Below are positions 1 to 64,000 of a stretch of DNA of 64,000 nucleotides, piece by piece. The notes beneath the pieces were generated by a model. The model was not told where the DNA came from, did no database searches, and saw nothing but the letters and a program-made list of their open reading frames with translations. Numbering within the stretch: the stretch's first letter is position 1; every line of letters starts with the position of its first letter. Source of the DNA: Alphaproteobacteria bacterium. Lineage in GTDB: Bacteria; Pseudomonadota; Alphaproteobacteria; RF32; CAG-239. Made by a program: the position numbers and the translations under genes. The stretch spans positions 5,175-69,174 of the forward strand of contig SUUV01000005.1 in NCBI GenBank assembly GCA_015062345.1, in the 5' to 3' direction.

Positions 1-843
1 TTGGGAAGATACACCAGAACACTGCCTCCGGGGCTTCACATTTTGATACCGATAGTTGAAAAAATCGGGGCTAAGGTCAGTCGTATGGAGCAGGTTTTAG
101 ATGTGCCGTCACAAGATGTTATCACTAAAGACAATGCAATGGTCAGAGTTGACGGTGTTTTGTTTTATCAGGTACAAAAAACATCGTATGCAACCTATCA
201 GGTAAGTGATTTAACTTATGCTATTTTAAATTTGATTATGACCAACATCAGAACGGTTATCGGCTCTATGGAGATTGATGAACTTCTTTCACAAAGAGAT
301 GACATCAATCGCAGACTTTTATCGGTTGTTGATGAAGCAACCATTCCATGGGGTGTTAAGGTTACTCGTGTTGAAATTAAAGACATTACACCGCCGGCAG
401 ATTTGGTTGATTCCATGGCTCGTCAGATGAAAGCCGAACGCGATAAACGCGCCAATATTTTAGAGGCCGAAGGTATCAGACAATCGGAAATTTTAAAAGC
501 TGAAGGTGAAAAACAAGCCGCAATTTTAGCAGCCGAAGCGCAAAAGCAATCGGCCATTTTGGCAGCCGAAGCTCAAAAAGAAGCTGCTTTTAGAGAAGCT
601 GAGGCCAGAGAGCGTTTGGCTCATGCCGAGGCTCAGGCAACCAAGATGGTATCGGAAGCTATCAAAGAAGGCAATCCGCAAGCTCTTAACTACTTTTTGG
701 GCCAAAAATATATTGAAGCATTGCAAGGCATTGTAACATCTCCTAACCAAAAACTTTTAATGCTTCCGACCGATACAACCAATGTATCCGGTGCATTGGC
801 AGGTATCGCCGAGATTGCAAAAGAAGTTATGGATAAAAAATAA
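1..843 (+). CDS. SPFH/band-7 (stomatin-like, QmcA/YbbK-type) protein, 5'-truncated by the window edge
   Basis: The ORF runs from the window start to a stop at 843. It has a band-7 core followed by an Ala/Glu/Gln-rich coiled-coil tail (AEAQKQSAILAAEAQKEAA), typical of stomatin-family proteins. It is followed by an NfeD-like gene, the usual partner. Confidence 0.75.
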   Translation: MGRYTRTLPPGLHILIPIVEKIGAKVSRMEQVLDVPSQDVITKDNAMVRVDGVLFYQVQKTSYATYQVSDLTYAILNLIMTNIRTVIGSMEIDELLSQRDDINRRLLSVVDEATIPWGVKVTRVEIKDITPPADLVDSMARQMKAERDKRANILEAEGIRQSEILKAEGEKQAAILAAEAQKQSAILAAEAQKEAAFREAEARERLAHAEAQATKMVSEAIKEGNPQALNYFLGQKYIEALQGIVTSPNQKLLMLPTDTTNVSGALAGIAEIAKEVMDKK

Positions 844-857
844 GAGTTTGAGAGGAT

Positions 858-1334
858 ATGATGGAGCTTTTTAACTGGATTACGGAGCTTGATTATTTAG
901 CTTGGTTTACAATCGGACTTATTTTTGCCATATCCGAGTTGTTTGTTCCGGGAGTATATTTGTTATGGTTCGGACTTGCCTCGTTTACGATGGGTATTTT
1001 AGTTCATTTTATGACATTTACCCCCATTGAAACCTGTGTTATATTTGCGCTTTTGGGTGCTCTTTATTCTGCTTTGGGGTGGTGGACTTATGCCAAAGTT
1101 TTGAAAAAAACATCGGGTAATAACAAATATTTAAACGATATGGCCGGTGCTCACATCGGCAAGGTCTATAACCTAAGTCAAGATGTTGTTGACGGTAGAG
1201 CCAAAGCCAAGGTCGGTGATTCGTTTTGGCTTATTCAAACCGAAAACGATGATTTGAAAAAAGGTGACAAAGTTAAAGTTATCGGAGTTGAAGACGGGGT
1301 AATCTTAAAGGTTGAAAAATATGAAAAAAAATAA
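858..1334 (+). CDS. NfeD-like (YbbJ-type) membrane protein, partner of the stomatin gene
   Basis: 158 aa, with two N-terminal TM helices and a C-terminal OB-fold-like segment (GKVYNLSQDVVDGRAKAKVGDSFW...VIGVEDGVILKVE). It lies immediately downstream of the SPFH gene. Confidence 0.65.
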   Translation: MMELFNWITELDYLAWFTIGLIFAISELFVPGVYLLWFGLASFTMGILVHFMTFTPIETCVIFALLGALYSALGWWTYAKVLKKTSGNNKYLNDMAGAHIGKVYNLSQDVVDGRAKAKVGDSFWLIQTENDDLKKGDKVKVIGVEDGVILKVEKYEKK

Positions 1335-1872
1335 AATTTTATATACATTTATAGCCATATTTTTTGCCATTGATGCTTTATTGGGCTGGTGGGTTGCTTC
1401 GTATTATTTCCCAAAATTTGCCTTACCTGAAGACCAATCGACAATCGTGGACCGAATTGTGGTGGAAAAAGCCATCCGAAAAATGACTTTATTGGCAAAA
1501 AACAAGGTTGTAGCGGTGTATGATATCGGTTTAGGTTTTAATCCGATTGGTGACAAAGTGGAACAGGGCGACGGAAGAACTCCGGAGGGCAGGTATGCAA
1601 TTGCGGCAAAAAATCATAAGAGCAAATATCATTTATCGCTTAAAATTTCGTATCCGGACAAGCAAGATATTTTAACTGCCCGAAAAAAACAGCTTAATCC
1701 CGGAGGTGATATTATGATTCACGGTTATCCCAATGCCATGCCGGTTTGGCTTGGCGATTTGATGCTTAAAGGCAAAGACTGGACGCAAGGTTGCATTGCC
1801 GTAACCAATGAGGAAATCGAAAAAATTTGGAGTTATACCCGCATCGGAACAATCATTGATATTTTGCCTTAA
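1312..1872 (+). CDS. L,D-transpeptidase (YkuD/ErfK catalytic domain) protein
   Basis: Signal/TM N-terminus. It carries a motif resembling the L,D-transpeptidase active-site region (IMIHGYPN...DWTQGCIAVTNEEIEKIW), with a Cys I read as catalytic. Confidence 0.7.
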   Translation: MKNMKKNKILYTFIAIFFAIDALLGWWVASYYFPKFALPEDQSTIVDRIVVEKAIRKMTLLAKNKVVAVYDIGLGFNPIGDKVEQGDGRTPEGRYAIAAKNHKSKYHLSLKISYPDKQDILTARKKQLNPGGDIMIHGYPNAMPVWLGDLMLKGKDWTQGCIAVTNEEIEKIWSYTRIGTIIDILP

Positions 1873-1956
1873 AAAAATAGACCATTTGCTAATTGAATTT
1901 TAACAATATTACTGTAATATAATCCAAACTGTGTTTTAAAATTTTAAGGTGTTAAT

Positions 1957-3279
1957 ATGAAAATTAAAAATTTGATAGTTGCTATTTTGTGTTTGTTGAC
2001 AACTCCGGCTTATGCTGAACTTGAAATTGATGTTGTCGGCGCCACAAGAGAACCCATGCCGGTTGCATTTCCTGCAATGATAGATAATACCACAAGTCGT
2101 CAGTGGTTTGGTACATATGCTAGTAAAATCAGAGATGTTATTGTGGCTGATTTGGATAGGAGCGGATTGTTTCGCATTATTGATGAAAACAGCTATATTG
2201 AAGATTTGACTTCAATTAATCAAAAGCCTACATTTACTGACTGGCAGGCCATAAATTCGCATGCGCTTGTTCAAAGTTCGGTAAATGAAAATACGGACGG
2301 CAAACTTAAGGTTGAATTTAGGCTTTGGGATATTGTTTCCGGGGCACAACTGCATGGTCAATCATATACAACATCTAAAGATAATTGGCGCCGCATTGCT
2401 CATGTAATTGCCGATGATATTTATGAGCGCTTAACCGGTGAAAAAGGCTATTTTGATACTCGTGTGGTTTATATTTCTGAAAGCGGACCTGCTACAAAAA
2501 GAGTTAAACGATTGGCGATTATGGATCAAGACGGTGAAAACCACAAGTTTTTAACATCAGGTGCTGCCATGGCTCTCACTCCGAGATTTTCGCCAAACTT
2601 ACAAAAAGTAACTTATTTATCGTTTTCGGGAACAGCTCCGAAAGTTTATGTGATGGATGTTGAAACCGGTAAACAAGAACTTTTGGGAAATTTTCCGGGT
2701 ATGACCTTTGCTCCTGTGTTTTCCCCCGATAGCTCAAAGATTTTGTTATCATTTGCGGCAAACGGAAACACCGAAATTTATGAGATGGATTTGAAAAGAA
2801 AAAGCAGTCGTCAGTTGACCAAACATCCGGCAATTGACACATCTCCGAGCTATTCTCCGGACGGTAAAAAAATTGTGTTTAACTCTGACAGAGGTGGAAA
2901 CCAACAATTGTATATTATGAATGCAGATGGCTCAAATGTTGAACGCATCAGTTTCGGTAAAGGCCGTTATGCCACTCCGGTTTGGTCACCCAGAGGTGAT
3001 TATATTGCATTTACAAAAATGGCCGGCGGACAGTTTTATATCGGGGTTATGCATCCGGACGGAACAGGCGAGAGATTGCTTGCAAGCGGATATTTGGTTG
3101 AGGGACCGACTTGGTCACCAAACGGTCGTGTGTTGATGTACTTTAAACAAGGACAAGGAACAAGATTAAAAAATGCGCCCGTTCATTTGTATACCATTGA
3201 TGTCAGCGGATATAACGAGCGCCGAGTTGTAACACCGGCTGAAGCCTCAGACCCTGCTTGGTCTCCTTTGTTACCGTAA
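1957..3279 (+). CDS. tolB: Tol-Pal system periplasmic protein TolB
   Basis: 440 aa with a signal peptide, a TolB N-terminal domain and C-terminal beta-propeller repeats. Repeated SP(D/N)G(K/R) motifs occur ([36 protein letters not shown]). Confidence 0.85.
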
Positions 3280-3284
3280 TCGGT

Positions 3285-3317
3285 TAGGGCTCTGTATTAA
3301 CAGAGCCCTAAAATTTA
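3285..3317 (+). terminator. Rho-independent terminator after tolB
   Basis: Hairpin agggctctgt-attaa-cagagccct followed by aaaattt; it sits between convergent genes. Confidence 0.5.
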
Positions 3318-3353
3318 TATCTACTTTCTCTTAGTAAGATTGATTTGTAGAAA

Positions 3354-3833
3354 TTAGTAAGTTACGGTTAAACTAATTGTTGTATCGAGTGTTGCTGTCG
3401 GAAAATTGGCAGGTATATGCAAATCCGCCCATATATAACCGTCAGAGTTTATACTGATATTATCAATATAAGCATATTCCTCATCGGAATTACCGGTAAG
3501 AAAATAAAATTTTCCACTTTGATCATCCATTCCTTCTGTTCTTCCCCATCCGACAATGTTTACTCCATCTTCACTTGATATACCGGAACAATATCCTGCA
3601 CTTCCACCAAATACACTTATAATATCACCACTTGGAGTGAAATCAGATGCACTTAATACTGATTCGGCATTATTTTTTTTAAGATAAATTGTACCAAAAT
3701 CCAAAGGAGAACAAGTAATTTGATTTACATGTTCTATTTTTGCATATACTTCGGCAGTTAGCGATGCGTTATCAGCATTTGCGGTGCCTGAAATCATCAA
3801 AGCAACAGCGCTTAAAAGAAAATATTTTCTCAT
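3354..3833 (-). CDS. Secreted SCPU-domain (Csu/archaic pilin-like) family protein, paralog 1
   Basis: Signal peptide MRKYFLLSAVALMISGTANA. Mature N-terminal motif A.V.A.I......CSPLDFGTIYLKK and C-terminal LHIPANFP...TISLTVTY, matching the SCPU pattern (Cys...FG.Y near the N-terminus; IPA...G.Y....T.TVTY at the C-terminus). One of 7 paralogs in the window. Confidence 0.6.
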   Translation of the reverse strand: MRKYFLLSAVALMISGTANADNASLTAEVYAKIEHVNQITCSPLDFGTIYLKKNNAESVLSASDFTPSGDIISVFGGSAGYCSGISSEDGVNIVGWGRTEGMDDQSGKFYFLTGNSDEEYAYIDNISINSDGYIWADLHIPANFPTATLDTTISLTVTY

Positions 3834-3966
3834 ATGTTTTAATCCTTAAAAATAGTTAAACTTAATTTGAAAGGCAAAAATTTACCTTACAATACGCATC
3901 ATAAACCGTTTTTTTTTTGCAAGTAAAAAGAGTCGTTTAAAGAATTTAAATCAAATTTGAGGTAAA
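3834..3966 (-). promoter_or_regulatory. Conserved family promoter/leader cassette (copy A) with T10 homopolymer (3909-3918)
   Basis: Near-identical to cassettes at 9733-9866, 44814-44953, 45863-45993 and 57547-57694. On the gene strand it reads TTGCAA-(A)n-CGGTT-TATGAT...AAGGA-ATG. The tract is 10 here and 12 in the other four copies. Confidence 0.6.
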
Positions 3967-4045
3967 AAATCATTTGTAAAAAACTTGCTTTTTTAAATCA
4001 ATGTGGTATAGAAAAATAAATTAAAATTTGCTTTAAGGAATTTAT

Positions 4046-6310
4046 ATGAAACAAGAACTCTTGGCGCCGGCAGGTGATATTGAAGCCGGATATGCGGCTC
4101 TGTATTATGGTGCAGATGCGGTTTATTTGGGCTTGCAAAAATTTTCGGCTCGTGCAACTGCTACAAACTTTGATGAACATAATTTAAATCAGTTTACGGC
4201 CTATGCACATCATTTGGGGCGAAAAGTATATGCCGCAATCAATACGGTTGTACAAGAAGATGAACTGCCTGATTTATTAAAAATATTAGATGTTTGTTCA
4301 AAATGCAACATAGATGCGGTTATATTGCAAGATTTGGGCGTGGCCCGTGTCATTAAACAATCGTATCCCGAACTTGAGTTGCACGCCAGTACACAAATGG
4401 CTGTTCATAACAAAGAAGGTGCGTTGTTTTTACAAAGTGTGGGCTTTTCCAGAGTTGTTTTGGCTCGTGAACTGACTTTGCCCGAAATTAAAGAAATCGC
4501 CTCAATTGAAGGTCTGGAAACCGAAGCCTTTATTCATGGTGCGTTGTGCTATTCTTATAGCGGATTATGTCAGTTTTCGGCTCTTGAAATCGGACGCAGT
4601 GCCAACAGGGGAAAATGTTTGTACCCTTGCAGAGCATGTTTTGAAAAAAACGGCATCAACAAACATTTCTTTTCAATGAAAGATATGGCTCTCGGTATTG
4701 ATGTCTTAAAAATGCCGGTTACTTCGCTTAAAATTGAAGGTCGTAAAAAAAGCGCACTTTATGTTGCCGCCGTAACCGATTATTACAGGCATATTTTAGA
4801 CGGCAAGGGGGCAGATTATCAAAAAGAAGAACGCATTAAACAAATTTTTTCTCGTCCGTGGTGTAAGTTTCATTTTAACGGAAAATCAAAAGATATTATC
4901 GACAGAGAGTTTGTCGGACACAGAGGATTAAAAATCGGTAAAATCGGCCGAATTTCAAAACAAGGCATTGAGATAAAGCTAAATCATAAAATCGGTCGGT
5001 TTGACGGTTTGCAAATTGATGTCAAAGGCAATGAAAAACCTTTCGGGTTTTCGATACAGAACATTAAACTGAACTCTAAAAATGTTTTTGAGGCCGCAAC
5101 CGGTGATGTCGTTCAAATCGAACTGCCGAAAAAATATCCAAATCTTGAAAAAGGGCTTGATGTATATCTGGCCTCATCAACCGAAGTTAAGGCATCTTAT
5201 CCGTATAAAAAGCCGAAACAAAATGAGTTTATCAATGGTATCAATCTTGATGTAAAGGTTGAGGTTTATCAAGATAACATATTGGCAAAATGTGATAATT
5301 TTGTTTCAAGTGTTGGCGGAAGCTTTGATAAGGCGCAAGATTTATCAAAAGTAACCTTGGCTTTTAAACAAGCATTTGAGAAAACCGGCGGAACTGAATT
5401 TTCATTAAAATCCATAAGTGTAGAAAACTCAGGTAGACTTTTTGTGCCTGTATCAAAAATCAATGAACTGAGGCGAGATTTATACTCTAAAATTGTGCCT
5501 TGCCACAAAAAGGGAACATTACCGACAATCAGCAAAAAAGAAAATGCCGGCTTTAAGGGGTGGATAATTAAAACCGATGATATAAAATGTTTAGAACAAT
5601 TAAATTTGGCCGATTTTGCAGAAATTGTTTATTTGATAAATCCAAAATCTGATGTTTCCGAACTTAAAAAATTGCCCAAAAACAAAGTGCGTATTGCTTT
5701 ACCTGAAGTTTGCCGTAAACCGAAAGTTTTTGAGCCGATTATAAATTCGCTCATCGAGTGCGGATATAAAAAATGGGAAATCGGCAATTATTGGGGGTTT
5801 AGTGCTTTGCCGACCGAAAAACTTGATATTTCGCTTTCATCATCTGTGTATATGCTAAACTCACAAGCTGTTGAACATGCAAAAGAAATGAAAGTTAAAA
5901 GAGTTTGTTTTTCCATTGAAGATACTTTAAGTAATATTAATCTGTTAAATGAAAAAATTTCCTTAACATCTTGTTTTATCGTATATCAAGATGCACCGCT
6001 GTTTATCAGTGCAGGTTGTATCAGAGATTATGATTGTAAAAACTGCAAAGGCGGGGTTGAAATTGCAGAGCTTAAAAAAGATGGCAGAATATATACGGCC
6101 ATATCCCAAAATTGTCAGTTAATGATGTTTAATGACAAGCCGTTATGTTTTGCTGATGAAGCAAAAAATGTTAAGGCAGATTTTTATCGTATGGACTTTT
6201 GCCATAAAAAATATGATGCGTTTAGGGTAAAACAAATTGCCGATAAGTTGATGAATTTTACAGATATTAACGGTTGTGTAAAAGCCAATATTAACAGTCA
6301 AAAAATTTGA
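4046..6310 (+). CDS. U32 family peptidase (long form with C-terminal extension)
   Basis: 754 aa. N-terminal region typical of U32 peptidases (LLAPAGD...AGADAVYLG...; conserved E..H..C.SYSG.C motif EAFIHGALCYSYSGLC). Confidence 0.75.
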   Translation: MKQELLAPAGDIEAGYAALYYGADAVYLGLQKFSARATATNFDEHNLNQFTAYAHHLGRKVYAAINTVVQEDELPDLLKILDVCSKCNIDAVILQDLGVARVIKQSYPELELHASTQMAVHNKEGALFLQSVGFSRVVLARELTLPEIKEIASIEGLETEAFIHGALCYSYSGLCQFSALEIGRSANRGKCLYPCRACFEKNGINKHFFSMKDMALGIDVLKMPVTSLKIEGRKKSALYVAAVTDYYRHILDGKGADYQKEERIKQIFSRPWCKFHFNGKSKDIIDREFVGHRGLKIGKIGRISKQGIEIKLNHKIGRFDGLQIDVKGNEKPFGFSIQNIKLNSKNVFEAATGDVVQIELPKKYPNLEKGLDVYLASSTEVKASYPYKKPKQNEFINGINLDVKVEVYQDNILAKCDNFVSSVGGSFDKAQDLSKVTLAFKQAFEKTGGTEFSLKSISVENSGRLFVPVSKINELRRDLYSKIVPCHKKGTLPTISKKENAGFKGWIIKTDDIKCLEQLNLADFAEIVYLINPKSDVSELKKLPKNKVRIALPEVCRKPKVFEPIINSLIECGYKKWEIGNYWGFSALPTEKLDISLSSSVYMLNSQAVEHAKEMKVKRVCFSIEDTLSNINLLNEKISLTSCFIVYQDAPLFISAGCIRDYDCKNCKGGVEIAELKKDGRIYTAISQNCQLMMFNDKPLCFADEAKNVKADFYRMDFCHKKYDAFRVKQIADKLMNFTDINGCVKANINSQKI

Positions 6311-6383
6311 TAAAAAGCTTGATATAAAAAAATAAAAGTATAATATGAAACCAATTTTGTAACATTAAAAAAGAAGAGAAAAA

Positions 6384-7124
6384 ATGAAAGAAGAAAAGAA
6401 AAAAGAAACTTTTGGTGAAACCATTAAAACAGTTTTTTTTGCAGTATTGATTGCGGTTGTTATCAGAAGTTTGTTGATTGAGCCGTTCAGAATTCCGTCA
6501 GGGTCCATGTACCCGACTTTGGAAGTGGGAGATTATTTGTTTGTTACCAAATACACATACGGCTACTCAAAACACTCATTTCCGGCAAGTTTGATGCCGA
6601 TTAAGGGCAGAATTTGGGTCTCGGAACCCAAACGCGGTGATATTGTGGTGTTTAAGTTTCCGGTTGATAACAAAACTGATTTTATCAAAAGAGTTGTGGG
6701 GCTTCCCGGTGATACCGTTGAGGTAAGACGAGGAGTTTTATATATAAACGACAAACCGGTTGAGCGAGAAAAAATCGGTGAATATACACTTGATGAGTTT
6801 GTTGTGCGTCCCGAAACATATACCGAATATGAGGAAACTTTGCCCAACGGCGTAAAACACCGCATATTAGAAATTTCGGATTTTGAGCGAAAAGTTGATA
6901 ATACTACAAAAGTTACCGTACCGGAGGGGCACTATTTTGTGATGGGTGACAATCGTGACCGCTCTGATGACAGCAGAGTTAGTGTCGGTTTTGTACCGCT
7001 TGAAAATTTGGTCGGCAAAGCCAGATTTTTGTTCTATTCGCATAACGACAAAGGAGCTTGGTACAAGCCTTGGACTTGGCCGAAGATGGTTCGCTGGTCC
7101 AAAATTTTTGATACATTAAAATAG
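6384..7124 (+). CDS. lepB: Signal peptidase I
   Basis: TM anchor, catalytic Ser box (IPSGSMYPTL), KRVVGLPGDTV and GDNRDRSDDSR motifs. Conserved position upstream of rnc-era. Confidence 0.9.
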   Translation: MKEEKKKETFGETIKTVFFAVLIAVVIRSLLIEPFRIPSGSMYPTLEVGDYLFVTKYTYGYSKHSFPASLMPIKGRIWVSEPKRGDIVVFKFPVDNKTDFIKRVVGLPGDTVEVRRGVLYINDKPVEREKIGEYTLDEFVVRPETYTEYEETLPNGVKHRILEISDFERKVDNTTKVTVPEGHYFVMGDNRDRSDDSRVSVGFVPLENLVGKARFLFYSHNDKGAWYKPWTWPKMVRWSKIFDTLK

Positions 7125-7134
7125 GGCTTAAAAA

Positions 7135-7800
7135 ATGGATAAACTGGAGCAAATTTTAGGCTATCGTTTCAAAAACAAAGCACTTTTAAGGCAAGCGCTT
7201 ACTCATAGCAGTATCACCGGTAATGTGGCAAAAAACTACGAAAGACTTGAGTTTGTCGGTGACAGAGTTTTGGGTATGGCTATGGCGCATTTGCTGTATA
7301 AAATTTTTGATAAAGATGCGGAAGGCTGTTTATCACCGAGACACACTCGTTTGGTCAGGAAAGAAACGGTTGCCGAAGTTGCCTTAAAATTAGGGCTCAA
7401 CGAATATATATCGGCCGAGCCCAAAGAACTTTGCTTTAATGAAAATGTGCTTTGCGATGTAGCCGAAGCCATAATCGGAGCCATTTGTATGGACAGCAAT
7501 TTTGAAACCGCCATAGAATTTGTTGACAGACATTGGAAATATTTGATTAATTCTTCTCAAAGCCCGCTTAAAGATAATAAAACAGCCTTGCAAGAACTTG
7601 CTCATCGCCACAAAGCCGGCAATCCGACTTATGAGACAATCAGAAAAGAGGGAACGGAACACGAACCGTACTTTTTTGTTAAAGTTGTGGTCTCCGAGCT
7701 GGGTGAGGCGGTAGGAAGCGGTAAAAACAAAAAACTTGCCGAACAAGATGCCGCATTGAGAATGATTAAAAAATTGGAAGGTGAATATGCAAAAAAATAA
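7135..7800 (+). CDS. rnc: Ribonuclease III
   Basis: RNase III signature ERLEFVGDRVLG, plus a C-terminal dsRBD (GSGKNKKLAEQDAA). Confidence 0.9.
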   Translation: MDKLEQILGYRFKNKALLRQALTHSSITGNVAKNYERLEFVGDRVLGMAMAHLLYKIFDKDAEGCLSPRHTRLVRKETVAEVALKLGLNEYISAEPKELCFNENVLCDVAEAIIGAICMDSNFETAIEFVDRHWKYLINSSQSPLKDNKTALQELAHRHKAGNPTYETIRKEGTEHEPYFFVKVVVSELGEAVGSGKNKKLAEQDAALRMIKKLEGEYAKK

Positions 7801-8692
7801 ACCTTCAAGAGCCGGATTTGTCAGTCTTATCGGTGCACCCAATGCCGGAAAATCTACCATAACCAACAATTTTGTCGGGTCTAAGGTTTCAATTGTGTCA
7901 CCAAAGGCACAAACCACCAGAACAATTGTCAAAGGTATCGGCATTTATGATAACACACAAATTGTGTTTTTGGACACACCGGGGGTATTTAAGCCCAAGC
8001 GCAGGTTTGACCGAGCTATGGTAGCATCGGCTTGGAGCGGTGTCAATGATGCCGATATTGTAGTTTTGGTTGTTGATGCCAAAAGAGGTTTTGATGATGA
8101 AACCAAAGCGATTGTAAACAAGCTTAACAAAAACAAAATTGAAGCGGTGTTGGTCTTAAATAAGGTAGATTTAATTCAAAAAGAAAAACTGCTTGGCTTA
8201 AGTGCCGAAATTAATCAATCCGGAAATTTTGTTGAAACTTTTATGGTGTCGGCTTTAACGGGACAAAACATTGAAGATTTTTATCAATATCTGGGAGATA
8301 ATTTACCTGAAAGTCCTTGGTATTATCCTGAGGACCAAATATCTGATATGCCGTTAAAACTTTTAACCGCCGAAGTGGTAAGAGAAAAGTTGTTCTTATA
8401 CTTAAGACAAGAATTGCCGTATTCCATTACCGTTGAGCCGGAATTGTGGGAAAGAAGAGAAGACAATTCGGTCAGAGCCGAGATGACAATTTATGTTGAA
8501 AGAGACAGCCAAAAAATTATTGTTTTGGGAAAAGGCGGCTCTATGATTAAAAAAATCGGGCAATCGGCAAGGCATGAATTGGAAGAAATGCTCGAGGACA
8601 GAATACATCTGTTTTTGTTTGTCAAAGTGCGTGAAAATTGGAGCGAAGACCCCGCACGATATGCCGATTGGGGGTTAAATTTTAATAGCTGA
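7781..8692 (+). CDS. era: GTPase Era
   Basis: G1 motif GAPNAGKST, G3 DTPG, NKVD, and a C-terminal KH domain. Overlaps the rnc stop by 20 nt, consistent with the lepB-rnc-era operon. Confidence 0.9.
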   Translation: MNMQKNKPSRAGFVSLIGAPNAGKSTITNNFVGSKVSIVSPKAQTTRTIVKGIGIYDNTQIVFLDTPGVFKPKRRFDRAMVASAWSGVNDADIVVLVVDAKRGFDDETKAIVNKLNKNKIEAVLVLNKVDLIQKEKLLGLSAEINQSGNFVETFMVSALTGQNIEDFYQYLGDNLPESPWYYPEDQISDMPLKLLTAEVVREKLFLYLRQELPYSITVEPELWERREDNSVRAEMTIYVERDSQKIIVLGKGGSMIKKIGQSARHELEEMLEDRIHLFLFVKVRENWSEDPARYADWGLNFNS

Positions 8693-8699
8693 TATGAAA

Positions 8700-8732
8700 A
8701 CCCCCAAGGCCTGATAACAAGCCTTGGGGTAA
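8700..8732. terminator. Bidirectional hairpin terminator between era (+) and an SCPU gene (-)
   Basis: cccaaggc-ctgataacaa-gccttggg. On the minus strand it is followed by GGGGGTTTTCAT. Confidence 0.5.
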
Positions 8733-8752
8733 ACCTTAAAAACATTTAACTC

Positions 8753-9223
8753 TTAGTAAGTAAATGTGATATATGCTGTTCCGTATAAAGCAGAGCCGCT
8801 GCTTATGACAGCATCAGGAGTGATGTTAAGTGAGCCGGTTAATTTTCCGTCAGCATATTTTATGTTGTCAACATAAACACTGTCACCACCTCCTAATTTG
8901 ATTACACTATCAGCATTAAAAGTGGTACCTTCTGGGATATCAGAACAGGTTGACGGAGTTGCAGTCGTTCCATCAAAAACCAACTCATAAGCACCGGCGG
9001 TATCCATTGTAACTGTGCCATTGCTGTTCATTGTGGCGGTCATAGTGCCGGTGTTCTCGGTTTTTTTAACATATAATTTGCCAAATACGAGGCTTGTGCA
9101 ACTAACTTCGGTCGGCAGAATAAATCTGCCTTTGGCAGAGAACTCAGCCGCGGCTTTAGTTGCGGCATTTGCGGTATTTGTTGCCAAGAGGGCTACACAA
9201 GATAAAATAAAATATTTTTTCAT
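8753..9223 (-). CDS. Secreted SCPU-domain family protein, paralog 2 (second gene of a tandem pair)
   Basis: Signal peptide MKKYFILSCVALLATNTANA. Motifs CTSLVFGKLYVKK and C-terminal AYITFTY. It lies 24 nt downstream of paralog 3 with no separate cassette, so it is probably co-transcribed. Confidence 0.55.
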   Translation of the reverse strand: MKKYFILSCVALLATNTANAATKAAAEFSAKGRFILPTEVSCTSLVFGKLYVKKTENTGTMTATMNSNGTVTMDTAGAYELVFDGTTATPSTCSDIPEGTTFNADSVIKLGGGDSVYVDNIKYADGKLTGSLNITPDAVISSGSALYGTAYITFTY

Positions 9224-9246
9224 CAGTTTATCCTTTCATATCTTAA

Positions 9247-9732
9247 TTATTCATAGGTAAATTGCACAACAGCAGTACCTGTTAATTCAGAGCCGTCTAA
9301 GACAGTATCATCACCATCATAATAGATGCTAAGTTTTCCGGTTAATTTACCGTCGGCATATTTTATGCTATTAACAAAAATTTTTTCTGCCTCATCGAGA
9401 TAAATCTTGTTATCATCACCAACTGTAAAAGTAGCACCATCAGGTAAACCTGTACAAGTTCCCGGAGTGCCTTGACCATCAAATAGCAAGGAATACTTAC
9501 TAGGCGAGGTGTTTGTAATTGTGCCGTTCACGTCCATCATAAAATAGGAAACACCAGAATAAGTACTATCAGTCATTCCAAAATACAAAGTACCAAAATC
9601 GATAGGCGTGCATTCAATAATGGTTGGTTCAATGATGGTAGCAGAAGCTTTAAGGTTGCTTGTTCCATCGGTGGCATTGGCTGTGGAGGCAGCCATCAAA
9701 GCCACAGCGCTCAAAAGAAAATATTTTCTCAT
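9247..9732 (-). CDS. Secreted SCPU-domain family protein, paralog 3
   Basis: MRKYFLLSAVALMAASTANA signal; CTPIDFGTLYFG; IKYADGKLTGKL; C-terminal AVVQFTYE. Confidence 0.6.
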   Translation of the reverse strand: MRKYFLLSAVALMAASTANATDGTSNLKASATIIEPTIIECTPIDFGTLYFGMTDSTYSGVSYFMMDVNGTITNTSPSKYSLLFDGQGTPGTCTGLPDGATFTVGDDNKIYLDEAEKIFVNSIKYADGKLTGKLSIYYDGDDTVLDGSELTGTAVVQFTYE

Positions 9733-9866
9733 ATGTTTTAATCCTTAAAAAAAGTTAAACTTAATTTGAAAGGTGCAAAAATTTACCTTTCACATCACAT
9801 CATAAACCGTTTTTTTTTTTTGCAAGTAAAAAGAGTCGTTTAAAGAATTTAAATCAAATTTGAGGT
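9733..9866 (-). promoter_or_regulatory. Conserved family promoter/leader cassette (copy B) with T12 homopolymer (9810-9821)
   Basis: Same cassette as copy A; the tract is 12 nt. Confidence 0.6.
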
Positions 9867-9870
9867 AGAG

Positions 9871-10140
9871 GTGCTGTCTCCTTTACTATCATACCGGTGC
9901 CCAAGCTTTAGCTTGGAATAGACACCGGTATTTAAGGGAACAATTTAGCTATATTACCACCTGGACTCCGGCATCAAGTGCCGGAGTGACAGTGAGGAGT
10001 CGGACTCCGGTATCTTCGTATCGGAGTGACAGTTAGGAGGTATGTTGCAAAGTATGAGGCTAAAAACAAATATTTTCCGATTTTAAATAAAAGTCATTTT
10101 TCGTCCTGCACTGCGTGTCAGGTCGAAAACGCATCTGATT
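9871..10140. repeat. Structured ~270-bp repeat element, left copy of an inverted pair (partner 45595-45850)
   Basis: Reverse-complement match to 45595-45850 over roughly 250-270 bp with few mismatches. It contains nested hairpins (accggtg[cccaagc-ttta-gcttgg]aatagacaccggt) and two CCGGCATCAAGTGCCGG-AGTGACAGTGAGGAG units. Confidence 0.7.
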
Positions 10141-10228
10141 TTGAAATGCGTTAGCAATGCTTCTGATTATTACTAATTCAAAGTCCCCTTTTTGCATAAA
10201 AGGGGACAGGTCAAAGAGAAATACAATT

Positions 10229-13200
10229 TTATTTTTGTTTTGTTATAGTACCGCCTGAGGATATATCTTCACCGGTTAGCGGTTTTAACAAACCGGAAGA
10301 AACATTATCATCAGTAACCGTCGGCTTCTTATTTTTTCTGTTGGCCGATTTTGGCTTAACGATTGTACCGCTTGGTGCAATTTTCGGACGATAAGAAACG
10401 GTATTGCTGTCAGACTTGGTGTTTGCTGTCGGCTTTTCCAATATAACATTTGGCGCATCAGCCGCATTTACTTCTTCATCTGTCGAATCTGCAACGGTAA
10501 ACTTACTTCTTTTTGCCGGTTGTTCCGTGTTGTCTTTTAAGATTAATAACGGTTTTGAAGCATCTTGTATCGGCGCGGATTTTGGCAAAATTTGAGAAAT
10601 TTCTCCTTCTTCCAAGATAATAATTTTTGAGTCTTGTTTATCATTATCTTTTAGTAAATTTTCATCTTCTTGCTCGTTTTCCTGAGATTCTTCTTTTTCT
10701 TTTTGAGCTGCTTTCAAGGCTTCTTGCTTTTTGATATTTTCATCTTCTTCTTTACGAACAATATCTTTGGCATAATCAAACAAATCTTGCATTGCTTGGT
10801 TAAGAGTTTGCATTTCGGTTTCAATTTTTGCAGATGTCTCTTTGAGCAAATCAAATTGCAATTCCATATGCGAAATGTCTTCTTTAAGTTCAATTTCGTT
10901 TTTGTTGTTTAAGGCCTTATTATGCAAATCGGCAATATCTCTCAATGAGGTTTCAATTTTGTTTTTATAATCGGCCACTTTGGGCTCGTTATCCAAAATA
11001 ACCAGCGAATTAATGTCAATTAATCTTTTAACATATGCGTTTAATGTGTCTTGATAATTAAGACCTTTATTAAGCGAGTTATCATAAGTGTTTTTAACCA
11101 ATGCATAATTTTCATTTGCCAAATTCTTAATGTCAGTAATATGGTGAGCTTCAATTTCTCTTTTCATATTATTAAGTTCAGATTCGAAAACTTCTGTTTT
11201 TGCATTAATTTGCGTTATCTGTTCATCAGCAAACTCTTGCTTAGCCAGATTTTGCATTTTCAACAATTCAGACAACATATCTTCGGCAATTTTTAACGAA
11301 CTGTCAAATTTGTTTTTAGATGCTACATTAGAACTTATTTTCGCATACTTTTTAATATTTGGTAACATTTCTTTTTCAAGATTGTTTTTGAGCTTTTCAA
11401 CCATATCTTGAGCTGAGTTCATTCTGTTATTAAGGTCTTCAATTCGAGCCTTTTCGGCTGCCTCTTGCTCCAGACGAACTTTTTCCCAGTAGGTATCATA
11501 TTTGTCTTTCAATGCAGAGCTGTTAATCACTAAATTCGGATTATTAAGCGAATCTGTCCACTTATACTCAATCGGAACAATTTTCTCTTTTAACTGATTG
11601 TATGTTAAGGCAAAATCTAAATTAACATTCCAATCGGTTAAATCTGCACTTCCTTTTGCGGTAACAATGGCGCGGTTTGAGTCCATATGAGCATTTTTGA
11701 TTGATATATTACCATTTTTGATGTCAAAATCAGCTTTTATATTGTAAAAGTTTGTTTCACCGCTTTGCAAGTTTGTTCTTAACATTTCATACAAACCGTC
11801 AGAGTGAGTTCTGCTTTTAACATCTTTTTCAATTGCATCTAAATCCCAACCCTTAAAGGCAGAATCTGCTATTTCAACAAAGGCTGAGCCGTTCAAACCT
11901 TTCACAAAGTTTTCTTCCGAAGTAACCGGTGCTATAAACTCAACCGTTGCATTTAGCAATCCGTCGGTAAACTCATATTTTTTACCGCCGAAATCGGATA
12001 TGTCGGCATCTTTTATATCAAATTTTGCTTTTATGCTCGGGGTGGCATTTATATCAATAGCAATGTCGGCATTATATTTTGCATTATCTTGTGTTGCCGA
12101 TATGTTTTTGATGTCAATTAAGCCTTGTTTTATGCTGATATCTGCTTTGGTGTTTTCAAAATTATGCCCGTTTATACTGAAATTATCGGCCGAAAATTTG
12201 CCGTCAAGTTCAAAAGTTTTATAAAATCCGTAATCAATTTTGACATTTTCATAAGTCGGTCTTTTCAAAAAGTTTAATGAAGTGTCAATGGTTTTTGATT
12301 TTTTGACTTGCTTAATGTTTAAATTTTCCGGATTGTAAATAAAACGGTTAAATTCAAACTTATTGGCATGCAAATTGGCCATAATTTTAGGAAAATCATT
12401 GATTGTAACCGAAAAATCACCGGCAAAATTGTTTGAACCGATAAAAGCATCAACATTATTTACCGACCAATTGTTATTATTTCCTTTAAGGTCGGCTTTA
12501 AATGTAAATATGTTTGCAGCCATCTGTTGCGGGTTATATTTATATCCGATACGATTAACAAAATCAACAAAATCAGGATATCTGAACTCAATATTGCCTC
12601 GATAATTTACCATTCCGTCCGCATTAAATATTTGTCCCGCATAAACCGAACTTAATTTATCAAGTGTAGTAATGGCTTTGATGTTAATATTATTAATATT
12701 GCCGCTGAAAATTCCTTTTGCATTAATATTTTGAGCGTCGGCAATAAGCTTTACTTTAGGAAGCGGTAAAGAAAATTTTTCAACAAAATCTTTAAACTTG
12801 GCAGTCTTGAAATTGTATTTTATGTTTTTAAAGTGTGGCATATCGGCGATATTATCCACATTGCCCGATAAGGACAAAACAGAATTGTTGATATTTTCAA
12901 TATTAAATTTTTCTATTTTAATATTTTCTTCGTCGGTAGTAAATTTTAAGGCAGATTTTTCAAATGCGATGCCGTTATAAACACCTAAATCTAAACTTGT
13001 ATTTACATTAAAATCAAAATTGTTCAAAAATTTAAACTTGTTTAATACCAATTTAAGTCTTTCGTTAAACGGAAGTTTCTTCTCATCTTCGTTTAAGTGC
13101 GGTATATAATTATCAAAGTTAATGCTATCGGCTTTTAACGATATAAACACATTGTTTCTTTTATCTCTTGCAATTCCGATTAAACCTTCAATCGAGGTTT

Positions 13201-14629
13201 TATCCATTTTAAAATCAATCGGAGCAATTTTGACTTGTTTTAAGTTTCCTTCCATAACAAAGTTTGCTGAAGCATTGCGATAAGTAGATTGAGCGTATGT
13301 GTCGGGTTTTAATTTTATATGATCTAAAAACTTTAGAAAATCTTGGCTGAGCATATTAACATTGAAACGATAGGATAACATTTTTTCATTTTCAAAAATA
13401 TCACCATTAACATTTATATCGGTGTCGCCCGAAAACAATCCGGACAGAGCCTTAATGGTGAAAACATCGTTTATTAAATCGGCACTGAAGTTAAAATTGC
13501 GCACAGGTTGATTGTTAAAAGTTGCTTTTACGGCCTTAATGTCGGTAATTAGGTCAAAATCATAATATGGTGCATATTCGGCATTATCAGCGTCAAGCTT
13601 TTTAAGTTGTTCCTTTATAATTCCGATGATGGGCATTAAATCTAAATCGGTCATTTCAAAAAAGGCTTCTATTTTTCTTTTTTCTTCATTCGGATTTGGC
13701 TTTAACGGAATTAAAACATTTCCGGCACCGGCGGTGTTATCGCCATATTTAATGATAAAGCTTGATAAATCAATTTGTCTTTCGTTGGTAATCAGCTCAA
13801 TGGACGAGGCTAAAGGATAATTAAATTCTGCGGGCAATATAACCTGATTGGTTAAACTGTTGATAAAATCAGACGGTTTTTTCGATTCTACTATAAAATT
13901 ACCCTTAATTTCTTTGTTGCTTGAAAGCATGGAGCCGTCAAAACGAGCATAACTTTCGGTTGTAGGATGTGTTAACACCAAGTTTAACGATGTGGCAAAA
14001 CTTTCCGACAATGTACCCAAGTTTAAGGCAAATCCGGCCGGATTGCCGTCTTTTATAAAGTTACCGTCAATTCGATACGGACCGAACAAACTTTCGGCAG
14101 TAACTTCGGCATTTAAGTTCTGTAAAGTAATGTCAAGACCTAAACCATCGTTTAATATTTCAACGGAAGCATTTTTTAACAAAACACTGTTTAAGGCTAC
14201 ATCAACGGTATCAAGTTTGTCTTTTTGAAAATCACTGATTTTTGAATACCAGTTTATTTTACCGTCAGAAAGAAAAGCGATTAAAATTTTGGCATCAAGC
14301 AAAGTCATATTTTCAATGACAAAATTACCCTTAATTAAAGGAACTAAAGCAAGGTCTGTAACCATCTCATCAATAACGGCAAGAGGTTTGTCAGAGCTTT
14401 CACCGGAGTTGTTATAAATTTTTATATCTTTTGCCGACAAGTACGGTGACGGTAAAAACGAAAGTGATACCGGCCCTTCAAAGACAATTTTTTTGCCCGA
14501 TATTTCTTCAAATTGCTCGGCAATTTTACTTTTATGCAAATTCCAGTCAATGGTAGATACATACACCGATAAACCGCCAAATGCCAATGCTACAACGAGT
14601 ACCAAAATGAAGAATATTTTTTTAATCAC
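10229..14629 (-). CDS. AsmA-family giant envelope protein (1466 aa) with C-terminal coiled-coil and low-complexity tail
   Basis: N-terminal TM helix plus AsmA-like start (IFFILVLVVALAFGGLSVYVSTIDWNL...). Long beta-rich middle. Acidic coiled-coil (KEKEESQENEQEDENLL) and a Ser/Thr/Pro/Lys-rich C-terminus. Confidence 0.6.
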   Translation of the reverse strand: MIKKIFFILVLVVALAFGGLSVYVSTIDWNLHKSKIAEQFEEISGKKIVFEGPVSLSFLPSPYLSAKDIKIYNNSGESSDKPLAVIDEMVTDLALVPLIKGNFVIENMTLLDAKILIAFLSDGKINWYSKISDFQKDKLDTVDVALNSVLLKNASVEILNDGLGLDITLQNLNAEVTAESLFGPYRIDGNFIKDGNPAGFALNLGTLSESFATSLNLVLTHPTTESYARFDGSMLSSNKEIKGNFIVESKKPSDFINSLTNQVILPAEFNYPLASSIELITNERQIDLSSFIIKYGDNTAGAGNVLIPLKPNPNEEKRKIEAFFEMTDLDLMPIIGIIKEQLKKLDADNAEYAPYYDFDLITDIKAVKATFNNQPVRNFNFSADLINDVFTIKALSGLFSGDTDINVNGDIFENEKMLSYRFNVNMLSQDFLKFLDHIKLKPDTYAQSTYRNASANFVMEGNLKQVKIAPIDFKMDKTSIEGLIGIARDKRNNVFISLKADSINFDNYIPHLNEDEKKLPFNERLKLVLNKFKFLNNFDFNVNTSLDLGVYNGIAFEKSALKFTTDEENIKIEKFNIENINNSVLSLSGNVDNIADMPHFKNIKYNFKTAKFKDFVEKFSLPLPKVKLIADAQNINAKGIFSGNINNINIKAITTLDKLSSVYAGQIFNADGMVNYRGNIEFRYPDFVDFVNRIGYKYNPQQMAANIFTFKADLKGNNNNWSVNNVDAFIGSNNFAGDFSVTINDFPKIMANLHANKFEFNRFIYNPENLNIKQVKKSKTIDTSLNFLKRPTYENVKIDYGFYKTFELDGKFSADNFSINGHNFENTKADISIKQGLIDIKNISATQDNAKYNADIAIDINATPSIKAKFDIKDADISDFGGKKYEFTDGLLNATVEFIAPVTSEENFVKGLNGSAFVEIADSAFKGWDLDAIEKDVKSRTHSDGLYEMLRTNLQSGETNFYNIKADFDIKNGNISIKNAHMDSNRAIVTAKGSADLTDWNVNLDFALTYNQLKEKIVPIEYKWTDSLNNPNLVINSSALKDKYDTYWEKVRLEQEAAEKARIEDLNNRMNSAQDMVEKLKNNLEKEMLPNIKKYAKISSNVASKNKFDSSLKIAEDMLSELLKMQNLAKQEFADEQITQINAKTEVFESELNNMKREIEAHHITDIKNLANENYALVKNTYDNSLNKGLNYQDTLNAYVKRLIDINSLVILDNEPKVADYKNKIETSLRDIADLHNKALNNKNEIELKEDISHMELQFDLLKETSAKIETEMQTLNQAMQDLFDYAKDIVRKEEDENIKKQEALKAAQKEKEESQENEQEDENLLKDNDKQDSKIIILEEGEISQILPKSAPIQDASKPLLILKDNTEQPAKRSKFTVADSTDEEVNAADAPNVILEKPTANTKSDSNTVSYRPKIAPSGTIVKPKSANRKNKKPTVTDDNVSSGLLKPLTGEDISSGGTITKQK

Positions 14630-14733
14630 CTTTAAATCTCCTGTTATAAATGCAAAAAGTCTTTGCCAAACATAAATATACTGTATAGAATATTAAACAT
14701 AAATCAACTGTTTTTTAACAAAGGACACAGGAA

Positions 14734-15135
14734 ATGTCAGATTTAATTTCACTTTTTAACAAGGCGCTTCAAATCAGGCAAAATGCCTATGCGCCATATT
14801 CAAAATTTTGTGTCGGAGCAGCCGTTCTTTCGTCAAATGATAATGTATATTCAGGTTGTAATGTGGAAAATGTTTCTTATCCTAACGGAACTTGTGCAGA
14901 AACCGGCGCAATTGCCGCCATGGTTGCAGGTGGTGATGTTTTGATAAAAGACATTGTTGTAGTTGCCGATTCTAAAGTTTTAATAAAACCTTGCGGAGCT
15001 TGTCTGCAAAGGATTTTTGAATTTGCCGATAATAACACCAAAGTTCATCTTGCCGATTTGGAAGGCATTAAAAAAACCTACCTGATTTCGGAGCTTTTAC
15101 CGCTTGCCTTTAATGAGGAGGAGTTAAAACAATGA
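14734..15135 (+). CDS. cdd: Cytidine deaminase
   Basis: 133 aa. Zinc-binding motifs CAETGAI and PCGACLQ. Confidence 0.85.
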   Translation: MSDLISLFNKALQIRQNAYAPYSKFCVGAAVLSSNDNVYSGCNVENVSYPNGTCAETGAIAAMVAGGDVLIKDIVVVADSKVLIKPCGACLQRIFEFADNNTKVHLADLEGIKKTYLISELLPLAFNEEELKQ

Positions 15136-15932
15136 TACAAACATATGCTGAAAATATATTAAACGAACTCAAAGGCAAAAAACCTGAAGTTTTGATGATT
15201 TTGGGCTCAGGTTTAGGCTCTCTTGCCAATCAAATTGAAGATAAAACGGTTATTCCGTATGAAAAAATCGGCTTTCCGAAAAGCGGTGTTTCGGGGCATG
15301 CCGGATGTTTGGTTGTCGGCAAAATGGGAAAACATGAAGTTGTTTGTATGCAAGGGCGCTTTCATCTTTATGAAGGGCATAATCCGGAGCTGATTAAAAA
15401 TGTGATGTGTGCATTTAAAACCATCGGGGTTAAAACATTGATAGTAACCAATGCCGCCGGCTCATTAAATGCGGATATGCCGGCAGGAAGTCTGATGCTT
15501 ATCAATGACCACATAAATTTTAGCGGTAAAAATCCTTTGCTCGGCGCCAATGATGAAAAATACGGCCCTCGTTTTGTTGATTTAAGTTCTGTTTATGATT
15601 CTGATTTGCAAAACAAATTAAAAAATATTGCTTTGCAAAAAGGCATCAAACTGTATGAAGGTGTATATCTTATGGTTTTAGGCCCGAATTTTGAAACCGC
15701 CGCCGAAATCAGAGCATTTAAAATTTTGGGTGCCGATGCGGTCGGAATGTCAACCGTTCCGGAAGTTATGTCGGCAGTTTATACCGGTATGAAAGTTTTG
15801 GGCGTTTCGGTAATTACCAATTTGGGAACAGGGTTAAAAACCTCTGTACAAAGTCATGCCGAAACTTTAGAACAAGCTCAAAAAGCTACGCAAAAACTTT
15901 CGGATTTATTAAAAGCATATATGGAGGAATGA
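15132..15932 (+). CDS. punA: Purine nucleoside phosphorylase (PNP family I, trimeric type)
   Basis: 266 aa, with an N-terminal Gly-rich motif (MILGSGLGSL) and ...GHAGCLVVG...HLYEG. Overlaps the cdd stop in an ATGA arrangement, so operonic. Confidence 0.8.
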   Translation: MIQTYAENILNELKGKKPEVLMILGSGLGSLANQIEDKTVIPYEKIGFPKSGVSGHAGCLVVGKMGKHEVVCMQGRFHLYEGHNPELIKNVMCAFKTIGVKTLIVTNAAGSLNADMPAGSLMLINDHINFSGKNPLLGANDEKYGPRFVDLSSVYDSDLQNKLKNIALQKGIKLYEGVYLMVLGPNFETAAEIRAFKILGADAVGMSTVPEVMSAVYTGMKVLGVSVITNLGTGLKTSVQSHAETLEQAQKATQKLSDLLKAYMEE

Positions 15933-15933
15933 T

Positions 15934-17238
15934 ATGTTTCCGCAGGAGATAATCAGAAAAAAAAGAAACGGTGAAAAGCTTTCATCTCAAGAGATTAGTT
16001 TTTTTGTAAAAGGCATAACCGACGGCTCAATTGCCGATGCGCAAACCGCAGCACTAACCATGGCCATCTTCTTAAACGGCTTTAGCAAAGAAGAAACGGT
16101 TGATTTAACCCTGTCTATGCGCGATTCGGGAGATGTTTTGAATTGGGATTTAAATGGCCCCGTAATTGACAAGCATTCAAGCGGTGGAGTGGGGGACAAA
16201 GTAAGCCTTATGTTAGCTCCCGTTTTAGCCGCTTGCGGTGGTTTTGTGCCTATGATTTCCGGTCGTGGATTGGGACACACCGGAGGAACGCTTGATAAGT
16301 TTGATTCCATTAAAGGATATAACACTTTGCCCTCCAATGAATTATTTGTAAAAACGGTTAAAGAGGTTGGTTGTGCCATCATCGGACAAACCGGCAATTT
16401 GGCACCGGCAGATAAAAAAATTTATGCCATCAGAGATGTTTGCGCCACCGTTGAGTCGATAAACCTGATAACCGCCTCAATTTTATCGAAAAAGCTTGCT
16501 GCCGGCCTTGACCATTTGGTTATGGATCTAAAATGCGGGAACGGAGCATTTATGGATAATATTGACAATGCCAAAGCACTAGCTCGTTCAATTGTTGATG
16601 TTGCAAACGGAGCCGGAACAAAAACAACGGCTCTTGTGACCAATATGAGCGAAGTTTTGGGCTTTACGGTGGGCAATGCTTTAGAGGTTAAGGAAGCAGT
16701 TGATTATTTGAAAAATCAAAATGTAAACACTCGTTTGGATATTGTAACCAAAGAACTTTGTGCCGAGCTTTTGGTATCTTGCGGATTGTATAAAACCAAA
16801 GATGATGCAAACACCAAAATTTGTAAGGTTTTATCAAGCGGAGAGGCTTTGGAAAAGTTTGCTAGAATGGTTTATATGCTTGGCGGTCCGATAGATTTTG
16901 TTGAAAAACCCGAAGCATATATGCCAAAAGCTCACATTGTAAGACCTGTATTTGCCGATAAACAAGGTTATGTTGCATCTATGCATACAAGAGATATCGG
17001 AATGCTTATCGTGGGCTTAAAAGGAGGTCGTGTGCATCCTGAACAACAGCTTGATTATGCAACCGGATTTAGTGGTTTTTGCCAAGTCGGAGATTATGTT
17101 GATGAAAAAACACCGCTTGCATATATTCATGCTCAAACGGAGGATGATTATCAAAAAACCGCTGATGAACTTAAAAAATTGATTGCGGTTGAAAAAACCT
17201 TTGAGTCTAAACCGGTAATATTAGATTTAGTTAAATAA
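15934..17238 (+). CDS. deoA: Thymidine / pyrimidine-nucleoside phosphorylase
   Basis: 434 aa. Glycosyltransferase family 3 fold: DKHSSGGVGDKVSL and GRGLGHTGGTLDKF motifs. Confidence 0.85.
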   Translation: MFPQEIIRKKRNGEKLSSQEISFFVKGITDGSIADAQTAALTMAIFLNGFSKEETVDLTLSMRDSGDVLNWDLNGPVIDKHSSGGVGDKVSLMLAPVLAACGGFVPMISGRGLGHTGGTLDKFDSIKGYNTLPSNELFVKTVKEVGCAIIGQTGNLAPADKKIYAIRDVCATVESINLITASILSKKLAAGLDHLVMDLKCGNGAFMDNIDNAKALARSIVDVANGAGTKTTALVTNMSEVLGFTVGNALEVKEAVDYLKNQNVNTRLDIVTKELCAELLVSCGLYKTKDDANTKICKVLSSGEALEKFARMVYMLGGPIDFVEKPEAYMPKAHIVRPVFADKQGYVASMHTRDIGMLIVGLKGGRVHPEQQLDYATGFSGFCQVGDYVDEKTPLAYIHAQTEDDYQKTADELKKLIAVEKTFESKPVILDLVK

Positions 17239-17239
17239 T

Positions 17240-17695
17240 CTAATATGTGTATGTGATGGTAAACGAGCCGGTATAAATGCCGGCTTGCACTTTTTCGGGA
17301 ATATCTAATGTGCCGTTGATTTGTGCGTTGTCGGCTGAAATTTCGGATAAAGTAAGAGATGTTTCTCCGGTTTCATTTTTTAAAATCACCGTTTGCGGAA
17401 ACTTAATCGATTGTGCACTTGAAGTATCGGATATATTTTCGCATAGTGAATTTTTGTAACCGTTTACCGATACAATATCCGGATTGTCATAATCGGCATT
17501 GCCGTTTGTAAGTCTGATGGAAGCTTTAGAGTTATTTTCTTTTAGGGTGATGGTGCCAAAATCAAGCTCATTACATTCAAACCGATTGGCAAAGACAATG
17601 GTTGCTTTTACTTTTATCTCGGCATACGATTTTATTTTTGCGTTTACCGAATCTGCCAGCAATATTAAAAAAAGTGCCCAAAAAAATGTCTTCAT
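17240..17695 (-). CDS. Divergent SCPU-like family member (paralog 4)
   Basis: Signal MKTFFWALFLILLADSVNA; CNELDFGTITLKEN; C-terminal IYTGSFTITYTY. The upstream region is only partly similar to the family cassette and its homopolymer is A6. Confidence 0.5.
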   Translation of the reverse strand: MKTFFWALFLILLADSVNAKIKSYAEIKVKATIVFANRFECNELDFGTITLKENNSKASIRLTNGNADYDNPDIVSVNGYKNSLCENISDTSSAQSIKFPQTVILKNETGETSLTLSEISADNAQINGTLDIPEKVQAGIYTGSFTITYTY

Positions 17696-17869
17696 AAATT
17701 ACCTGCCATAAATGTGTTTAAGATGCAAACATATTTAATGACAGGTAACTTGTTTTAAAGTATCGGTTTATATACCAAATGGAATAGGTTGAAAACGAAA
17801 AAACTTACTTTTAACATCGTATTATAAAATGTTTTTTAAGTAAAAAGAATCTGTTTACATATTTAAATC

Positions 17870-17905
17870 AAAAAATAGATATCCCCAGTAGACTGGGGAT
17901 ATCTA
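17870..17905 (-). terminator. Rho-independent terminator after the small membrane-protein gene
   Basis: Perfect hairpin agatatcccc-agtagac-ggggatatct, followed on the minus strand by TTTTTTGATTT. Confidence 0.6.
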
Positions 17906-17920
17906 TAACATTCTTATTTG

Positions 17921-18139
17921 TTAATTATTATCTTTTATGGCATCTGCGCCATCTTCAATAGTTTCTTTTGTGGCTTGATATCCGTCTTTTATAATATTTT
18001 TAGTACCTTGTGTAACATCTGATGCAACTTCACCGACAGTAGAATCTTTGTTAATTGTACCTTCATAAAAGCCGACACCTAAAAGGTATATTACAATTAT
18101 CACAAAGATATAAAACAAATATTTCAACAATGTTCCCAT
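17921..18139 (-). CDS. Small membrane protein (72 aa), unknown function
   Basis: AAGGAG lies 8 nt upstream of the ATG. One TM helix then a hydrophilic tail; a strong terminator follows. Confidence 0.5.
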   Translation of the reverse strand: MGTLLKYLFYIFVIIVIYLLGVGFYEGTINKDSTVGEVASDVTQGTKNIIKDGYQATKETIEDGADAIKDNN

Positions 18140-18218
18140 TTGATAACTCCTTTTTATAAAAAAACTTCCTTAAATGAAATAATCAAATAAAGGAAGTTTT
18201 CAAGAAGTTGAATTTGTT

Positions 18219-18713
18219 TTAATTAATATTTTCGTGTTCATATACTCCGAACAATATTTTTTTAGGCACCCAACCTTCAACAGAATCAAATTTTATCAGG
18301 CAAAAATCATTGTTTTTGGTGCACTTAACCACTTCACCGACGACACCGTCTTCAACTTTTGCAATTATGTCAGAATGATAACTGTTACTGTTATATATGT
18401 TATTTTCGCCCAAAGTTATAACTTTAACAAACCTCTTGCCGGTAAGCATGGTTTTATGCACCCAAGAAACTGAGCCTTCCCAATCTTTTATTTCGCGCCA
18501 TCCGTCATATTCGCTGATAATTTCAACCGGTGCGCCTTTTTGTTGATATACCCATTCAATGGGATATTTTTTTCCCGGTCCCGAACGCACATTTACCGGT
18601 TCTGTTCTAAATGATACCATACGAGGTAAATTAAATCCGCTTTCACCTTCATTGGCTAATGCTGAACAAATCGGTAAAAAAGCAGCAATTATTGTTAAAA
18701 ATAATGCTTTCAT
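18219..18713 (-). CDS. Secreted SH3b-domain protein (probable start at MKALFL)
   Basis: Signal peptide followed by two segments reading like bacterial SH3 domains (VNVRSGPGKKYPIEWVY...GWREI; VKCTKNNDFCLIKFDSVEGWVPKKIL). Confidence 0.55.
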   Translation of the reverse strand: MKALFLTIIAAFLPICSALANEGESGFNLPRMVSFRTEPVNVRSGPGKKYPIEWVYQQKGAPVEIISEYDGWREIKDWEGSVSWVHKTMLTGKRFVKVITLGENNIYNSNSYHSDIIAKVEDGVVGEVVKCTKNNDFCLIKFDSVEGWVPKKILFGVYEHENIN

Positions 18714-18790
18714 ATTGAGTATCCTTTTTTGCACTGTTATATTTACTAACAACAAGACTACATTAATATAATAAAAAAAAGGTAAAAATT

Positions 18791-19903
18791 ATGAATTTAA
18801 TTGAAACAATTACCGATTTAATCGGTTTTAAAAGTGTGACGGGCAACAGCTCCGAAATTGATAATTGCTTACATTATATCTATGATAAAGCGACCAAATT
18901 CGGTGCTGATGTGAATATATATCGGTTTGAAGATGCTTCTCCGGTAATTATGGCAACAAATACTTATGCTCAAAATTTTGATGTGTTGATATTAGGGCAT
19001 ATTGATGTTGTTCCGGCAGATGAAAATATGTTCAAACCGATTATTAAAGAAAACAAAATGTTCGGCAGGGGAACTTTAGATATGAAATCTTTTGCCGCCG
19101 TTGCCTTAAACTCTTTAGAATATGTAATAAAAAACAAGTTGGATTTAAAATTCGGTTTTGTGCTTTCAACCGATGAAGAAACCGGAAGTAAAAGCACTAA
19201 GGCATTTTTAGAAAAATTCCCCAATATCAGTGCAAAAATTGTTTTAGATAACGATGTCGGAGGGGATATCACAAAAATTGTGGCAAGATGTAAAAATCCG
19301 GTATTTGTTAAGCTAATATCCAAAGGCAAAGCTGCCCACGGTTCAACACCGTGGAATGGTATTGATGCCAATGAAAATTTGTTTCAAACTTGGCAAAATA
19401 TCAGAAAATTTTATCCTTATTATTCAATCGATACCAATGAACCGACTGATAAATGGATAGATACCGTTCATTTTGCAACAATTAACGGAGGAGGCGTTTC
19501 TAATATAATTGCCGATTCGGCCTGCGCACTTTTAGATTTTCGTTTAACCGAAAATTCGAGTGTGGACAATTTATGCATTACATTAGATAAATGCATGGAA
19601 AATCAAGTCGGTTATGAAATTGTCTCAGCTTCAACACCGGTAGTTATGGATGAAAACAACAAATATATCAGAGCTTATAAAGAATATGCTCAAAGCATAT
19701 TAGGTAAAACAATTGATTTTGAATATATCGGCGGGGCAACCGACTCGAGAGAATTTGCGCAAAAAGGCTCAATTGTGATTATGCATTCGGGCACGGGAGA
19801 CGGTATGCACGCAAATAACGAATATGTTGATCTTACATCTGTTGAACAAATTGCTAAAATACAAATCGGCTTTTTGGAGAAACTTGCAAATCAGAAAATT
19901 TAA
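18791..19903 (+). CDS. M20-family metallopeptidase/deacylase (ArgE/DapE-like)
   Basis: GHIDVVPA metal-binding motif, GRGTLDMK, and a dimerisation-domain-like middle region. Confidence 0.75.
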   Translation: MNLIETITDLIGFKSVTGNSSEIDNCLHYIYDKATKFGADVNIYRFEDASPVIMATNTYAQNFDVLILGHIDVVPADENMFKPIIKENKMFGRGTLDMKSFAAVALNSLEYVIKNKLDLKFGFVLSTDEETGSKSTKAFLEKFPNISAKIVLDNDVGGDITKIVARCKNPVFVKLISKGKAAHGSTPWNGIDANENLFQTWQNIRKFYPYYSIDTNEPTDKWIDTVHFATINGGGVSNIIADSACALLDFRLTENSSVDNLCITLDKCMENQVGYEIVSASTPVVMDENNKYIRAYKEYAQSILGKTIDFEYIGGATDSREFAQKGSIVIMHSGTGDGMHANNEYVDLTSVEQIAKIQIGFLEKLANQKI

Positions 19904-19970
19904 ATATTACTTGCCAAATTTGTAAAGCAAGTATACAATAAAGTACAGATTTTAATAAGGAGAACTATAA

Positions 19971-20297
19971 ATGAAAAAACTTATATTTACCGTTTTATTA
20001 GCTTCTGGTGTTACATTTGCCGCAAATGCCGGTGTCACTTTTTTACCCAACGCATCAGGAAATGTCGGAACAAGTGTGAAAAATAATCAATTAAGCAGTG
20101 AGCAAAAATGTAAAAATGCCGGATACAAACAATCAAACTGCCCGTCATCTCAAAAAGGAATTTCCCAATGTCCGTACAACAATTCATATTATAAATATTG
20201 TTGTCCGAAAGAATATCAATTCACGGTTAAAGAGTGTGTTAAAAACGGCTTAAGAGCATCTCGCAACAGTTGTGGCGGATTGTATAAATGTTTGTAA
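19971..20297 (+). CDS. Small secreted cysteine-rich protein (108 aa; 10 Cys in the mature part)
   Basis: Signal peptide MKKLIFTVLLASGVTFAANA, then a Cys-rich domain. Hairpin terminator at 20326-20356. Confidence 0.5.
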   Translation: MKKLIFTVLLASGVTFAANAGVTFLPNASGNVGTSVKNNQLSSEQKCKNAGYKQSNCPSSQKGISQCPYNNSYYKYCCPKEYQFTVKECVKNGLRASRNSCGGLYKCL

Positions 20298-20325
20298 ATT
20301 AAAAAAGTTATCAACAATCGTTAAG

Positions 20326-20356
20326 AAGCTCCGAGAAAAACGGAGCTTATTTTATA
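20326..20356 (+). terminator. Rho-independent terminator
   Basis: gctccg-agaaaaa-cggagc followed by TTATTTTAT. Confidence 0.55.
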
Positions 20357-20473
20357 TCTTATTTGAAAGATTTTCTTGACACATTGTAAACTTAATGCTA
20401 ATTGAAAAACCCTAATGTGTGGATTTAACCAACTTGTCCGGCACTATAAACGGACTAAAAAGGAGAACTTAAA

Positions 20474-21484
20474 ATGCTAAAAACTGCTGAATTTGTGTCT
20501 TTGGGACACCCTGATAAAACTGCCGATTATATTTCATCTTACATACTTGACTGCTTAATCAAACAAGATGCTTTTGTTCGTTATGCCGTTGAAGTTATGA
20601 TAAAAGACAATATCGTAATTTTAGGTGGTGAAGTATGCGGCAAAACAGATTTAACCGATATTGACAATATGGTTAAAGAAGCTTTGCGTCAAATCGGTTA
20701 TGATGAGCAATATGCTCTTATTTGGGGCGATAATGCCCTTAATATCAACAAAATTAAGGTGATTAATCTTATCGGCTGTCAATCTTGTGAAATTTCACAA
20801 GGTATCACTTCGGGCGGGTGGGGTGACCAAGGTGTTTTTGCCGGATATGCCTGTAAAGGTGAGGGCGCTTTACCAAAAGAGCTTTATCTGGCAAAAAAAC
20901 TAAATCGTGAACTCTACAATATGGCGCTTAAAAGTAATAATTTTGGGCTTGATATAAAAACTCAAATCACTATTGATAACAATGGAATTATTCAAACAGC
21001 AATTGTTGCCATACCGATGTTAAATAAGGTTGACTTATCTGAAACTATAACATCAATTTTGCAAGAAAAACCTAAGCAACTTATCGTCAATGGTACCGGA
21101 ATTTATAAATGTCATTCATCGGTGGCCGATTGCGGAGTTACGGGCCGTAAGCTTGCTTGTGATTTTTATTCGTTATCTTGTCCCGTGGGAGGTGGCTCAC
21201 CTTGGGCAAAAGATGCCACTAAAGCTGATGTTTCGTTAAATATTCTGGCTCGTAAATTGGCGGTTGAAAATCTGCAAGACAATGATGAAGTTTTTGTATA
21301 TTTATCATCTTGTATAGGTAAAGAAAAATTGCCCAGTGCAGTTGTGAAAACTATTAAAGATGGTGTTTGTACACAAAAATCACTGGACGGAGATTTTTCT
21401 CCTAAAACCGTAATTTCAAGTTTAGGTCTTAATAAACCCGTATTTGCTAAGCTTTGTCGCAATGGTATCGTAAACATAGATTAG
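20474..21484 (+). CDS. Divergent, short MetK-like protein (S-adenosylmethionine synthetase homolog)
   Basis: The N-terminus aligns with the MetK N-terminal region (SLGHPDKTADYISSYILDCLIKQD...VMIKDNIVILGGEV). Recognisable G.GDQG.FAGYA and GGGSPWAKDATKADVS motifs are present. At 336 aa it is about 50 aa shorter than canonical MetK. Confidence 0.55.
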   Translation: MLKTAEFVSLGHPDKTADYISSYILDCLIKQDAFVRYAVEVMIKDNIVILGGEVCGKTDLTDIDNMVKEALRQIGYDEQYALIWGDNALNINKIKVINLIGCQSCEISQGITSGGWGDQGVFAGYACKGEGALPKELYLAKKLNRELYNMALKSNNFGLDIKTQITIDNNGIIQTAIVAIPMLNKVDLSETITSILQEKPKQLIVNGTGIYKCHSSVADCGVTGRKLACDFYSLSCPVGGGSPWAKDATKADVSLNILARKLAVENLQDNDEVFVYLSSCIGKEKLPSAVVKTIKDGVCTQKSLDGDFSPKTVISSLGLNKPVFAKLCRNGIVNID

Positions 21485-21489
21485 CTTAA

Positions 21490-21524
21490 AGGCTCTCTTT
21501 TTTACGGAGAGCCTTTATATTTAT
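21490..21524 (+). terminator. Rho-independent terminator after the metK-like gene
   Basis: aggctctc-ttttttac-ggagagcct followed by TTATATTT. Confidence 0.55.
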
Positions 21525-22114
21525 ACATATTTTATCAGGTAAAAACCGCCAATCAGTAACAATAAAAACAAAACCGAAAGCCAACCCAAGTTTTTTTCGA
21601 TAAAGACTTTCATCGGTTCGCCATATTTTTTTAACAGCCAAGCAATAAAATAAAACCTGATACCTCTTGCCAACACGGAAGCAACGGTAAATACAAACAA
21701 ATTAAGATGAACGGCTCCGCTTGCTATGGTAATTATTTTGTATGGGAAAGGTGTAATTCCGGCACCAAACACAATCCAAGCGCCATATTCGTGATAATAG
21801 TTTTCAAATTCTATAAACTTGTCCATGGCATTGTACATATTCAAAATCGGCTCAGCAATCAGCTCAAAAAATCCGGCACCGATTAAATATCCGAAATAAC
21901 CGCCGACAACACTGGCGACTGTGCAAAGACCGGCAATTTTGAAAGCATTTTTCGGCATTGCCAACACCATCGGTATCAACATAATATCCGGCGGTATCGG
22001 AAAAAATGAGCTCTCGGCAAAAGCCACCAAAAACAAAAACCTCATTGCATTTTTGCTTGCGGATAATTTGAGCATATAATCATATATGCTATGAACAAAT
22101 TTATTAAACGACAT
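21521..22114 (-). CDS. DedA/YqaA-family membrane protein
   Basis: Family hallmark ESSFFPIPPD, plus 4-5 TM helices. Confidence 0.7.
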   Translation of the reverse strand: MSFNKFVHSIYDYMLKLSASKNAMRFLFLVAFAESSFFPIPPDIMLIPMVLAMPKNAFKIAGLCTVASVVGGYFGYLIGAGFFELIAEPILNMYNAMDKFIEFENYYHEYGAWIVFGAGITPFPYKIITIASGAVHLNLFVFTVASVLARGIRFYFIAWLLKKYGEPMKVFIEKNLGWLSVLFLLLLIGGFYLIKYV

Positions 22115-22140
22115 TTTTATCTCACTTCACGGATTATATT

Positions 22141-22193
22141 TTTTGTGATATAAAAATAAAAGCCTGCTGTCAAGCTTAAATCTTAACAGCAGG
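22141..22193 (-). terminator. Rho-independent terminator after the lipoprotein gene
   Basis: cctgctgt-caagcttaaatcttaa-acagcagg, with a T-run on the minus strand. Confidence 0.55.
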
Positions 22194-22210
22194 ACAATAA
22201 AAAAACTTAA

Positions 22211-22657
22211 TTAATATGCAATTAAACGAGCCGGATTACCAAACAACAACATACATCTTTGCCCCGGTGTCAATAATGTATCAGAGCCTTGAGTTAAGGT
22301 CATAACTTGTCCGTTGTTAAGCTTTACGACATACTCATAACCGCCTTGAGAAGACAAAGCACCTTGCGCTGCATTTCCTGCCATACCTCCCAAAACAGCA
22401 CCGCCGATTGCACCCAAATTGTGTGCGGTTGACCCGCTACCGATAGAATATCCGGCGACACCGCCTGCGACACTGCCGATAATTGTTCCCAATCCGTTTT
22501 CCGTTTTAACACTAACCGGACGGACACTTAAAACCGAGCATTCTGAGGCTGCATTTGCTCGACCTACCGAACTTGTTGCATATTGATTTGAGTTAATGTC
22601 AGCTTGACATCCTGCCAACATTACCACACCTAAAAATGCACCCAAACTTTTTTTCAT
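22211..22657 (-). CDS. Glycine-zipper outer-membrane lipoprotein (SlyB / 17-kDa-antigen-like)
   Basis: Lipobox LAGC. Gly-zipper segment GTIIGSVAGGVAGYSIGSG...GAIGGAVLGGMAGNAAQG. Confidence 0.65.
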   Translation of the reverse strand: MKKSLGAFLGVVMLAGCQADINSNQYATSSVGRANAASECSVLSVRPVSVKTENGLGTIIGSVAGGVAGYSIGSGSTAHNLGAIGGAVLGGMAGNAAQGALSSQGGYEYVVKLNNGQVMTLTQGSDTLLTPGQRCMLLFGNPARLIAY

Positions 22658-22835
22658 ATACTTTTCTCCTTTGCAATAAATATCTGATAAATAATTTATA
22701 CGATTATTTTATCTTGTCAATGGTAGCTTTAAATTTTTGAATTGTTTTTTGCTTATAAAAGCATAAGCATTGTTTACAAATCAAATAAAAAACCTTATCT
22801 TTTACCAAAGAAAAACATATTTGAAAGGAAAAACA

Positions 22836-23387
22836 ATGTTACATCCCTGGCACGGTGTTTCAAGAGGTGAAAATCCGCCGGAAATTATAACCGCAATTAT
22901 CGAAGTCCCAAAAGGTTCTCAAACAAAATATGAGCTTGATAAATTAAGCGGTTTATTAAAAGTTGACCGCATATTGTACAGTGCTGTTCATTATCCGGCA
23001 AATTACGGTTTCATTCCGCAAAGCTACTGCGAAGATAACGACCCGTTAGATGTTTTGGTCTTATGCCAAGAATCTGTTTTACCGCTTTCGTTGATGCGTG
23101 TTCGTCCGATTGGCGTGATGAAAATGGTTGACCAAGGCGAGGCTGATGATAAAATTATTGCCGTTCATGTAGATGACCCTGAATTTGCGCATTATAAATC
23201 AATTGACGAATTGCCTCCGCACAGTTTAAAGATATTAAGAAGATTTTTTGAAGATTATAAGCTTCTTGAAAACAAAGAAGTCAGAATTGAACAGTTTTTG
23301 GGTGTTGAAGAAGCCTTAAAAGTTATAAAAGACTCTTTTAAATTGTACGATTTAAACAAAGAAAATTTAATCGGCTACGAAGAATAA
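22836..23387 (+). CDS. ppa: Inorganic pyrophosphatase (family I)
   Basis: Motifs [32 protein letters not shown] and [12 protein letters not shown]. The start is set at the Met with AAAGGA 6 nt upstream; the six-frame ORF begins earlier, at 22770. Confidence 0.9.
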
Positions 23388-23392
23388 TTAAG

Positions 23393-23426
23393 CAATAAAA
23401 AAACCTACCGCAATTTAATCGGTAGG
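23393..23426 (-). terminator. Hairpin terminator (serves the minus-strand gene; weak for ppa)
   Basis: cctaccg-caatttaat-cggtagg, with TTTTTTT on the minus strand. Confidence 0.5.
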
Positions 23427-23473
23427 TTAGGGCTTATAAGAGAAATTTGCCGCTAAAATATAGCAAAACGCCG

Positions 23474-23875
23474 TTATGGATTTAGATTATACACAAGTTC
23501 GGAAATCTCATTTTCCCATACAGTGCCGATTTGCCCCTTAAAACGCAAATACAACTCCTTAAAACTGCAAGGGATTTTTTGCCTTGCAATAACTTCATCA
23601 GTACTGAGATTGGTCATTTTGCAATCTATCCATATTGATGTATGAAGTCTGTTTTCCTTTAATGCCCCAGAGGCACAATATTTGGCACGAGTAAGCAGGC
23701 ACATATCAACCGTGGCTGCAAACTCTTTTACCTTCGGGGTTATATCAAAAGCAATTTTCTCTACATATATGCGCTGTTTTTTCTTTTTATCAAAGATTTC
23801 TAAGCGCAAAAACGCATTTTTGTCTTCAGTTAGCGAACAAATGCGTGCGCAAAAATTTTTACTTTCCTTTTTCAT
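23474..23875 (-). CDS. Hypothetical protein (133 aa)
   Basis: Intact ORF with a terminator downstream; no recognisable motif. Confidence 0.35.
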   Translation of the reverse strand: MKKESKNFCARICSLTEDKNAFLRLEIFDKKKKQRIYVEKIAFDITPKVKEFAATVDMCLLTRAKYCASGALKENRLHTSIWIDCKMTNLSTDEVIARQKIPCSFKELYLRFKGQIGTVWENEISELVYNLNP

Positions 23876-23965
23876 AATAGTACAATTTTAAAACACAAAA
23901 ATATTAACCAGAAGGCTGAATATAGTTATCTTAAAGTACTTTGTCAAGAAATTTATATTTGTCGG

Positions 23966-24796
23966 TTATAGATTTTCTGCCATTAAATAATATTGCAAAG
24001 GGCTTATTTCCTCTGCTCTCATGGTCATTGTAACACCTGCTTTTTGGCATACGGTTTCAATATTAGGAATTGATTTTAAACTCTGTCTTATCATCTTTCT
24101 GCGTTGCCCAAATGCTTTTTCAGTTAACATTTCAACCTTTTCCAATATCTTTTCATCAAGAGGATTTTTCAGCGGTTGAAATAATAACACTGTTGACCAA
24201 ATTTTGGGAGCCGGAACAAAACATTGCGGATTGATATCAAACAATTTTTCGATTTTTGCACTTAATTGCGCCAACACCGATATCCTTCCATAATCTTTGC
24301 TCTTTATATCAGCCATAATTCTTTGAGCTACTTCTTTTTGAAACATTAAAGTAAGCCCTTGATAATGTTTCATTTTCTTAAGCCACCCGATAAGCAGCGG
24401 AACAGAAATGTTATATGGTAAATTGCTGATTATTTGTTTTTGCAAACCTTTTTGACTTAAAAAGTCAAACTTTAAGGCATCGGTGTTTATAATATCCATA
24501 TCGGATTTGGTTTCGTCTTTTAAATCTTGCATAATGTTAATGCATCGTTCGTCCATCTCGATTACGGTAAGTTTTTTAGGTTTAAAACTCAAAATTGCTC
24601 GGGTAAGACCTCCCGGACCGGGGCCGACTTCAAACACTTCGCATTTTTCAAAATCAGGTATTCCTTGTTTTTCAAGTGATAATCTGATTATTTTATCCGG
24701 AATATCCTGATTGAGTAAAAAATTTTGCCCTAAAGACTTTTTTGCCATCAGGCCATAACTTTCCACAACTTCTCGCAACGATAACTTAAAATCCAT
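23966..24796 (-). CDS. rsmA: 16S rRNA (adenine1518/1519-N6)-dimethyltransferase
   Basis: SAM-binding motif VFEVGPGPGGLT and KsgA-like length (276 aa). Directly downstream of surA, as in many proteobacteria. Confidence 0.85.
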   Translation of the reverse strand: MDFKLSLREVVESYGLMAKKSLGQNFLLNQDIPDKIIRLSLEKQGIPDFEKCEVFEVGPGPGGLTRAILSFKPKKLTVIEMDERCINIMQDLKDETKSDMDIINTDALKFDFLSQKGLQKQIISNLPYNISVPLLIGWLKKMKHYQGLTLMFQKEVAQRIMADIKSKDYGRISVLAQLSAKIEKLFDINPQCFVPAPKIWSTVLLFQPLKNPLDEKILEKVEMLTEKAFGQRRKMIRQSLKSIPNIETVCQKAGVTMTMRAEEISPLQYYLMAENL

Positions 24797-24797
24797 T

Positions 24798-25943
24798 TTA
24801 TGCCTTACGATTTATAATTGCTTTGTTTCTCAAATCACGAATATATTTTTCCGCAATTTCTTCAAGCTTCTTGTTTTCAAGCATTTTTCTGATTTCATCT
24901 TCGTTGGGAATAGGGGCTTTATCAACTCCGGGAGTGTATATTTTTTCTAACCTTAAAATGTAATAGTCCGCACCATATAAAACCGGATTTGAAATTTCGC
25001 CTTCTTTCATCTTCAAAATGGCTTTTTCAAGCGGCAATGCCAGTTGTCCTTTGTTTATCCACCCCAAACGACCACCGTTTTTAGCACTTAAACTTTCGGA
25101 AAATTGCATTGCATACAATTCAAATCTGGGATCATAGCGCAAATTTTCTACCAAAAGCTCAATATCTTTAGCCTTTTTCTTGGGAATTACAATTTCCGAA
25201 ACCATAAATTTTTGTTGCTGAACATCTTTTTTAATACTTTCAATTGCGTCATCTATATCGGTTTGAGAAATGGTTGTGTTTTGCGCGGCTTTCTTTTGTA
25301 CCAGACGCACCCAAGCCATTTCTGCTTTCATTTGTGAACGAAAGACTGCTTCGTTTACTTGCGCTTTTCTTAACATTCTTTTCAGCTCAGGAACACTGAT
25401 TTTGTTGGCATCGGCAAAGTTTTGTACACCTTTATCAAGCTCTGCCTCCGAAATTACAACCGAATTTTTATATGCTTCCTGCAACTTTATCTTTTCATCA
25501 ATTGCTGCTTCTAACACTTTGTTTATTATCATATTTTTTGTTTGCTCATTTACCGGAATTTGGGTTGTAACCACAAAAGCATTAACTCTTTCTTGCATAT
25601 CTTGACTGGTGATAATTTCACCGTTAACTTCGGCAAAAATCTTCAAACTGTTACCAAACAAATTAACCGGTCTTAAAGCTTCTTCTCGTCTTTTCATTTC
25701 TTCTTCATAAGCTCGTCTTTGCATCTCTTGTTCATATTCGGCTCGTCTTTTCATTTCTTCTTCATAAGCTTGTCTTTGTATTTGCTCCTCAGGTGTTGAC
25801 GACCTAAACATAATGGAATTTGATTTTGCCGCTCTGACTGAGGCATCAATTTCATCAGCGTTAATATTTTGTGCCGTGACAGGCAATGAGCTAACTAAAA
25901 TCGCCAAAACACCGCAAATATATGTTATATGTTTTTTATTCAT
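24798..25943 (-). CDS. surA: SurA-like periplasmic chaperone / parvulin PPIase
   Basis: Signal peptide, SurA N-terminal chaperone domain, and a single parvulin-like domain (SAKNGGRLGWINKGQL). Located downstream of lptD. Confidence 0.65.
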   Translation of the reverse strand: MNKKHITYICGVLAILVSSLPVTAQNINADEIDASVRAAKSNSIMFRSSTPEEQIQRQAYEEEMKRRAEYEQEMQRRAYEEEMKRREEALRPVNLFGNSLKIFAEVNGEIITSQDMQERVNAFVVTTQIPVNEQTKNMIINKVLEAAIDEKIKLQEAYKNSVVISEAELDKGVQNFADANKISVPELKRMLRKAQVNEAVFRSQMKAEMAWVRLVQKKAAQNTTISQTDIDDAIESIKKDVQQQKFMVSEIVIPKKKAKDIELLVENLRYDPRFELYAMQFSESLSAKNGGRLGWINKGQLALPLEKAILKMKEGEISNPVLYGADYYILRLEKIYTPGVDKAPIPNEDEIRKMLENKKLEEIAEKYIRDLRNKAIINRKA

Positions 25944-25947
25944 AATT

Positions 25948-28215
25948 TTATGCTCCTATACCGCCCAAGGTTTTAAGATAAAATGTAAAATTAAACTCAT
26001 AATCATTATCCAAACTGGGGTCATTTGAATTATATTTTTTAATTGTAGTTATAAACTTGAAACACTCGTCTTCATATATCAAGTTACCGCCATGTTCCAA
26101 AGAACCGCCGTGATCTGCCAAATCTTGCCTGTTATACACACTCAACGACCAATCACGAGTTAATGATGCGTGAATTGATGTATAAAGTTCTCGTCGTTCA
26201 TCAAACAGTTCGGTCGCATTGTTATTTTTTTGTAAATATATGTATGAAACATACATATTCAACAAATCTGTTCCAAATCGAGCTCCGAGTTCGCTATATT
26301 TAAGCTTATAACTGTCTTTATCCAATCTGAAACGATAATTTAAGTCCAAATAATCAGCCGGAGCCGCATACACTCTACCTACATAATCGGAAAAGTGTCC
26401 GTCATTTTCAATGCTGTTTGTAAAACTGCTGTCTTTATTAAACTGATATGTCTGTGCCACAAAAGCCGATGTTCTTCCCATTATATTTCCGTAAGAGCTC
26501 CAGTTTAATCCGTAGCTGATACGACTTCCGGTATCATTTCTGTCATAACCGGAATATCTGTCCAAATCAAGTACATTGGTATCATCAAGTTCAACATCTT
26601 CACTATCTTCATTAGGTATCTTGTTCGCCTTATTTCCACCGTTTGGAGCTAAAACACCAACAATTATCGGCTCAATTATTTGTCTTGAGTTTTCGGTAGC
26701 TTTTACCAAAGGCAACTTCCATTCAATACCCAACTGCGGAAAAGCCCTGAAAACATCACCGCTATATTCGTTTGATGTTCCGAGCTGTGAATAACTGTCT
26801 ATATAATATGCATCTGATTTTAATGATGCCACAATTTTGTATCTTTCACCAAACGGACTTATCCATGGTAAATTCCACGAATTTATCATCGTCATACGAT
26901 GTGATAGAGTGTTTCCTTCGTGATATACGGATGCAAAATTGAAAGTGTTTTTCCAATATGCACCGATTTTGGATACATCACTTATCATTTCATATTCGGC
27001 CAAAGGCGCAACCAACGGCTTATTATATTTCATTCTGGCATATTCAGACGCATTATTTTCTCTTAAATCATAACTTATAAGCTTATAATAGTATGCCTCC
27101 AATAACGCATAATTACGGTTTTCAAAACCTTGTAACCTCACATTTGAGGTAAGCCAAGCATCATCTTCACCATCTAAATCAAGCTCTTTTAAATATAAAC
27201 TGTCCGAAGCATAATTAATATCGGCATTTGCAACCCAAAAATCATTTATTTCATAACGAGTCTTGGCAAAAATATTTCCACGATTTTTCGGCCTGTTATC
27301 CTCATTATCGGTAAGATATGTTCCTTGAAGGCTTAAATATCCCTGATTGAAAAATTTTCTGTATCGACCACCCCATACAATATCTTTGTCTGATGTGAAA
27401 ATAGGCGAAAACAATATATCCGAATGCGGATTAATATCCCAAAAATATTTTATTTGCATGGTTGCGCCTAAATAGTTTGTACTTCCTATATTTGGAGTTA
27501 AAAAGCCTGAACGGCGTTTTACCGTCGGGTCCGGATGTGATAAAAACGGAGTGTATAAAATCGGCACACCCTTAATGTCTAAAAACGCATCATTATAATT
27601 TATATCATTTCGTTTTGCATCATGCGTAATTTTGCGAGCCCTGATTTGCCACAAAGGTTTGTTGACTGTTTCGCAAAAATCACAAGGTGTATAAAGTGCA
27701 TTGCGCATAATTTTATTGTTATTTGCTTTTTTGCGAAATTGTTCTGCCCAAATCTTGGTCTCATCACTTAATATAACTTTTATCTTGTTCATCTCGGCTC
27801 TGGACATTTTATCAGCCAAATTAACTCTGTCTGCATATACTATATGCCCGCTTTCTTCTTCCAACCTGACATTGCCGATTGCGGTTATATTATCAGTTAA
27901 TTGCTCATAAATCAAACTATCGGTATATAATGTCAAGTTTGCTCGACGAATTACAACATTGCCTTTTGCTTCCAAAGTTTTTTGTTTGTCATTACTTATC
28001 AGTTCGTCGGCAACAAAGTATATATCCGGTTCTTCTTCTGTTGCCGGTGTTGTCGGCATTACATCGGTAAGGTTGCGTTTGGGCTCAACTTCAATATAAG
28101 GAATATTATCTTGTCGTTTTATCATTTCACCGGCAACGGGCTCAGATGCATTTGCTGATAGACAAAGCATATTAACAATTGCTGAAACAAAAAATATTAT
28201 TTTCTTATTGTACAT
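25948..28215 (-). CDS. lptD: LPS-assembly outer-membrane protein LptD
   Basis: About 750 aa, with a signal peptide (MYNKKIIFFVSAIVNMLCLSANA at the internal Met) and a large beta-barrel rich in aromatic residues. Conserved lptD-surA-rsmA order. Confidence 0.8.
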   Translation of the reverse strand: MYNKKIIFFVSAIVNMLCLSANASEPVAGEMIKRQDNIPYIEVEPKRNLTDVMPTTPATEEEPDIYFVADELISNDKQKTLEAKGNVVIRRANLTLYTDSLIYEQLTDNITAIGNVRLEEESGHIVYADRVNLADKMSRAEMNKIKVILSDETKIWAEQFRKKANNNKIMRNALYTPCDFCETVNKPLWQIRARKITHDAKRNDINYNDAFLDIKGVPILYTPFLSHPDPTVKRRSGFLTPNIGSTNYLGATMQIKYFWDINPHSDILFSPIFTSDKDIVWGGRYRKFFNQGYLSLQGTYLTDNEDNRPKNRGNIFAKTRYEINDFWVANADINYASDSLYLKELDLDGEDDAWLTSNVRLQGFENRNYALLEAYYYKLISYDLRENNASEYARMKYNKPLVAPLAEYEMISDVSKIGAYWKNTFNFASVYHEGNTLSHRMTMINSWNLPWISPFGERYKIVASLKSDAYYIDSYSQLGTSNEYSGDVFRAFPQLGIEWKLPLVKATENSRQIIEPIIVGVLAPNGGNKANKIPNEDSEDVELDDTNVLDLDRYSGYDRNDTGSRISYGLNWSSYGNIMGRTSAFVAQTYQFNKDSSFTNSIENDGHFSDYVGRVYAAPADYLDLNYRFRLDKDSYKLKYSELGARFGTDLLNMYVSYIYLQKNNNATELFDERRELYTSIHASLTRDWSLSVYNRQDLADHGGSLEHGGNLIYEDECFKFITTIKKYNSNDPSLDNDYEFNFTFYLKTLGGIGA

Positions 28216-29353
28216 CACATACAGCCTTATTCTTATGATATCTAATCCAAAAAAACGGATTGTAAAACAGCAACAAATAAACACATACAGCAAGAGGGAA
28301 CAAACAGTTGGCATACAGTAGAGGTAAAAAATATAACGAACGGCCGGCCAAATTTGTGATAATCAAGTCTCCGCCTTGAACTAAAATCATCGCCGTAACC
28401 GAAACAAACACAATTTTTCCTTGACCACGACGATTAAAATTACCGATTAATAATCCGGTACAGGCAAGCAAAGCAAAAACCAAATTATACCAAGGTGTAA
28501 TCAGTCTTCTGTGTCCTTCAACAATATATTTTCTAACATCTTTATCGCTTAAAGTTTTGTCAGTGTCGGCATTTAACAATTGCCACAGTGTTTTTTCTCT
28601 TGCCGATGCCGGTTTAATTGCTTTTCCGCCCATAATGCCAAAATCTACCGAATATCGTTCAAATTGTAATGAAGAAAACTGACCGCCCGATTTACTGATT
28701 TCTTGTCTTTCGCCCTTAATCAACAAAATTTTAGGTCCGCTTTGTGTGTATATAATACGACCTTTTTCGGCCGATAATGTTACTTTTCTTTCCGGATTTG
28801 TTTCATCATGAACCAAAATACCCGAAACCGAACCGTCATCTTCGTGCTTTGAAATAAACACCGTCATATTGTTTTTTAAATTATTAAATTCACCTTCACG
28901 GAACATTAAATGCGATACATTATTTCTGATTTCCCATTCCAGGTTTCTAAAAGAATTCTCAGCCGCCGGTATTCCCACATTTTGAACATAAACACTAAAC
29001 AGTGTTAATATCAGACCAACATATACCGCAGCTTTTGCATTTTTCCACGGACTTATACCTGCCGCTTGCATAATTACCAGTTCTCTGTCAGCCAGCATAC
29101 GATTATATACAAACATAACTGATGCAAATAAAGCAATCGGCGATAAAATAGAAAACAATCGAGGCATTAACAATGAGGTTAATTCAACAAAAAGTCTTAA
29201 CGGCAAGCCTTTATTGGTTACCATTTCAACAAACCTTAATGATTGCGTCAGCCACAACATAGACAGCAAAGAAAACGCAACCAAGAAAAAACCGACCCAA
29301 ATCTGGCGGAATATGTAAGAATTTAATTTTTTCATAGAGCAGAGTATAAACAA
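28205..29353 (-). CDS. LptF/LptG-family LPS export permease
   Basis: 382 aa with 6 TM segments and a periplasmic beta-jellyroll insertion between TM3 and TM4. N-terminus MKKLNSYIFRQIW is typical of LptF/LptG. Confidence 0.7.
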   Translation of the reverse strand: MFILCSMKKLNSYIFRQIWVGFFLVAFSLLSMLWLTQSLRFVEMVTNKGLPLRLFVELTSLLMPRLFSILSPIALFASVMFVYNRMLADRELVIMQAAGISPWKNAKAAVYVGLILTLFSVYVQNVGIPAAENSFRNLEWEIRNNVSHLMFREGEFNNLKNNMTVFISKHEDDGSVSGILVHDETNPERKVTLSAEKGRIIYTQSGPKILLIKGERQEISKSGGQFSSLQFERYSVDFGIMGGKAIKPASAREKTLWQLLNADTDKTLSDKDVRKYIVEGHRRLITPWYNLVFALLACTGLLIGNFNRRGQGKIVFVSVTAMILVQGGDLIITNLAGRSLYFLPLLYANCLFPLAVCVYLLLFYNPFFWIRYHKNKAVCDVQ

Positions 29354-29472
29354 ATTATTAAAATATTAAAACTATATTTTAAAGATACTTCACAGAATTG
29401 TTCATAAATTCTCAATTTTTTATTATATATCAGTCAAACTTCATTTTTGGCTTTGTAAAGTATAAAATATCC

Positions 29473-30315
29473 TTAAATAATTTCGTTGTATCTAAGTAAA
29501 ATATGATTAAACCATTTTTCTTGAAATTCGACCTCTTGCTCAATTGTTTTATCATCTAAATCATAGGCTTGAGGTACCACAATTAATTTATCATCGTCAT
29601 CATCTGTGCGCCGAATAACACCAATGCATCTGCCGACATATTTTTCAAGCGGTATGTCTTCCATCAAAACATAAGCATCTAATTCTTCACCGTCACCGGA
29701 TTCTGTAAACGGCAGATATCCGTAATTTACCGGATATTCATATCCGTATTTAGGATGTTTACTTGATTTCGGACGGTCAATAGTGACCATAACCTGATTA
29801 CCGATATAATGTGTCGTTGATAAATTATGCAAAACAACCGGATAATCATCCATATCGTTCCATTGTTCATATTGCTGTGCCAAAGTATCAAAGGTGTTTT
29901 CATCAATCATTAATGCCGACAAATCGTTTTTTGAGCGCTCCAAAGTTCTTTGTTTGGCAATATCCATATCGCAGTGAATATAATGAAACACAACATCATC
30001 GGTTAAGGTTTTTGCCCAATCGTAATATTCTTGTCGTTTTCGATATGTCCAAAAACCATAATCTAAAATTACATCTTTTCCGGCTTTGATAAATTCGACG
30101 GTTTGTTTTTTAATTTGCTCATCGATTATTTTGTATTTGGTTTGGAAATCATCAGGATTTCTGCCAAAATTTGCCATCATCAGTTCATCATGTGTAAAGC
30201 GCACCGCCAAAATTTCTTTTTCTAACTTTTTAGCAATTGTTGTTTTACCAAAGCCCATAAAACCGACCATTAAATGTATTGTTGCCATATCTGCTCTCCG
30301 TATTTGTGTTACCAA
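29473..30315 (-). CDS. Fusion protein: P-loop small-molecule-kinase-like (AAA_33/zeta-like) domain plus truncated family-I pyrophosphatase-like domain
   Basis: Walker A GFMGFGKTT is followed by DYGFW. The C-terminal ~110 aa aligns with family-I PPase (YPVNYGYLPFTESGDGEELDAYVL...GVIRRTDDDDDKLIVVP), but the VDR/Lys region is missing. Confidence 0.5.
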   Translation of the reverse strand: MVTQIRRADMATIHLMVGFMGFGKTTIAKKLEKEILAVRFTHDELMMANFGRNPDDFQTKYKIIDEQIKKQTVEFIKAGKDVILDYGFWTYRKRQEYYDWAKTLTDDVVFHYIHCDMDIAKQRTLERSKNDLSALMIDENTFDTLAQQYEQWNDMDDYPVVLHNLSTTHYIGNQVMVTIDRPKSSKHPKYGYEYPVNYGYLPFTESGDGEELDAYVLMEDIPLEKYVGRCIGVIRRTDDDDDKLIVVPQAYDLDDKTIEQEVEFQEKWFNHILLRYNEII

Positions 30316-30400
30316 AACAGATTAGCATATAAAATTTTAAATACAAACGAATAATTATTTTTTTAAATTTCATTAAAATCCTGCGCCCGATGTTCAGACG

Positions 30401-30431
30401 CAAAAAAACCACCCTAAAGGTGGCTTTTTTG
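30401..30431 (-). terminator. Hairpin terminator just 3' of tRNA-Pro
   Basis: aaaaaaccaccc-taa-aggtggctttttt. Confidence 0.55.
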
Positions 30432-30435
30432 TATC

Positions 30436-30512
30436 TGGTCGGGACGAGAGGATTTGAACCTCCGACTTCTTGCACCCCATGCAAGCGCTCTACCAGGCTG
30501 AACTACGTCCCG
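30436..30512 (-). tRNA. tRNA-Pro (anticodon GGG)
   Basis: The reverse complement gives a 77-nt cloverleaf: CGGGACG acceptor, GGTTCAAATCC T-arm, anticodon loop AUGGGGU, encoded CCA end. Confidence 0.8.
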
Positions 30513-30728
30513 TTATTATAACATAAATATACTTTTATCTCTTGGTGCAAGAAGTCTCCGACTTCTTGTCTTGCTTCGTAAAATTCGCTTTTATAAAAAG
30601 CTCATTAACTCCGCTTCGGTCAAAGAACTTATAACATTCGCTTCGTTCGCTTCTCGCTTCTCGCTCATTAACAAGTTCTTTCTTGAAATTAGATAAACTA
30701 TCCGTTGGGAAACTTTATCTAATTTCAA

Positions 30729-30778
30729 CCCCATGCAAGCGCTCTACCAGGCTGAACTACGTCCCGTTATTATAACAT
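30729..30778 (-). repeat. Duplicated fragment of tRNA-Pro (5' 38 nt of the tRNA plus 12 nt of flank)
   Basis: Exact copy of 30475-30524. Further direct repeats of aacattcgcttcgttcgcttctcgct...caagttcttt lie at ~30613-30670 and ~30774-30815. An inverted tRNA-derived palindrome lies at 30545-30572. Confidence 0.7.
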
Positions 30779-30848
30779 TCGCTTCGTTCGCTTCTCGCTC
30801 ATTACAAGTTCTTTAAGTTAAAAGCACCAATCACGGTGCTTCAAACAG

Positions 30849-30936
30849 TGGCGGAGCGTATAGGACTCGAACCTATGCATCGCTATTCACGATGACGGAT
30901 TAGCAATCCGCTGCATTACCACTCTGCCAACGCTCC
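30849..30936 (-). tRNA. tRNA-Ser (anticodon GCU), class II with long variable arm
   Basis: The reverse complement gives GGAGCGU...anticodon loop UUGCUAA...long extra arm...GGTTCGAGTCC...CGCUCCGCCA (88 nt). Confidence 0.75.
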
Positions 30937-31142
30937 ATGCTAACGAAAAGTATATTTATATTATCTTTTTGCTCCCGTCAACACATTTTTTTAGTTTTTT
31001 GCATAATTCTTTCGTAACAAGGTATAATTTTAAAATTTATACCATATTTTCTATATCTTCACACTCAATGATTATTCACCACCATCGTATTGATGTCAAT
31101 AGGAAAGGGGGTGAAAGACTTAATTTTATAACTGCTATTTTT

Positions 31143-31982
31143 TCATCTGGAACTTCTGCAATTACTTAAATAACGACACGCAAGCCTTTGATTGTAAGCG
31201 GTTTTATACAAATCGGATAATACTTTTTTTACATCGTTATCTAAAAACTTCATACCTTGTCTTGCAATCTTATAAGGTATGCCGAATTTTGCTTCAGCAA
31301 CGGCACCGGCAATGCAGGCGAGGGTATCTGTATCACCGCCTAATGATACCGCATTTCGAACTGCATCTTCATATGAGTTGGCATTTAATACACTTACAAT
31401 TGCAGGGACAAAAGTTTTTTTGCAAGTATAATAAAATTTATCCATTTTTTCTCGTTCTTGCTCAACAGTGGTAGTAAAATCGTATCCGTGTTGATTTCCG
31501 ATTTCGATAATTCTATCATTAAAGTTATAATGACCCGATAGGGCACAATGTATAATTTTTACATAAGCAGATACCGCATTGATACTGTCTTCATGATTAT
31601 GGGTTACACAAGTGAATTCAATGGCTTTATCAAGAGCCATTTTAGTATTCCTTTCAACAAACGGAATAGGGCTCACACGCATCAAACAACCATTTGTTTT
31701 GGCTTGATAAGGTTGTCTGTTTTCATTATTTACCCAAGCCATAAATCCGGAAGAAAAGGCAGCGTGTCCTGATGGATTTGTATTGTTAATATATTTTTTT
31801 GCCCAAAGCACAAGTTTTTCTTCGGCACTTCCGCCATTTATAACCCAATCGGCAGCAGCACAAGTCAAAATTGTATCATCTGTGAACTGACATTTATCAT
31901 CAAATAATTCAAAATTTTTCGACTTAATGTTATTAAACTCGAATCTGGAACCGATTATATCACCTAAAATTGCACCGTACAT
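31143..31982 (-). CDS. ADP-ribosylglycohydrolase-family protein
   Basis: N-terminal MYGAILGDIIGSRFEF and FTDDTILT motifs of the DraG/ARH family; 279 aa. Confidence 0.7.
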   Translation of the reverse strand: MYGAILGDIIGSRFEFNNIKSKNFELFDDKCQFTDDTILTCAAADWVINGGSAEEKLVLWAKKYINNTNPSGHAAFSSGFMAWVNNENRQPYQAKTNGCLMRVSPIPFVERNTKMALDKAIEFTCVTHNHEDSINAVSAYVKIIHCALSGHYNFNDRIIEIGNQHGYDFTTTVEQEREKMDKFYYTCKKTFVPAIVSVLNANSYEDAVRNAVSLGGDTDTLACIAGAVAEAKFGIPYKIARQGMKFLDNDVKKVLSDLYKTAYNQRLACRYLSNCRSSR

Positions 31983-32187
31983 ATTGTTTTCCTTTCGTGT
32001 TTTGCTTTAATATATGATATTTGCTAATTCAACACAAGATTTTTTTCATATATTGTGAATTACAATTCATATTTTGTATAATTTTCGATGAGGGGATATG
32101 TTTTTGTAAATTATATCATTTGTCGCATAATGTATATTATGTGGTTTTAATTACTAGCAGTGAGGGGATATGCCTCATTATTTTAGT

Positions 32188-33765
32188 TTATACCAATGAT
32201 GCTCTGATTAGTTCTTTTGTATATTTCTTTTGCGGGTTTTGTAAAATATCGGAAGCTTTTGACATTTCAACAATTTTACCATCTTTCATTACGGCAATTC
32301 TATCTGAAATAGATTTTATGGCTCGCATATCATGTGATATAAAAATATATGTCATATTATACTTATTCTGCAATTTTTTCAGCATCTCGACAATTTGTGC
32401 TTGCACTGTTACATCTAAAGCCGATGTCGGCTCATCAAGAACTACAATCTCCGGATTTAATATCAATGCTCTGGCTATGGCAATTCGTTGTCGTTGACCT
32501 CCTGAAAATTCGTGCGGATATTTATACAGATCGGCTTCTGACATACCGACTTCTTTTAACATTGCCACAGTTTTTTCCTGATATTCCTTTTCGCTTAAAC
32601 CATCAAAATGAACTCTTAAGCCTTCAGAGACAATTTCAAACACATTAAAACGCGGATTTAATGAATTATACGGGTCTTGAAAAACTATCTGTACCGTTTT
32701 TCTAAATTCTTTTTCATCTAATTCTTTGTATATGCTTATTTTTCCTTCATATCTGATTAAATCGGCAAAACACATTCCTAAGGTTGTTTTTCCCGAACCG
32801 CTTTCACCGACAACACCCAAAGTTTCACCTTTATACAAGCTCAAACTCACATTATCTAAGGCTTTTAAGGTTTGTATGGCTTTTCCGAAAAAGTTTTTCT
32901 TTAATACATATTCAACAGTTAGTTTTTTTATCGACGCAACCATTCTTTTGTTTTGTTTTTCTTGCTTTTTCAATGATAAAGAAGATGAAATTAATTTTTT
33001 AGTGTAGCTATGTTGAGGCCTTAAAAACAATTTATCCGCATTGTTTGTTTCTACCACCTCACCTTGATACATAACAACAATTCGGTCGGCAATTTTTTTA
33101 ATCAGTTGTAAATCATGACTGATAAACAAAACTGCCATATTAAATCGTTGTTTTAAATCAAGTATAAGGTTAATGATTTGCTCTTGCACCGTAACATCTA
33201 AGGCTGTTGTCGGTTCATCTGCTATCAAAATATCCGGTTTGTTAGCTATTGCCATTGCTATCATCACTCTTTGACGCTGACCTCCAGAAAGTTCAAACGG
33301 ATACGCATTGTACCTTTGCTTTGCATTGTTTATACCGACAATTTTTAACAATTCAACGGTTTCTTTTTTAGCCTCATCGTAATTTTTTTTCTGATGTCTT
33401 AATATATTTTCGGCAATTTGGTCACCGATTTTATGTAACGGATTTAGTGATGACATCGGCTCTTGAAATATAAACCCTATTTTTCCGCCCCTAACCTCAT
33501 TTAACACACTTTCATTTGCGCCGATAAGTTCTTGATTATTCAATTTTATTGAACTTTTGGCGCCATAAACAGCCTTATTTTTTTGCAACAATGACAATAT
33601 CGACAAGGCGGTAACCGATTTTCCCGAACCGCTTTCACCGACAATTCCCAACACCTCTCCCGTGTACAAATCAAAACTGATATCTTTAACTGCATCAAAC
33701 AACAATGCCTGATTTTCTGATTTAAAGCTTACTGATAAATTTTTGATTTTTAATATTTTTTTCAT
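32188..33765 (-). CDS. ABC transporter ATP-binding protein with two fused ATPase domains (YejF-like)
   Basis: Two Walker A motifs (GESGSGKS; GESGSGKT), two LSGGQRQR signatures and two Walker B motifs (ILIADEPTTALD; VVLDEPTSALD). Confidence 0.85.
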   Translation of the reverse strand: MKKILKIKNLSVSFKSENQALLFDAVKDISFDLYTGEVLGIVGESGSGKSVTALSILSLLQKNKAVYGAKSSIKLNNQELIGANESVLNEVRGGKIGFIFQEPMSSLNPLHKIGDQIAENILRHQKKNYDEAKKETVELLKIVGINNAKQRYNAYPFELSGGQRQRVMIAMAIANKPDILIADEPTTALDVTVQEQIINLILDLKQRFNMAVLFISHDLQLIKKIADRIVVMYQGEVVETNNADKLFLRPQHSYTKKLISSSLSLKKQEKQNKRMVASIKKLTVEYVLKKNFFGKAIQTLKALDNVSLSLYKGETLGVVGESGSGKTTLGMCFADLIRYEGKISIYKELDEKEFRKTVQIVFQDPYNSLNPRFNVFEIVSEGLRVHFDGLSEKEYQEKTVAMLKEVGMSEADLYKYPHEFSGGQRQRIAIARALILNPEIVVLDEPTSALDVTVQAQIVEMLKKLQNKYNMTYIFISHDMRAIKSISDRIAVMKDGKIVEMSKASDILQNPQKKYTKELIRASLV

Positions 33766-34778
33766 TTTGCTTTCCTTGTGTCAAAAGCATCTCTAACACC
33801 CTCACCTATAAAAATCAGCATACTTAACAAACTTGACAATACAATAAAAATCGTTACCCCAATCCATGGAGCTTGTAAGTTGTCTTTTCCTTGTCTGACC
33901 AAATCACCAAGTGAGGGATAATCTCCGGATAAGCCCAAACCCAAAAAATCGAGCGAAGTTAAAGCTACTATCGATTCTGATAAAATAAACGGAATAAATG
34001 TAACACTGGTTACCAATGCATTAGGTAATATATGCTTAAATATAATTCTAAAGTTGCTCACACCTAAGGCTTTTGCGGCTTTTACATATTCAAAATTGCG
34101 AGTTCGTAAAAACTCGGCTCTTACCATAGAAGTTAAAGAAGTCCATGAAAAAAGCATCAAAATTATCAACAAAGTCCAAAAGTTAGGTAAAAAGACACTT
34201 GCAATGATAATTAAGATAAAAAGTTGTGGTAAAGACTCCCACACTTCAATGAATCGTTGCAAAATTATATCGGTTTTACCGCCGAAATATCCCTGAACAG
34301 CGCCAATAACAATACCGATAAGCGATGACACAAATGTCAATATAAAAGCAAATACAACCGACAATCTGATACCATACAGGATGCGAGCCACAATATCCCT
34401 TCCCTCATCATCGGTACCGAGCCAATGCGTTTTATCTGGTTTGGTCGGAGCCGGAGCATCAATTTCGTAGTCAACCGTATTGTAAGAAAATGGTATAATC
34501 GGCATTATCATCCAACCGTTATTTTGTATATTTGATACAATCAGCGGGTCTTTATAATCGGCAGGTGTAGGAAAATCACCACCGAAAAACTCGTCTGTAT
34601 ATTCGGTAAATATCGGAAAATACAGCTCATTTTCATATTTTATCACCAATGGTTTATCATTGGCTAAAAGTTCGGAAAATAACGATAAAATAAAAACAAT
34701 CATAAACAAGACCAAAGCCGTAAGTGCCCGTTTATTATTTTTAAATGATGCTATTTTTCTTTTTAATACCGGATTCAT
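33762..34778 (-). CDS. ABC transporter permease (OppC/YejE-like)
   Basis: 338 aa with 6 TM segments and an N-terminal periplasmic loop. Overlaps the ATPase gene start by 4 nt. Confidence 0.75.
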   Translation of the reverse strand: MNPVLKRKIASFKNNKRALTALVLFMIVFILSLFSELLANDKPLVIKYENELYFPIFTEYTDEFFGGDFPTPADYKDPLIVSNIQNNGWMIMPIIPFSYNTVDYEIDAPAPTKPDKTHWLGTDDEGRDIVARILYGIRLSVVFAFILTFVSSLIGIVIGAVQGYFGGKTDIILQRFIEVWESLPQLFILIIIASVFLPNFWTLLIILMLFSWTSLTSMVRAEFLRTRNFEYVKAAKALGVSNFRIIFKHILPNALVTSVTFIPFILSESIVALTSLDFLGLGLSGDYPSLGDLVRQGKDNLQAPWIGVTIFIVLSSLLSMLIFIGEGVRDAFDTRKAK

Positions 34779-36769
34779 TAATTTTCCTTATTTTGCATCA
34801 AATTGTGGTTTTTTAAGGTCGGAATATGGTACTCAAATGTATCATTGGCTTTTTTATCGGTTTTTTCCTTTATAATATCAACCTTGTTCATATCATTTTT
34901 GTTCAACGAGAGCCAGTTTTGATACCATTTATTAAATATATTAATATTGTTTTTTATTTCATTAGGTTTAATTTCTCTTTGCTTAAGTTCTTTAACGATT
35001 TTGTTTCTGATACTTGTGCTAAAACCAAGTTCGCTTAAATTATCACATACATTAGCATTATACAAAAAATTATTTACGACATCGGTTGATGTGCATATCT
35101 TGTTATTTACCGTAAATTTTTTAATCTGAGGTGATTTAATTGCCAGAGCAACCATTTTATCATAGATAAATCTTTGAGAAAAATTTGTATTTTTGGTGTC
35201 GGCAAAATTATGATTTGCTCCGACACCGCTTATAATCAGAACTGTTTTATCCGAAAGATTAGCAGCTTCGAGCTTATCAACAAATTCTTGCAATTTGCCG
35301 TATAAACATCTTGTTTGCTCGGTATAAGATTTGTATTTAAGCTCATTTTTATTATCTGCAATCCACGGCAGATTGTCCATATTAACCCATTTTTCACGAG
35401 GTTTAATGCGGCAAAATTCATCATATATAAACATATCTGACGGAATGTCCGCATATACAAAATATGCTTTTCGTCCGGTATCGGATAGTATGTTTTCAGC
35501 TAGGACATCAAATGTTTTTATCGAATTAATCACATACAAATTGTTATAATTTATGCCAACCAGAGGAAGCTTTTCAGGCTCGGAAAATATCTTTAAAAAT
35601 CTGTATAAAGGAGCCAAATTTGAAATATTCATACTGGCCACCCATTCCGCAAACAAAAGTTGTGTACGACTTATTACCGAAATTCCGCTATCATATACAT
35701 TTACGGGACGATTTATTTTTTCCACACATCGGTCCACATTAAATTTATGATTTTTGTGGCATATGTCAATCCCTCTTGATTTGTATGCCGAAACATTATA
35801 TCCGGCTTGTTTGAAACTATCAAACAATTGATTATTTTGTAAGAAAATATGCTCATCATTGGTGTTAAAAAACTTCCAGTACCTGCTTAACAACATTGTG
35901 TTAAGTATGTGTTTTTTCGGTTCTTGATTGCTGTTGGTGTTAACCAGTTGAACAACATCTAAAAATTGGTCATCTTGTTTTGCATATGTATTTGGAAAAA
36001 TCTCAAATTTATTTTTAGCTAAAAATCCGGTAGCAACATTGAATGTACTTTTAGATAACAAGCTATCATCATTGGCAAAATATTTGTACGAGGCAAAATT
36101 CGGTAGCATAATATAGATGAACTTATTATCATGTTTAATATTAGGTTTGTTTTCTTGCAAATTGTTTTGCTCAATAAAATCGTGTTGTAATTTATATTCC
36201 GAATAATCGTGGCCGATAATTCCGATAAAAGCAATTAAAAATAAAAAAACATATATCGAAAATATTTTTAACGATGCCTTAAAAGCAATCCAAATAAACA
36301 AAATTGTTATAATCAGAGCCAAGACAACCACAGAAGATGTGTATAAAAATGTGGGCGTAAATTTGCCTAAATAAGAGCCCAAAAAATTGCCTATAAAACT
36401 TTTTGAATCCGATTGATAAAACTGATTAAAAAGTGTAATTACAAACCAATAAGTCAGCAATGCACAAACAATGTTTTGTAATGTCGGACACTTATAAAAA
36501 AACCCGATTACAACAACGGAAAACAAGCAAATAAAGAACAAAAGCAACAAAATTTCATAAAACACCATACCGTTATGAGTAAAAAGTGCCATATTTCCCG
36601 ATGTTGCAAACAAAACCATATTTATTGACAGCAACAAAAAAACATACAGGCTTTTTAGTATAAAGCCGATAGTTGCTTTTGATATTTTAATTTTTTCAGG
36701 AACTTTACAAGCTCTTGAAAATTTTTCGGAATCAAAAGTGAGCGGAGCTCTAAAGCGTCGTCTTTGCAT
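34778..36769 (-). CDS. Polytopic membrane protein with large C-terminal extracytoplasmic domain (possibly phosphotransferase/sulfatase-like)
   Basis: 663 aa. About 5 N-terminal TM helices, then a ~450-aa hydrophilic domain. I could not place a confident family motif. Confidence 0.35.
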   Translation of the reverse strand: MQRRRFRAPLTFDSEKFSRACKVPEKIKISKATIGFILKSLYVFLLLSINMVLFATSGNMALFTHNGMVFYEILLLLFFICLFSVVVIGFFYKCPTLQNIVCALLTYWFVITLFNQFYQSDSKSFIGNFLGSYLGKFTPTFLYTSSVVVLALIITILFIWIAFKASLKIFSIYVFLFLIAFIGIIGHDYSEYKLQHDFIEQNNLQENKPNIKHDNKFIYIMLPNFASYKYFANDDSLLSKSTFNVATGFLAKNKFEIFPNTYAKQDDQFLDVVQLVNTNSNQEPKKHILNTMLLSRYWKFFNTNDEHIFLQNNQLFDSFKQAGYNVSAYKSRGIDICHKNHKFNVDRCVEKINRPVNVYDSGISVISRTQLLFAEWVASMNISNLAPLYRFLKIFSEPEKLPLVGINYNNLYVINSIKTFDVLAENILSDTGRKAYFVYADIPSDMFIYDEFCRIKPREKWVNMDNLPWIADNKNELKYKSYTEQTRCLYGKLQEFVDKLEAANLSDKTVLIISGVGANHNFADTKNTNFSQRFIYDKMVALAIKSPQIKKFTVNNKICTSTDVVNNFLYNANVCDNLSELGFSTSIRNKIVKELKQREIKPNEIKNNINIFNKWYQNWLSLNKNDMNKVDIIKEKTDKKANDTFEYHIPTLKNHNLMQNKEN

Positions 36770-36833
36770 AGTTTTTCCTTTGGTTATAAACTAATGCTAT
36801 TTTATAAAAATAAGTCTGTATCACAAGTTTTTA

Positions 36834-37490
36834 TTACTGCCTATCCACAAATCCGACCACATTTTTCACAATTTGATTTATAACCTCGTTTATATTGACA
36901 TTTTCATCACGGTCCTTAACGGCAATTCTTGTCGCAAACGCATCACCTGTTTTCAAAAGAGAATATGCTTTTAAGCAAGATACCGCAACAATTGCCTGTT
37001 CTAAGGTTGTTGCCTTCATCTCAATTTTTTCGGTTTTATCATTTAATGTCATTAAAATAAGTTTGTTTTCATAGTCTTTTTTAATATCAATACCCAGATA
37101 TGACATATTGGCTATTTCTTTATATGCTTGCTTAAGCGGAAGATTATATAATCTTATGGCATATTTTAAGGCTATGGTTAAAGCCACATAAGGCTTGTAA
37201 GATTTTAACTCGCTTTCATAATTTTTAGTTTTAAACACCACACATTCTGTTTTGGTCTCCGTCAAGCAAGATTGCACAAATAAGGCAACCGCAAACAAAT
37301 TTGATGAAAAAAGCTTGCAATTGTTTTTAATCAATACAATTTGCTCATCAGAATATTTTTCCAAAACTTCAACGGCAAAATTGCGATACTCACAAAAAGA
37401 TTGCGGATTTTGGTTTAAAATCTCAACCACCGGTCTTTTTTGGTTTAAAAATTCATCATTGTCATTTTTATCAAAAGCAATTTCAAGCAT
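36834..37490 (-). CDS. Hypothetical protein (start placed at internal Met with AAGGGA upstream; the ORF extends to 37595)
   Basis: Intact ORF; no recognised motif. Confidence 0.35.
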   Translation of the reverse strand: MLEIAFDKNDNDEFLNQKRPVVEILNQNPQSFCEYRNFAVEVLEKYSDEQIVLIKNNCKLFSSNLFAVALFVQSCLTETKTECVVFKTKNYESELKSYKPYVALTIALKYAIRLYNLPLKQAYKEIANMSYLGIDIKKDYENKLILMTLNDKTEKIEMKATTLEQAIVAVSCLKAYSLLKTGDAFATRIAVKDRDENVNINEVINQIVKNVVGFVDRQ

Positions 37491-37629
37491 ACAACATAGT
37501 CCCTTGTTATTATAATTGATAATTTTAGCCGTTAAAAATCTTATGTCAAGAACTAAAACTCTTGATTTTGTGTAAACAAAGTTATATCGTCGCAAAAAAT
37601 TACTTGAACTAAAACAAAGGAACTGTCAA

Positions 37630-38412
37630 ATGTCGTACTATAACCCAAGCGAAATTGCTTCAATTTTTGCCGATGCATCTAAGGCTAAAGCTCAAACTCC
37701 GTTTATAAAATTTGCCTTAATGGCCATCATGGGTGGAATTTTTATTGCCTTAGGCGGACTTTTAACCGTGATTGTAGCCGGTGGAATGCCCGATGTTGCA
37801 ACCCATAATATCGGTTTGGTAAAATTTACCGCCGGTGCTTTGTTCCCTGTGGGACTTATTATGGTCTCAATTGCCGGAGCCGATTTGTTTACCAGTGATT
37901 GTGCCGGCATGGTGCTTTCCACTATGCAACAAAAGACCACAATAAAACAACTTATTAGAGTGTGGATATTAGCTTATTTATTTAATTTTATAGGTGCTCA
38001 ACTGGTAGCATATTTTATGGCACATAAAACCGGTATTATCACCCCTGCCCCATATGCCGACTACCTAACCTTGCTTGCAAGTTCAAAGCTTAAATATCCG
38101 TTTGCCACGGTTTTCTTAAAAGGCATAGGAGCCAATGCGCTTGTTTGCTTGGGCACTTGGATGGGATATGCCGGAAAAGATGTTGTCGGCAAAGCTTTGG
38201 GAATTTGGGTACCGGTGATGCTTTTTGTAACTTTGGGCTATGAACACTCCATTGCCAATATGTTTTTCATTCCGGCGGCAATTTATAACGGTGCCGATAT
38301 TTCATGGTGTCAGTTTGTGTTTGACAACCTGATACCGGCCACAATCGGAAATATTGTCGGCGGTGCCATCTTTATCGGTATGATATTCGGATATATTTAT
38401 AATAAAAAATAG
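37630..38412 (+). CDS. Formate/nitrite transporter (FNT) family channel
   Basis: 260 aa with 6 TM segments and an FNT-like topology (FLKGIGANALVCLGTWM...HSIANMFF). Confidence 0.75.
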   Translation: MSYYNPSEIASIFADASKAKAQTPFIKFALMAIMGGIFIALGGLLTVIVAGGMPDVATHNIGLVKFTAGALFPVGLIMVSIAGADLFTSDCAGMVLSTMQQKTTIKQLIRVWILAYLFNFIGAQLVAYFMAHKTGIITPAPYADYLTLLASSKLKYPFATVFLKGIGANALVCLGTWMGYAGKDVVGKALGIWVPVMLFVTLGYEHSIANMFFIPAAIYNGADISWCQFVFDNLIPATIGNIVGGAIFIGMIFGYIYNKK

Positions 38413-38416
38413 TTTT

Positions 38417-38446
38417 TTAAGCTCCGCAAAGGAGCTTATTTTTATA
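38417..38446 (+). terminator. Rho-independent terminator after the FNT gene
   Basis: aagctcc-gcaa-aggagctt followed by ATTTTTAT. Confidence 0.55.
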
Positions 38447-38523
38447 AATTAAGTAAAAATAAATCTTTTAAGCTTATAAGTATAAGCTATAAAATTACAA
38501 TGCGCTTATAAAGGAGAACTAAA

Positions 38524-39771
38524 ATGTCAATATTGTTAAAAAATGTAACCTTAAACAACCAAACTACCGATGTTTTTATCTCCGAAAACAAGTTCAAAAA
38601 AATTGCTCCAAACCAAAGTGTTAATGCCGATAAGGTGATAGATTGCTCACATTTTGCCATTTTACCGGCTTTTTACAACTGTCACTCACATGCACCGATG
38701 AGCATTTTCAGAGGCATAAGCGATGATAAAAATTTGTTTGATTGGCTCAATAATGACATTTGGCCCAGAGAAGCAAAACTTACTGACGAGATGATTTATA
38801 CTGCCACAAAATTTTCCGTTATGGAAATGATAAAAACCGGTACAGTTTTCTTTTCTGATATGTATTTTGGTATGAAACCATTGCTTAAAGCCGTTGCGGA
38901 TATGGGTATCAGAGCTGCTCTTTCTTTTGGTGCCTGCGATTTGTTTGATACTGAAAAATGCAAAGTCGAAATTGAAAAGATAAACGATTTTGTTGACACA
39001 CAAAATCCGAATTCCGAGCTGATACAAAAAGTTTTGGCTATTCATGCGGTTTATACGGTTTCGCCGGAGCTTATCAAGTTTAATGTTGACTTAGCAAAAG
39101 AACATAATATGCGCATTCATATCCACGCATGCGAGACCAAAAAAGAAGTTGATGATTGTGTTGAAAAATATGGCATAACGCCAATTGCTTTTTTTGACAA
39201 ACACAATGCACTAAGCGATAAAACCACCTTGGCACATTCGGTATGGCTTGATGATAACGACATAAAAATTTTGGCCGACAAAGGTGTATGGCTTTGCACA
39301 AACCCCTCATCTAATTTTAAATTATGTTCCGGAATGTTTATGTTGCAAAAACTTCTTGATAGCGGTTGCAACATCACATTAGGCACTGACGGCATGGCTT
39401 CAAACAATGAGCTTAGTATGTTAAGCGAAATGAAACTTTGTGCTCTTTCGGCCAAGATACAAGCACAAAATCCGACAGCAGGTTCGGCCGAAGATGTGTT
39501 CAAAATTGCCACCGTTAACGGAGCAAAATCCTTTGGAATTGATGCCGGCGAAATTAAAGAAGGAAAACTTGCCGACTGCATTTTGGTAAATTTAGACAAT
39601 CATTTCTTGGTACCAAACTACAATTTGATATCAAATATGGTATATTCGGCTGACAGCTCCGTAATTGACACCGTCATTTGTAATGGTAAAATATTGATGC
39701 AAAATCATCATATCGAGGGTGAAGAACAAATTATTGATGAAATGAAAAAATTGAGCGAGTTTTTCAGATAG
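38524..39771 (+). CDS. Amidohydrolase-superfamily deaminase (MTA/SAH-deaminase or cytosine/guanine-deaminase-like)
   Basis: HxH metal motif (NCHSHAPMS), HIHACET, TLAHSVW and GTDGMASNN, characteristic of the ATZ/TRZ-MtaD subgroup. Confidence 0.7.
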   Translation: MSILLKNVTLNNQTTDVFISENKFKKIAPNQSVNADKVIDCSHFAILPAFYNCHSHAPMSIFRGISDDKNLFDWLNNDIWPREAKLTDEMIYTATKFSVMEMIKTGTVFFSDMYFGMKPLLKAVADMGIRAALSFGACDLFDTEKCKVEIEKINDFVDTQNPNSELIQKVLAIHAVYTVSPELIKFNVDLAKEHNMRIHIHACETKKEVDDCVEKYGITPIAFFDKHNALSDKTTLAHSVWLDDNDIKILADKGVWLCTNPSSNFKLCSGMFMLQKLLDSGCNITLGTDGMASNNELSMLSEMKLCALSAKIQAQNPTAGSAEDVFKIATVNGAKSFGIDAGEIKEGKLADCILVNLDNHFLVPNYNLISNMVYSADSSVIDTVICNGKILMQNHHIEGEEQIIDEMKKLSEFFR

Positions 39772-39837
39772 AATATTGACAAAACCCATAAATGTTGTTA
39801 CATTGGCAATATCGAAAAATTTTTAAGCAATTATCAT

Positions 39838-40353
39838 ATGAAAGAATTATCAAGAAAAATCAGTGAACTGCAACTGTTTGCTGACATTATGGCTACAAAA
39901 GATGATATGTGGCTTGTCCGTTTTAAACGGTGGTTTAATTGTACACTTAGTTCTTATTGTCGGGTTTATACATTGTTTTTGTTGGCTGAGAGTGACTTTG
40001 CCTACAAATATCGAGATATGACTGTTGACGATTTTACACAAGCCCTGTTTAACAACTATGTTGCAGAAATTTTCAAATCTGCACGGTATAGGAGAGAAAA
40101 GCTTGAATGGTGGAATGAAGTTTACACAGACTATCAAAATGCTTTACTTATATACGACAGATTGAAAAGACAAAGAGCTTTTTATATCGCATCTCATCTT
40201 AGAAAACTCAAAAATTGTTCGTATAGGATTCAGGTAAAAGACATCAAGCTTAGTATGACGGATATTGTTGAAATTGCATTTGCCCGCTATGCGGCCGAAG
40301 CTAAAGGAAACTATTTGAGTTTTGAAAAATTTATGCAAGAAAAGGAGGGTTAA
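39838..40353 (+). CDS. Hypothetical protein (171 aa)
   Basis: Intact ORF; a terminator hairpin overlaps the stop (40343-40368). Confidence 0.4.
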   Translation: MKELSRKISELQLFADIMATKDDMWLVRFKRWFNCTLSSYCRVYTLFLLAESDFAYKYRDMTVDDFTQALFNNYVAEIFKSARYRREKLEWWNEVYTDYQNALLIYDRLKRQRAFYIASHLRKLKNCSYRIQVKDIKLSMTDIVEIAFARYAAEAKGNYLSFEKFMQEKEG

Positions 40354-40426
40354 AAACCTCCTTTTCTTAATTAAATTTAAACCATCTTAATGTAAAAAAA
40401 CAACATTATAATCAGAGGATTTTTTA

Positions 40427-41113
40427 GTGACGGATTTTTCTTATCAATATTATTCCAATTGCGACAAGCCGAAAAAATGGTTGTTTTTCTTGCACGGTTA
40501 CAACAATTCGCAAGAAGAAATGGAACATATTTATAACAATCTGTTGGCTAAAACTAATCAATTGGGCATAATCGCTCCCATAGGTAGCCAAGTTGCATCT
40601 GCCGATAACAAACGGCACAGTTGGTGGAAAATATCCGGTTTCGACACCGAAGGTAAAAGACTAAGACCTGAAACATCAATTGAAGAAATTGTTTTAATAT
40701 ACAATCAGATTGGGCAAATTTCACTTGAAACCGCCGACAAAATGAATGCTTTTATTGATAAAATGCAACAAATTTACAATTTTGACAACAACCAAACATA
40801 CATTGCCGGTTTTTCTCAAGGCGCAATGCTCGGAATATGGACTGCTCTAACCCGCAAATCACCGATACAAGCTTGTTTTTCATGTTCTGGATTAGTTGTT
40901 GCCGACAATTTGTTGGCTAAAAAAATTGTATCTAAACCGAAAATTTATCTGATGCACGGAAAACAAGACAAACAAGTGATGTATAAATGCCTTGAATATA
41001 GCTTTAACACCTTAAAAAACTTAGAAGTTGATACCGAAGCAATTTCGTTTGAAAATTTAACCCATGAAGTAAATATAAAAGAAACCGAGTTTATGGTTTC
41101 TAAAATAAAATAG
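40427..41113 (+). CDS. Phospholipase/carboxylesterase-family alpha/beta hydrolase
   Basis: FFLHGYNNS; nucleophile elbow GFSQGA; C-terminal MHGKQD with His. This matches the PF02230-type esterase layout. Confidence 0.65.
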   Translation: MTDFSYQYYSNCDKPKKWLFFLHGYNNSQEEMEHIYNNLLAKTNQLGIIAPIGSQVASADNKRHSWWKISGFDTEGKRLRPETSIEEIVLIYNQIGQISLETADKMNAFIDKMQQIYNFDNNQTYIAGFSQGAMLGIWTALTRKSPIQACFSCSGLVVADNLLAKKIVSKPKIYLMHGKQDKQVMYKCLEYSFNTLKNLEVDTEAISFENLTHEVNIKETEFMVSKIK

Positions 41114-41188
41114 TGTTATTAAGTGCTAAAAGCAATTGAGATTTTTATAGGCTCTTGGTATGCTTGGTCATTAATAAGGAGATAAGTT

Positions 41189-41770
41189 ATGACTAAAGTT
41201 GCCGTGTGGTGCCGTCATCAAAATGATAACATAATCGGAATAGGCCCTCATATTCCGTGGCATATATCATCAGATTTTAAGCGTTTCAGAAGAATTACCG
41301 AAGGACAAAACATTGTTGCCGGCGAAAAAACATATGAAAGTTTCCCGAACAGAACTTTGCCGAACAGAAAAATTTATGTTTTGACCTTAAACAAAAATTA
41401 TGAAGTATCAGATAAAGAAAATCATTTTGTGGTGAGTGATATCAATAATTTTCAAGAATTTGAACAAGATCTATACATTTCCGGCGGCGCCACGATATAT
41501 AAACTTTTTATGAACAAACATGAAAAATTGATGCCGGACATTGTGGTTGACAGTATGTATAAAGGTGAAATTAATCCTGATTTAAAGGGTGATAAAATTG
41601 ATATTTCCGAATGTATTGAAATTATGAGTAAAAAATATTTCAAAATTTCATCAGATTATGAAGAAGATAATATCACAACCACCGTTTGGGTTAAAAAAGG
41701 TGATTTTGTTGAACAATCGGTCTTAAAAAGAATCATTTTAGCAATTGAAAATAAAGGAGCTGTAAGATGA
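41189..41770 (+). CDS. folA: Dihydrofolate reductase-like protein (with ~35-aa C-terminal extension)
   Basis: Aligns with E. coli DHFR: IGIGPHIPWHISSDFKRF (PW...D motif), NIVAGEKTYESF, LPNRKIYVLT, LYISGGATIYKLF. Confidence 0.65.
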   Translation: MTKVAVWCRHQNDNIIGIGPHIPWHISSDFKRFRRITEGQNIVAGEKTYESFPNRTLPNRKIYVLTLNKNYEVSDKENHFVVSDINNFQEFEQDLYISGGATIYKLFMNKHEKLMPDIVVDSMYKGEINPDLKGDKIDISECIEIMSKKYFKISSDYEEDNITTTVWVKKGDFVEQSVLKRIILAIENKGAVR

Positions 41771-42222
41771 AAGAATTAATAAAGTCATATAAAGACAAAG
41801 ACGAGATTTTAAGCGATTATGAAAGTTTTAAGAACAACTGGCAATATGATATTGAAAATGAAAAAGGCGAGCATTTAAGCGGATTAAAGATTGAGAAAAA
41901 TATAAACTCAATAAAATATGTCAATTTGCAAGAATGGGCAGGAAATATGCACGATAAGGAACATTTGACAAGCGAAGAAATTGAAAATTTCCGAATTTGC
42001 TTAAAAAACCAGTTTATCATCATCAACACCAAGAATCCGGCTCCCGAGCCTGTGCTTGACTATGAAACCGAAAAACAAAGATATATTGCAAGAAATAAAC
42101 GCATGGTTAATGCAGCAAGAGAAAACGGCAGAGATGAAACATATCTTAAACAAATGGAGCAAGATTTAAACCATATGATGTATGAATATCTTGAAAGGGT
42201 ATTTGGTGGAAAAGGCAGATAA
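41767..42222 (+). CDS. Hypothetical protein (151 aa), first gene of a module inserted between folA and thyA
   Basis: Its start overlaps the folA stop (ATGA). No recognisable motif. Confidence 0.4.
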   Translation: MKELIKSYKDKDEILSDYESFKNNWQYDIENEKGEHLSGLKIEKNINSIKYVNLQEWAGNMHDKEHLTSEEIENFRICLKNQFIIINTKNPAPEPVLDYETEKQRYIARNKRMVNAARENGRDETYLKQMEQDLNHMMYEYLERVFGGKGR

Positions 42223-43498
42223 TTACATCGAAAGTTTTTTGGATAATGCAACTTTTAAAAATATAAACGAGCCGGTTGCATTGTTCTTTTCGTATGTAGA
42301 TACTGAATTTTTTGAATATTATAAGACCGACAAAAAAGAGCTTATAAATATTAACAGTGTTCGTAAGAACCAGTTGATTGATTTTTTGGAGGGAGCAAAA
42401 TATTTAGTGGTTGCGGAAGATAATATTTTAGCCTCACATCCGGCAACAATTGTGGTTAGCAACCGAGGCATTCAAACTCCTTTTTTAGAACCCGATAAAG
42501 CCAAAGACTTTGCTTATGATATGCTATCATATATAGAAAGCACCGGTTTTGTTAAAGTAATGAGCAAAGTTTTGGCGATTCGCTTAAGTCAACTTCCGGC
42601 ACCCGAATTAGAAAAAGGCGGACAACCGATTGTATATTCTCACTTAAAACACCCTGATAAAAAAGTTGTCGATTACATTAATTATCGTTACGGAAAAGAT
42701 TTTATCAATCAACAATATAAATATGCTTGGTCACAAGGACTTGATACTGCGCAAAAGAAAAAACAAATTCCAGATATTGCTGATTTGAGTCAAGATTTAT
42801 ATTCAGGACGCAAATTTACCGTTCATCCGTATTATTCATATGCAAACAAAGACTTAGAATCGAGATATCATACTTATGCCACCCCTCATTATGTACATGC
42901 GGCAAAGTTTTGCGGGCAAAAATATGCCCCATTCGGCCTTATCCACCATTATCAAAAATCTGAAAATCAGGTCTATTATGATGATTATGCCATAGAATAT
43001 AACGGAAAACCGGAAACTACTGTTGATAAACAACTTGAAACTATTGTTGTACCAAAGGACAACGAATATAACGGACTCGAAATGTATATGGATACTCGTT
43101 ACTATATGATACCTGACGATGAAGAAAGTTGGATAGCCTTTAAAGAAAATTTAAGAGCTTCATATATACCGTTAAATGAATATTTAAAAAACCGAAGAAT
43201 AAACATCTTAAAAGAAGCCAAAGATAATGGAAACAGAGCTAAAACTTATTTTCCCATAGGTTTGGATTTACAAAATCTATTGCTTGAAAATTATCATCCA
43301 CAAAATGCAACATTAGATGATGTTTTAATTGATAATAATGTCATTTTAAAGCATTATAAAAGCAATGCTGATTTTGAAGCCTCAATTAAACAAATGCAAC
43401 AAAAAGTTAATCAGGCAAAACAAATTGATAATTCAAAAGAAATTAAACAAACGGCAAAAGTAATAAATACAATTGAAAATAAAGGAGCTGTAAGATGA
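42182..43498 (+). CDS. Hypothetical His/Tyr-rich protein (438 aa), second gene of the inserted module
   Basis: Overlaps the previous ORF by 41 nt in a different frame, with no clear RBS at the annotated ATG. Its C-terminus IENKGAVR is encoded by the duplicated folA/thyA junction. Confidence 0.4.
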
Positions 43499-44280
43499 AA
43501 CAATATCTTGATTTATTGCAGGACATTTTAGATAACGGAGTTGATAAACTCGACCGTACCGGTGTCGGTACTCGCTCGGTGTTCGGTCGGCAAATGCGTT
43601 TTGATTTAAGCAAGGGTTTTCCGCTTGTCACAACCAAAAAAGTTCACTTAAAAAGCATTATACATGAGCTTTTGTGGTTTATAAAAGGCGACACTAATAT
43701 CAAATATTTGCAAGATAACGGTGTGCGCATCTGGAATGAGTGGGCTGATGAAAACGGCGATTTAGGTCCGGTTTACGGCTCACAATGGCGCAATTGGAAC
43801 GGAGACGGTATCGACCAATTATCTGATGTAATTGAGCGCTTAAAGACCAATCCCAATGATAGAAGAATGATTGTTTCGGCTTGGAATGTGAGCAAAATTT
43901 CAAAGATGAAATTACCGCCCTGTCATATGATGTTTCAGTTTTATGTAGCAAACAACAAGCTTTCTTGTATGTTGTACCAAAGGTCATGCGATATGTTCTT
44001 AGGTGTTCCGTTTAACATTGCATCATATGCGCTTTTAACAATGATGATTGCGCAAGTTTGCGGCCTTGAAGTCGGTGAATTTGTGCACACTTTGGGTGAT
44101 ACACACATTTATCACAACCATTTTGAGCAAGTAAAAGAACAACTTTCACACACTCCGCTTAAATTACCGACAATGAAAATCAATCCGTCGGTTAAAGATA
44201 TAAATGACTTTAAGTTTGAAGATTTTGAACTTGTCGGATATGAAAGCTACGGAGTTATAAAAGGAAAAGTAGCCGTATAA
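43495..44280 (+). CDS. thyA: Thymidylate synthase (ThyA type)
   Basis: Near-colinear with E. coli ThyA: MKQYL..L...DRTGTGT, catalytic PCH, SAWN, DTHIY. 261 aa. Confidence 0.95.
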
Positions 44281-44291
44281 CGGTTTTATAA

Positions 44292-44326
44292 AACACCGCC
44301 TCTTTCATAAGAGGCGGTGGGTTTGT
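44292..44326 (+). terminator. Rho-independent terminator after thyA
   Basis: caccgcctct-ttcata-agaggcggtg followed by GGTTTGT. Confidence 0.5.
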
Positions 44327-44378
44327 AACTTATGTCTACTTTTTGAAAATATCAAACAGTAATACAAGTTAAGATATA

Positions 44379-44813
44379 TTAATAAGTCCTTGTTAATGTA
44401 AATGAACCTTCGTATACTCCTGCTGCAACATTAGCGGGGATATGTAATGCTGTAAACAAGCTGTTCATCTCGTTTGAAGCACCATATACAAGTGTCAAAA
44501 CATCATCACTGGTTGAAGATAAAAGGTCTAGAGTATTCTCTATATCATCATTACCAAAATCGTTCACATTGCACACAACATCTCCGCTTCCACTCATGGA
44601 TATAAAATCTTCACTTTCACTCATATTATCTTCAATTACCATATCTTCATTGTCTTGTTTAACAACAATAGTACCATAATCAAGGTTGTTACAAGTAAAA
44701 GTGCCTGCTACTTGAATTGTTGCCTTAGCGGTTACTTCTGCGTAGTCGGTGGTTGCGTTGGCGGTGCTTGTGAGCATTAAAGCCACAGCTGATAAAAGAA
44801 AATATTTTCTCAT
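44379..44813 (-). CDS. Secreted SCPU-domain family protein, paralog 5 (acidic, Asp/Glu/Ser-rich)
   Basis: MRKYFLLSAVALMLTSTANA; CNNLDYGTIVVKQDN; LHIPANVAAGVYEGSFTLTRTY. Confidence 0.6.
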   Translation of the reverse strand: MRKYFLLSAVALMLTSTANATTDYAEVTAKATIQVAGTFTCNNLDYGTIVVKQDNEDMVIEDNMSESEDFISMSGSGDVVCNVNDFGNDDIENTLDLLSSTSDDVLTLVYGASNEMNSLFTALHIPANVAAGVYEGSFTLTRTY

Positions 44814-44953
44814 TTTTAAAATTCCTTTACAAAAATAGTTAAACTTAATTTGAAAGGCAAAAATTTACCTTTCACATCGCATCATAAACCGTTTTTTTTT
44901 TTTGCAAGTAAAAAGAGTCTAATTGTGGATTTAAATCAAAAATGAGGTAAAAA
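44814..44953 (-). promoter_or_regulatory. Conserved family promoter/leader cassette (copy C) with T12 (44892-44903)
   Basis: Same cassette. Confidence 0.6.
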
Positions 44954-45594
44954 CATATTGACTTTGATGCTTTTTTTTATAATTCTTAATAAGGGGGATG
45001 CGGATTATGATTGAAATGAAAGAAAAATTGACCGGTACACGCATATATTTGCAAAAGCCTGAGGTGAGTTTTGAGTTTGCAAAAAAAATGTTTGCGGTTG
45101 TTGATGCCAACAGAGATATCATTATGCCATGGTTAGAGTGGGCACTGCCAACTATTACAAAATCTGCGGAAGATGATTTTGCATTTGCCTATGAGGCTGA
45201 TAAGGCTTGGAAAACAGGTGAGCGTTTTGAATATCCGATATACGATATTAATAACGATGAATTTTTGGGTATAATTGGTGTGATAAAAAGAGGGAAAGAC
45301 CGAAATTTGGCATTTGAGCTTGGCTATTGGCTCAAAAAAGATGCTTGGAAAAAAGGATATATCCAAGAGGCAATCAAATTGGTTGAAGATGAGCTCTTTG
45401 CCCAAGGTATTGTGCGGATTACCATAAGAGCTGATGTGGAAAATGAAAATTCAAACAAAACAGCCCAAAAAGCCGGATATACTTTTGAAGGCACATTGAA
45501 AAAAAGTCACTATAATATGTGTTTGCATCAGTTTAGGGACCTGAATTTGTATTCTAAAACAAAAGCATAAATTCTAAATATTTCTAAAAGCGAA

Positions 45595-45850
45595 GATGTT
45601 TTTCTGACCTACCGCACAGCGCAGGTCGAAACATAACTTTTATTTAAAATCGGAAAATATTTGTTTTTTATCCTCATACTTTGAAACCGCCTCCTAACTG
45701 TCACTCCGGCACTTGATGCCAGAGTCCGCCTCCTCACTGTCACTCCGGCACTTGATGCCGGAGTCCAGGTGGTAATATAGCTAAATTATTCCCTGGATAC
45801 CGGTGTCTATTCCAAGCTAAAGCTTGGGCACCAGTATGACGGTGATGAGA
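45595..45850. repeat. Structured ~270-bp repeat element, right copy (inverted relative to 9871-10140)
   Basis: Reverse-complement match to the left copy. Contains two tandem ~36-bp units (ctgtcactccggcacttgatgcc[a/g]gagtcc), each with a CCGGCA...TGCCGG hairpin. Confidence 0.7.
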
Positions 45851-45862
45851 GAGACACCTCTA

Positions 45863-45993
45863 CATCAAATTTGATTTAAATCCACAAATAGACTCTTTTT
45901 ACTTGCAAAAAAAAAAAACGGTTTATGATGTGATGTGAAAGGGCATTTTTGCACCTTTCAAATTAAGTTTAACTATTTTTAAGGATTAAAATT
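45863..45993 (+). promoter_or_regulatory. Conserved family promoter/leader cassette (copy D) with A12 (45907-45918)
   Basis: Same cassette on the + strand: cTTGCAA(A)10CGGTT-TATGAT...AAGGATTAAAATT-ATG. Confidence 0.6.
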
Positions 45994-46470
45994 ATGAGAA
46001 AATATTTTCTTTTATCTGCCGTTGCTCTCTTGGCTGCAACATCTGCAAATGCAACCACCGATTACGCTGAAGTAACAGCTCGTGCTACCATTGAAGTGGC
46101 TGGTAAAATAAGTTGTACTGATATGAACTTCGGCACTATCGTTGTTAAAAAAGACAATGCAGAATCTGTTGTAGATATGAACTATATCTTTAATGACGAG
46201 TCTTATTGGGATGTATCTACTCAAGGTGATATTATATCCATAACAGGATACGATTTAACAAAATGTGAAAATGGCTTTCTTGCTATGGGTGACCCATATC
46301 ATCCGGAATTTCCGAGCGAAATTACTTTATCTAACGGTACAAGCAAGATTACTGTAACCGATGTGTATTATGATGGAGAAAAAGTATCTTCAGCCAAATT
46401 ACACATTCCGGCAAAGGTAACCGGTGGAGAATATACAACATCATTTACTATCCAACAGGTAATGCCATAA
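45994..46470 (+). CDS. Secreted SCPU-domain family protein, paralog 6
   Basis: MRKYFLLSAVALLAATSANA; CTDMNFGTIVVKKDN; KLHIPAKVTGGEYTTSFTIQQV. Confidence 0.6.
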   Translation: MRKYFLLSAVALLAATSANATTDYAEVTARATIEVAGKISCTDMNFGTIVVKKDNAESVVDMNYIFNDESYWDVSTQGDIISITGYDLTKCENGFLAMGDPYHPEFPSEITLSNGTSKITVTDVYYDGEKVSSAKLHIPAKVTGGEYTTSFTIQQVMP

Positions 46471-46484
46471 TTTACTAAACACAA

Positions 46485-46524
46485 CAAAACCCCGTTGATT
46501 TTCATCAACGGGGTTTTTATATTT
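46485..46524. terminator. Bidirectional terminator between convergent genes
   Basis: aaaaccccgttgat-tttc-atcaacggggtttt, with T-runs on both strands. Confidence 0.6.
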
Positions 46525-48662
46525 TACTTTCTTTCTTCAACCGTCATTTCTTCGGGTGCTTTCGGTTCAGACTTTAAGATAAGTTCTGTGACCGGTTTAT
46601 AAACGGTTTGTTGCCATGGGCTTACCTTTTCGTAAAGTTTTTCACAAATTGATAAGCCTAAGCTTCTTAAAGCCGTTTCGGTCGGCAAATATAAATCCGT
46701 TCCGCTATCGGTCTTTTTGCCGGTATGTGCCATACCGTTAATTGTACCGTTTGCATCAATCAAAACTCCACCGATGGTCACATCTTGTACATATGTATCA
46801 AGCATAATTTCCGAGCCTTTATCTTCGCTATAACGATAACCTGTAACTTTACCGTTGTTATCAAGATAGTTTTCACCGTCCTCAAAGTTTTCAACATCTA
46901 ACATACCCAAAGTCATAAAACCGCCCTGACCTACTTTCGGCAAGTCTAGATTTAACGACAACGGAGTATATTTTGTTTCTTCATCAAGCATAATCAGGGC
47001 TGTGTTTTTGCTCAAATTCACCCTTACGGCTTTACCTGACAACTCTTTGCCGTTGATGGTTTTGAGTTTGTACACATTGTTGTTTTTATCTACCAAATTT
47101 GCCGATGTTAAAACAAAGTTTTCCGATACGATAAGTCCGGCACCTTTTTTACCGCTCATATTACTAATTTCAACTACCGAGGCTCTTACTTTGTACAAGT
47201 TTTGAGCATCTAAAGTTTCATAAGGAGGTCTGTCAACAATGCAAAGACTGTCAAAAACTTTATCACCATTTTTCATATCCACCCAAGTGTCATCAACAAC
47301 CTGACAATCACCACCTGAGATAACTCCTCCATTTTGGTCAATACAATTATCAAAAATTGCATTATCAACGACAACTCCTTGGTTTACAACAACTTCAGGC
47401 ACGCAATCTAACACATTGCACTCATCACAAGTCGGGCATACATTGCACACTTCGCATCTATCAACAACAATTGTTTGCTCAACAACCGCCGGACATTGCA
47501 TTATATTAATGTCCTGACGACTTATTTGACATTGTTTAACCAAATTTTGTTCTTCTTTTAGTTGGCATTTTGCCGGATTTAAGGCAATTTCTTCATCAAT
47601 CAAAGCCTGTCTCTGATTTGACAATTCTTCAGGTGTCAAGCGTACCATAAGTTGTTCTTCAAAACCGCTCATATTACGCAAATTAACAGCCGCATCGGCA
47701 AAAGCTTTTTCAACAAGTTCAATTTCACCGTTTTCTTGTCCGCTTAATACATCACTGTAACCTGTTGTCTGACCTTCCCACAACACTTTGGTTTTGGTTA
47801 AATCAGTGAGGCGCCATGTAACCGTAATTTCGGCCGAACCGCTGCGACTGTCGGTTTTTTTGATATCTTTATAGTCATATCCGTCACAAACATTCATATA
47901 AAAATCAGTAATCTCGGCTGATAAAACATATTCTGGCATAGCAGACGGTGTATCTTGCAAGCACAAATCTTCAGGCATTTTTACCAAATTGTAGCAATCA
48001 CCGGTTACATCTTCAAACACTTTAGAAAAATTCATATTCTTTTCTAAAATTCTGCCTTGATTTAAGATGGCTTCTTTATCAAAACGACGACATCCAAAAA
48101 TGCGGAAACGATAATTTCCGAGTTTGTTGCCGTATGCAGAAGACGATTCGACGTCCGAAAGCCTAAAATCAACATGGTCTAAATACAACGGTGCCATGGA
48201 ACAACAATCACGAGCCACTGCCTGATGTATGAAGTCATTATATTCCACAACATAGTTTGCAATTTTCGGTTGCGGTTTGGCAACAGGAGCCGGTGCCTTG
48301 CATTTTTTGCACGGTCCGGTATCAAAAATCGGTCCGCTTTTATGGTTTGTCGAACAAGAACCCGTATCAAAAATCGGCCCGCTGTTAAAATTAAACCAAC
48401 TGTTTTCAGATGATAAAGTTTGCTCAGTAGCTGTTTCTTCTTTGTATTCGTTATAAACAGGAGCACTTTTAGCAACAGCGCTTGAACTATGTCCGGATAC
48501 TTTGGCTTGCGGTTTTAATCCGTTTCTTCGTCTGTTCATCATTTCTTTTATCGAATTGTTATCGGCATTTTTGTAGGCTGCCACATCATTTGAAACGACA
48601 ACTGATGTAACGGCCGCAACGGCAATTGCGAAACATAGTTTGTATAATTTTGAAATTTTCAT
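46524..48662 (-). CDS. Large secreted multidomain protein: tandem 14-aa repeats, Cys-rich module, C-terminal trypsin-like (possibly inactive) domain
   Basis: Signal peptide. SGPIFDTGSCSTNHK / SGPIFDTGPCKKCK repeat. CEVCNVCPTCDECNVLDC cluster. C-terminal ~220 aa resemble a chymotrypsin-fold peptidase (GAGLIVSENFVLTSANLV...GGVLIDANGTINGMA) but lack an obvious His and GDSGG Ser. Confidence 0.4.
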   Translation of the reverse strand: MKISKLYKLCFAIAVAAVTSVVVSNDVAAYKNADNNSIKEMMNRRRNGLKPQAKVSGHSSSAVAKSAPVYNEYKEETATEQTLSSENSWFNFNSGPIFDTGSCSTNHKSGPIFDTGPCKKCKAPAPVAKPQPKIANYVVEYNDFIHQAVARDCCSMAPLYLDHVDFRLSDVESSSAYGNKLGNYRFRIFGCRRFDKEAILNQGRILEKNMNFSKVFEDVTGDCYNLVKMPEDLCLQDTPSAMPEYVLSAEITDFYMNVCDGYDYKDIKKTDSRSGSAEITVTWRLTDLTKTKVLWEGQTTGYSDVLSGQENGEIELVEKAFADAAVNLRNMSGFEEQLMVRLTPEELSNQRQALIDEEIALNPAKCQLKEEQNLVKQCQISRQDINIMQCPAVVEQTIVVDRCEVCNVCPTCDECNVLDCVPEVVVNQGVVVDNAIFDNCIDQNGGVISGGDCQVVDDTWVDMKNGDKVFDSLCIVDRPPYETLDAQNLYKVRASVVEISNMSGKKGAGLIVSENFVLTSANLVDKNNNVYKLKTINGKELSGKAVRVNLSKNTALIMLDEETKYTPLSLNLDLPKVGQGGFMTLGMLDVENFEDGENYLDNNGKVTGYRYSEDKGSEIMLDTYVQDVTIGGVLIDANGTINGMAHTGKKTDSGTDLYLPTETALRSLGLSICEKLYEKVSPWQQTVYKPVTELILKSEPKAPEEMTVEERK

Positions 48663-48681
48663 TTTTATTCTCCTGTTTTAT

Positions 48682-50196
48682 TTATGCCGGAATTGTTCGG
48701 CGATAATTTAATGCTTCAGCGATGTGTATTTTAAGCACATTTTTTTCATTTTGCAAGTCTGCAATTGTTCTTGCTAACCTTAATGTACGATGATAACCTC
48801 TGGCCGAGAGATTATATTTATCGGAACTCTTGATAATAAAGTCTTTTGCACCATCTTCCATTTGCACGGCTTTTTCAAGAATATCCGCCCCAAGTTGTGA
48901 ATTTGTATTAAGCTCCGGACGGCCTAATTCGATAAATCGTTCTTTTTGAATTTTTCTGGCTTTTACGACTCTTTCAAGAACAACTGCAGAAGTCTCGCCT
49001 TTTTCTTTTTCAAAAATATCCCAAGGACTGACTTGCGGAACTTTGATATGTATATCGATTCTGTCAAGCAACGGTCCTGATATTTTCGATTGATATTCAA
49101 GAGCACATTTTGGCGCTTTTGTACATTCATGCCCGGGCATGGAATAATATCCGCAACGACACGGATTCATCGCAGCTATGAGCTGAAAACGAGCCGGATA
49201 TGTATGATGATATTCTGCTCTTGAAACCGTAATTTTACCGTTTTCCAAAGGTTGACGCAACGATTCTAATGTTGCCCGATTAAATTCGGGTAACTCATCT
49301 AAAAACAATACTCCGTTGTGTGCTAAAGATATTTCCCCAGGTTTTGCTCTTTTGCCTCCGCCTACCAAAGCAGGTGTGGAAGCATTGTGATGCGGGTCTC
49401 GATACGGGCGGTTAAAATCAAGCTCACCGTTTTTTAATTCACCTGCAATCGAATGTATAATGCATGTTTCCAAAGCCTCATCGGCGTTCAAAGGCGGCAA
49501 AATGGAAGTAAGCCTTGATGCAAGCATAGATTTACCGGCTCCGGGCGGTCCTACCATAAGCATATTATGTGAGCCGGCAGCAGCAATTTCCAAAGCTCTC
49601 TTTGCACTTTCCTGTCCTTTAATATCCGATAAATCAAGTTTGTTTTTAAGCGGTTTTCCTTGTTTTGCCACCGGTTGCGGTAAAATTTGATTACCCTTAA
49701 AATGATTTATCATCGCAATTAAGCTCGGAGTGGCAACAATGTTTTTCAACCCGCCCCAAACTGCTTCACTTCCCTGCTCTAACGGACAAACAATGCCTTT
49801 GCCGTCACGATTTGCCTTAATGGCAACCGGCAACACACCGTTTATCGGCATAACCGAATTATCCAATCCCAATTCACCTAATATGATATAATCTGAAAGT
49901 TCTTCCTGAGGCAAAATTTTCATACAAGCCAAAATACCCGTTGCAATAGCCAAGTCGAAATGAGAGCCTTCTTTAAGCAAATTAGCCGGCGCCAAATTTA
50001 TGGTAATTCTTTCACTTGGGAAACTGATACCCACAGCCGAAAAAGCAGCTCTTACCCGCTCTTTGCTTTCAGCAACGGCTTTATCGGGTAGTCCCACAAT
50101 ATTAAACGCAGGCATACCGGAAGAAATTTGCACTTGCAAATCGACATCTAAAACCTCCAAACCGCTAAAAGCAATTGTATTGATACGAGCCTGCAT
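48682..50196 (-). CDS. comM: Mg-chelatase-like AAA+ ATPase YifB/ComM
   Basis: N-terminal Lon-like/ChlI domain; Walker A GPPGAGKS; Walker B LFLDELPEF; C-terminal Mg-chelatase ChlI domain. Confidence 0.85.
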   Translation of the reverse strand: MQARINTIAFSGLEVLDVDLQVQISSGMPAFNIVGLPDKAVAESKERVRAAFSAVGISFPSERITINLAPANLLKEGSHFDLAIATGILACMKILPQEELSDYIILGELGLDNSVMPINGVLPVAIKANRDGKGIVCPLEQGSEAVWGGLKNIVATPSLIAMINHFKGNQILPQPVAKQGKPLKNKLDLSDIKGQESAKRALEIAAAGSHNMLMVGPPGAGKSMLASRLTSILPPLNADEALETCIIHSIAGELKNGELDFNRPYRDPHHNASTPALVGGGKRAKPGEISLAHNGVLFLDELPEFNRATLESLRQPLENGKITVSRAEYHHTYPARFQLIAAMNPCRCGYYSMPGHECTKAPKCALEYQSKISGPLLDRIDIHIKVPQVSPWDIFEKEKGETSAVVLERVVKARKIQKERFIELGRPELNTNSQLGADILEKAVQMEDGAKDFIIKSSDKYNLSARGYHRTLRLARTIADLQNEKNVLKIHIAEALNYRRTIPA

Positions 50197-50202
50197 AAAA
50201 AC

Positions 50203-50532
50203 CTACCACCTCGGAATTCGTTCATCCTTGCGCCAACGACGAGTCGGATATGTATCGGCTTTTAAGCTATCATATTCAGCCGTAAATTTAGGTATGTCGT
50301 TTAAGCGAATAAAGTCCATATTTTCAAAATAGTCGGCGCATTGCTCGGCAGTGTATGTATCTGAGTGATAACAATATACCACAACCCTATTTTGCAAGTT
50401 TTGCAGACCAATCATACTTTCCTGATAAGGTAACACCTCATATACAGGCTCATGATTTTTATTATATGCGCATCCGGTTGCAACAAGCATAAGCGCAAGC
50501 ACGGACAGTTTTTTCATTTTTTTCATTAGCAT
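50203..50532 (-). CDS. Small lipoprotein (109 aa)
   Basis: Signal plus lipobox (LVATGC). Confidence 0.4.
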   Translation of the reverse strand: MLMKKMKKLSVLALMLVATGCAYNKNHEPVYEVLPYQESMIGLQNLQNRVVVYCYHSDTYTAEQCADYFENMDFIRLNDIPKFTAEYDSLKADTYPTRRWRKDERIPRW

Positions 50533-50602
50533 AAATCCTTTAAATAAACATATCCTAAATGATATACCAAATTTATTAAAATAATCTTTATAAAAAAAAC
50601 AC

Positions 50603-50630
50603 TTGCATAATTAAAGTTTTTGTGTATATT
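50603..50630 (+). promoter_or_regulatory. Candidate sigma70 promoter of the rpsF-rpsR-rplI operon
   Basis: TTGCAT (50603-50608), 16 bp, TATATT (50625-50630). About 100 nt upstream of the rpsF ATG. Confidence 0.4.
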
Positions 50631-50733
50631 AGCGCTTGTCCCTTGCCGTAAAGTTTCATTTTGCGGCTATACATTTAACCGGACATTTGATGAAAATGTC
50701 TATTTGTTGAGAATCCATAAGGAGATAAATAAA

Positions 50734-51075
50734 ATGGCAAATTACGAGAGCGTGCTTATCGCACGTCAAGACCTCGGCGCCTCACAAGTTAACACTTTGG
50801 TAGATAGCTTGAGTGAAGTTCTTAAAAAAGAAGGCGGCGAAGTTGTTAAAATTGATAACTGGGGTTTGAAAAACCTTGCTTATCGTATCAAAAAAAACCG
50901 CAAAGGTCATTATGTTTTGTTAAACATTGTGGCTCCCGCAAAAGCAATTTTCGAATATGAACGCTTGATGAGATTGAACGAAGATGTAATTCGTTATATG
51001 ACCATCAAAGTTGATGAATTCAACAATGAGATGACTTCTGATGAAGAAATCGCAGCAGTTGAAGAACAGGCTTAA
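50734..51075 (+). CDS. rpsF: 30S ribosomal protein S6
   Basis: Start at [13 protein letters not shown] with GGAGA upstream. S6-like, with an acidic C-terminus. Confidence 0.9.
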
Positions 51076-51087
51076 AGGAGAACAAAA

Positions 51088-51312
51088 ATGGCAAAACAAT
51101 CATTTTTTAAAAGAAAAAGCTGTCCTTTTTCCGGCGAAAACGGATTAAGAATTGACTATAAAGATGTTAAGCTTCTTTCCAGATTCATTTCCGAAAAAGG
51201 TAAAATCATTCCGAGTCGTATCACTTCTGTTTCTGCAAAAAAACAAAGAGAATTGGCTCGTGCAATCAAACGCGCTCGTTACATCGGCTTGTTGCCGTAT
51301 GTGGCTAATTAA
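51088..51312 (+). CDS. rpsR: 30S ribosomal protein S18
   Basis: 74 aa. CPF..., [14 protein letters not shown], and a conserved basic C-terminus. Confidence 0.9.
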
Positions 51313-51326
51313 GGGAGGGTGAAATT

Positions 51327-51812
51327 ATGGAAATCATTCTTCTCGAACATGTAGAAAAATTGGGTAAAATGGGCGACAAGGTAACTGTTAAAAACGGTTA
51401 TGCTCGTAACTACCTCTTGCCTCAAAACAAAGCTTTGCGTGCAACCGAAGCTAATGTTGCATATTTTGAAAAACAAAAAGCCGAATTGGAAGCCAGAAAC
51501 CAAGCATTGTTTGATGAAGCTACCAAAAAAGCCGAAGCTTTGAAAGGCTTTAAGACTGTTCTTATTCGTCAAGCTGCCGAAACCGGTCAACTTTACGGTT
51601 CTGTTACCATTCGTGACATTGCCGTTGCCGTTAAAGAAGCAGGTTTTGATGTAGAGCGTCGCTTGGTATATTTAGAAAAACCCATTAAAGATTTGGGTAT
51701 ATATCAAGTAAGAATCAATTTACACCCTGAAGTTTCACAAACAATTTTGGTAAATGTTGCCAGAACTGCCGATGAAGCTAAAAAACAGGAAAAAGCTTTT
51801 TCACAAGAATAA
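51327..51812 (+). CDS. rplI: 50S ribosomal protein L9
   Basis: MEIILLEHVEKLGKMGDKVTVKNGYARNYLLPQ is a classic L9 N-terminus. Confidence 0.9.
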   Translation: MEIILLEHVEKLGKMGDKVTVKNGYARNYLLPQNKALRATEANVAYFEKQKAELEARNQALFDEATKKAEALKGFKTVLIRQAAETGQLYGSVTIRDIAVAVKEAGFDVERRLVYLEKPIKDLGIYQVRINLHPEVSQTILVNVARTADEAKKQEKAFSQE

Positions 51813-51834
51813 GTTTTTTAACTCCAAAAAGGGT

Positions 51835-51866
51835 CCGATTTTATTAAAAATCGGGCTCTTTTTTTT
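51835..51866 (+). terminator. Rho-independent terminator after rplI
   Basis: ccgatttt-atta-aaaatcgg followed by GCTCTTTTTTTTTG. Confidence 0.5.
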
Positions 51867-51867
51867 G

Positions 51868-52230
51868 TTATAGTAATATAATTGACCACACACCGACAAA
51901 CATAATTACGGATAATAAAACCAAAAACGAGCCTAAATCTTTGGCCATTTCGGATAACGGGTGTTTTTGCGTAGAAATTCTGTTTATAATAACTTCTATG
52001 GCCGTGTTTACGGTTTCGGCAATCGGTATAAAAAGCAAAGTCATAAACAAAAGAGATTTTTGCACATCTGAAACATTAACAAACCACAATACAATTAGGC
52101 CGATTACAAGTAAAAGCATTTCTTGTCTGAATGCAATTTCGCTTTTATACATTGCCTTTGCACCGGCAATTGAATATAAAAACGCATTTTTTATTCGTTT
52201 GCACATATGTTTAAGTGTTCTTATTTTCAT
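51868..52230 (-). CDS. dgkA: Diacylglycerol kinase
   Basis: 120 aa with three TM helices. AFRQE and NTAIE motifs matching E. coli DgkA. Confidence 0.8.
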   Translation of the reverse strand: MKIRTLKHMCKRIKNAFLYSIAGAKAMYKSEIAFRQEMLLLVIGLIVLWFVNVSDVQKSLLFMTLLFIPIAETVNTAIEVIINRISTQKHPLSEMAKDLGSFLVLLSVIMFVGVWSIILL

Positions 52231-52364
52231 CTTGATAGCCCCTGAACAATCTTATAGTTATATATTTATAATCAGGCTCAAGAACAAGCTCCATAAAGAT
52301 ATTTTTTATATTGACTAAAATATGGCAAAGGTGTACAACTCAAACAACAAAAAATTATGTTGTC

Positions 52365-52898
52365 ATGAAAAAATATTATATTATAATTATTTTGCTTTTT
52401 ATATCCGTTTTTTCTCTATTGGCTCAATCATATGAAGATAAACAGATAAATGATGTTAAGTATGATTTTTCGCTTAATCTCGGATATAATATAACCGGCA
52501 AATGTCCTATCATCGGATTTAAAGTCGGTTTTGAAATTTTCTTTTTGCGTGCCGATATTGATATAGGGACAACTTATCTCAATCATCCGTTAACCGATGA
52601 GAAAATTACTACATTTTCACCGTCAGCCGGTTTTTTTTATGGGAAAAAGCATAAAATTTATGCCCTTATCGGGGTACAAAATTATGCTTTAATCAAAACT
52701 CCGGATATCAGCGGATTAAACAAAAATCAGATTCGGTATGACCATATTTACGGTATAACAAAAGTTGGATATCAGCACTGTATTAAAGAGAGATTTTTTC
52801 TCTGTGTTGAAGCTCAACATTTGTTTTGTGCACTTAAAAAAGGTGCAACACACTTGCCGAATACAAATATTCGCCTTGCTGTCGGTTACAGATTTTAA
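52365..52898 (+). CDS. Small beta-barrel outer-membrane protein (tandem paralog 1)
   Basis: Signal peptide, alternating hydrophobic beta-strands, C-terminal ...AVGYRF (aromatic BAM signal). Start set at MKKYYIII; the ORF opens at 52311. Confidence 0.6.
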   Translation: MKKYYIIIILLFISVFSLLAQSYEDKQINDVKYDFSLNLGYNITGKCPIIGFKVGFEIFFLRADIDIGTTYLNHPLTDEKITTFSPSAGFFYGKKHKIYALIGVQNYALIKTPDISGLNKNQIRYDHIYGITKVGYQHCIKERFFLCVEAQHLFCALKKGATHLPNTNIRLAVGYRF

Positions 52899-52932
52899 AA
52901 GGGTGTTTTCTTATTGAAACACCCTTTTTTTG
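52897..52932 (+). terminator. Rho-independent terminator
   Basis: aagggtgttt-cttattg-aaacaccctt followed by TTTTTTG. Confidence 0.55.
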
Positions 52933-52995
52933 CGCGCAAATATTGAATTTGTTTTCATGCGGTATAAATAGTACAAACTTAAATATTATGCTGTC

Positions 52996-53526
52996 ATGAA
53001 AAAAATTATGCTGTTATTATTGGCAATTTTTACTTTACAAATTGCTAAAGCCGGCGGTTATAAGCCTAAAACCGCAGAAGATTTGAATGTAGATTTATCA
53101 ATCTTAACAGGCTACAATTTTACAGGCTTAAAACCTGTTGCCTTAATTAACTTAGGGTTTGAGACTTTTTTTATCAGAGCCGATATAAACATAGGGATAA
53201 CCTCGGTTAATCATCTGCTTGATAAAAAGTCTTTTACTGTTTTTAGCCCTTCCATCGGTGTATTTTACGGCAATAAACACAAAATATACCTTATGGGCGG
53301 ATTTCAAAACCATGCTTACATTGCCACAACTGATGTTACAAATTGTAAAACAGATGTATTTTGTACAGATGGCTTATTTGGAAAAATTAAAATCGGTTAT
53401 CAACTGTTGATATTCAAAAATATGTTTATAACCGCAGAGATTTCACATCTTTTTACACAAAAAAATAATGGAGTGACATATTTTCCGAATACAAACATCT
53501 GCATGGGTTTAGGTTACAAATTTTAG
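52996..53526 (+). CDS. Small beta-barrel outer-membrane protein (tandem paralog 2)
   Basis: Homologous to the preceding gene (shared GF(K/E)(V/T)FF(L/I)RADI(D/N)IG, FSPS.G.FYG.KHKIY, C-terminal GYKF). Confidence 0.6.
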   Translation: MKKIMLLLLAIFTLQIAKAGGYKPKTAEDLNVDLSILTGYNFTGLKPVALINLGFETFFIRADINIGITSVNHLLDKKSFTVFSPSIGVFYGNKHKIYLMGGFQNHAYIATTDVTNCKTDVFCTDGLFGKIKIGYQLLIFKNMFITAEISHLFTQKNNGVTYFPNTNICMGLGYKF

Positions 53527-53565
53527 AAAATGCTTTAAGATTTTTCTTAAAGCATTTTTATAATA

Positions 53566-53597
53566 CAAAAAAGCAGGGAAAAAACCCTGCTTTTTTA
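53566..53597. terminator. Bidirectional terminator between the OMP gene (+) and rpsD (-)
   Basis: aaaaaagcaggg-aaaaaa-ccctgctttttt. Confidence 0.6.
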
Positions 53598-53612
53598 TCC
53601 GTTTTAAAAAAA

Positions 53613-54227
53613 CTATCTTGAGTAAAACTCGATAACAAGGTTCGGTTCCATCATGCAAGCATAAGGAACATCTTCATATTTTGGTACAAAAGTATATTTT
53701 GCAGACAACTTTTTGTTGTCAACTTCCAAATATGAAGCAACTTCTCTGGTTTGAGACTCAACTGCTGCCACAACCATTGCCATAGATTTAGATTTTTCTC
53801 TAACTTCAATAACATCACCAACTTTAACCATATATGAAGGGATGTTAACTTTTTTACCGTTTACGGTAACATGACCATGGTTTACAAACTGACGAGCAGC
53901 AAACACTGTCGGAACAAACTTTGCTTTATAAACCAAGTTGTCCAAACGAGATTCCAACAAACCGATTAAGTTTTCGGCAGCATCGCCGGAACGACGAATT
54001 GCTTCAACATAATATTTGTGGAATTGTTTTTCGGAAATGTTACCATAATAGGTTTTCAACTTTTGTTTAGCAGAAAGTTGTGTACCATAGTCGGTAGCTT
54101 TTTTTCTTCTTTGACCATGTTGACCCGGAGCATAGCTTCTTTTTTCAAATGGGCTGTTCGGATCACCCCATAAATTTACCACATATTTGCGGCTAACTTT
54201 TTTCTTTGCAGAAATGATACTTTTCAT
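53613..54227 (-). CDS. rpsD: 30S ribosomal protein S4
   Basis: 204 aa. PGQHG, an S4 domain ([11 protein letters not shown]...) and YLEVD motifs. Confidence 0.9.
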
Positions 54228-54442
54228 TATATTAAATCCTTTTTGTTAAATTTTATTATTGTCCCGATAGTCTTGAACATAAATCCAAAACGGGATAGCA
54301 AACTATCCGCCTTCTCGGAAGTAGGTGCAATTTACCACAAAAATTTTATTTTTCAAGCAAAAAATGATATATTTTTTATCAGCCTTGAAACTTTGAATAT
54401 TTTTCATAAATCTTGTCTAACCTTAACAGATGAAGAAAAATT

Positions 54443-56740
54443 ATGAAAAAGCTCATTTTAATTGTGTTTTGTTTGTTCTCGTTTGGCGTTTTTGCTCAAG
54501 AAATTGCCCACATTGATGTTACAAAAATCAACAAACAACTTGATTTAATAGAAAACAATATCAATCAGGGAAAAAGTTCGGCCGATTATTTGACCGAGCA
54601 ACTAAAAAATATCAATGCAATACAGGCCGATATAAATCAGGCAAAAATTCAATATCAGCAAAAAAGAGAAAATGTACAAAAGAAAATTGATGCTTTAGGC
54701 GAATTGCCGCAAGATGCAACTTCTCAAAATTCTGACATTGCCGATAAGCGCAAAGAATTTGTTGCTCAAGAAGATATGCACAAAGCACAAATTGCGCAAA
54801 TAGATTTAATCAATACCAAAATTGATGAAATTAATGCCCTGATTTTAAAAGTTCGCAATCAATCTTTATTAAATAAAATCCTCATTCGTGATGCCTCTGT
54901 TTTTCAAGTCGGCAATTTGAAAAACTCGGTTTTGCAATTAAGCATTTTTTCTTACAATATTTTAAAAACACCTTATGACTGGTACACAAATCTGGCATCA
55001 AGCGACAAACAAATTGTTGATAAAAACATCTGGTTGGTTACTACAATTTTTACACTCATTTTGTTTTTTGCATTTTATCTAAGCTTGTATATCAGAAAAA
55101 AATTCGGCTACAAACAATGTTTGGACGCTCCGTCTTATATGCAAAAAATTCGTTCCAATATTGCCATGATTATCGCTTTTGGCATAATTCCGACAATTGT
55201 GTTCGGGGCATTTTTACTTTGGCTTAATGCAAATCCCATTGTTTTAGGCAACAATTTCGGACTTTTATTGCAACTTGCTACCAAATATTTGCTCATTTTT
55301 TTCATCATACGAGCAGCCGTAAAAGTGATATTTGTGCCCAAATGTGCCTATTGGCGCATTATAAAAATTGATGATTACAAAGCCAAAACCGCCAGTCGAA
55401 CTGTTTTGTTTTGGAGTCTAATAGCCTTAGCAACCGAGTTTTTTTATCATTTAGCCCTAAAACAAAACGCATTAACCGAAGTGATTTATATTTTGCAAAT
55501 TATAACCGTTGTTGCAAAATCTTTGGGCATTATCTTTATTTCTCGTTCCATATTACACAATACCGCTGATGATATTGAACCTGATGTTCAAAAACCGGAA
55601 TATCATTTAAGCATGGAAGCAAAAATTTCGCTTTTTATTACAATTATGATGTTTTTGACAATTATCGTTGCTCTTGTCGGCTATGTGAGGTTGGCCGATT
55701 ATGTCGTAAACTGTTTTATATTAAGCATTGCGACAATTGTGGCATTTCAGAGCATTAATTTATTGTTGCGATACATAATCAGACAATTTTTAAAACTAAA
55801 ATTTTTAACTCAAAAATTGCATATCAACCCCAGAACATTGATAAAAACCGAATTTTGGATAACTCTTTTGTTAAATCCGATTGTATGGATTGTTGCCATT
55901 ATTACCATTTTAGGAATTTGGGGCTTTTCGGTCGATATTATGCTTCATGATATCAAAAACTTTTTGCTCGGATTTAATATCGGCGGAATGCACATATCCA
56001 TCACTTCGGCGCTAACCGGATTATTGAGTTTTTTTGTATCAATGTTTTTGTTCAAAAGCTTAAAACAAAGTTTATTATACGGAAATTTGAGCAAAATTGA
56101 TATGGAGCAAGGGTCAAGAAGCTCTCTTGCATCATCAATCAGCCTTATCGGTTTTATAGTATCGGTCATTGTGGCGGTAACGGTTATGGGCGGAAGTTTA
56201 AGCAATATCACCTTAATTGCCGGTGCTTTATCATTTGGTATCGGTTTGGGTTTGCAAAACATCGTAAACAATTTTGTATCCGGCATTATTATCATCTTTG
56301 AAAAACCTATCAAAATCGGCGATTGGGTTATTATCAAAGGACAAGAAGGAATTGTCAAAACCATCAGTATGCGGGCAACCCTTTTAGAAGCTTTTGACAA
56401 GTCAAACATCATTATTCCAAACTCGGAAATTTTATCAAGCAGTCTGGTAAATCGAACATATTCGGCTCGTGTGGGTTTAATCGAAATCAGCTTAAACATA
56501 AAATATGATGCCGATATCAAATATTTGGAAGATACCTTAATCGAAATTGCCTCAAAAACCATGGGCGTTTTAACCACTCCTGCACCAACGGTTTCTTTTG
56601 CCGATATGACGGAAAAATATTTGATATTCAAATTAAATTGCTATACCGAAAATATATATTCTCGTCAAACCATAACCAATCTCCTTAGAACAAAAATATT
56701 GCAAGAATTTAAGCAAAATAATGTGCTATGGATTGGATAA
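54443..56740 (+). CDS. MscS-family mechanosensitive channel (MscK/KefA-like long form)
   Basis: 765 aa. Signal plus periplasmic coiled-coil N-domain, about 10 TM helices, and a C-terminal MscS core (GALSFGIGLGLQNIVNNFVSGIIIIFEKPIKIGDWV). Confidence 0.8.
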   Translation: MKKLILIVFCLFSFGVFAQEIAHIDVTKINKQLDLIENNINQGKSSADYLTEQLKNINAIQADINQAKIQYQQKRENVQKKIDALGELPQDATSQNSDIADKRKEFVAQEDMHKAQIAQIDLINTKIDEINALILKVRNQSLLNKILIRDASVFQVGNLKNSVLQLSIFSYNILKTPYDWYTNLASSDKQIVDKNIWLVTTIFTLILFFAFYLSLYIRKKFGYKQCLDAPSYMQKIRSNIAMIIAFGIIPTIVFGAFLLWLNANPIVLGNNFGLLLQLATKYLLIFFIIRAAVKVIFVPKCAYWRIIKIDDYKAKTASRTVLFWSLIALATEFFYHLALKQNALTEVIYILQIITVVAKSLGIIFISRSILHNTADDIEPDVQKPEYHLSMEAKISLFITIMMFLTIIVALVGYVRLADYVVNCFILSIATIVAFQSINLLLRYIIRQFLKLKFLTQKLHINPRTLIKTEFWITLLLNPIVWIVAIITILGIWGFSVDIMLHDIKNFLLGFNIGGMHISITSALTGLLSFFVSMFLFKSLKQSLLYGNLSKIDMEQGSRSSLASSISLIGFIVSVIVAVTVMGGSLSNITLIAGALSFGIGLGLQNIVNNFVSGIIIIFEKPIKIGDWVIIKGQEGIVKTISMRATLLEAFDKSNIIIPNSEILSSSLVNRTYSARVGLIEISLNIKYDADIKYLEDTLIEIASKTMGVLTTPAPTVSFADMTEKYLIFKLNCYTENIYSRQTITNLLRTKILQEFKQNNVLWIG

Positions 56741-56821
56741 AAAACCGCCCTTTAGAAAGAAAAGAGCGGTTAAATTTATTTTAAAAAAAATACAGCCCCG
56801 CTTATATGCAGGGCTATAAAA

Positions 56822-57487
56822 TCAAACTTCAACTTCGATTTCGGGATTTCCTCCCTTCCAGTCTTCGATGATTATACCGAAACCGGCACCGATGCTTAAA
56901 TTTTCATAATACTTAATTTCACTTGATGATTGTTGTACAAACTCCGATTCTCCGCTTTTGAGCAAAACAGCATATTCAACCGTCCAAACTTTGTATTCGG
57001 TATTATCAATATTTTCATCAGCTAACTGTTTAACTCTTGTTTCTTCAAGAACAGTTGCGCTCACTTCAGGCACCGGCATTAAATGTGAATCATTGCCTAC
57101 CTTGTAATAAGCCCTTTCCTGTTGATAATAGCAAGGAACTTCCAATCCGTAACTTTCTAGGATAACCGTATATTGCCATGTCTCATATCGAAATTTGCGG
57201 TCTTCTCTGCTGCTGACAACTTTGTCGGGAGCAATTTTTTTAACCGTAAATTTTCTTTCCGGTACAAAAGTACTTACAAGCACGGGTATGTTTTTGGTAT
57301 GAACTGCCTTAACCGGCGAAAGCTTGGCAGTAACCGTATACCCATTAATTTGAGCCTTACTGTATACCGCATCTTCGGTAACTTCATAGCCCAAATTTTC
57401 AACATCATCAGCCGACATAAAGTCTACCAGTGTACAGCTTGTCATCAAAAACAATGCCATAACAACATAATAAATAATATTTTTCAT
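56822..57487 (-). CDS. Lipoprotein of unknown function (221 aa)
   Basis: Signal plus lipobox (LMTSC). Confidence 0.4.
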   Translation of the reverse strand: MKNIIYYVVMALFLMTSCTLVDFMSADDVENLGYEVTEDAVYSKAQINGYTVTAKLSPVKAVHTKNIPVLVSTFVPERKFTVKKIAPDKVVSSREDRKFRYETWQYTVILESYGLEVPCYYQQERAYYKVGNDSHLMPVPEVSATVLEETRVKQLADENIDNTEYKVWTVEYAVLLKSGESEFVQQSSSEIKYYENLSIGAGFGIIIEDWKGGNPEIEVEV

Positions 57488-57546
57488 AATTTTAAAAAAA
57501 TTGGTTTATACCTAGGATGTACAACAAATAACCATTTTTGTCAACA

Positions 57547-57694
57547 AAATATTTTACCTCATTTTTGATTTAAATCATTTAAACGACTCTTTTTACTTGC
57601 AAAAAAAAAAAACGGTTTATGATGCGTCTTGAAAGGTAAATTTTTGCACCTTTCAAATTAAGTTAAACTATTTTTTATGTAAGGAATTAAAAAA
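57547..57694 (+). promoter_or_regulatory. Conserved family promoter/leader cassette (copy E) with A12 (57601-57612)
   Basis: Same cassette. Confidence 0.6.
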
Positions 57695-58201
57695 ATGAGA
57701 AAATATTTTCTACTTTCTGCTGTGGCAGTATTAATGGCAACAAATGTAAATGCTGAAACTGGAACAGCATTTGCGGAGATAAATACATATGCTGAAATAG
57801 AATATGCATACGAAGTATCTTGTAGTGAGATGAATTTTGGTAAAATAATATTAAAAAACAATAAACAAGACAGTTGGGTAACCGCAACAGGTACTTATAG
57901 CGAAAATGTTTTATCTGTTACAGGTAATACAATAGCTCTCTGCAGTTCAGACGATGAAGAACTTATAGAGGCTATGGTAGAAGCTCTAAATCACCCTGAA
58001 GCAAATGGTTATACCTTAACAACATCTGATTTTGACCCTGAAAATGGTGTTGGTGGTATGATAAATATAGGCGAATATGTGGCAAAATCACATGTGGGTC
58101 CAAATGACTCCGATGCCGGAATAAGTGCCACAATATATATTCCTGAAGGAGCTCCTGCCGGTATATATACCGGTTATGTTCCAGTTAGCATAGTTTACTA
58201 G
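57695..58201 (+). CDS. Secreted SCPU-domain family protein, paralog 7
   Basis: MRKYFLLSAVAVLMATNVNA; CSEMNFGKIILKNN; IYIPEGAPAGIYTGYVPVSIVY. Confidence 0.6.
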   Translation: MRKYFLLSAVAVLMATNVNAETGTAFAEINTYAEIEYAYEVSCSEMNFGKIILKNNKQDSWVTATGTYSENVLSVTGNTIALCSSDDEELIEAMVEALNHPEANGYTLTTSDFDPENGVGGMINIGEYVAKSHVGPNDSDAGISATIYIPEGAPAGIYTGYVPVSIVY

Positions 58202-58213
58202 TCATCAAACTTT

Positions 58214-58243
58214 AAAAGCCCTCAAGGTTTCTTGAGGGCTTTT
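58214..58243. terminator. Bidirectional terminator between the SCPU gene (+) and the RND pump gene (-)
   Basis: aaaagccctcaag-gtttc-ttgagggctttt. Confidence 0.6.
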
Positions 58244-58254
58244 AGCTTACGGGT

Positions 58255-61200
58255 TTATTTTTTCTTTTTGCGTTTGGGGGCATATTTTTCATAAATTGTT
58301 TGCACCCAAACATACATCAGCGGAATGATAAATAAACCTACAATTGTGCTTACAATCATTCCGTAAAACACCGGAACACCGATTGCTCGTCTGCTTTGCG
58401 CAGCTGCCCCGCTTGCAATTACCATCGGCCACACACCCAAAATGAACGAAAACGCAGTCATCAATACGGCTCTGAAACGCTCTTTTAAGCCTTTTATGGC
58501 CGCATTTACAATGGTGGCTCCGTTTGTTCTTTCTTCTTTGGCAAATTCAACCACCAAAATTGCATTTTTCGAGGCTAAACCAATCAGCAATATTAAACCA
58601 AGCTGGGCATAAATGCTCAGCGGTAAGCCTGTAAAGAACAGTCCGAGCATGGCACCGTTGATAGCTACAACCAATGATAACAATACCGGTAGCGGAACAA
58701 TAAAGCTTTCATATTGAGCCACCAAAAACAAATATGCAAAGACAATGGCAAGAGCAATTAAATAGCCGATTTGTCCGTGAGAATTTTTTTCCTGAAAACT
58801 CATTGACGACCATTCAATATTAAATCCTTTTGGAAGTTCTTTAACCAAATTTTCAACAGCTTTCATGGCATTGCCGGTTGAGGAGCCCTCCACCTGAACA
58901 GCCGTTACTGCCGCTGCCGGATATTGATTGTATCTTTCAACAACACGAGGAGCCAAAACTTTTGAAAGCTCAACCATTGAGCGCATCGGTACCATGGTAG
59001 AACTCATATTGGCAATGTACAAATCATTAATATCATCAATATCTTGGCGATGTTGCCAGTCTGATTGTATCATAACCTTATTAACCTGCGTACCCAAATT
59101 GATATCATTTACATAGGCCGAACCCAAATAACTTTCCAAAGTTTTAAATATATTTGCCACCGGCACTTTCATACTTTCGGCCTTTGTACGGTCTATTTTT
59201 AAGAAAATGTTGGGAGTTTTGGCATTAAAGGTTGAATACGCATAAGCAATTTGCGGCAATTGATTTAACTTTTGCAAAAAACTCTTTAATGCAGCATCAA
59301 GCTTTTGATAATCTACCACTTGTCGAGATTGTAACCTGATATCTAAACCGTTTGCCAATCCGAGCCCCGGAATTGCCGGCATTTCAAACATTTGAAATTC
59401 GGCCTCGGGAAAGGCGCTTAATTTACCTCTTATTCGATTTAAAATTGCCGTAGAGCTTTGATAAAAGCCTTTTCTTTCGGACCAAGGTTTTAACACAATA
59501 AAGGACATTGAAACATTTTCGCCTCGTCCGCCCATTAATGAATATCCGATAACACTTGAAACACCTTCAACGGCTTTTTCGGATCTTATTACTTCGTTTA
59601 CCTTATTTACAAGTTCATGCGTACGCTTTTTGGCAGCACCTTCGGGAAGTTGTAAAGATAAGACCATCACACCTTGGTCTTCATCAGGGATAAATGAGGT
59701 TTGAGCAGTTGAAAACAACGCATAAGCCAACACCATCAAAAGTGTAAAAATGCTCGCAATTACCGGAATTTTTTTGGCCACAACCGAAACCGACACCACA
59801 TATGCGTGTATGGTTTTTTCAATACTTTTATTTACCCTGCCCCAAAAACCTTTTGTTTTAGGTTTAATTTTGCTAATCAGTATTGAGCAAAGTGCCGGAG
59901 ACAAAGTTAAGGCATTTAGAAGCGAGAACATAATGGCGGTAGCAATGGTTACGGAAAATTGCTGATAAATTTTACCGGTAATACCATCTAAAAATCCGAC
60001 CGGAATAAAAATTGCAAGCAACACACATGATGTTGCAACCAAAGCGCCCGAAATTTCGCTCATAGCTTTCCATGTGGCTTCATAAGCATTCATTTTGGTC
60101 GTTTGCATCAAATATACCACTCGTTCAACCACTACAATTGCATCATCAACCACCGTTCCGATTGCCAATAAAAGCGCAAATAAGGTAAACATATTGATAC
60201 TGTAACCCAATGCTAACATTACCGCAAATGTTCCCAATATTGAAACCGGAATTGTAAGAGTAGGAATTAAAGTTGAATAAAAATCTTGCAAAAAGAAGTA
60301 ACAAACACCAACCACCAAAACCAGTGTCATCAAAAGGGTAATCACCACTTCTTCAACCGACGCATCAATATATTTGGTTGAGTCATAACAAATAACATAA
60401 TCCAAACCTTGAGGGAAAAATTCTTTCAATTCAGCCAGAGTTTTTTTCACATTTTCCATTGTTTCAAGAGCATTTGCGCCTGATGATAAAGCCAAAGCAA
60501 CCGTAATGGCGGTTTGCCCGTTATATTCGCCGGAAATGGAATATTCTTCTTGGCCTATTTCTATTTTTGCAACATCTTTTAAGCGCACCAAACCACCCTG
60601 CTCGGCTGTTCGAACAATAATGTTTTCAAACTCTTGCGCCGTTTCCATACGACCATCGGTTTGAAGTGTATACACCATAGGGTTTGAACTTTGGGTGGGT
60701 TGCGCTCCGACTTTTCCTAAGCTTGGCTGATAGTTTTGTCCCGAAATGGCGGTATATACATCATTTACCGTAATTTTTAAGGCTGCCAACTTGTCGGCAT
60801 TTAACCAAACACGCATAGAAAGTCTTGAGCCATATACATTTAAGTTTCCTACACCGTTGATACGAGAAAGCGGACGCTCAATGTTGTTATAAACATAATC
60901 GCTGATTTGCATATCATTTAGCGAATTGTCAGGCGACATAAAAGCGATAAAACCTAAAATATTTGAAGATTCACGATTAACCGAAATACCTTGTCTTGTA
61001 ACCTCTTGCGGCAATTTTGAGGTTGCCTGACTGATACGATTTTGCACTTTCACTTGCGCCATATCGGGATCAACACCGGTTTTAAAAGTTACATTTAAAG
61101 TATATGACGAATCTTCGGAGGTTGAGTTCATATAAAGCATGTCTTCAACTCCGTTCATCTCGTCTTCCAACGGAATTCCGACCGTTCGGGCAATTACTTC

Positions 61201-61365
61201 GGCACTTGCTCCCGGATATATGGCTCTGACCGAAATTTGCGGCGGAGTAACCTCAGGATATAATGCAACCGGAAGTTTTAAAAGTGCAATAGCCCCGATA
61301 AGCACAATTACAATCGAAATCACAAACGAAAAACGAGGCCTTTTGATAAAAAATCCTGCAAACAT
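58255..61365 (-). CDS. RND multidrug efflux transporter (AcrB/HAE1 family)
   Basis: 1036 aa with 12 TM segments and two large periplasmic loops. Typical AcrB N-terminus [28 protein letters not shown]. Confidence 0.9.
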
Positions 61366-61376
61366 ATGCTTGTCTC

Positions 61377-62492
61377 CTAATTGATTGAACTCTCAAAGTT
61401 AACTTTCGTCGGATTAACTTTCATTCCGGATTGAACTTTTTGCAAACCTTGAATGATAACTTTTTCATCGCCGTTAAGTCCGCTTAAAACCACTTGCATA
61501 TCTTCAACCACATCACCCAACGACAGATATCTTTGTTCAACAATGTTATCATCTTTAACAATCATAACATAAGAGCCGTTAACATCGGCCGACAAAGCCA
61601 CTTGCGGTACCAATACCTTGTTTTGACCGTCATTGAAGCGAATGTTTATATCAACATAGTTTCCGGGTACCAACAAATTTTCCTCGTTTTCCAAATCGAT
61701 ATAAACCGGAATTGTAGCCGTCTGCGGATTTACTTCGTTGCCAAAGAACAAGTTTTTTACATTAACGGTTTTAATTTTGCCGTTTGGCATTACGACATCA
61801 ACAAACACATCTTTAGCCTCATTGGCCTGTTGCATAAATTTTGAGCGCTCCTTATCGGTAACCGAAAAAACAACCCTGATAGGCTGAGTTTGAACAACTC
61901 TTGCCAGTTTTAACGCATTAGGACTTACCAAGTTGCCTTTGGTTACAAGAGTTTTACCGATATATCCCGAAATGGGCGATTTGATTTGAGTATATTCCAA
62001 ATTTAATTTTGCCAAATCAAGTGCAGCTTCGGCTTGTTCCAAATTGCTTTGAGCCACATCTAACTCTTTGTCGGAAACAAACTTTTTTTGATGAAGTGAA
62101 GATATGCGCTTATATTCGCTTTTAAGTTGTTTAACTGCCGCCGATGCAGCTTTTAGGTCAGCTTTATATTTTCTTTGTTCAATTAAGAAAATATCATCTC
62201 CTTGGTTTACAAAAGCCCCGTCATCAAACAAAATCTGCTCCAAATAGCCTGAAACTTGCGGCATAATATCCACACTGTTAATCGGTTCAACTTGGGCAAT
62301 ATATTTCTTCTTTGCCGAAACATCGGCAATTTTCAATCCTTTTACCAAAACATGAGGCGGCTCGTTGTTGTGCATAAATGCACCCATATCCTGATTAAAT
62401 TTACCGTGCAGATACCAACCTAAGGTCACACACAAAACCGAATAGACTACCTTGTACCAAATACCGGAAGTCTTTATTTTCTTAACATACAT
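61377..62492 (-). CDS. RND efflux membrane-fusion (periplasmic adaptor) protein, AcrA-like
   Basis: 371 aa: N-terminal anchor, coiled-coil hairpin, lipoyl/beta-barrel domains. Its stop lies 11 nt upstream of the pump start. Confidence 0.8.
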
Positions 62493-62592
62493 TAACTTTT
62501 ACCTTTCAATAAATTTAAAATTGAAGGCAAAGTACATAAGCAAAAAATCTATTTCAAGGCAAAAAAAATTTTTGTAACTTTAATAATGATAT

Positions 62593-63009
62593 TTATTTTT
62601 TTGGAGGCAACTGTACAACAATGTTAAATTTTGCGCCCGAGGGTAAAACTCTTGAAGAAACATAAAAATCATCTGTTTGAGTGATGCTTAAACAATCAAG
62701 CAATGTGTTGATATCTGCCTTATATAAAGTTTCATATTTTCCGATTTCGGACATATAAGCTCCATGCCATTTTTTTATCCATCTGGAAACCGATTGTGCC
62801 GAAACACCGACAATAGACGCAATTTCACGCATGGAAAGTCCGGATATGTGCAGCAAATGTACCAAAAGCTTTAATGACAAGGGTTTTCCTGCCGGCGCCT
62901 GCTTTGTAAACTGATATTTACAGTTTTTGCATTTATATCTTTGCCAACCGAACACCTGACCGTTTTTAACAATTTTATCATCGGCACATTTCGGACACTT
63001 AATTTGCAT
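62593..63009 (-). mobile_element. Orphan IS1-type InsA-like zinc-ribbon + HTH protein (no transposase catalytic partner)
   Basis: CPKC...CKNC zinc ribbon, then the HTH SMREIASIVGVSAQSVSRWIKKW. Only ~100 bp separate it from the MFP gene, so there is no room for an InsB/DDE ORF. Confidence 0.5.
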
Positions 63010-63144
63010 TTTGTTTTCTCCTTTTGCCTAAAAAATATCATTAAAAAAGTTACATTGCAAGAAAATTTTCCCCAAACTGTTGCACATTTAAAAGAATGCT
63101 TTAAATCAACAAAAAATCAGCTATTATCAAAACAGGAGAAAATA

Positions 63145-64000
63145 TGTCGTACGATTTGATGTTTAAACAAGCCAATGATTTATATTCGGCAGGACAACTT
63201 GATAGAGCCGAACAACTTTATCGTGCCGTTTTGGAGGCTGTTCCCGAAAACCCAGATGTTCTTAATATGCTCGGACTTACGGCTCAAACTAAAGGCTTAC
63301 ACCAAGAAGCAATATCATATTTTTTGCAAGCCGTAAAGTCGGCGCCCAACCATATTGCACTATATTTTAATTTGGCAGTGTCGTACCAAGCCGTTCAAAA
63401 ATTTGCTCAAGCCATCAGCGCTTATGAAAAAGTTATATCCTTAAATCCGAACATAAAAGAAACTTATAACAACTTAGGCGCAATATACGAATGCTTAAAT
63501 CAACCTCAAATTGCCCTGCAAATGTACCAAAACGCGCTTAAATCAGATGCCGATTATGTTGATGCCAAAGTTAATATTGCAGTCCTAAATAAAGACCTTA
63601 ATGAACTTGAAAATTTGTGCAAAAAATATCCTTTTTCAGAGCTTGCATTTTATTATACCGCTTTGCATCATTTTGAACAAAAAGATTTTAATAAAGCTTA
63701 TGAATATATTTTAAAAGCCGATGAAATATGCAACAATTCACCTGATATCAAACTGTTAAAAGCCAAAATCAATCTATTACTTAACAATAAACAATCTGCT
63801 GTTGAAGATTTTTCAAGTTGCATAAATCTAAATCCAAAGTGCGTTGAAGCTTGGGTAAATTTGGCCGATTGTGAACAAAACGAACAATATTACTTAAAAG
63901 CTCTCGATTTAGACCCCGATAACATTGTGGCACATTCAAATTATGCCAATTGGCTATATCGAAACAACCGCACCTTAGAGGCTTTGGAAGAATATCGCAA
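63145..64000 (+). CDS. TPR-repeat protein, 3'-truncated by the window edge
   Basis: ATG at 63145 with GGAGAA upstream. Repeated 34-aa TPR-like units (A..Y..AL...P....A..NL...Y). Runs off the window end, so it is absent from the ORF track. Confidence 0.55.

Follow-up and report, generated by a model that had tools for sequence, protein, structure and literature searches.

Within the 64-kb stretch of DNA analysed here, referred to as the window and belonging to an uncultured alphaproteobacterium of the gut, two genes designated ORF151 and ORF438 are located between folA and thyA on the plus strand, and all four reading frames are as described in the original prediction. The gene folA (41189..41770) encodes a dihydrofolate reductase (DHFR) of 193 aa (Pfam DHFR_1, 1e-26; PHROG 316) and thyA (43495..44280) a thymidylate synthase of 261 aa (Pfam Thymidylat_synt, 8e-128). 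ORF151 (41767..42222) encodes a small partner protein, a candidate antidote or antitoxin, whose conserved family lacks any known domain. The large protein encoded by ORF438 (42182..43498), a candidate toxin, has predicted ferredoxin-like and ADP-ribosyltransferase (ART)-fold domains. According to the family alignment A2, the true start of ORF438 is more likely the GTG at 42206 or the TTG at 42203 than the ATG at 42182, the GTG being the likely choice; with any of these three starts the gene overlaps the end of ORF151, by 17-41 nt. A promoter-like site upstream of folA (TTGAGA-17-TATGCT with a TG extension, 41136..41164, plus strand), a consensus match only, probably drives the four genes as one operon; this sequence is present upstream of folA in the relative L023, too. 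Our scan found no plus-strand terminator-like site between folA and thyA. The sole terminator-like hairpin downstream of the operon is a GC-rich one after thyA (44294..44319), which the scan calls on the minus strand.

Both junctions of the gene pair with its neighbours are formed by a 31-bp direct repeat, CAATTGAAAATAAAGGAGCTGTAAGATGAAA, which by exact match occurs in exactly two copies in the 64-kb window, at 41742..41772 and 43470..43500, both on the plus strand. The two copies had thus been recognised correctly, with coordinates that were 3 nt too high. The 31-mer is not a common repeat within the window, since no further copy was detected at up to 3 mismatches, and 100 dinucleotide-preserving shuffles yielded 0 matches. 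The repeat pair can be extended to 35 nt with one mismatch, and the spacing of the copies is 1728 nt, i.e. 576 codons. Copy 1, which was aligned with empty and occupied relatives, comprises the folA tail (the last 8 codons and the stop), a Shine-Dalgarno sequence, the ATGA overlap and codons 1-2 of ORF151 (MK). Copy 2 comprises the ORF438 tail, the overlap and codons 1-2 of thyA (MK). At both junctions AAAGGAG is followed by the ATGA stop/start overlap, and DHFR and ORF438 both end with the same eight residues, IENKGAVR, exactly as predicted.

In the relatives L043-L046, L047 and L050 the TAA of folA is directly followed by the ATG of thyA, which answers the question about the neighbourhood of these genes raised with the original prediction. 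Furthermore, the tail ...AIENKGE.. recurs in more than 100 DHFR homologues of the clade, proteins of about 190 aa, and it is this clade-wide AIENKG that the 31-mer specifies in its 5' half. As folA abuts thyA in relatives and the DHFR tail is conserved, the repeat belongs to folA/thyA itself and was duplicated on either side of a 1.7-kb insert. These empty sites and the clade-wide tail, together with the presence of the gene pair elsewhere (see below), support an insertion with duplication of the junction. The inserted unique DNA between the repeat copies, delimited by comparison with the empty sites L043, L047 and L050, comprises 1697 bp (41773..43469, plus strand); it contains no start codon of its own at the left end and no stop codon of its own at the right end. 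The idea that the insert is compositionally foreign was dropped, as its GC content equals that of the surroundings.

The original prediction was right about the insertion into folA-thyA and the duplicated junction, with the correction that the insertion is not recent. In L023 (78% nucleotide identity) the insertion and its fusion points are the same and the junctions are diverged and non-identical, and in L048 the module is reduced to a 198-bp remnant between folA and thyA. Between the window and L023, the dS value of ORF151 (1.27) is close to that of thyA (1.36), which indicates that the insertion is old. We also considered an L023-like donor as the source of the L048 remnant. This was dropped, because the flanks of L048 differ from L050 evenly, by about 5%, and contain no L023-like patch; the L048/L050 pair is thus compatible with loss or gain alike. 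Across the relatives, occupied and empty sites may reflect several precise losses or lateral gains.

In L037, nucleotide identity to the window increases from 73.5% in the upstream gene to 87% in folA, 94% in ORF151, 96% in ORF438 and 97% in thyA, and the downstream regions are not homologous. The dS values are 0.64 for folA, 0.28 for ORF151, 0.13 for ORF438 and 0.14 for thyA. Together these data indicate that the block was recently exchanged between species by recombination. In this one documented transfer the module moved together with thyA and a portion of folA.

Several relatives (L019, L020, L021, L022, L023 and L027) have an intact small gene and a large gene disrupted by deletion or frameshift. 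The small gene is present in four copies in L016 and in two in L009, and L017 has a solo extra copy. The dN/dS values (0.10-0.11 for ORF151 and 0.15 for ORF438) indicate purifying selection on both genes, and for ORF151 in L023 this holds (dN/dS 0.11) despite the deletion of the large gene. Repeated loss of the large gene, with the small one kept, amplified and constrained, is a toxin/antidote pattern.

Neither ORF151 and ORF438 nor their close and distant homologues have a match in Pfam, PHROG, NCBIfam or PADLOC. The distant ORF438 homologues have no cluster names, and a literature search retrieved nothing on the gene arrangement or the protein family. The ORF438 family comprises about 118 clusters at 50% identity, which are mostly metagenomic and include uncultured gut Alphaproteobacteria. 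Its N-terminal domain (about aa 30-135) is predicted to be ferredoxin-like alpha/beta. The domain at about aa 155-352 is modelled with the split beta-sheet NAD+-binding core that defines the ART fold, an assignment at fold level only; among bacterial structures the Rhs toxin TreX is its nearest neighbour. The motifs [YFW]-R-G / S-G-R and Y-A-[ST] as well as E286 are conserved at predicted strand ends. Of 77 sequences, 76 have E286, whereas Q284-x-E286 is confined to the close subfamily. Candidates for the catalytic triad of ART enzymes (R-S-E or H-Y-E) are R210, which is R208 in distant homologues, S/T234 and E286, all at the ends or starts of predicted strands. With 21 members of the ORF438 family no ART family of Pfam was matched even at E<=10, and sequence-profile searches of the PDB with the alignments A2, A3 and A4 gave chance matches only, none of them ART. 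Foldseek with the full-length ORF438 model against the PDB gave nothing significant; cholera toxin and LT recurred at E 0.1-1. The C-terminal tail of ORF438 is variable and ends in the residues borrowed from folA. Some distant homologues have 1000-1600 aa, a length more typical of secreted effectors, one of them with an LRR domain, and in these long homologues the ART domain is not C-terminal.

The His/Tyr-rich strings of ORF438 were considered as a HUH/Tyr nuclease motif and rejected, since the wider family does not keep these residues and conservation in the N-terminal domain is limited to structural residues. For the ORF151 family there was no match in Pfam, NCBIfam, PADLOC or the PDB and no recognisable DNA-binding or antitoxin fold. 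A relationship of ORF151 to the C-terminal helix of ORF438, considered because of 'A[RK]ENG' strings in both, was discarded (hhalign probability 0.1).

Homologues of ORF151 (28-75% identity) are located directly upstream of every ORF438 homologue. In other gut Alphaproteobacteria this small-then-large pair occurs in unrelated contexts, e.g. at pepA/sua5, rpoB, glgB/rpsD and other genes, and never at folA/thyA; the genes are co-oriented, the small one first, with gaps of 0-3 nt. In L009 the module adjoins two zeta-toxin-like genes and a recombinase. At most of these other loci a flanking repeat is absent, whereas a 28-nt repeat flanks the module in L007/L017. No module homologues were detected by tblastn against phages and plasmids or by a scan of viral contigs. 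The unrelated contexts indicate that the pair is not tied to dTMP synthesis.

With moderate confidence, we consider the module an old, selfish, toxin/antidote-like pair residing in folA-thyA with a duplicated junction, exchanged and eroded by relatives and without a tie to folate. The 1.7-kb two-gene module would have inserted at the folA-stop/thyA-start junction in an ancestor of the gut-alphaproteobacterial group concerned. Duplication of the junction leaves DHFR with its native C-terminus and stop, provides ORF151 with the Shine-Dalgarno sequence and ATG of thyA, and equips ORF438 with a tail taken from folA and with a stop overlapping the ATG of thyA. Because of this duplication the four genes lie in a single unit between the promoter-like site and the terminator-like hairpin, their stop and start codons overlapping, and thyA translation would presumably still be coupled to the upstream gene. 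The module probably consists of toxin and antidote, with ORF438 (candidate triad R210/T234/Q284-x-E286) as the putative toxin and ORF151 as the putative neutralising partner. Growth inhibition by ORF438 and its neutralisation through direct binding of ORF151 would have indirect support in the recurrent loss of the large gene with retention or amplification of the small one. The module may persist and spread because the conserved essential flanking genes act as homology arms between species, as shown for one pair. In relatives the module erodes as deletions take away the large gene and leave the small one and the signals at the junctions in place. The layout of the pair is that of a type II toxin-antitoxin (TA) system, i.e. 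adjacent, co-oriented genes that overlap or abut, with the small partner first, but the ORF151 family gave no match to a DNA-binding domain or a known antitoxin family in Pfam, NCBIfam, PADLOC or the PDB. Counting against a toxin/antidote pair are the missing sequence-level link of either protein to ART, TA or defence families, the lack of a recognisable antitoxin fold in ORF151 and the great length of some distant ORF438 homologues.

Alternatively, ORF438 might be an ART effector directed at a host or at competitors, with ORF151 as its chaperone or immunity protein, following the logic of polymorphic toxins and not that of intracellular addiction. We regard this as unlikely. The fold itself would suit an effector, as would the neighbour TreX, an Rhs toxin with an immunity protein, but ORF438 shows no obvious N-terminal hydrophobic signal sequence when the translation is read by eye, no trafficking domain in Pfam and no adjacent secretion-system genes at the loci examined. 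Very long, multi-domain distant homologues, one with an LRR domain, point to effectors as well, yet their ART domain is not at the C-terminus. Similarly, the tandem small-gene arrays resemble arrays of immunity genes, but immunity genes usually follow their toxin, and here the small gene precedes the large one.

It is rather improbable that the two junctions were unrelated at first and that one was later copied over the other since the coupling signal was advantageous, in which case the 31-bp identity would be no footprint of an insertion. Both window copies contain the bases GGAGCT, whereas the empty sites and the ORF438-thyA junction of L023 read GGAGAA. GGAGCT is hence derived, and its presence in both copies requires copying between them at some point; moreover, the two junctions of L023 are strongly unlike in their 3' halves. 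However, the ORF438-thyA junctions of L023 and L048 still carry a folA-tail-like segment (CAACTGAAATAAATATAGGAG / GAAATAAATGTAGGAG), so that the duplication of the folA tail at this position is older than the split of the occupied lineages, and the ORF438 family's own variable tails are unrelated to this segment. The ORF438-thyA junction is identical in L036 and L037 and homologous but diverged in L023 and L048; in L037 the repeat match is 29/31. Duplication of the junction upon insertion remains our preferred reading. As the junctions of L023 have diverged and the dS values of ORF151 and thyA are about equal, we infer that the perfect 31/31 identity in the window is secondary and stems from gene conversion/concerted evolution or from a recent import by recombination, and that it does not mark a fresh insertion. 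Gene conversion over a mere 31 bp of homology is possible and inefficient, which counts against this best explanation.

The suggestion of a selfish cassette that uses short-repeat recombination can be maintained in part: it fits a toxin/antidote-like pair spreading by recombination of the flanks, but there was no evidence of the 31-mer as an active recombination site and there were no further copies in the window. An excision junction folA-31mer-thyA would read ...TTTTAGCAATTGAAAATAAAGGAGCTGTAAGATGAAACAATATC, and a circle or tandem junction (ORF438 tail, 31-mer, ORF151 start) ...GTAATAAATA-31mer-GAATTAATAAAG. Scans of metagenomes gave 0 matches for the 31-mer and 1 irrelevant match for a relaxed pattern of the ORF438-thyA junction. 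We give little credence to an actively mobile cassette that would excise and integrate by recombination between the repeats. The 31-mer would then serve as its attachment site or represent a long target-site duplication, generated by a palm/HUH-like N-terminal domain of ORF438 or by an enzyme acting in trans. As in integrative elements, an identical core at both ends of the insert restores the 3' end of the target, here the DHFR tail and stop, but no cognate recombinase was found in the module or the window. The module contains no integrase or transposase domain, and tblastn with two integrases and one resolvase gave chance matches only, a weak test confined to the 64-kb window. Against a transposon or IS element argue the absence of a transposase and of terminal inverted repeats and a duplication of 31 bp, far above the typical 2-15 bp. 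In the N-terminal domain conservation is confined to structural residues (G, P, A, V), and an HUH/Tyr-type motif is absent. Furthermore, the lack of another 31-mer in the window, of flanking repeats at most other module loci and of phage, plasmid or viral-contig copies speaks against such mobility, as do the co-divergence of module and flanks and the documented transfer, which took thyA and part of folA as homologous recombination does.

It seems more doubtful still that the module is an 'operon-parasitic' cassette, i.e. one without promoter, start or stop of its own that integrates precisely at translationally coupled junctions and duplicates about 30 bp, with the ORF438 family supplying either the integration chemistry (by a palm/HUH-like N-terminus) or addiction; the 28-nt repeat of L007/L017 would be a second example.

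The thymidylate or folate function proposed in the original prediction is not supported, and we judge it very improbable that the module is an accessory recruited for co-expression, be it one that regulates or modifies DHFR/ThyA or one with enzymatic activity on substrates containing thymine: the tight coupling of the four genes in one transcription unit and the purifying selection on both module genes would fit, and a thymine-related target is conceivable as the ART toxin DarT targets thymidine in ssDNA, but homologous modules lie beside pepA/sua5, rpoB, glgB/rpsD etc. and never at folA/thyA, the module decays at folA-thyA itself (large gene deleted in L023, 198 bp left in L048), and close relatives function with the bare junction.

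The locus illustrates clearly how, in nature, a foreign gene pair can enter an essential, translationally coupled operon that is left unbroken, since by duplication of the junction none of the genes is without a ribosome-binding site, a start and a stop, whether retained or newly acquired. In relatives all stages of the life cycle are visible, with intact, exchanged, gutted and absent modules and a 198-bp scar. A protein family without annotation in the libraries searched is brought to light together with its conserved small partner; if the toxin/antidote function is confirmed, this would be a new ART toxin family. No major concept is changed, and a tempting link to folate and thymidylate is removed as unsupported.

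The ART-based systems DarT-DarG, ParT-ParS, MbcT-MbcA, Res-Xre and the Rhs pair TreX/TriX show no sequence similarity to ORF151/ORF438. Compared with ART toxins, ORF438 (about 430 aa) has an additional N-terminal ferredoxin-like domain, and ORF151 (about 150 aa) lacks a macrodomain, an Xre/HTH fold and any other fold known from antitoxins. Like genomic islands and prophages at gene 3' ends, the module is bordered on both sides by a direct repeat which rebuilds the 3' end of folA, and the site is occupied or empty among relatives. Unlike them, it has no integrase in the module or window, is merely 1.7 kb in size and is fused in frame at both ends without a start or stop of its own, and its documented spread with flanking thyA/folA points to homologous recombination. 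In T4-like phages, homing-endonuclease and other selfish ORFs are inserted between conserved genes, including frd (DHFR) and td (thymidylate synthase) with their ATGA overlap and the td intron. The module resembles these frd-td inserts as a selfish insert between essential genes, with flank homology for transfer, a cycle of gain, decay and loss, and the 4-nt stop/start overlap. It differs from the T4 homing inserts by the lack of a nuclease domain or motif, its host, a bacterial chromosome, and the absence of phage or viral homologues. Relatives with an intact small gene beside a gutted large one (L020, L021, L022 and L023) and the solo copy in L017 are similar to orphan antitoxin or immunity genes, whereas in the window both genes are intact and constrained.

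The 31-bp sequence CAATTGAAAATAAAGGAGCTGTAAGATGAAA occurs in exactly two exact copies in the window, at 41742-41772 between folA and ORF151 (J1) and at 43470-43500 between ORF438 and thyA (J2). This confirms the original observation, although its position values were 3 nt too high. Allowing up to 3 mismatches, no third copy was found within the window, and 100 shuffles gave no match. If one mismatch is allowed, the pair reaches 35 nt; its spacing of 1728 nt is divisible by three. As originally described, the repeats link folA (41189-41770; Pfam DHFR_1, 1e-26), ORF151 (41767-42222), ORF438 (42182-43498) and thyA (43495-44280; Pfam Thymidylat_synt, 8e-128). In each copy, AAAGGAG is followed after a 7-nt spacer by an ATGA stop/start overlap, and DHFR and ORF438 have the C-terminus IENKGAVR in common. 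A promoter-like site is located 5' of folA (41136-41164) and a strong hairpin 3' of thyA (44294-44319); no terminator-like site was detected on the + strand from folA to thyA.

The unique insert (41773-43469) contains neither its own start codon nor its own stop codon. As read from the sequence, DHFR retained its native tail and stop after the duplication. ORF151 starts with the copied thyA Shine-Dalgarno sequence and ATG, the repeat supplying its first two codons (MK) only, and ORF438 ends with the copied folA tail and a stop overlapping the thyA ATG. From the family alignment, the probable start codon of ORF438 is GTG 42206 or TTG 42203, within the end of ORF151. Translation of thyA would now be coupled to ORF438.

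Searching with DHFR retrieved over 470 homologues. Those listed (120) have a length of about 190 aa, and the majority carry the tail ...AIE(N/E/A)(K/N/G)GE.., which identifies the 5' half of the 31-mer as native folA tail. The Pfam DHFR_1 match is limited to residues 6-122 of the 193-aa window protein; the C-terminal ~70 residues are divergent, yet conserved inside the clade. Since the tails of the ORF438 family vary in both sequence and length (alignment A2), the last 8 residues of ORF438 are borrowed. Furthermore, folA directly adjoins thyA in three relatives, L043-L046 (DHFR 84% aa identity, same upstream Abhydrolase_2 gene; ...gcaattgaaaataatggagaattaTAAATGaaacaatatctt), L047 (79%; ...ggagaaataTAAATGaaacaa) and L050 (...ggagaaTAAaaATGaaacaa). 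The repeat is therefore the folA/thyA junction duplicated around the insert, as had been proposed. Some 2 kb 3' of thyA, one of the empty-site relatives (L044, 4129-6161) encodes a 442-aa tyrosine integrase and a 190-aa serine resolvase. One DHFR homologue (P0148, 65% identity, 829-kb contig) is labelled Lactobacillaceae, which may be a mislabel or reflect a transfer.

The insertion was found with identical fusion points in three further forms. In L037-L042 (DHFR 90%), J2 is the same as in the window and J1 has two adjacent bases changed (GCTTAAAG vs GCTGTAAG), resulting in a repeat of 29/31. In L023-L026 (folA 77% at nucleotide level) ORF151 is intact, ORF438 has lost ~1.1 kb with the first ~20 and last ~35 codons remaining, and the junctions have diverged (J1 ggaTAAaccggtATGaaagaa, J2 caactgaaataaatataggagaagaaagATGAaacaa). 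In L048/L049 the module has shrunk to a 198-bp scar with 90% identity to the L023 module. When the window is compared with L023, ORF151 has nearly the same dS (1.27) as thyA (1.36); the module therefore diverged together with its flank, and the insertion is old. The derived bases GGAGCT are present in both copies of the window and L037, and GGAGAA in the empty sites and L023 J2. Because the insertion is old, yet the derived bases are common to both copies, the perfect 31/31 identity must, judging from these bases, be secondary, caused by later copying between the junctions or recent re-import and not by a fresh insertion. The proposed history of module insertion with junction duplication is supported, corrected to an ancient event.

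The upstream gene is 73.5% identical between the window and L037, and the regions downstream of thyA are non-homologous. Within the block, identity is 87% for folA, 94% for ORF151, 96% for ORF438 and 97% for thyA, with dS values of 0.64, 0.28, 0.13 and 0.14, respectively. In these values a recombinational exchange of the folA-module-thyA block between both lineages is directly visible. In the DHFR tree, occupied or remnant sites are spread over three sub-lineages, two of which have a confirmed empty site close by (e.g. L048 vs L050, 94-95% identity). This could be due either to repeated precise loss through the repeats or to lateral gain; no imported patch was seen in the L048/L050 flanks. In the decayed relatives both module ends survive, including the thyA-proximal junction, as would be expected if thyA expression is under selection. 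The duplication could have arisen through staggered breaks, template switching or an att-like event. Neither an integrase nor a transposase was detected, nor were terminal inverted repeats seen at the insert, and active repeat-mediated mobility of the module is unlikely.

Downstream of thyA, a 90-nt inverted repeat (44860-44949/45861-45950, 91% complementary) surrounds a GNAT acetyltransferase gene (44998-45570; Pfam Acetyltransf_3, 6e-17). Outside it lie divergent small-protein paralogues (44379-44813, minus; 45994-46470, plus), both beginning MRKYFLLSAVAL...TTDYAEVTA and both without a Pfam match. The region 44379-46470 has the appearance of an inverted duplication enclosing the GNAT gene. 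A tandem pair of 39-nt units 3' of this gene (45687-45764, 95% identity), jointly forming a 23-nt inverted repeat (ACTCCGGCACTTGATGCC[A/G]GAGT), may be terminator-like or REP-like.

The 35 close homologues of ORF438 (35-51% identity, 407-454 aa) stem from MAGs that bear the label Alphaproteobacteria, with human and roe deer among the sampled sources. An exhaustive profile search yielded 118 family clusters, with members of up to 1618 aa. None of the 118 carries a source name or a Pfam, PADLOC or NCBIfam match accounting for the conserved core; the LRR match of one long member is unrelated to it. At every examined locus an ORF151 homologue (28-75% identity) lies directly 5' of the ORF438 homologue. 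Elsewhere, module neighbourhoods are pepA/sua5...hupB/fabH, 5' of rpoB (adjoined by two zeta-toxin-like genes and a recombinase) and glgB...rpsD. The two genes form a self-contained module without linkage to folA/thyA elsewhere; the suggested function in folate or thymidylate metabolism is not supported. Its GC content is the same as that of its surroundings, and homologues are absent from phage, plasmid and viral collections.

The rpoB-upstream locus L009 contains, 5' of the module, a small island (363-4798), which comprises a tyrosine recombinase, a pair of zeta-toxin-like genes, each preceded by a small ORF, and a 386-aa protein that weakly matches SspB. Samples ERZ28593983 (L048/L009) and SRR14556448 (L049/L011) both contain the 198-bp folA-thyA remnant and an intact, divergent module (51% identity) 5' of rpoB. 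If these share one genome, it would carry a live copy and, at a different site, a dead one. In the human-gut MAG L007 (same in L017), a 28-nt direct repeat (5418-5445 and 7498-7525; CAACTTATRCACA...CGGACTCGTAAA, 89% identity) including the DnaA-box-like TTATRCACA brackets the module. Here, a 216-bp segment between perfect 19-nt repeats (7276-7294, 7492-7510) follows the large gene; the related L018 lacks it and has a single 19-nt copy right behind the stop codon.

Conservation was scored across 89 members of the ORF438 family. Among polar positions, conservation is highest at an aromatic-R-G motif (S-G-R210 in the close subfamily), Y232-A-[S/T]234, E272 and E286-T287. The last of these is invariant in 76/77 sequences, and in the close subfamily Q284 precedes it. 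All four map to strand ends or starts in the predicted model. An R-S-(Q/E)xE arrangement is typical of cholera- and C3-type ADP-ribosyltransferases (ARTs), and the layout in ORF438 appears to resemble it. In the N-terminal domain only structural residues are conserved. At the level of fold, the predicted model places ORF438 in the ART superfamily; no curated ART or TA family includes it.

Damage to the large gene arose independently at several loci. Residues ~81-264 (L019), ~45-331 (L021) or ~30-400 (L023) are missing, or residues 16-101 (L020) or 16-41 (L022) alone remain. In L027 (1090-2405, equivalent to window 42182-43498), a JGI contig of the window's own strain and otherwise 99.97% identical, a 1-nt indel breaks ORF438 up into ORFs of 391 and 34 aa, reflecting either a genuine frameshift polymorphism or a mistake in the assembly. 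L019, L020, L021 and L023 retain an intact small gene; the L022 contig covers its 3' end only. It is present in four tandem copies in L016 (3965-5996) and two in L009 (4909-6000), and L017 contains an extra solo copy 5.5 kb 3' of the module (12808-13242). Purifying selection acts on both genes where neither is damaged (dN/dS 0.10 and 0.15), and ORF151 of L023 is still constrained after loss of its partner (dN/dS 0.11). A toxin with a protective partner would be expected to behave in this way, the large gene being recurrently damaged and the small gene kept, amplified and constrained, and we therefore give about even chances to the module being such a pair. Alternatively, it might be a secreted effector with its chaperone or immunity protein.

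In its lodging, the module is similar to selfish ORFs between conserved phage genes, and the duplication resembles that of att sites by integrative islands, but the enzymes of both are absent here. As for a putative toxin and its protective partner, the module has a different N-terminal domain, another partner fold and no sequence similarity at all to DarTG, ParST and TreX/TriX; nevertheless these systems, each an ART toxin with a neutralising partner, would be its nearest working likeness.
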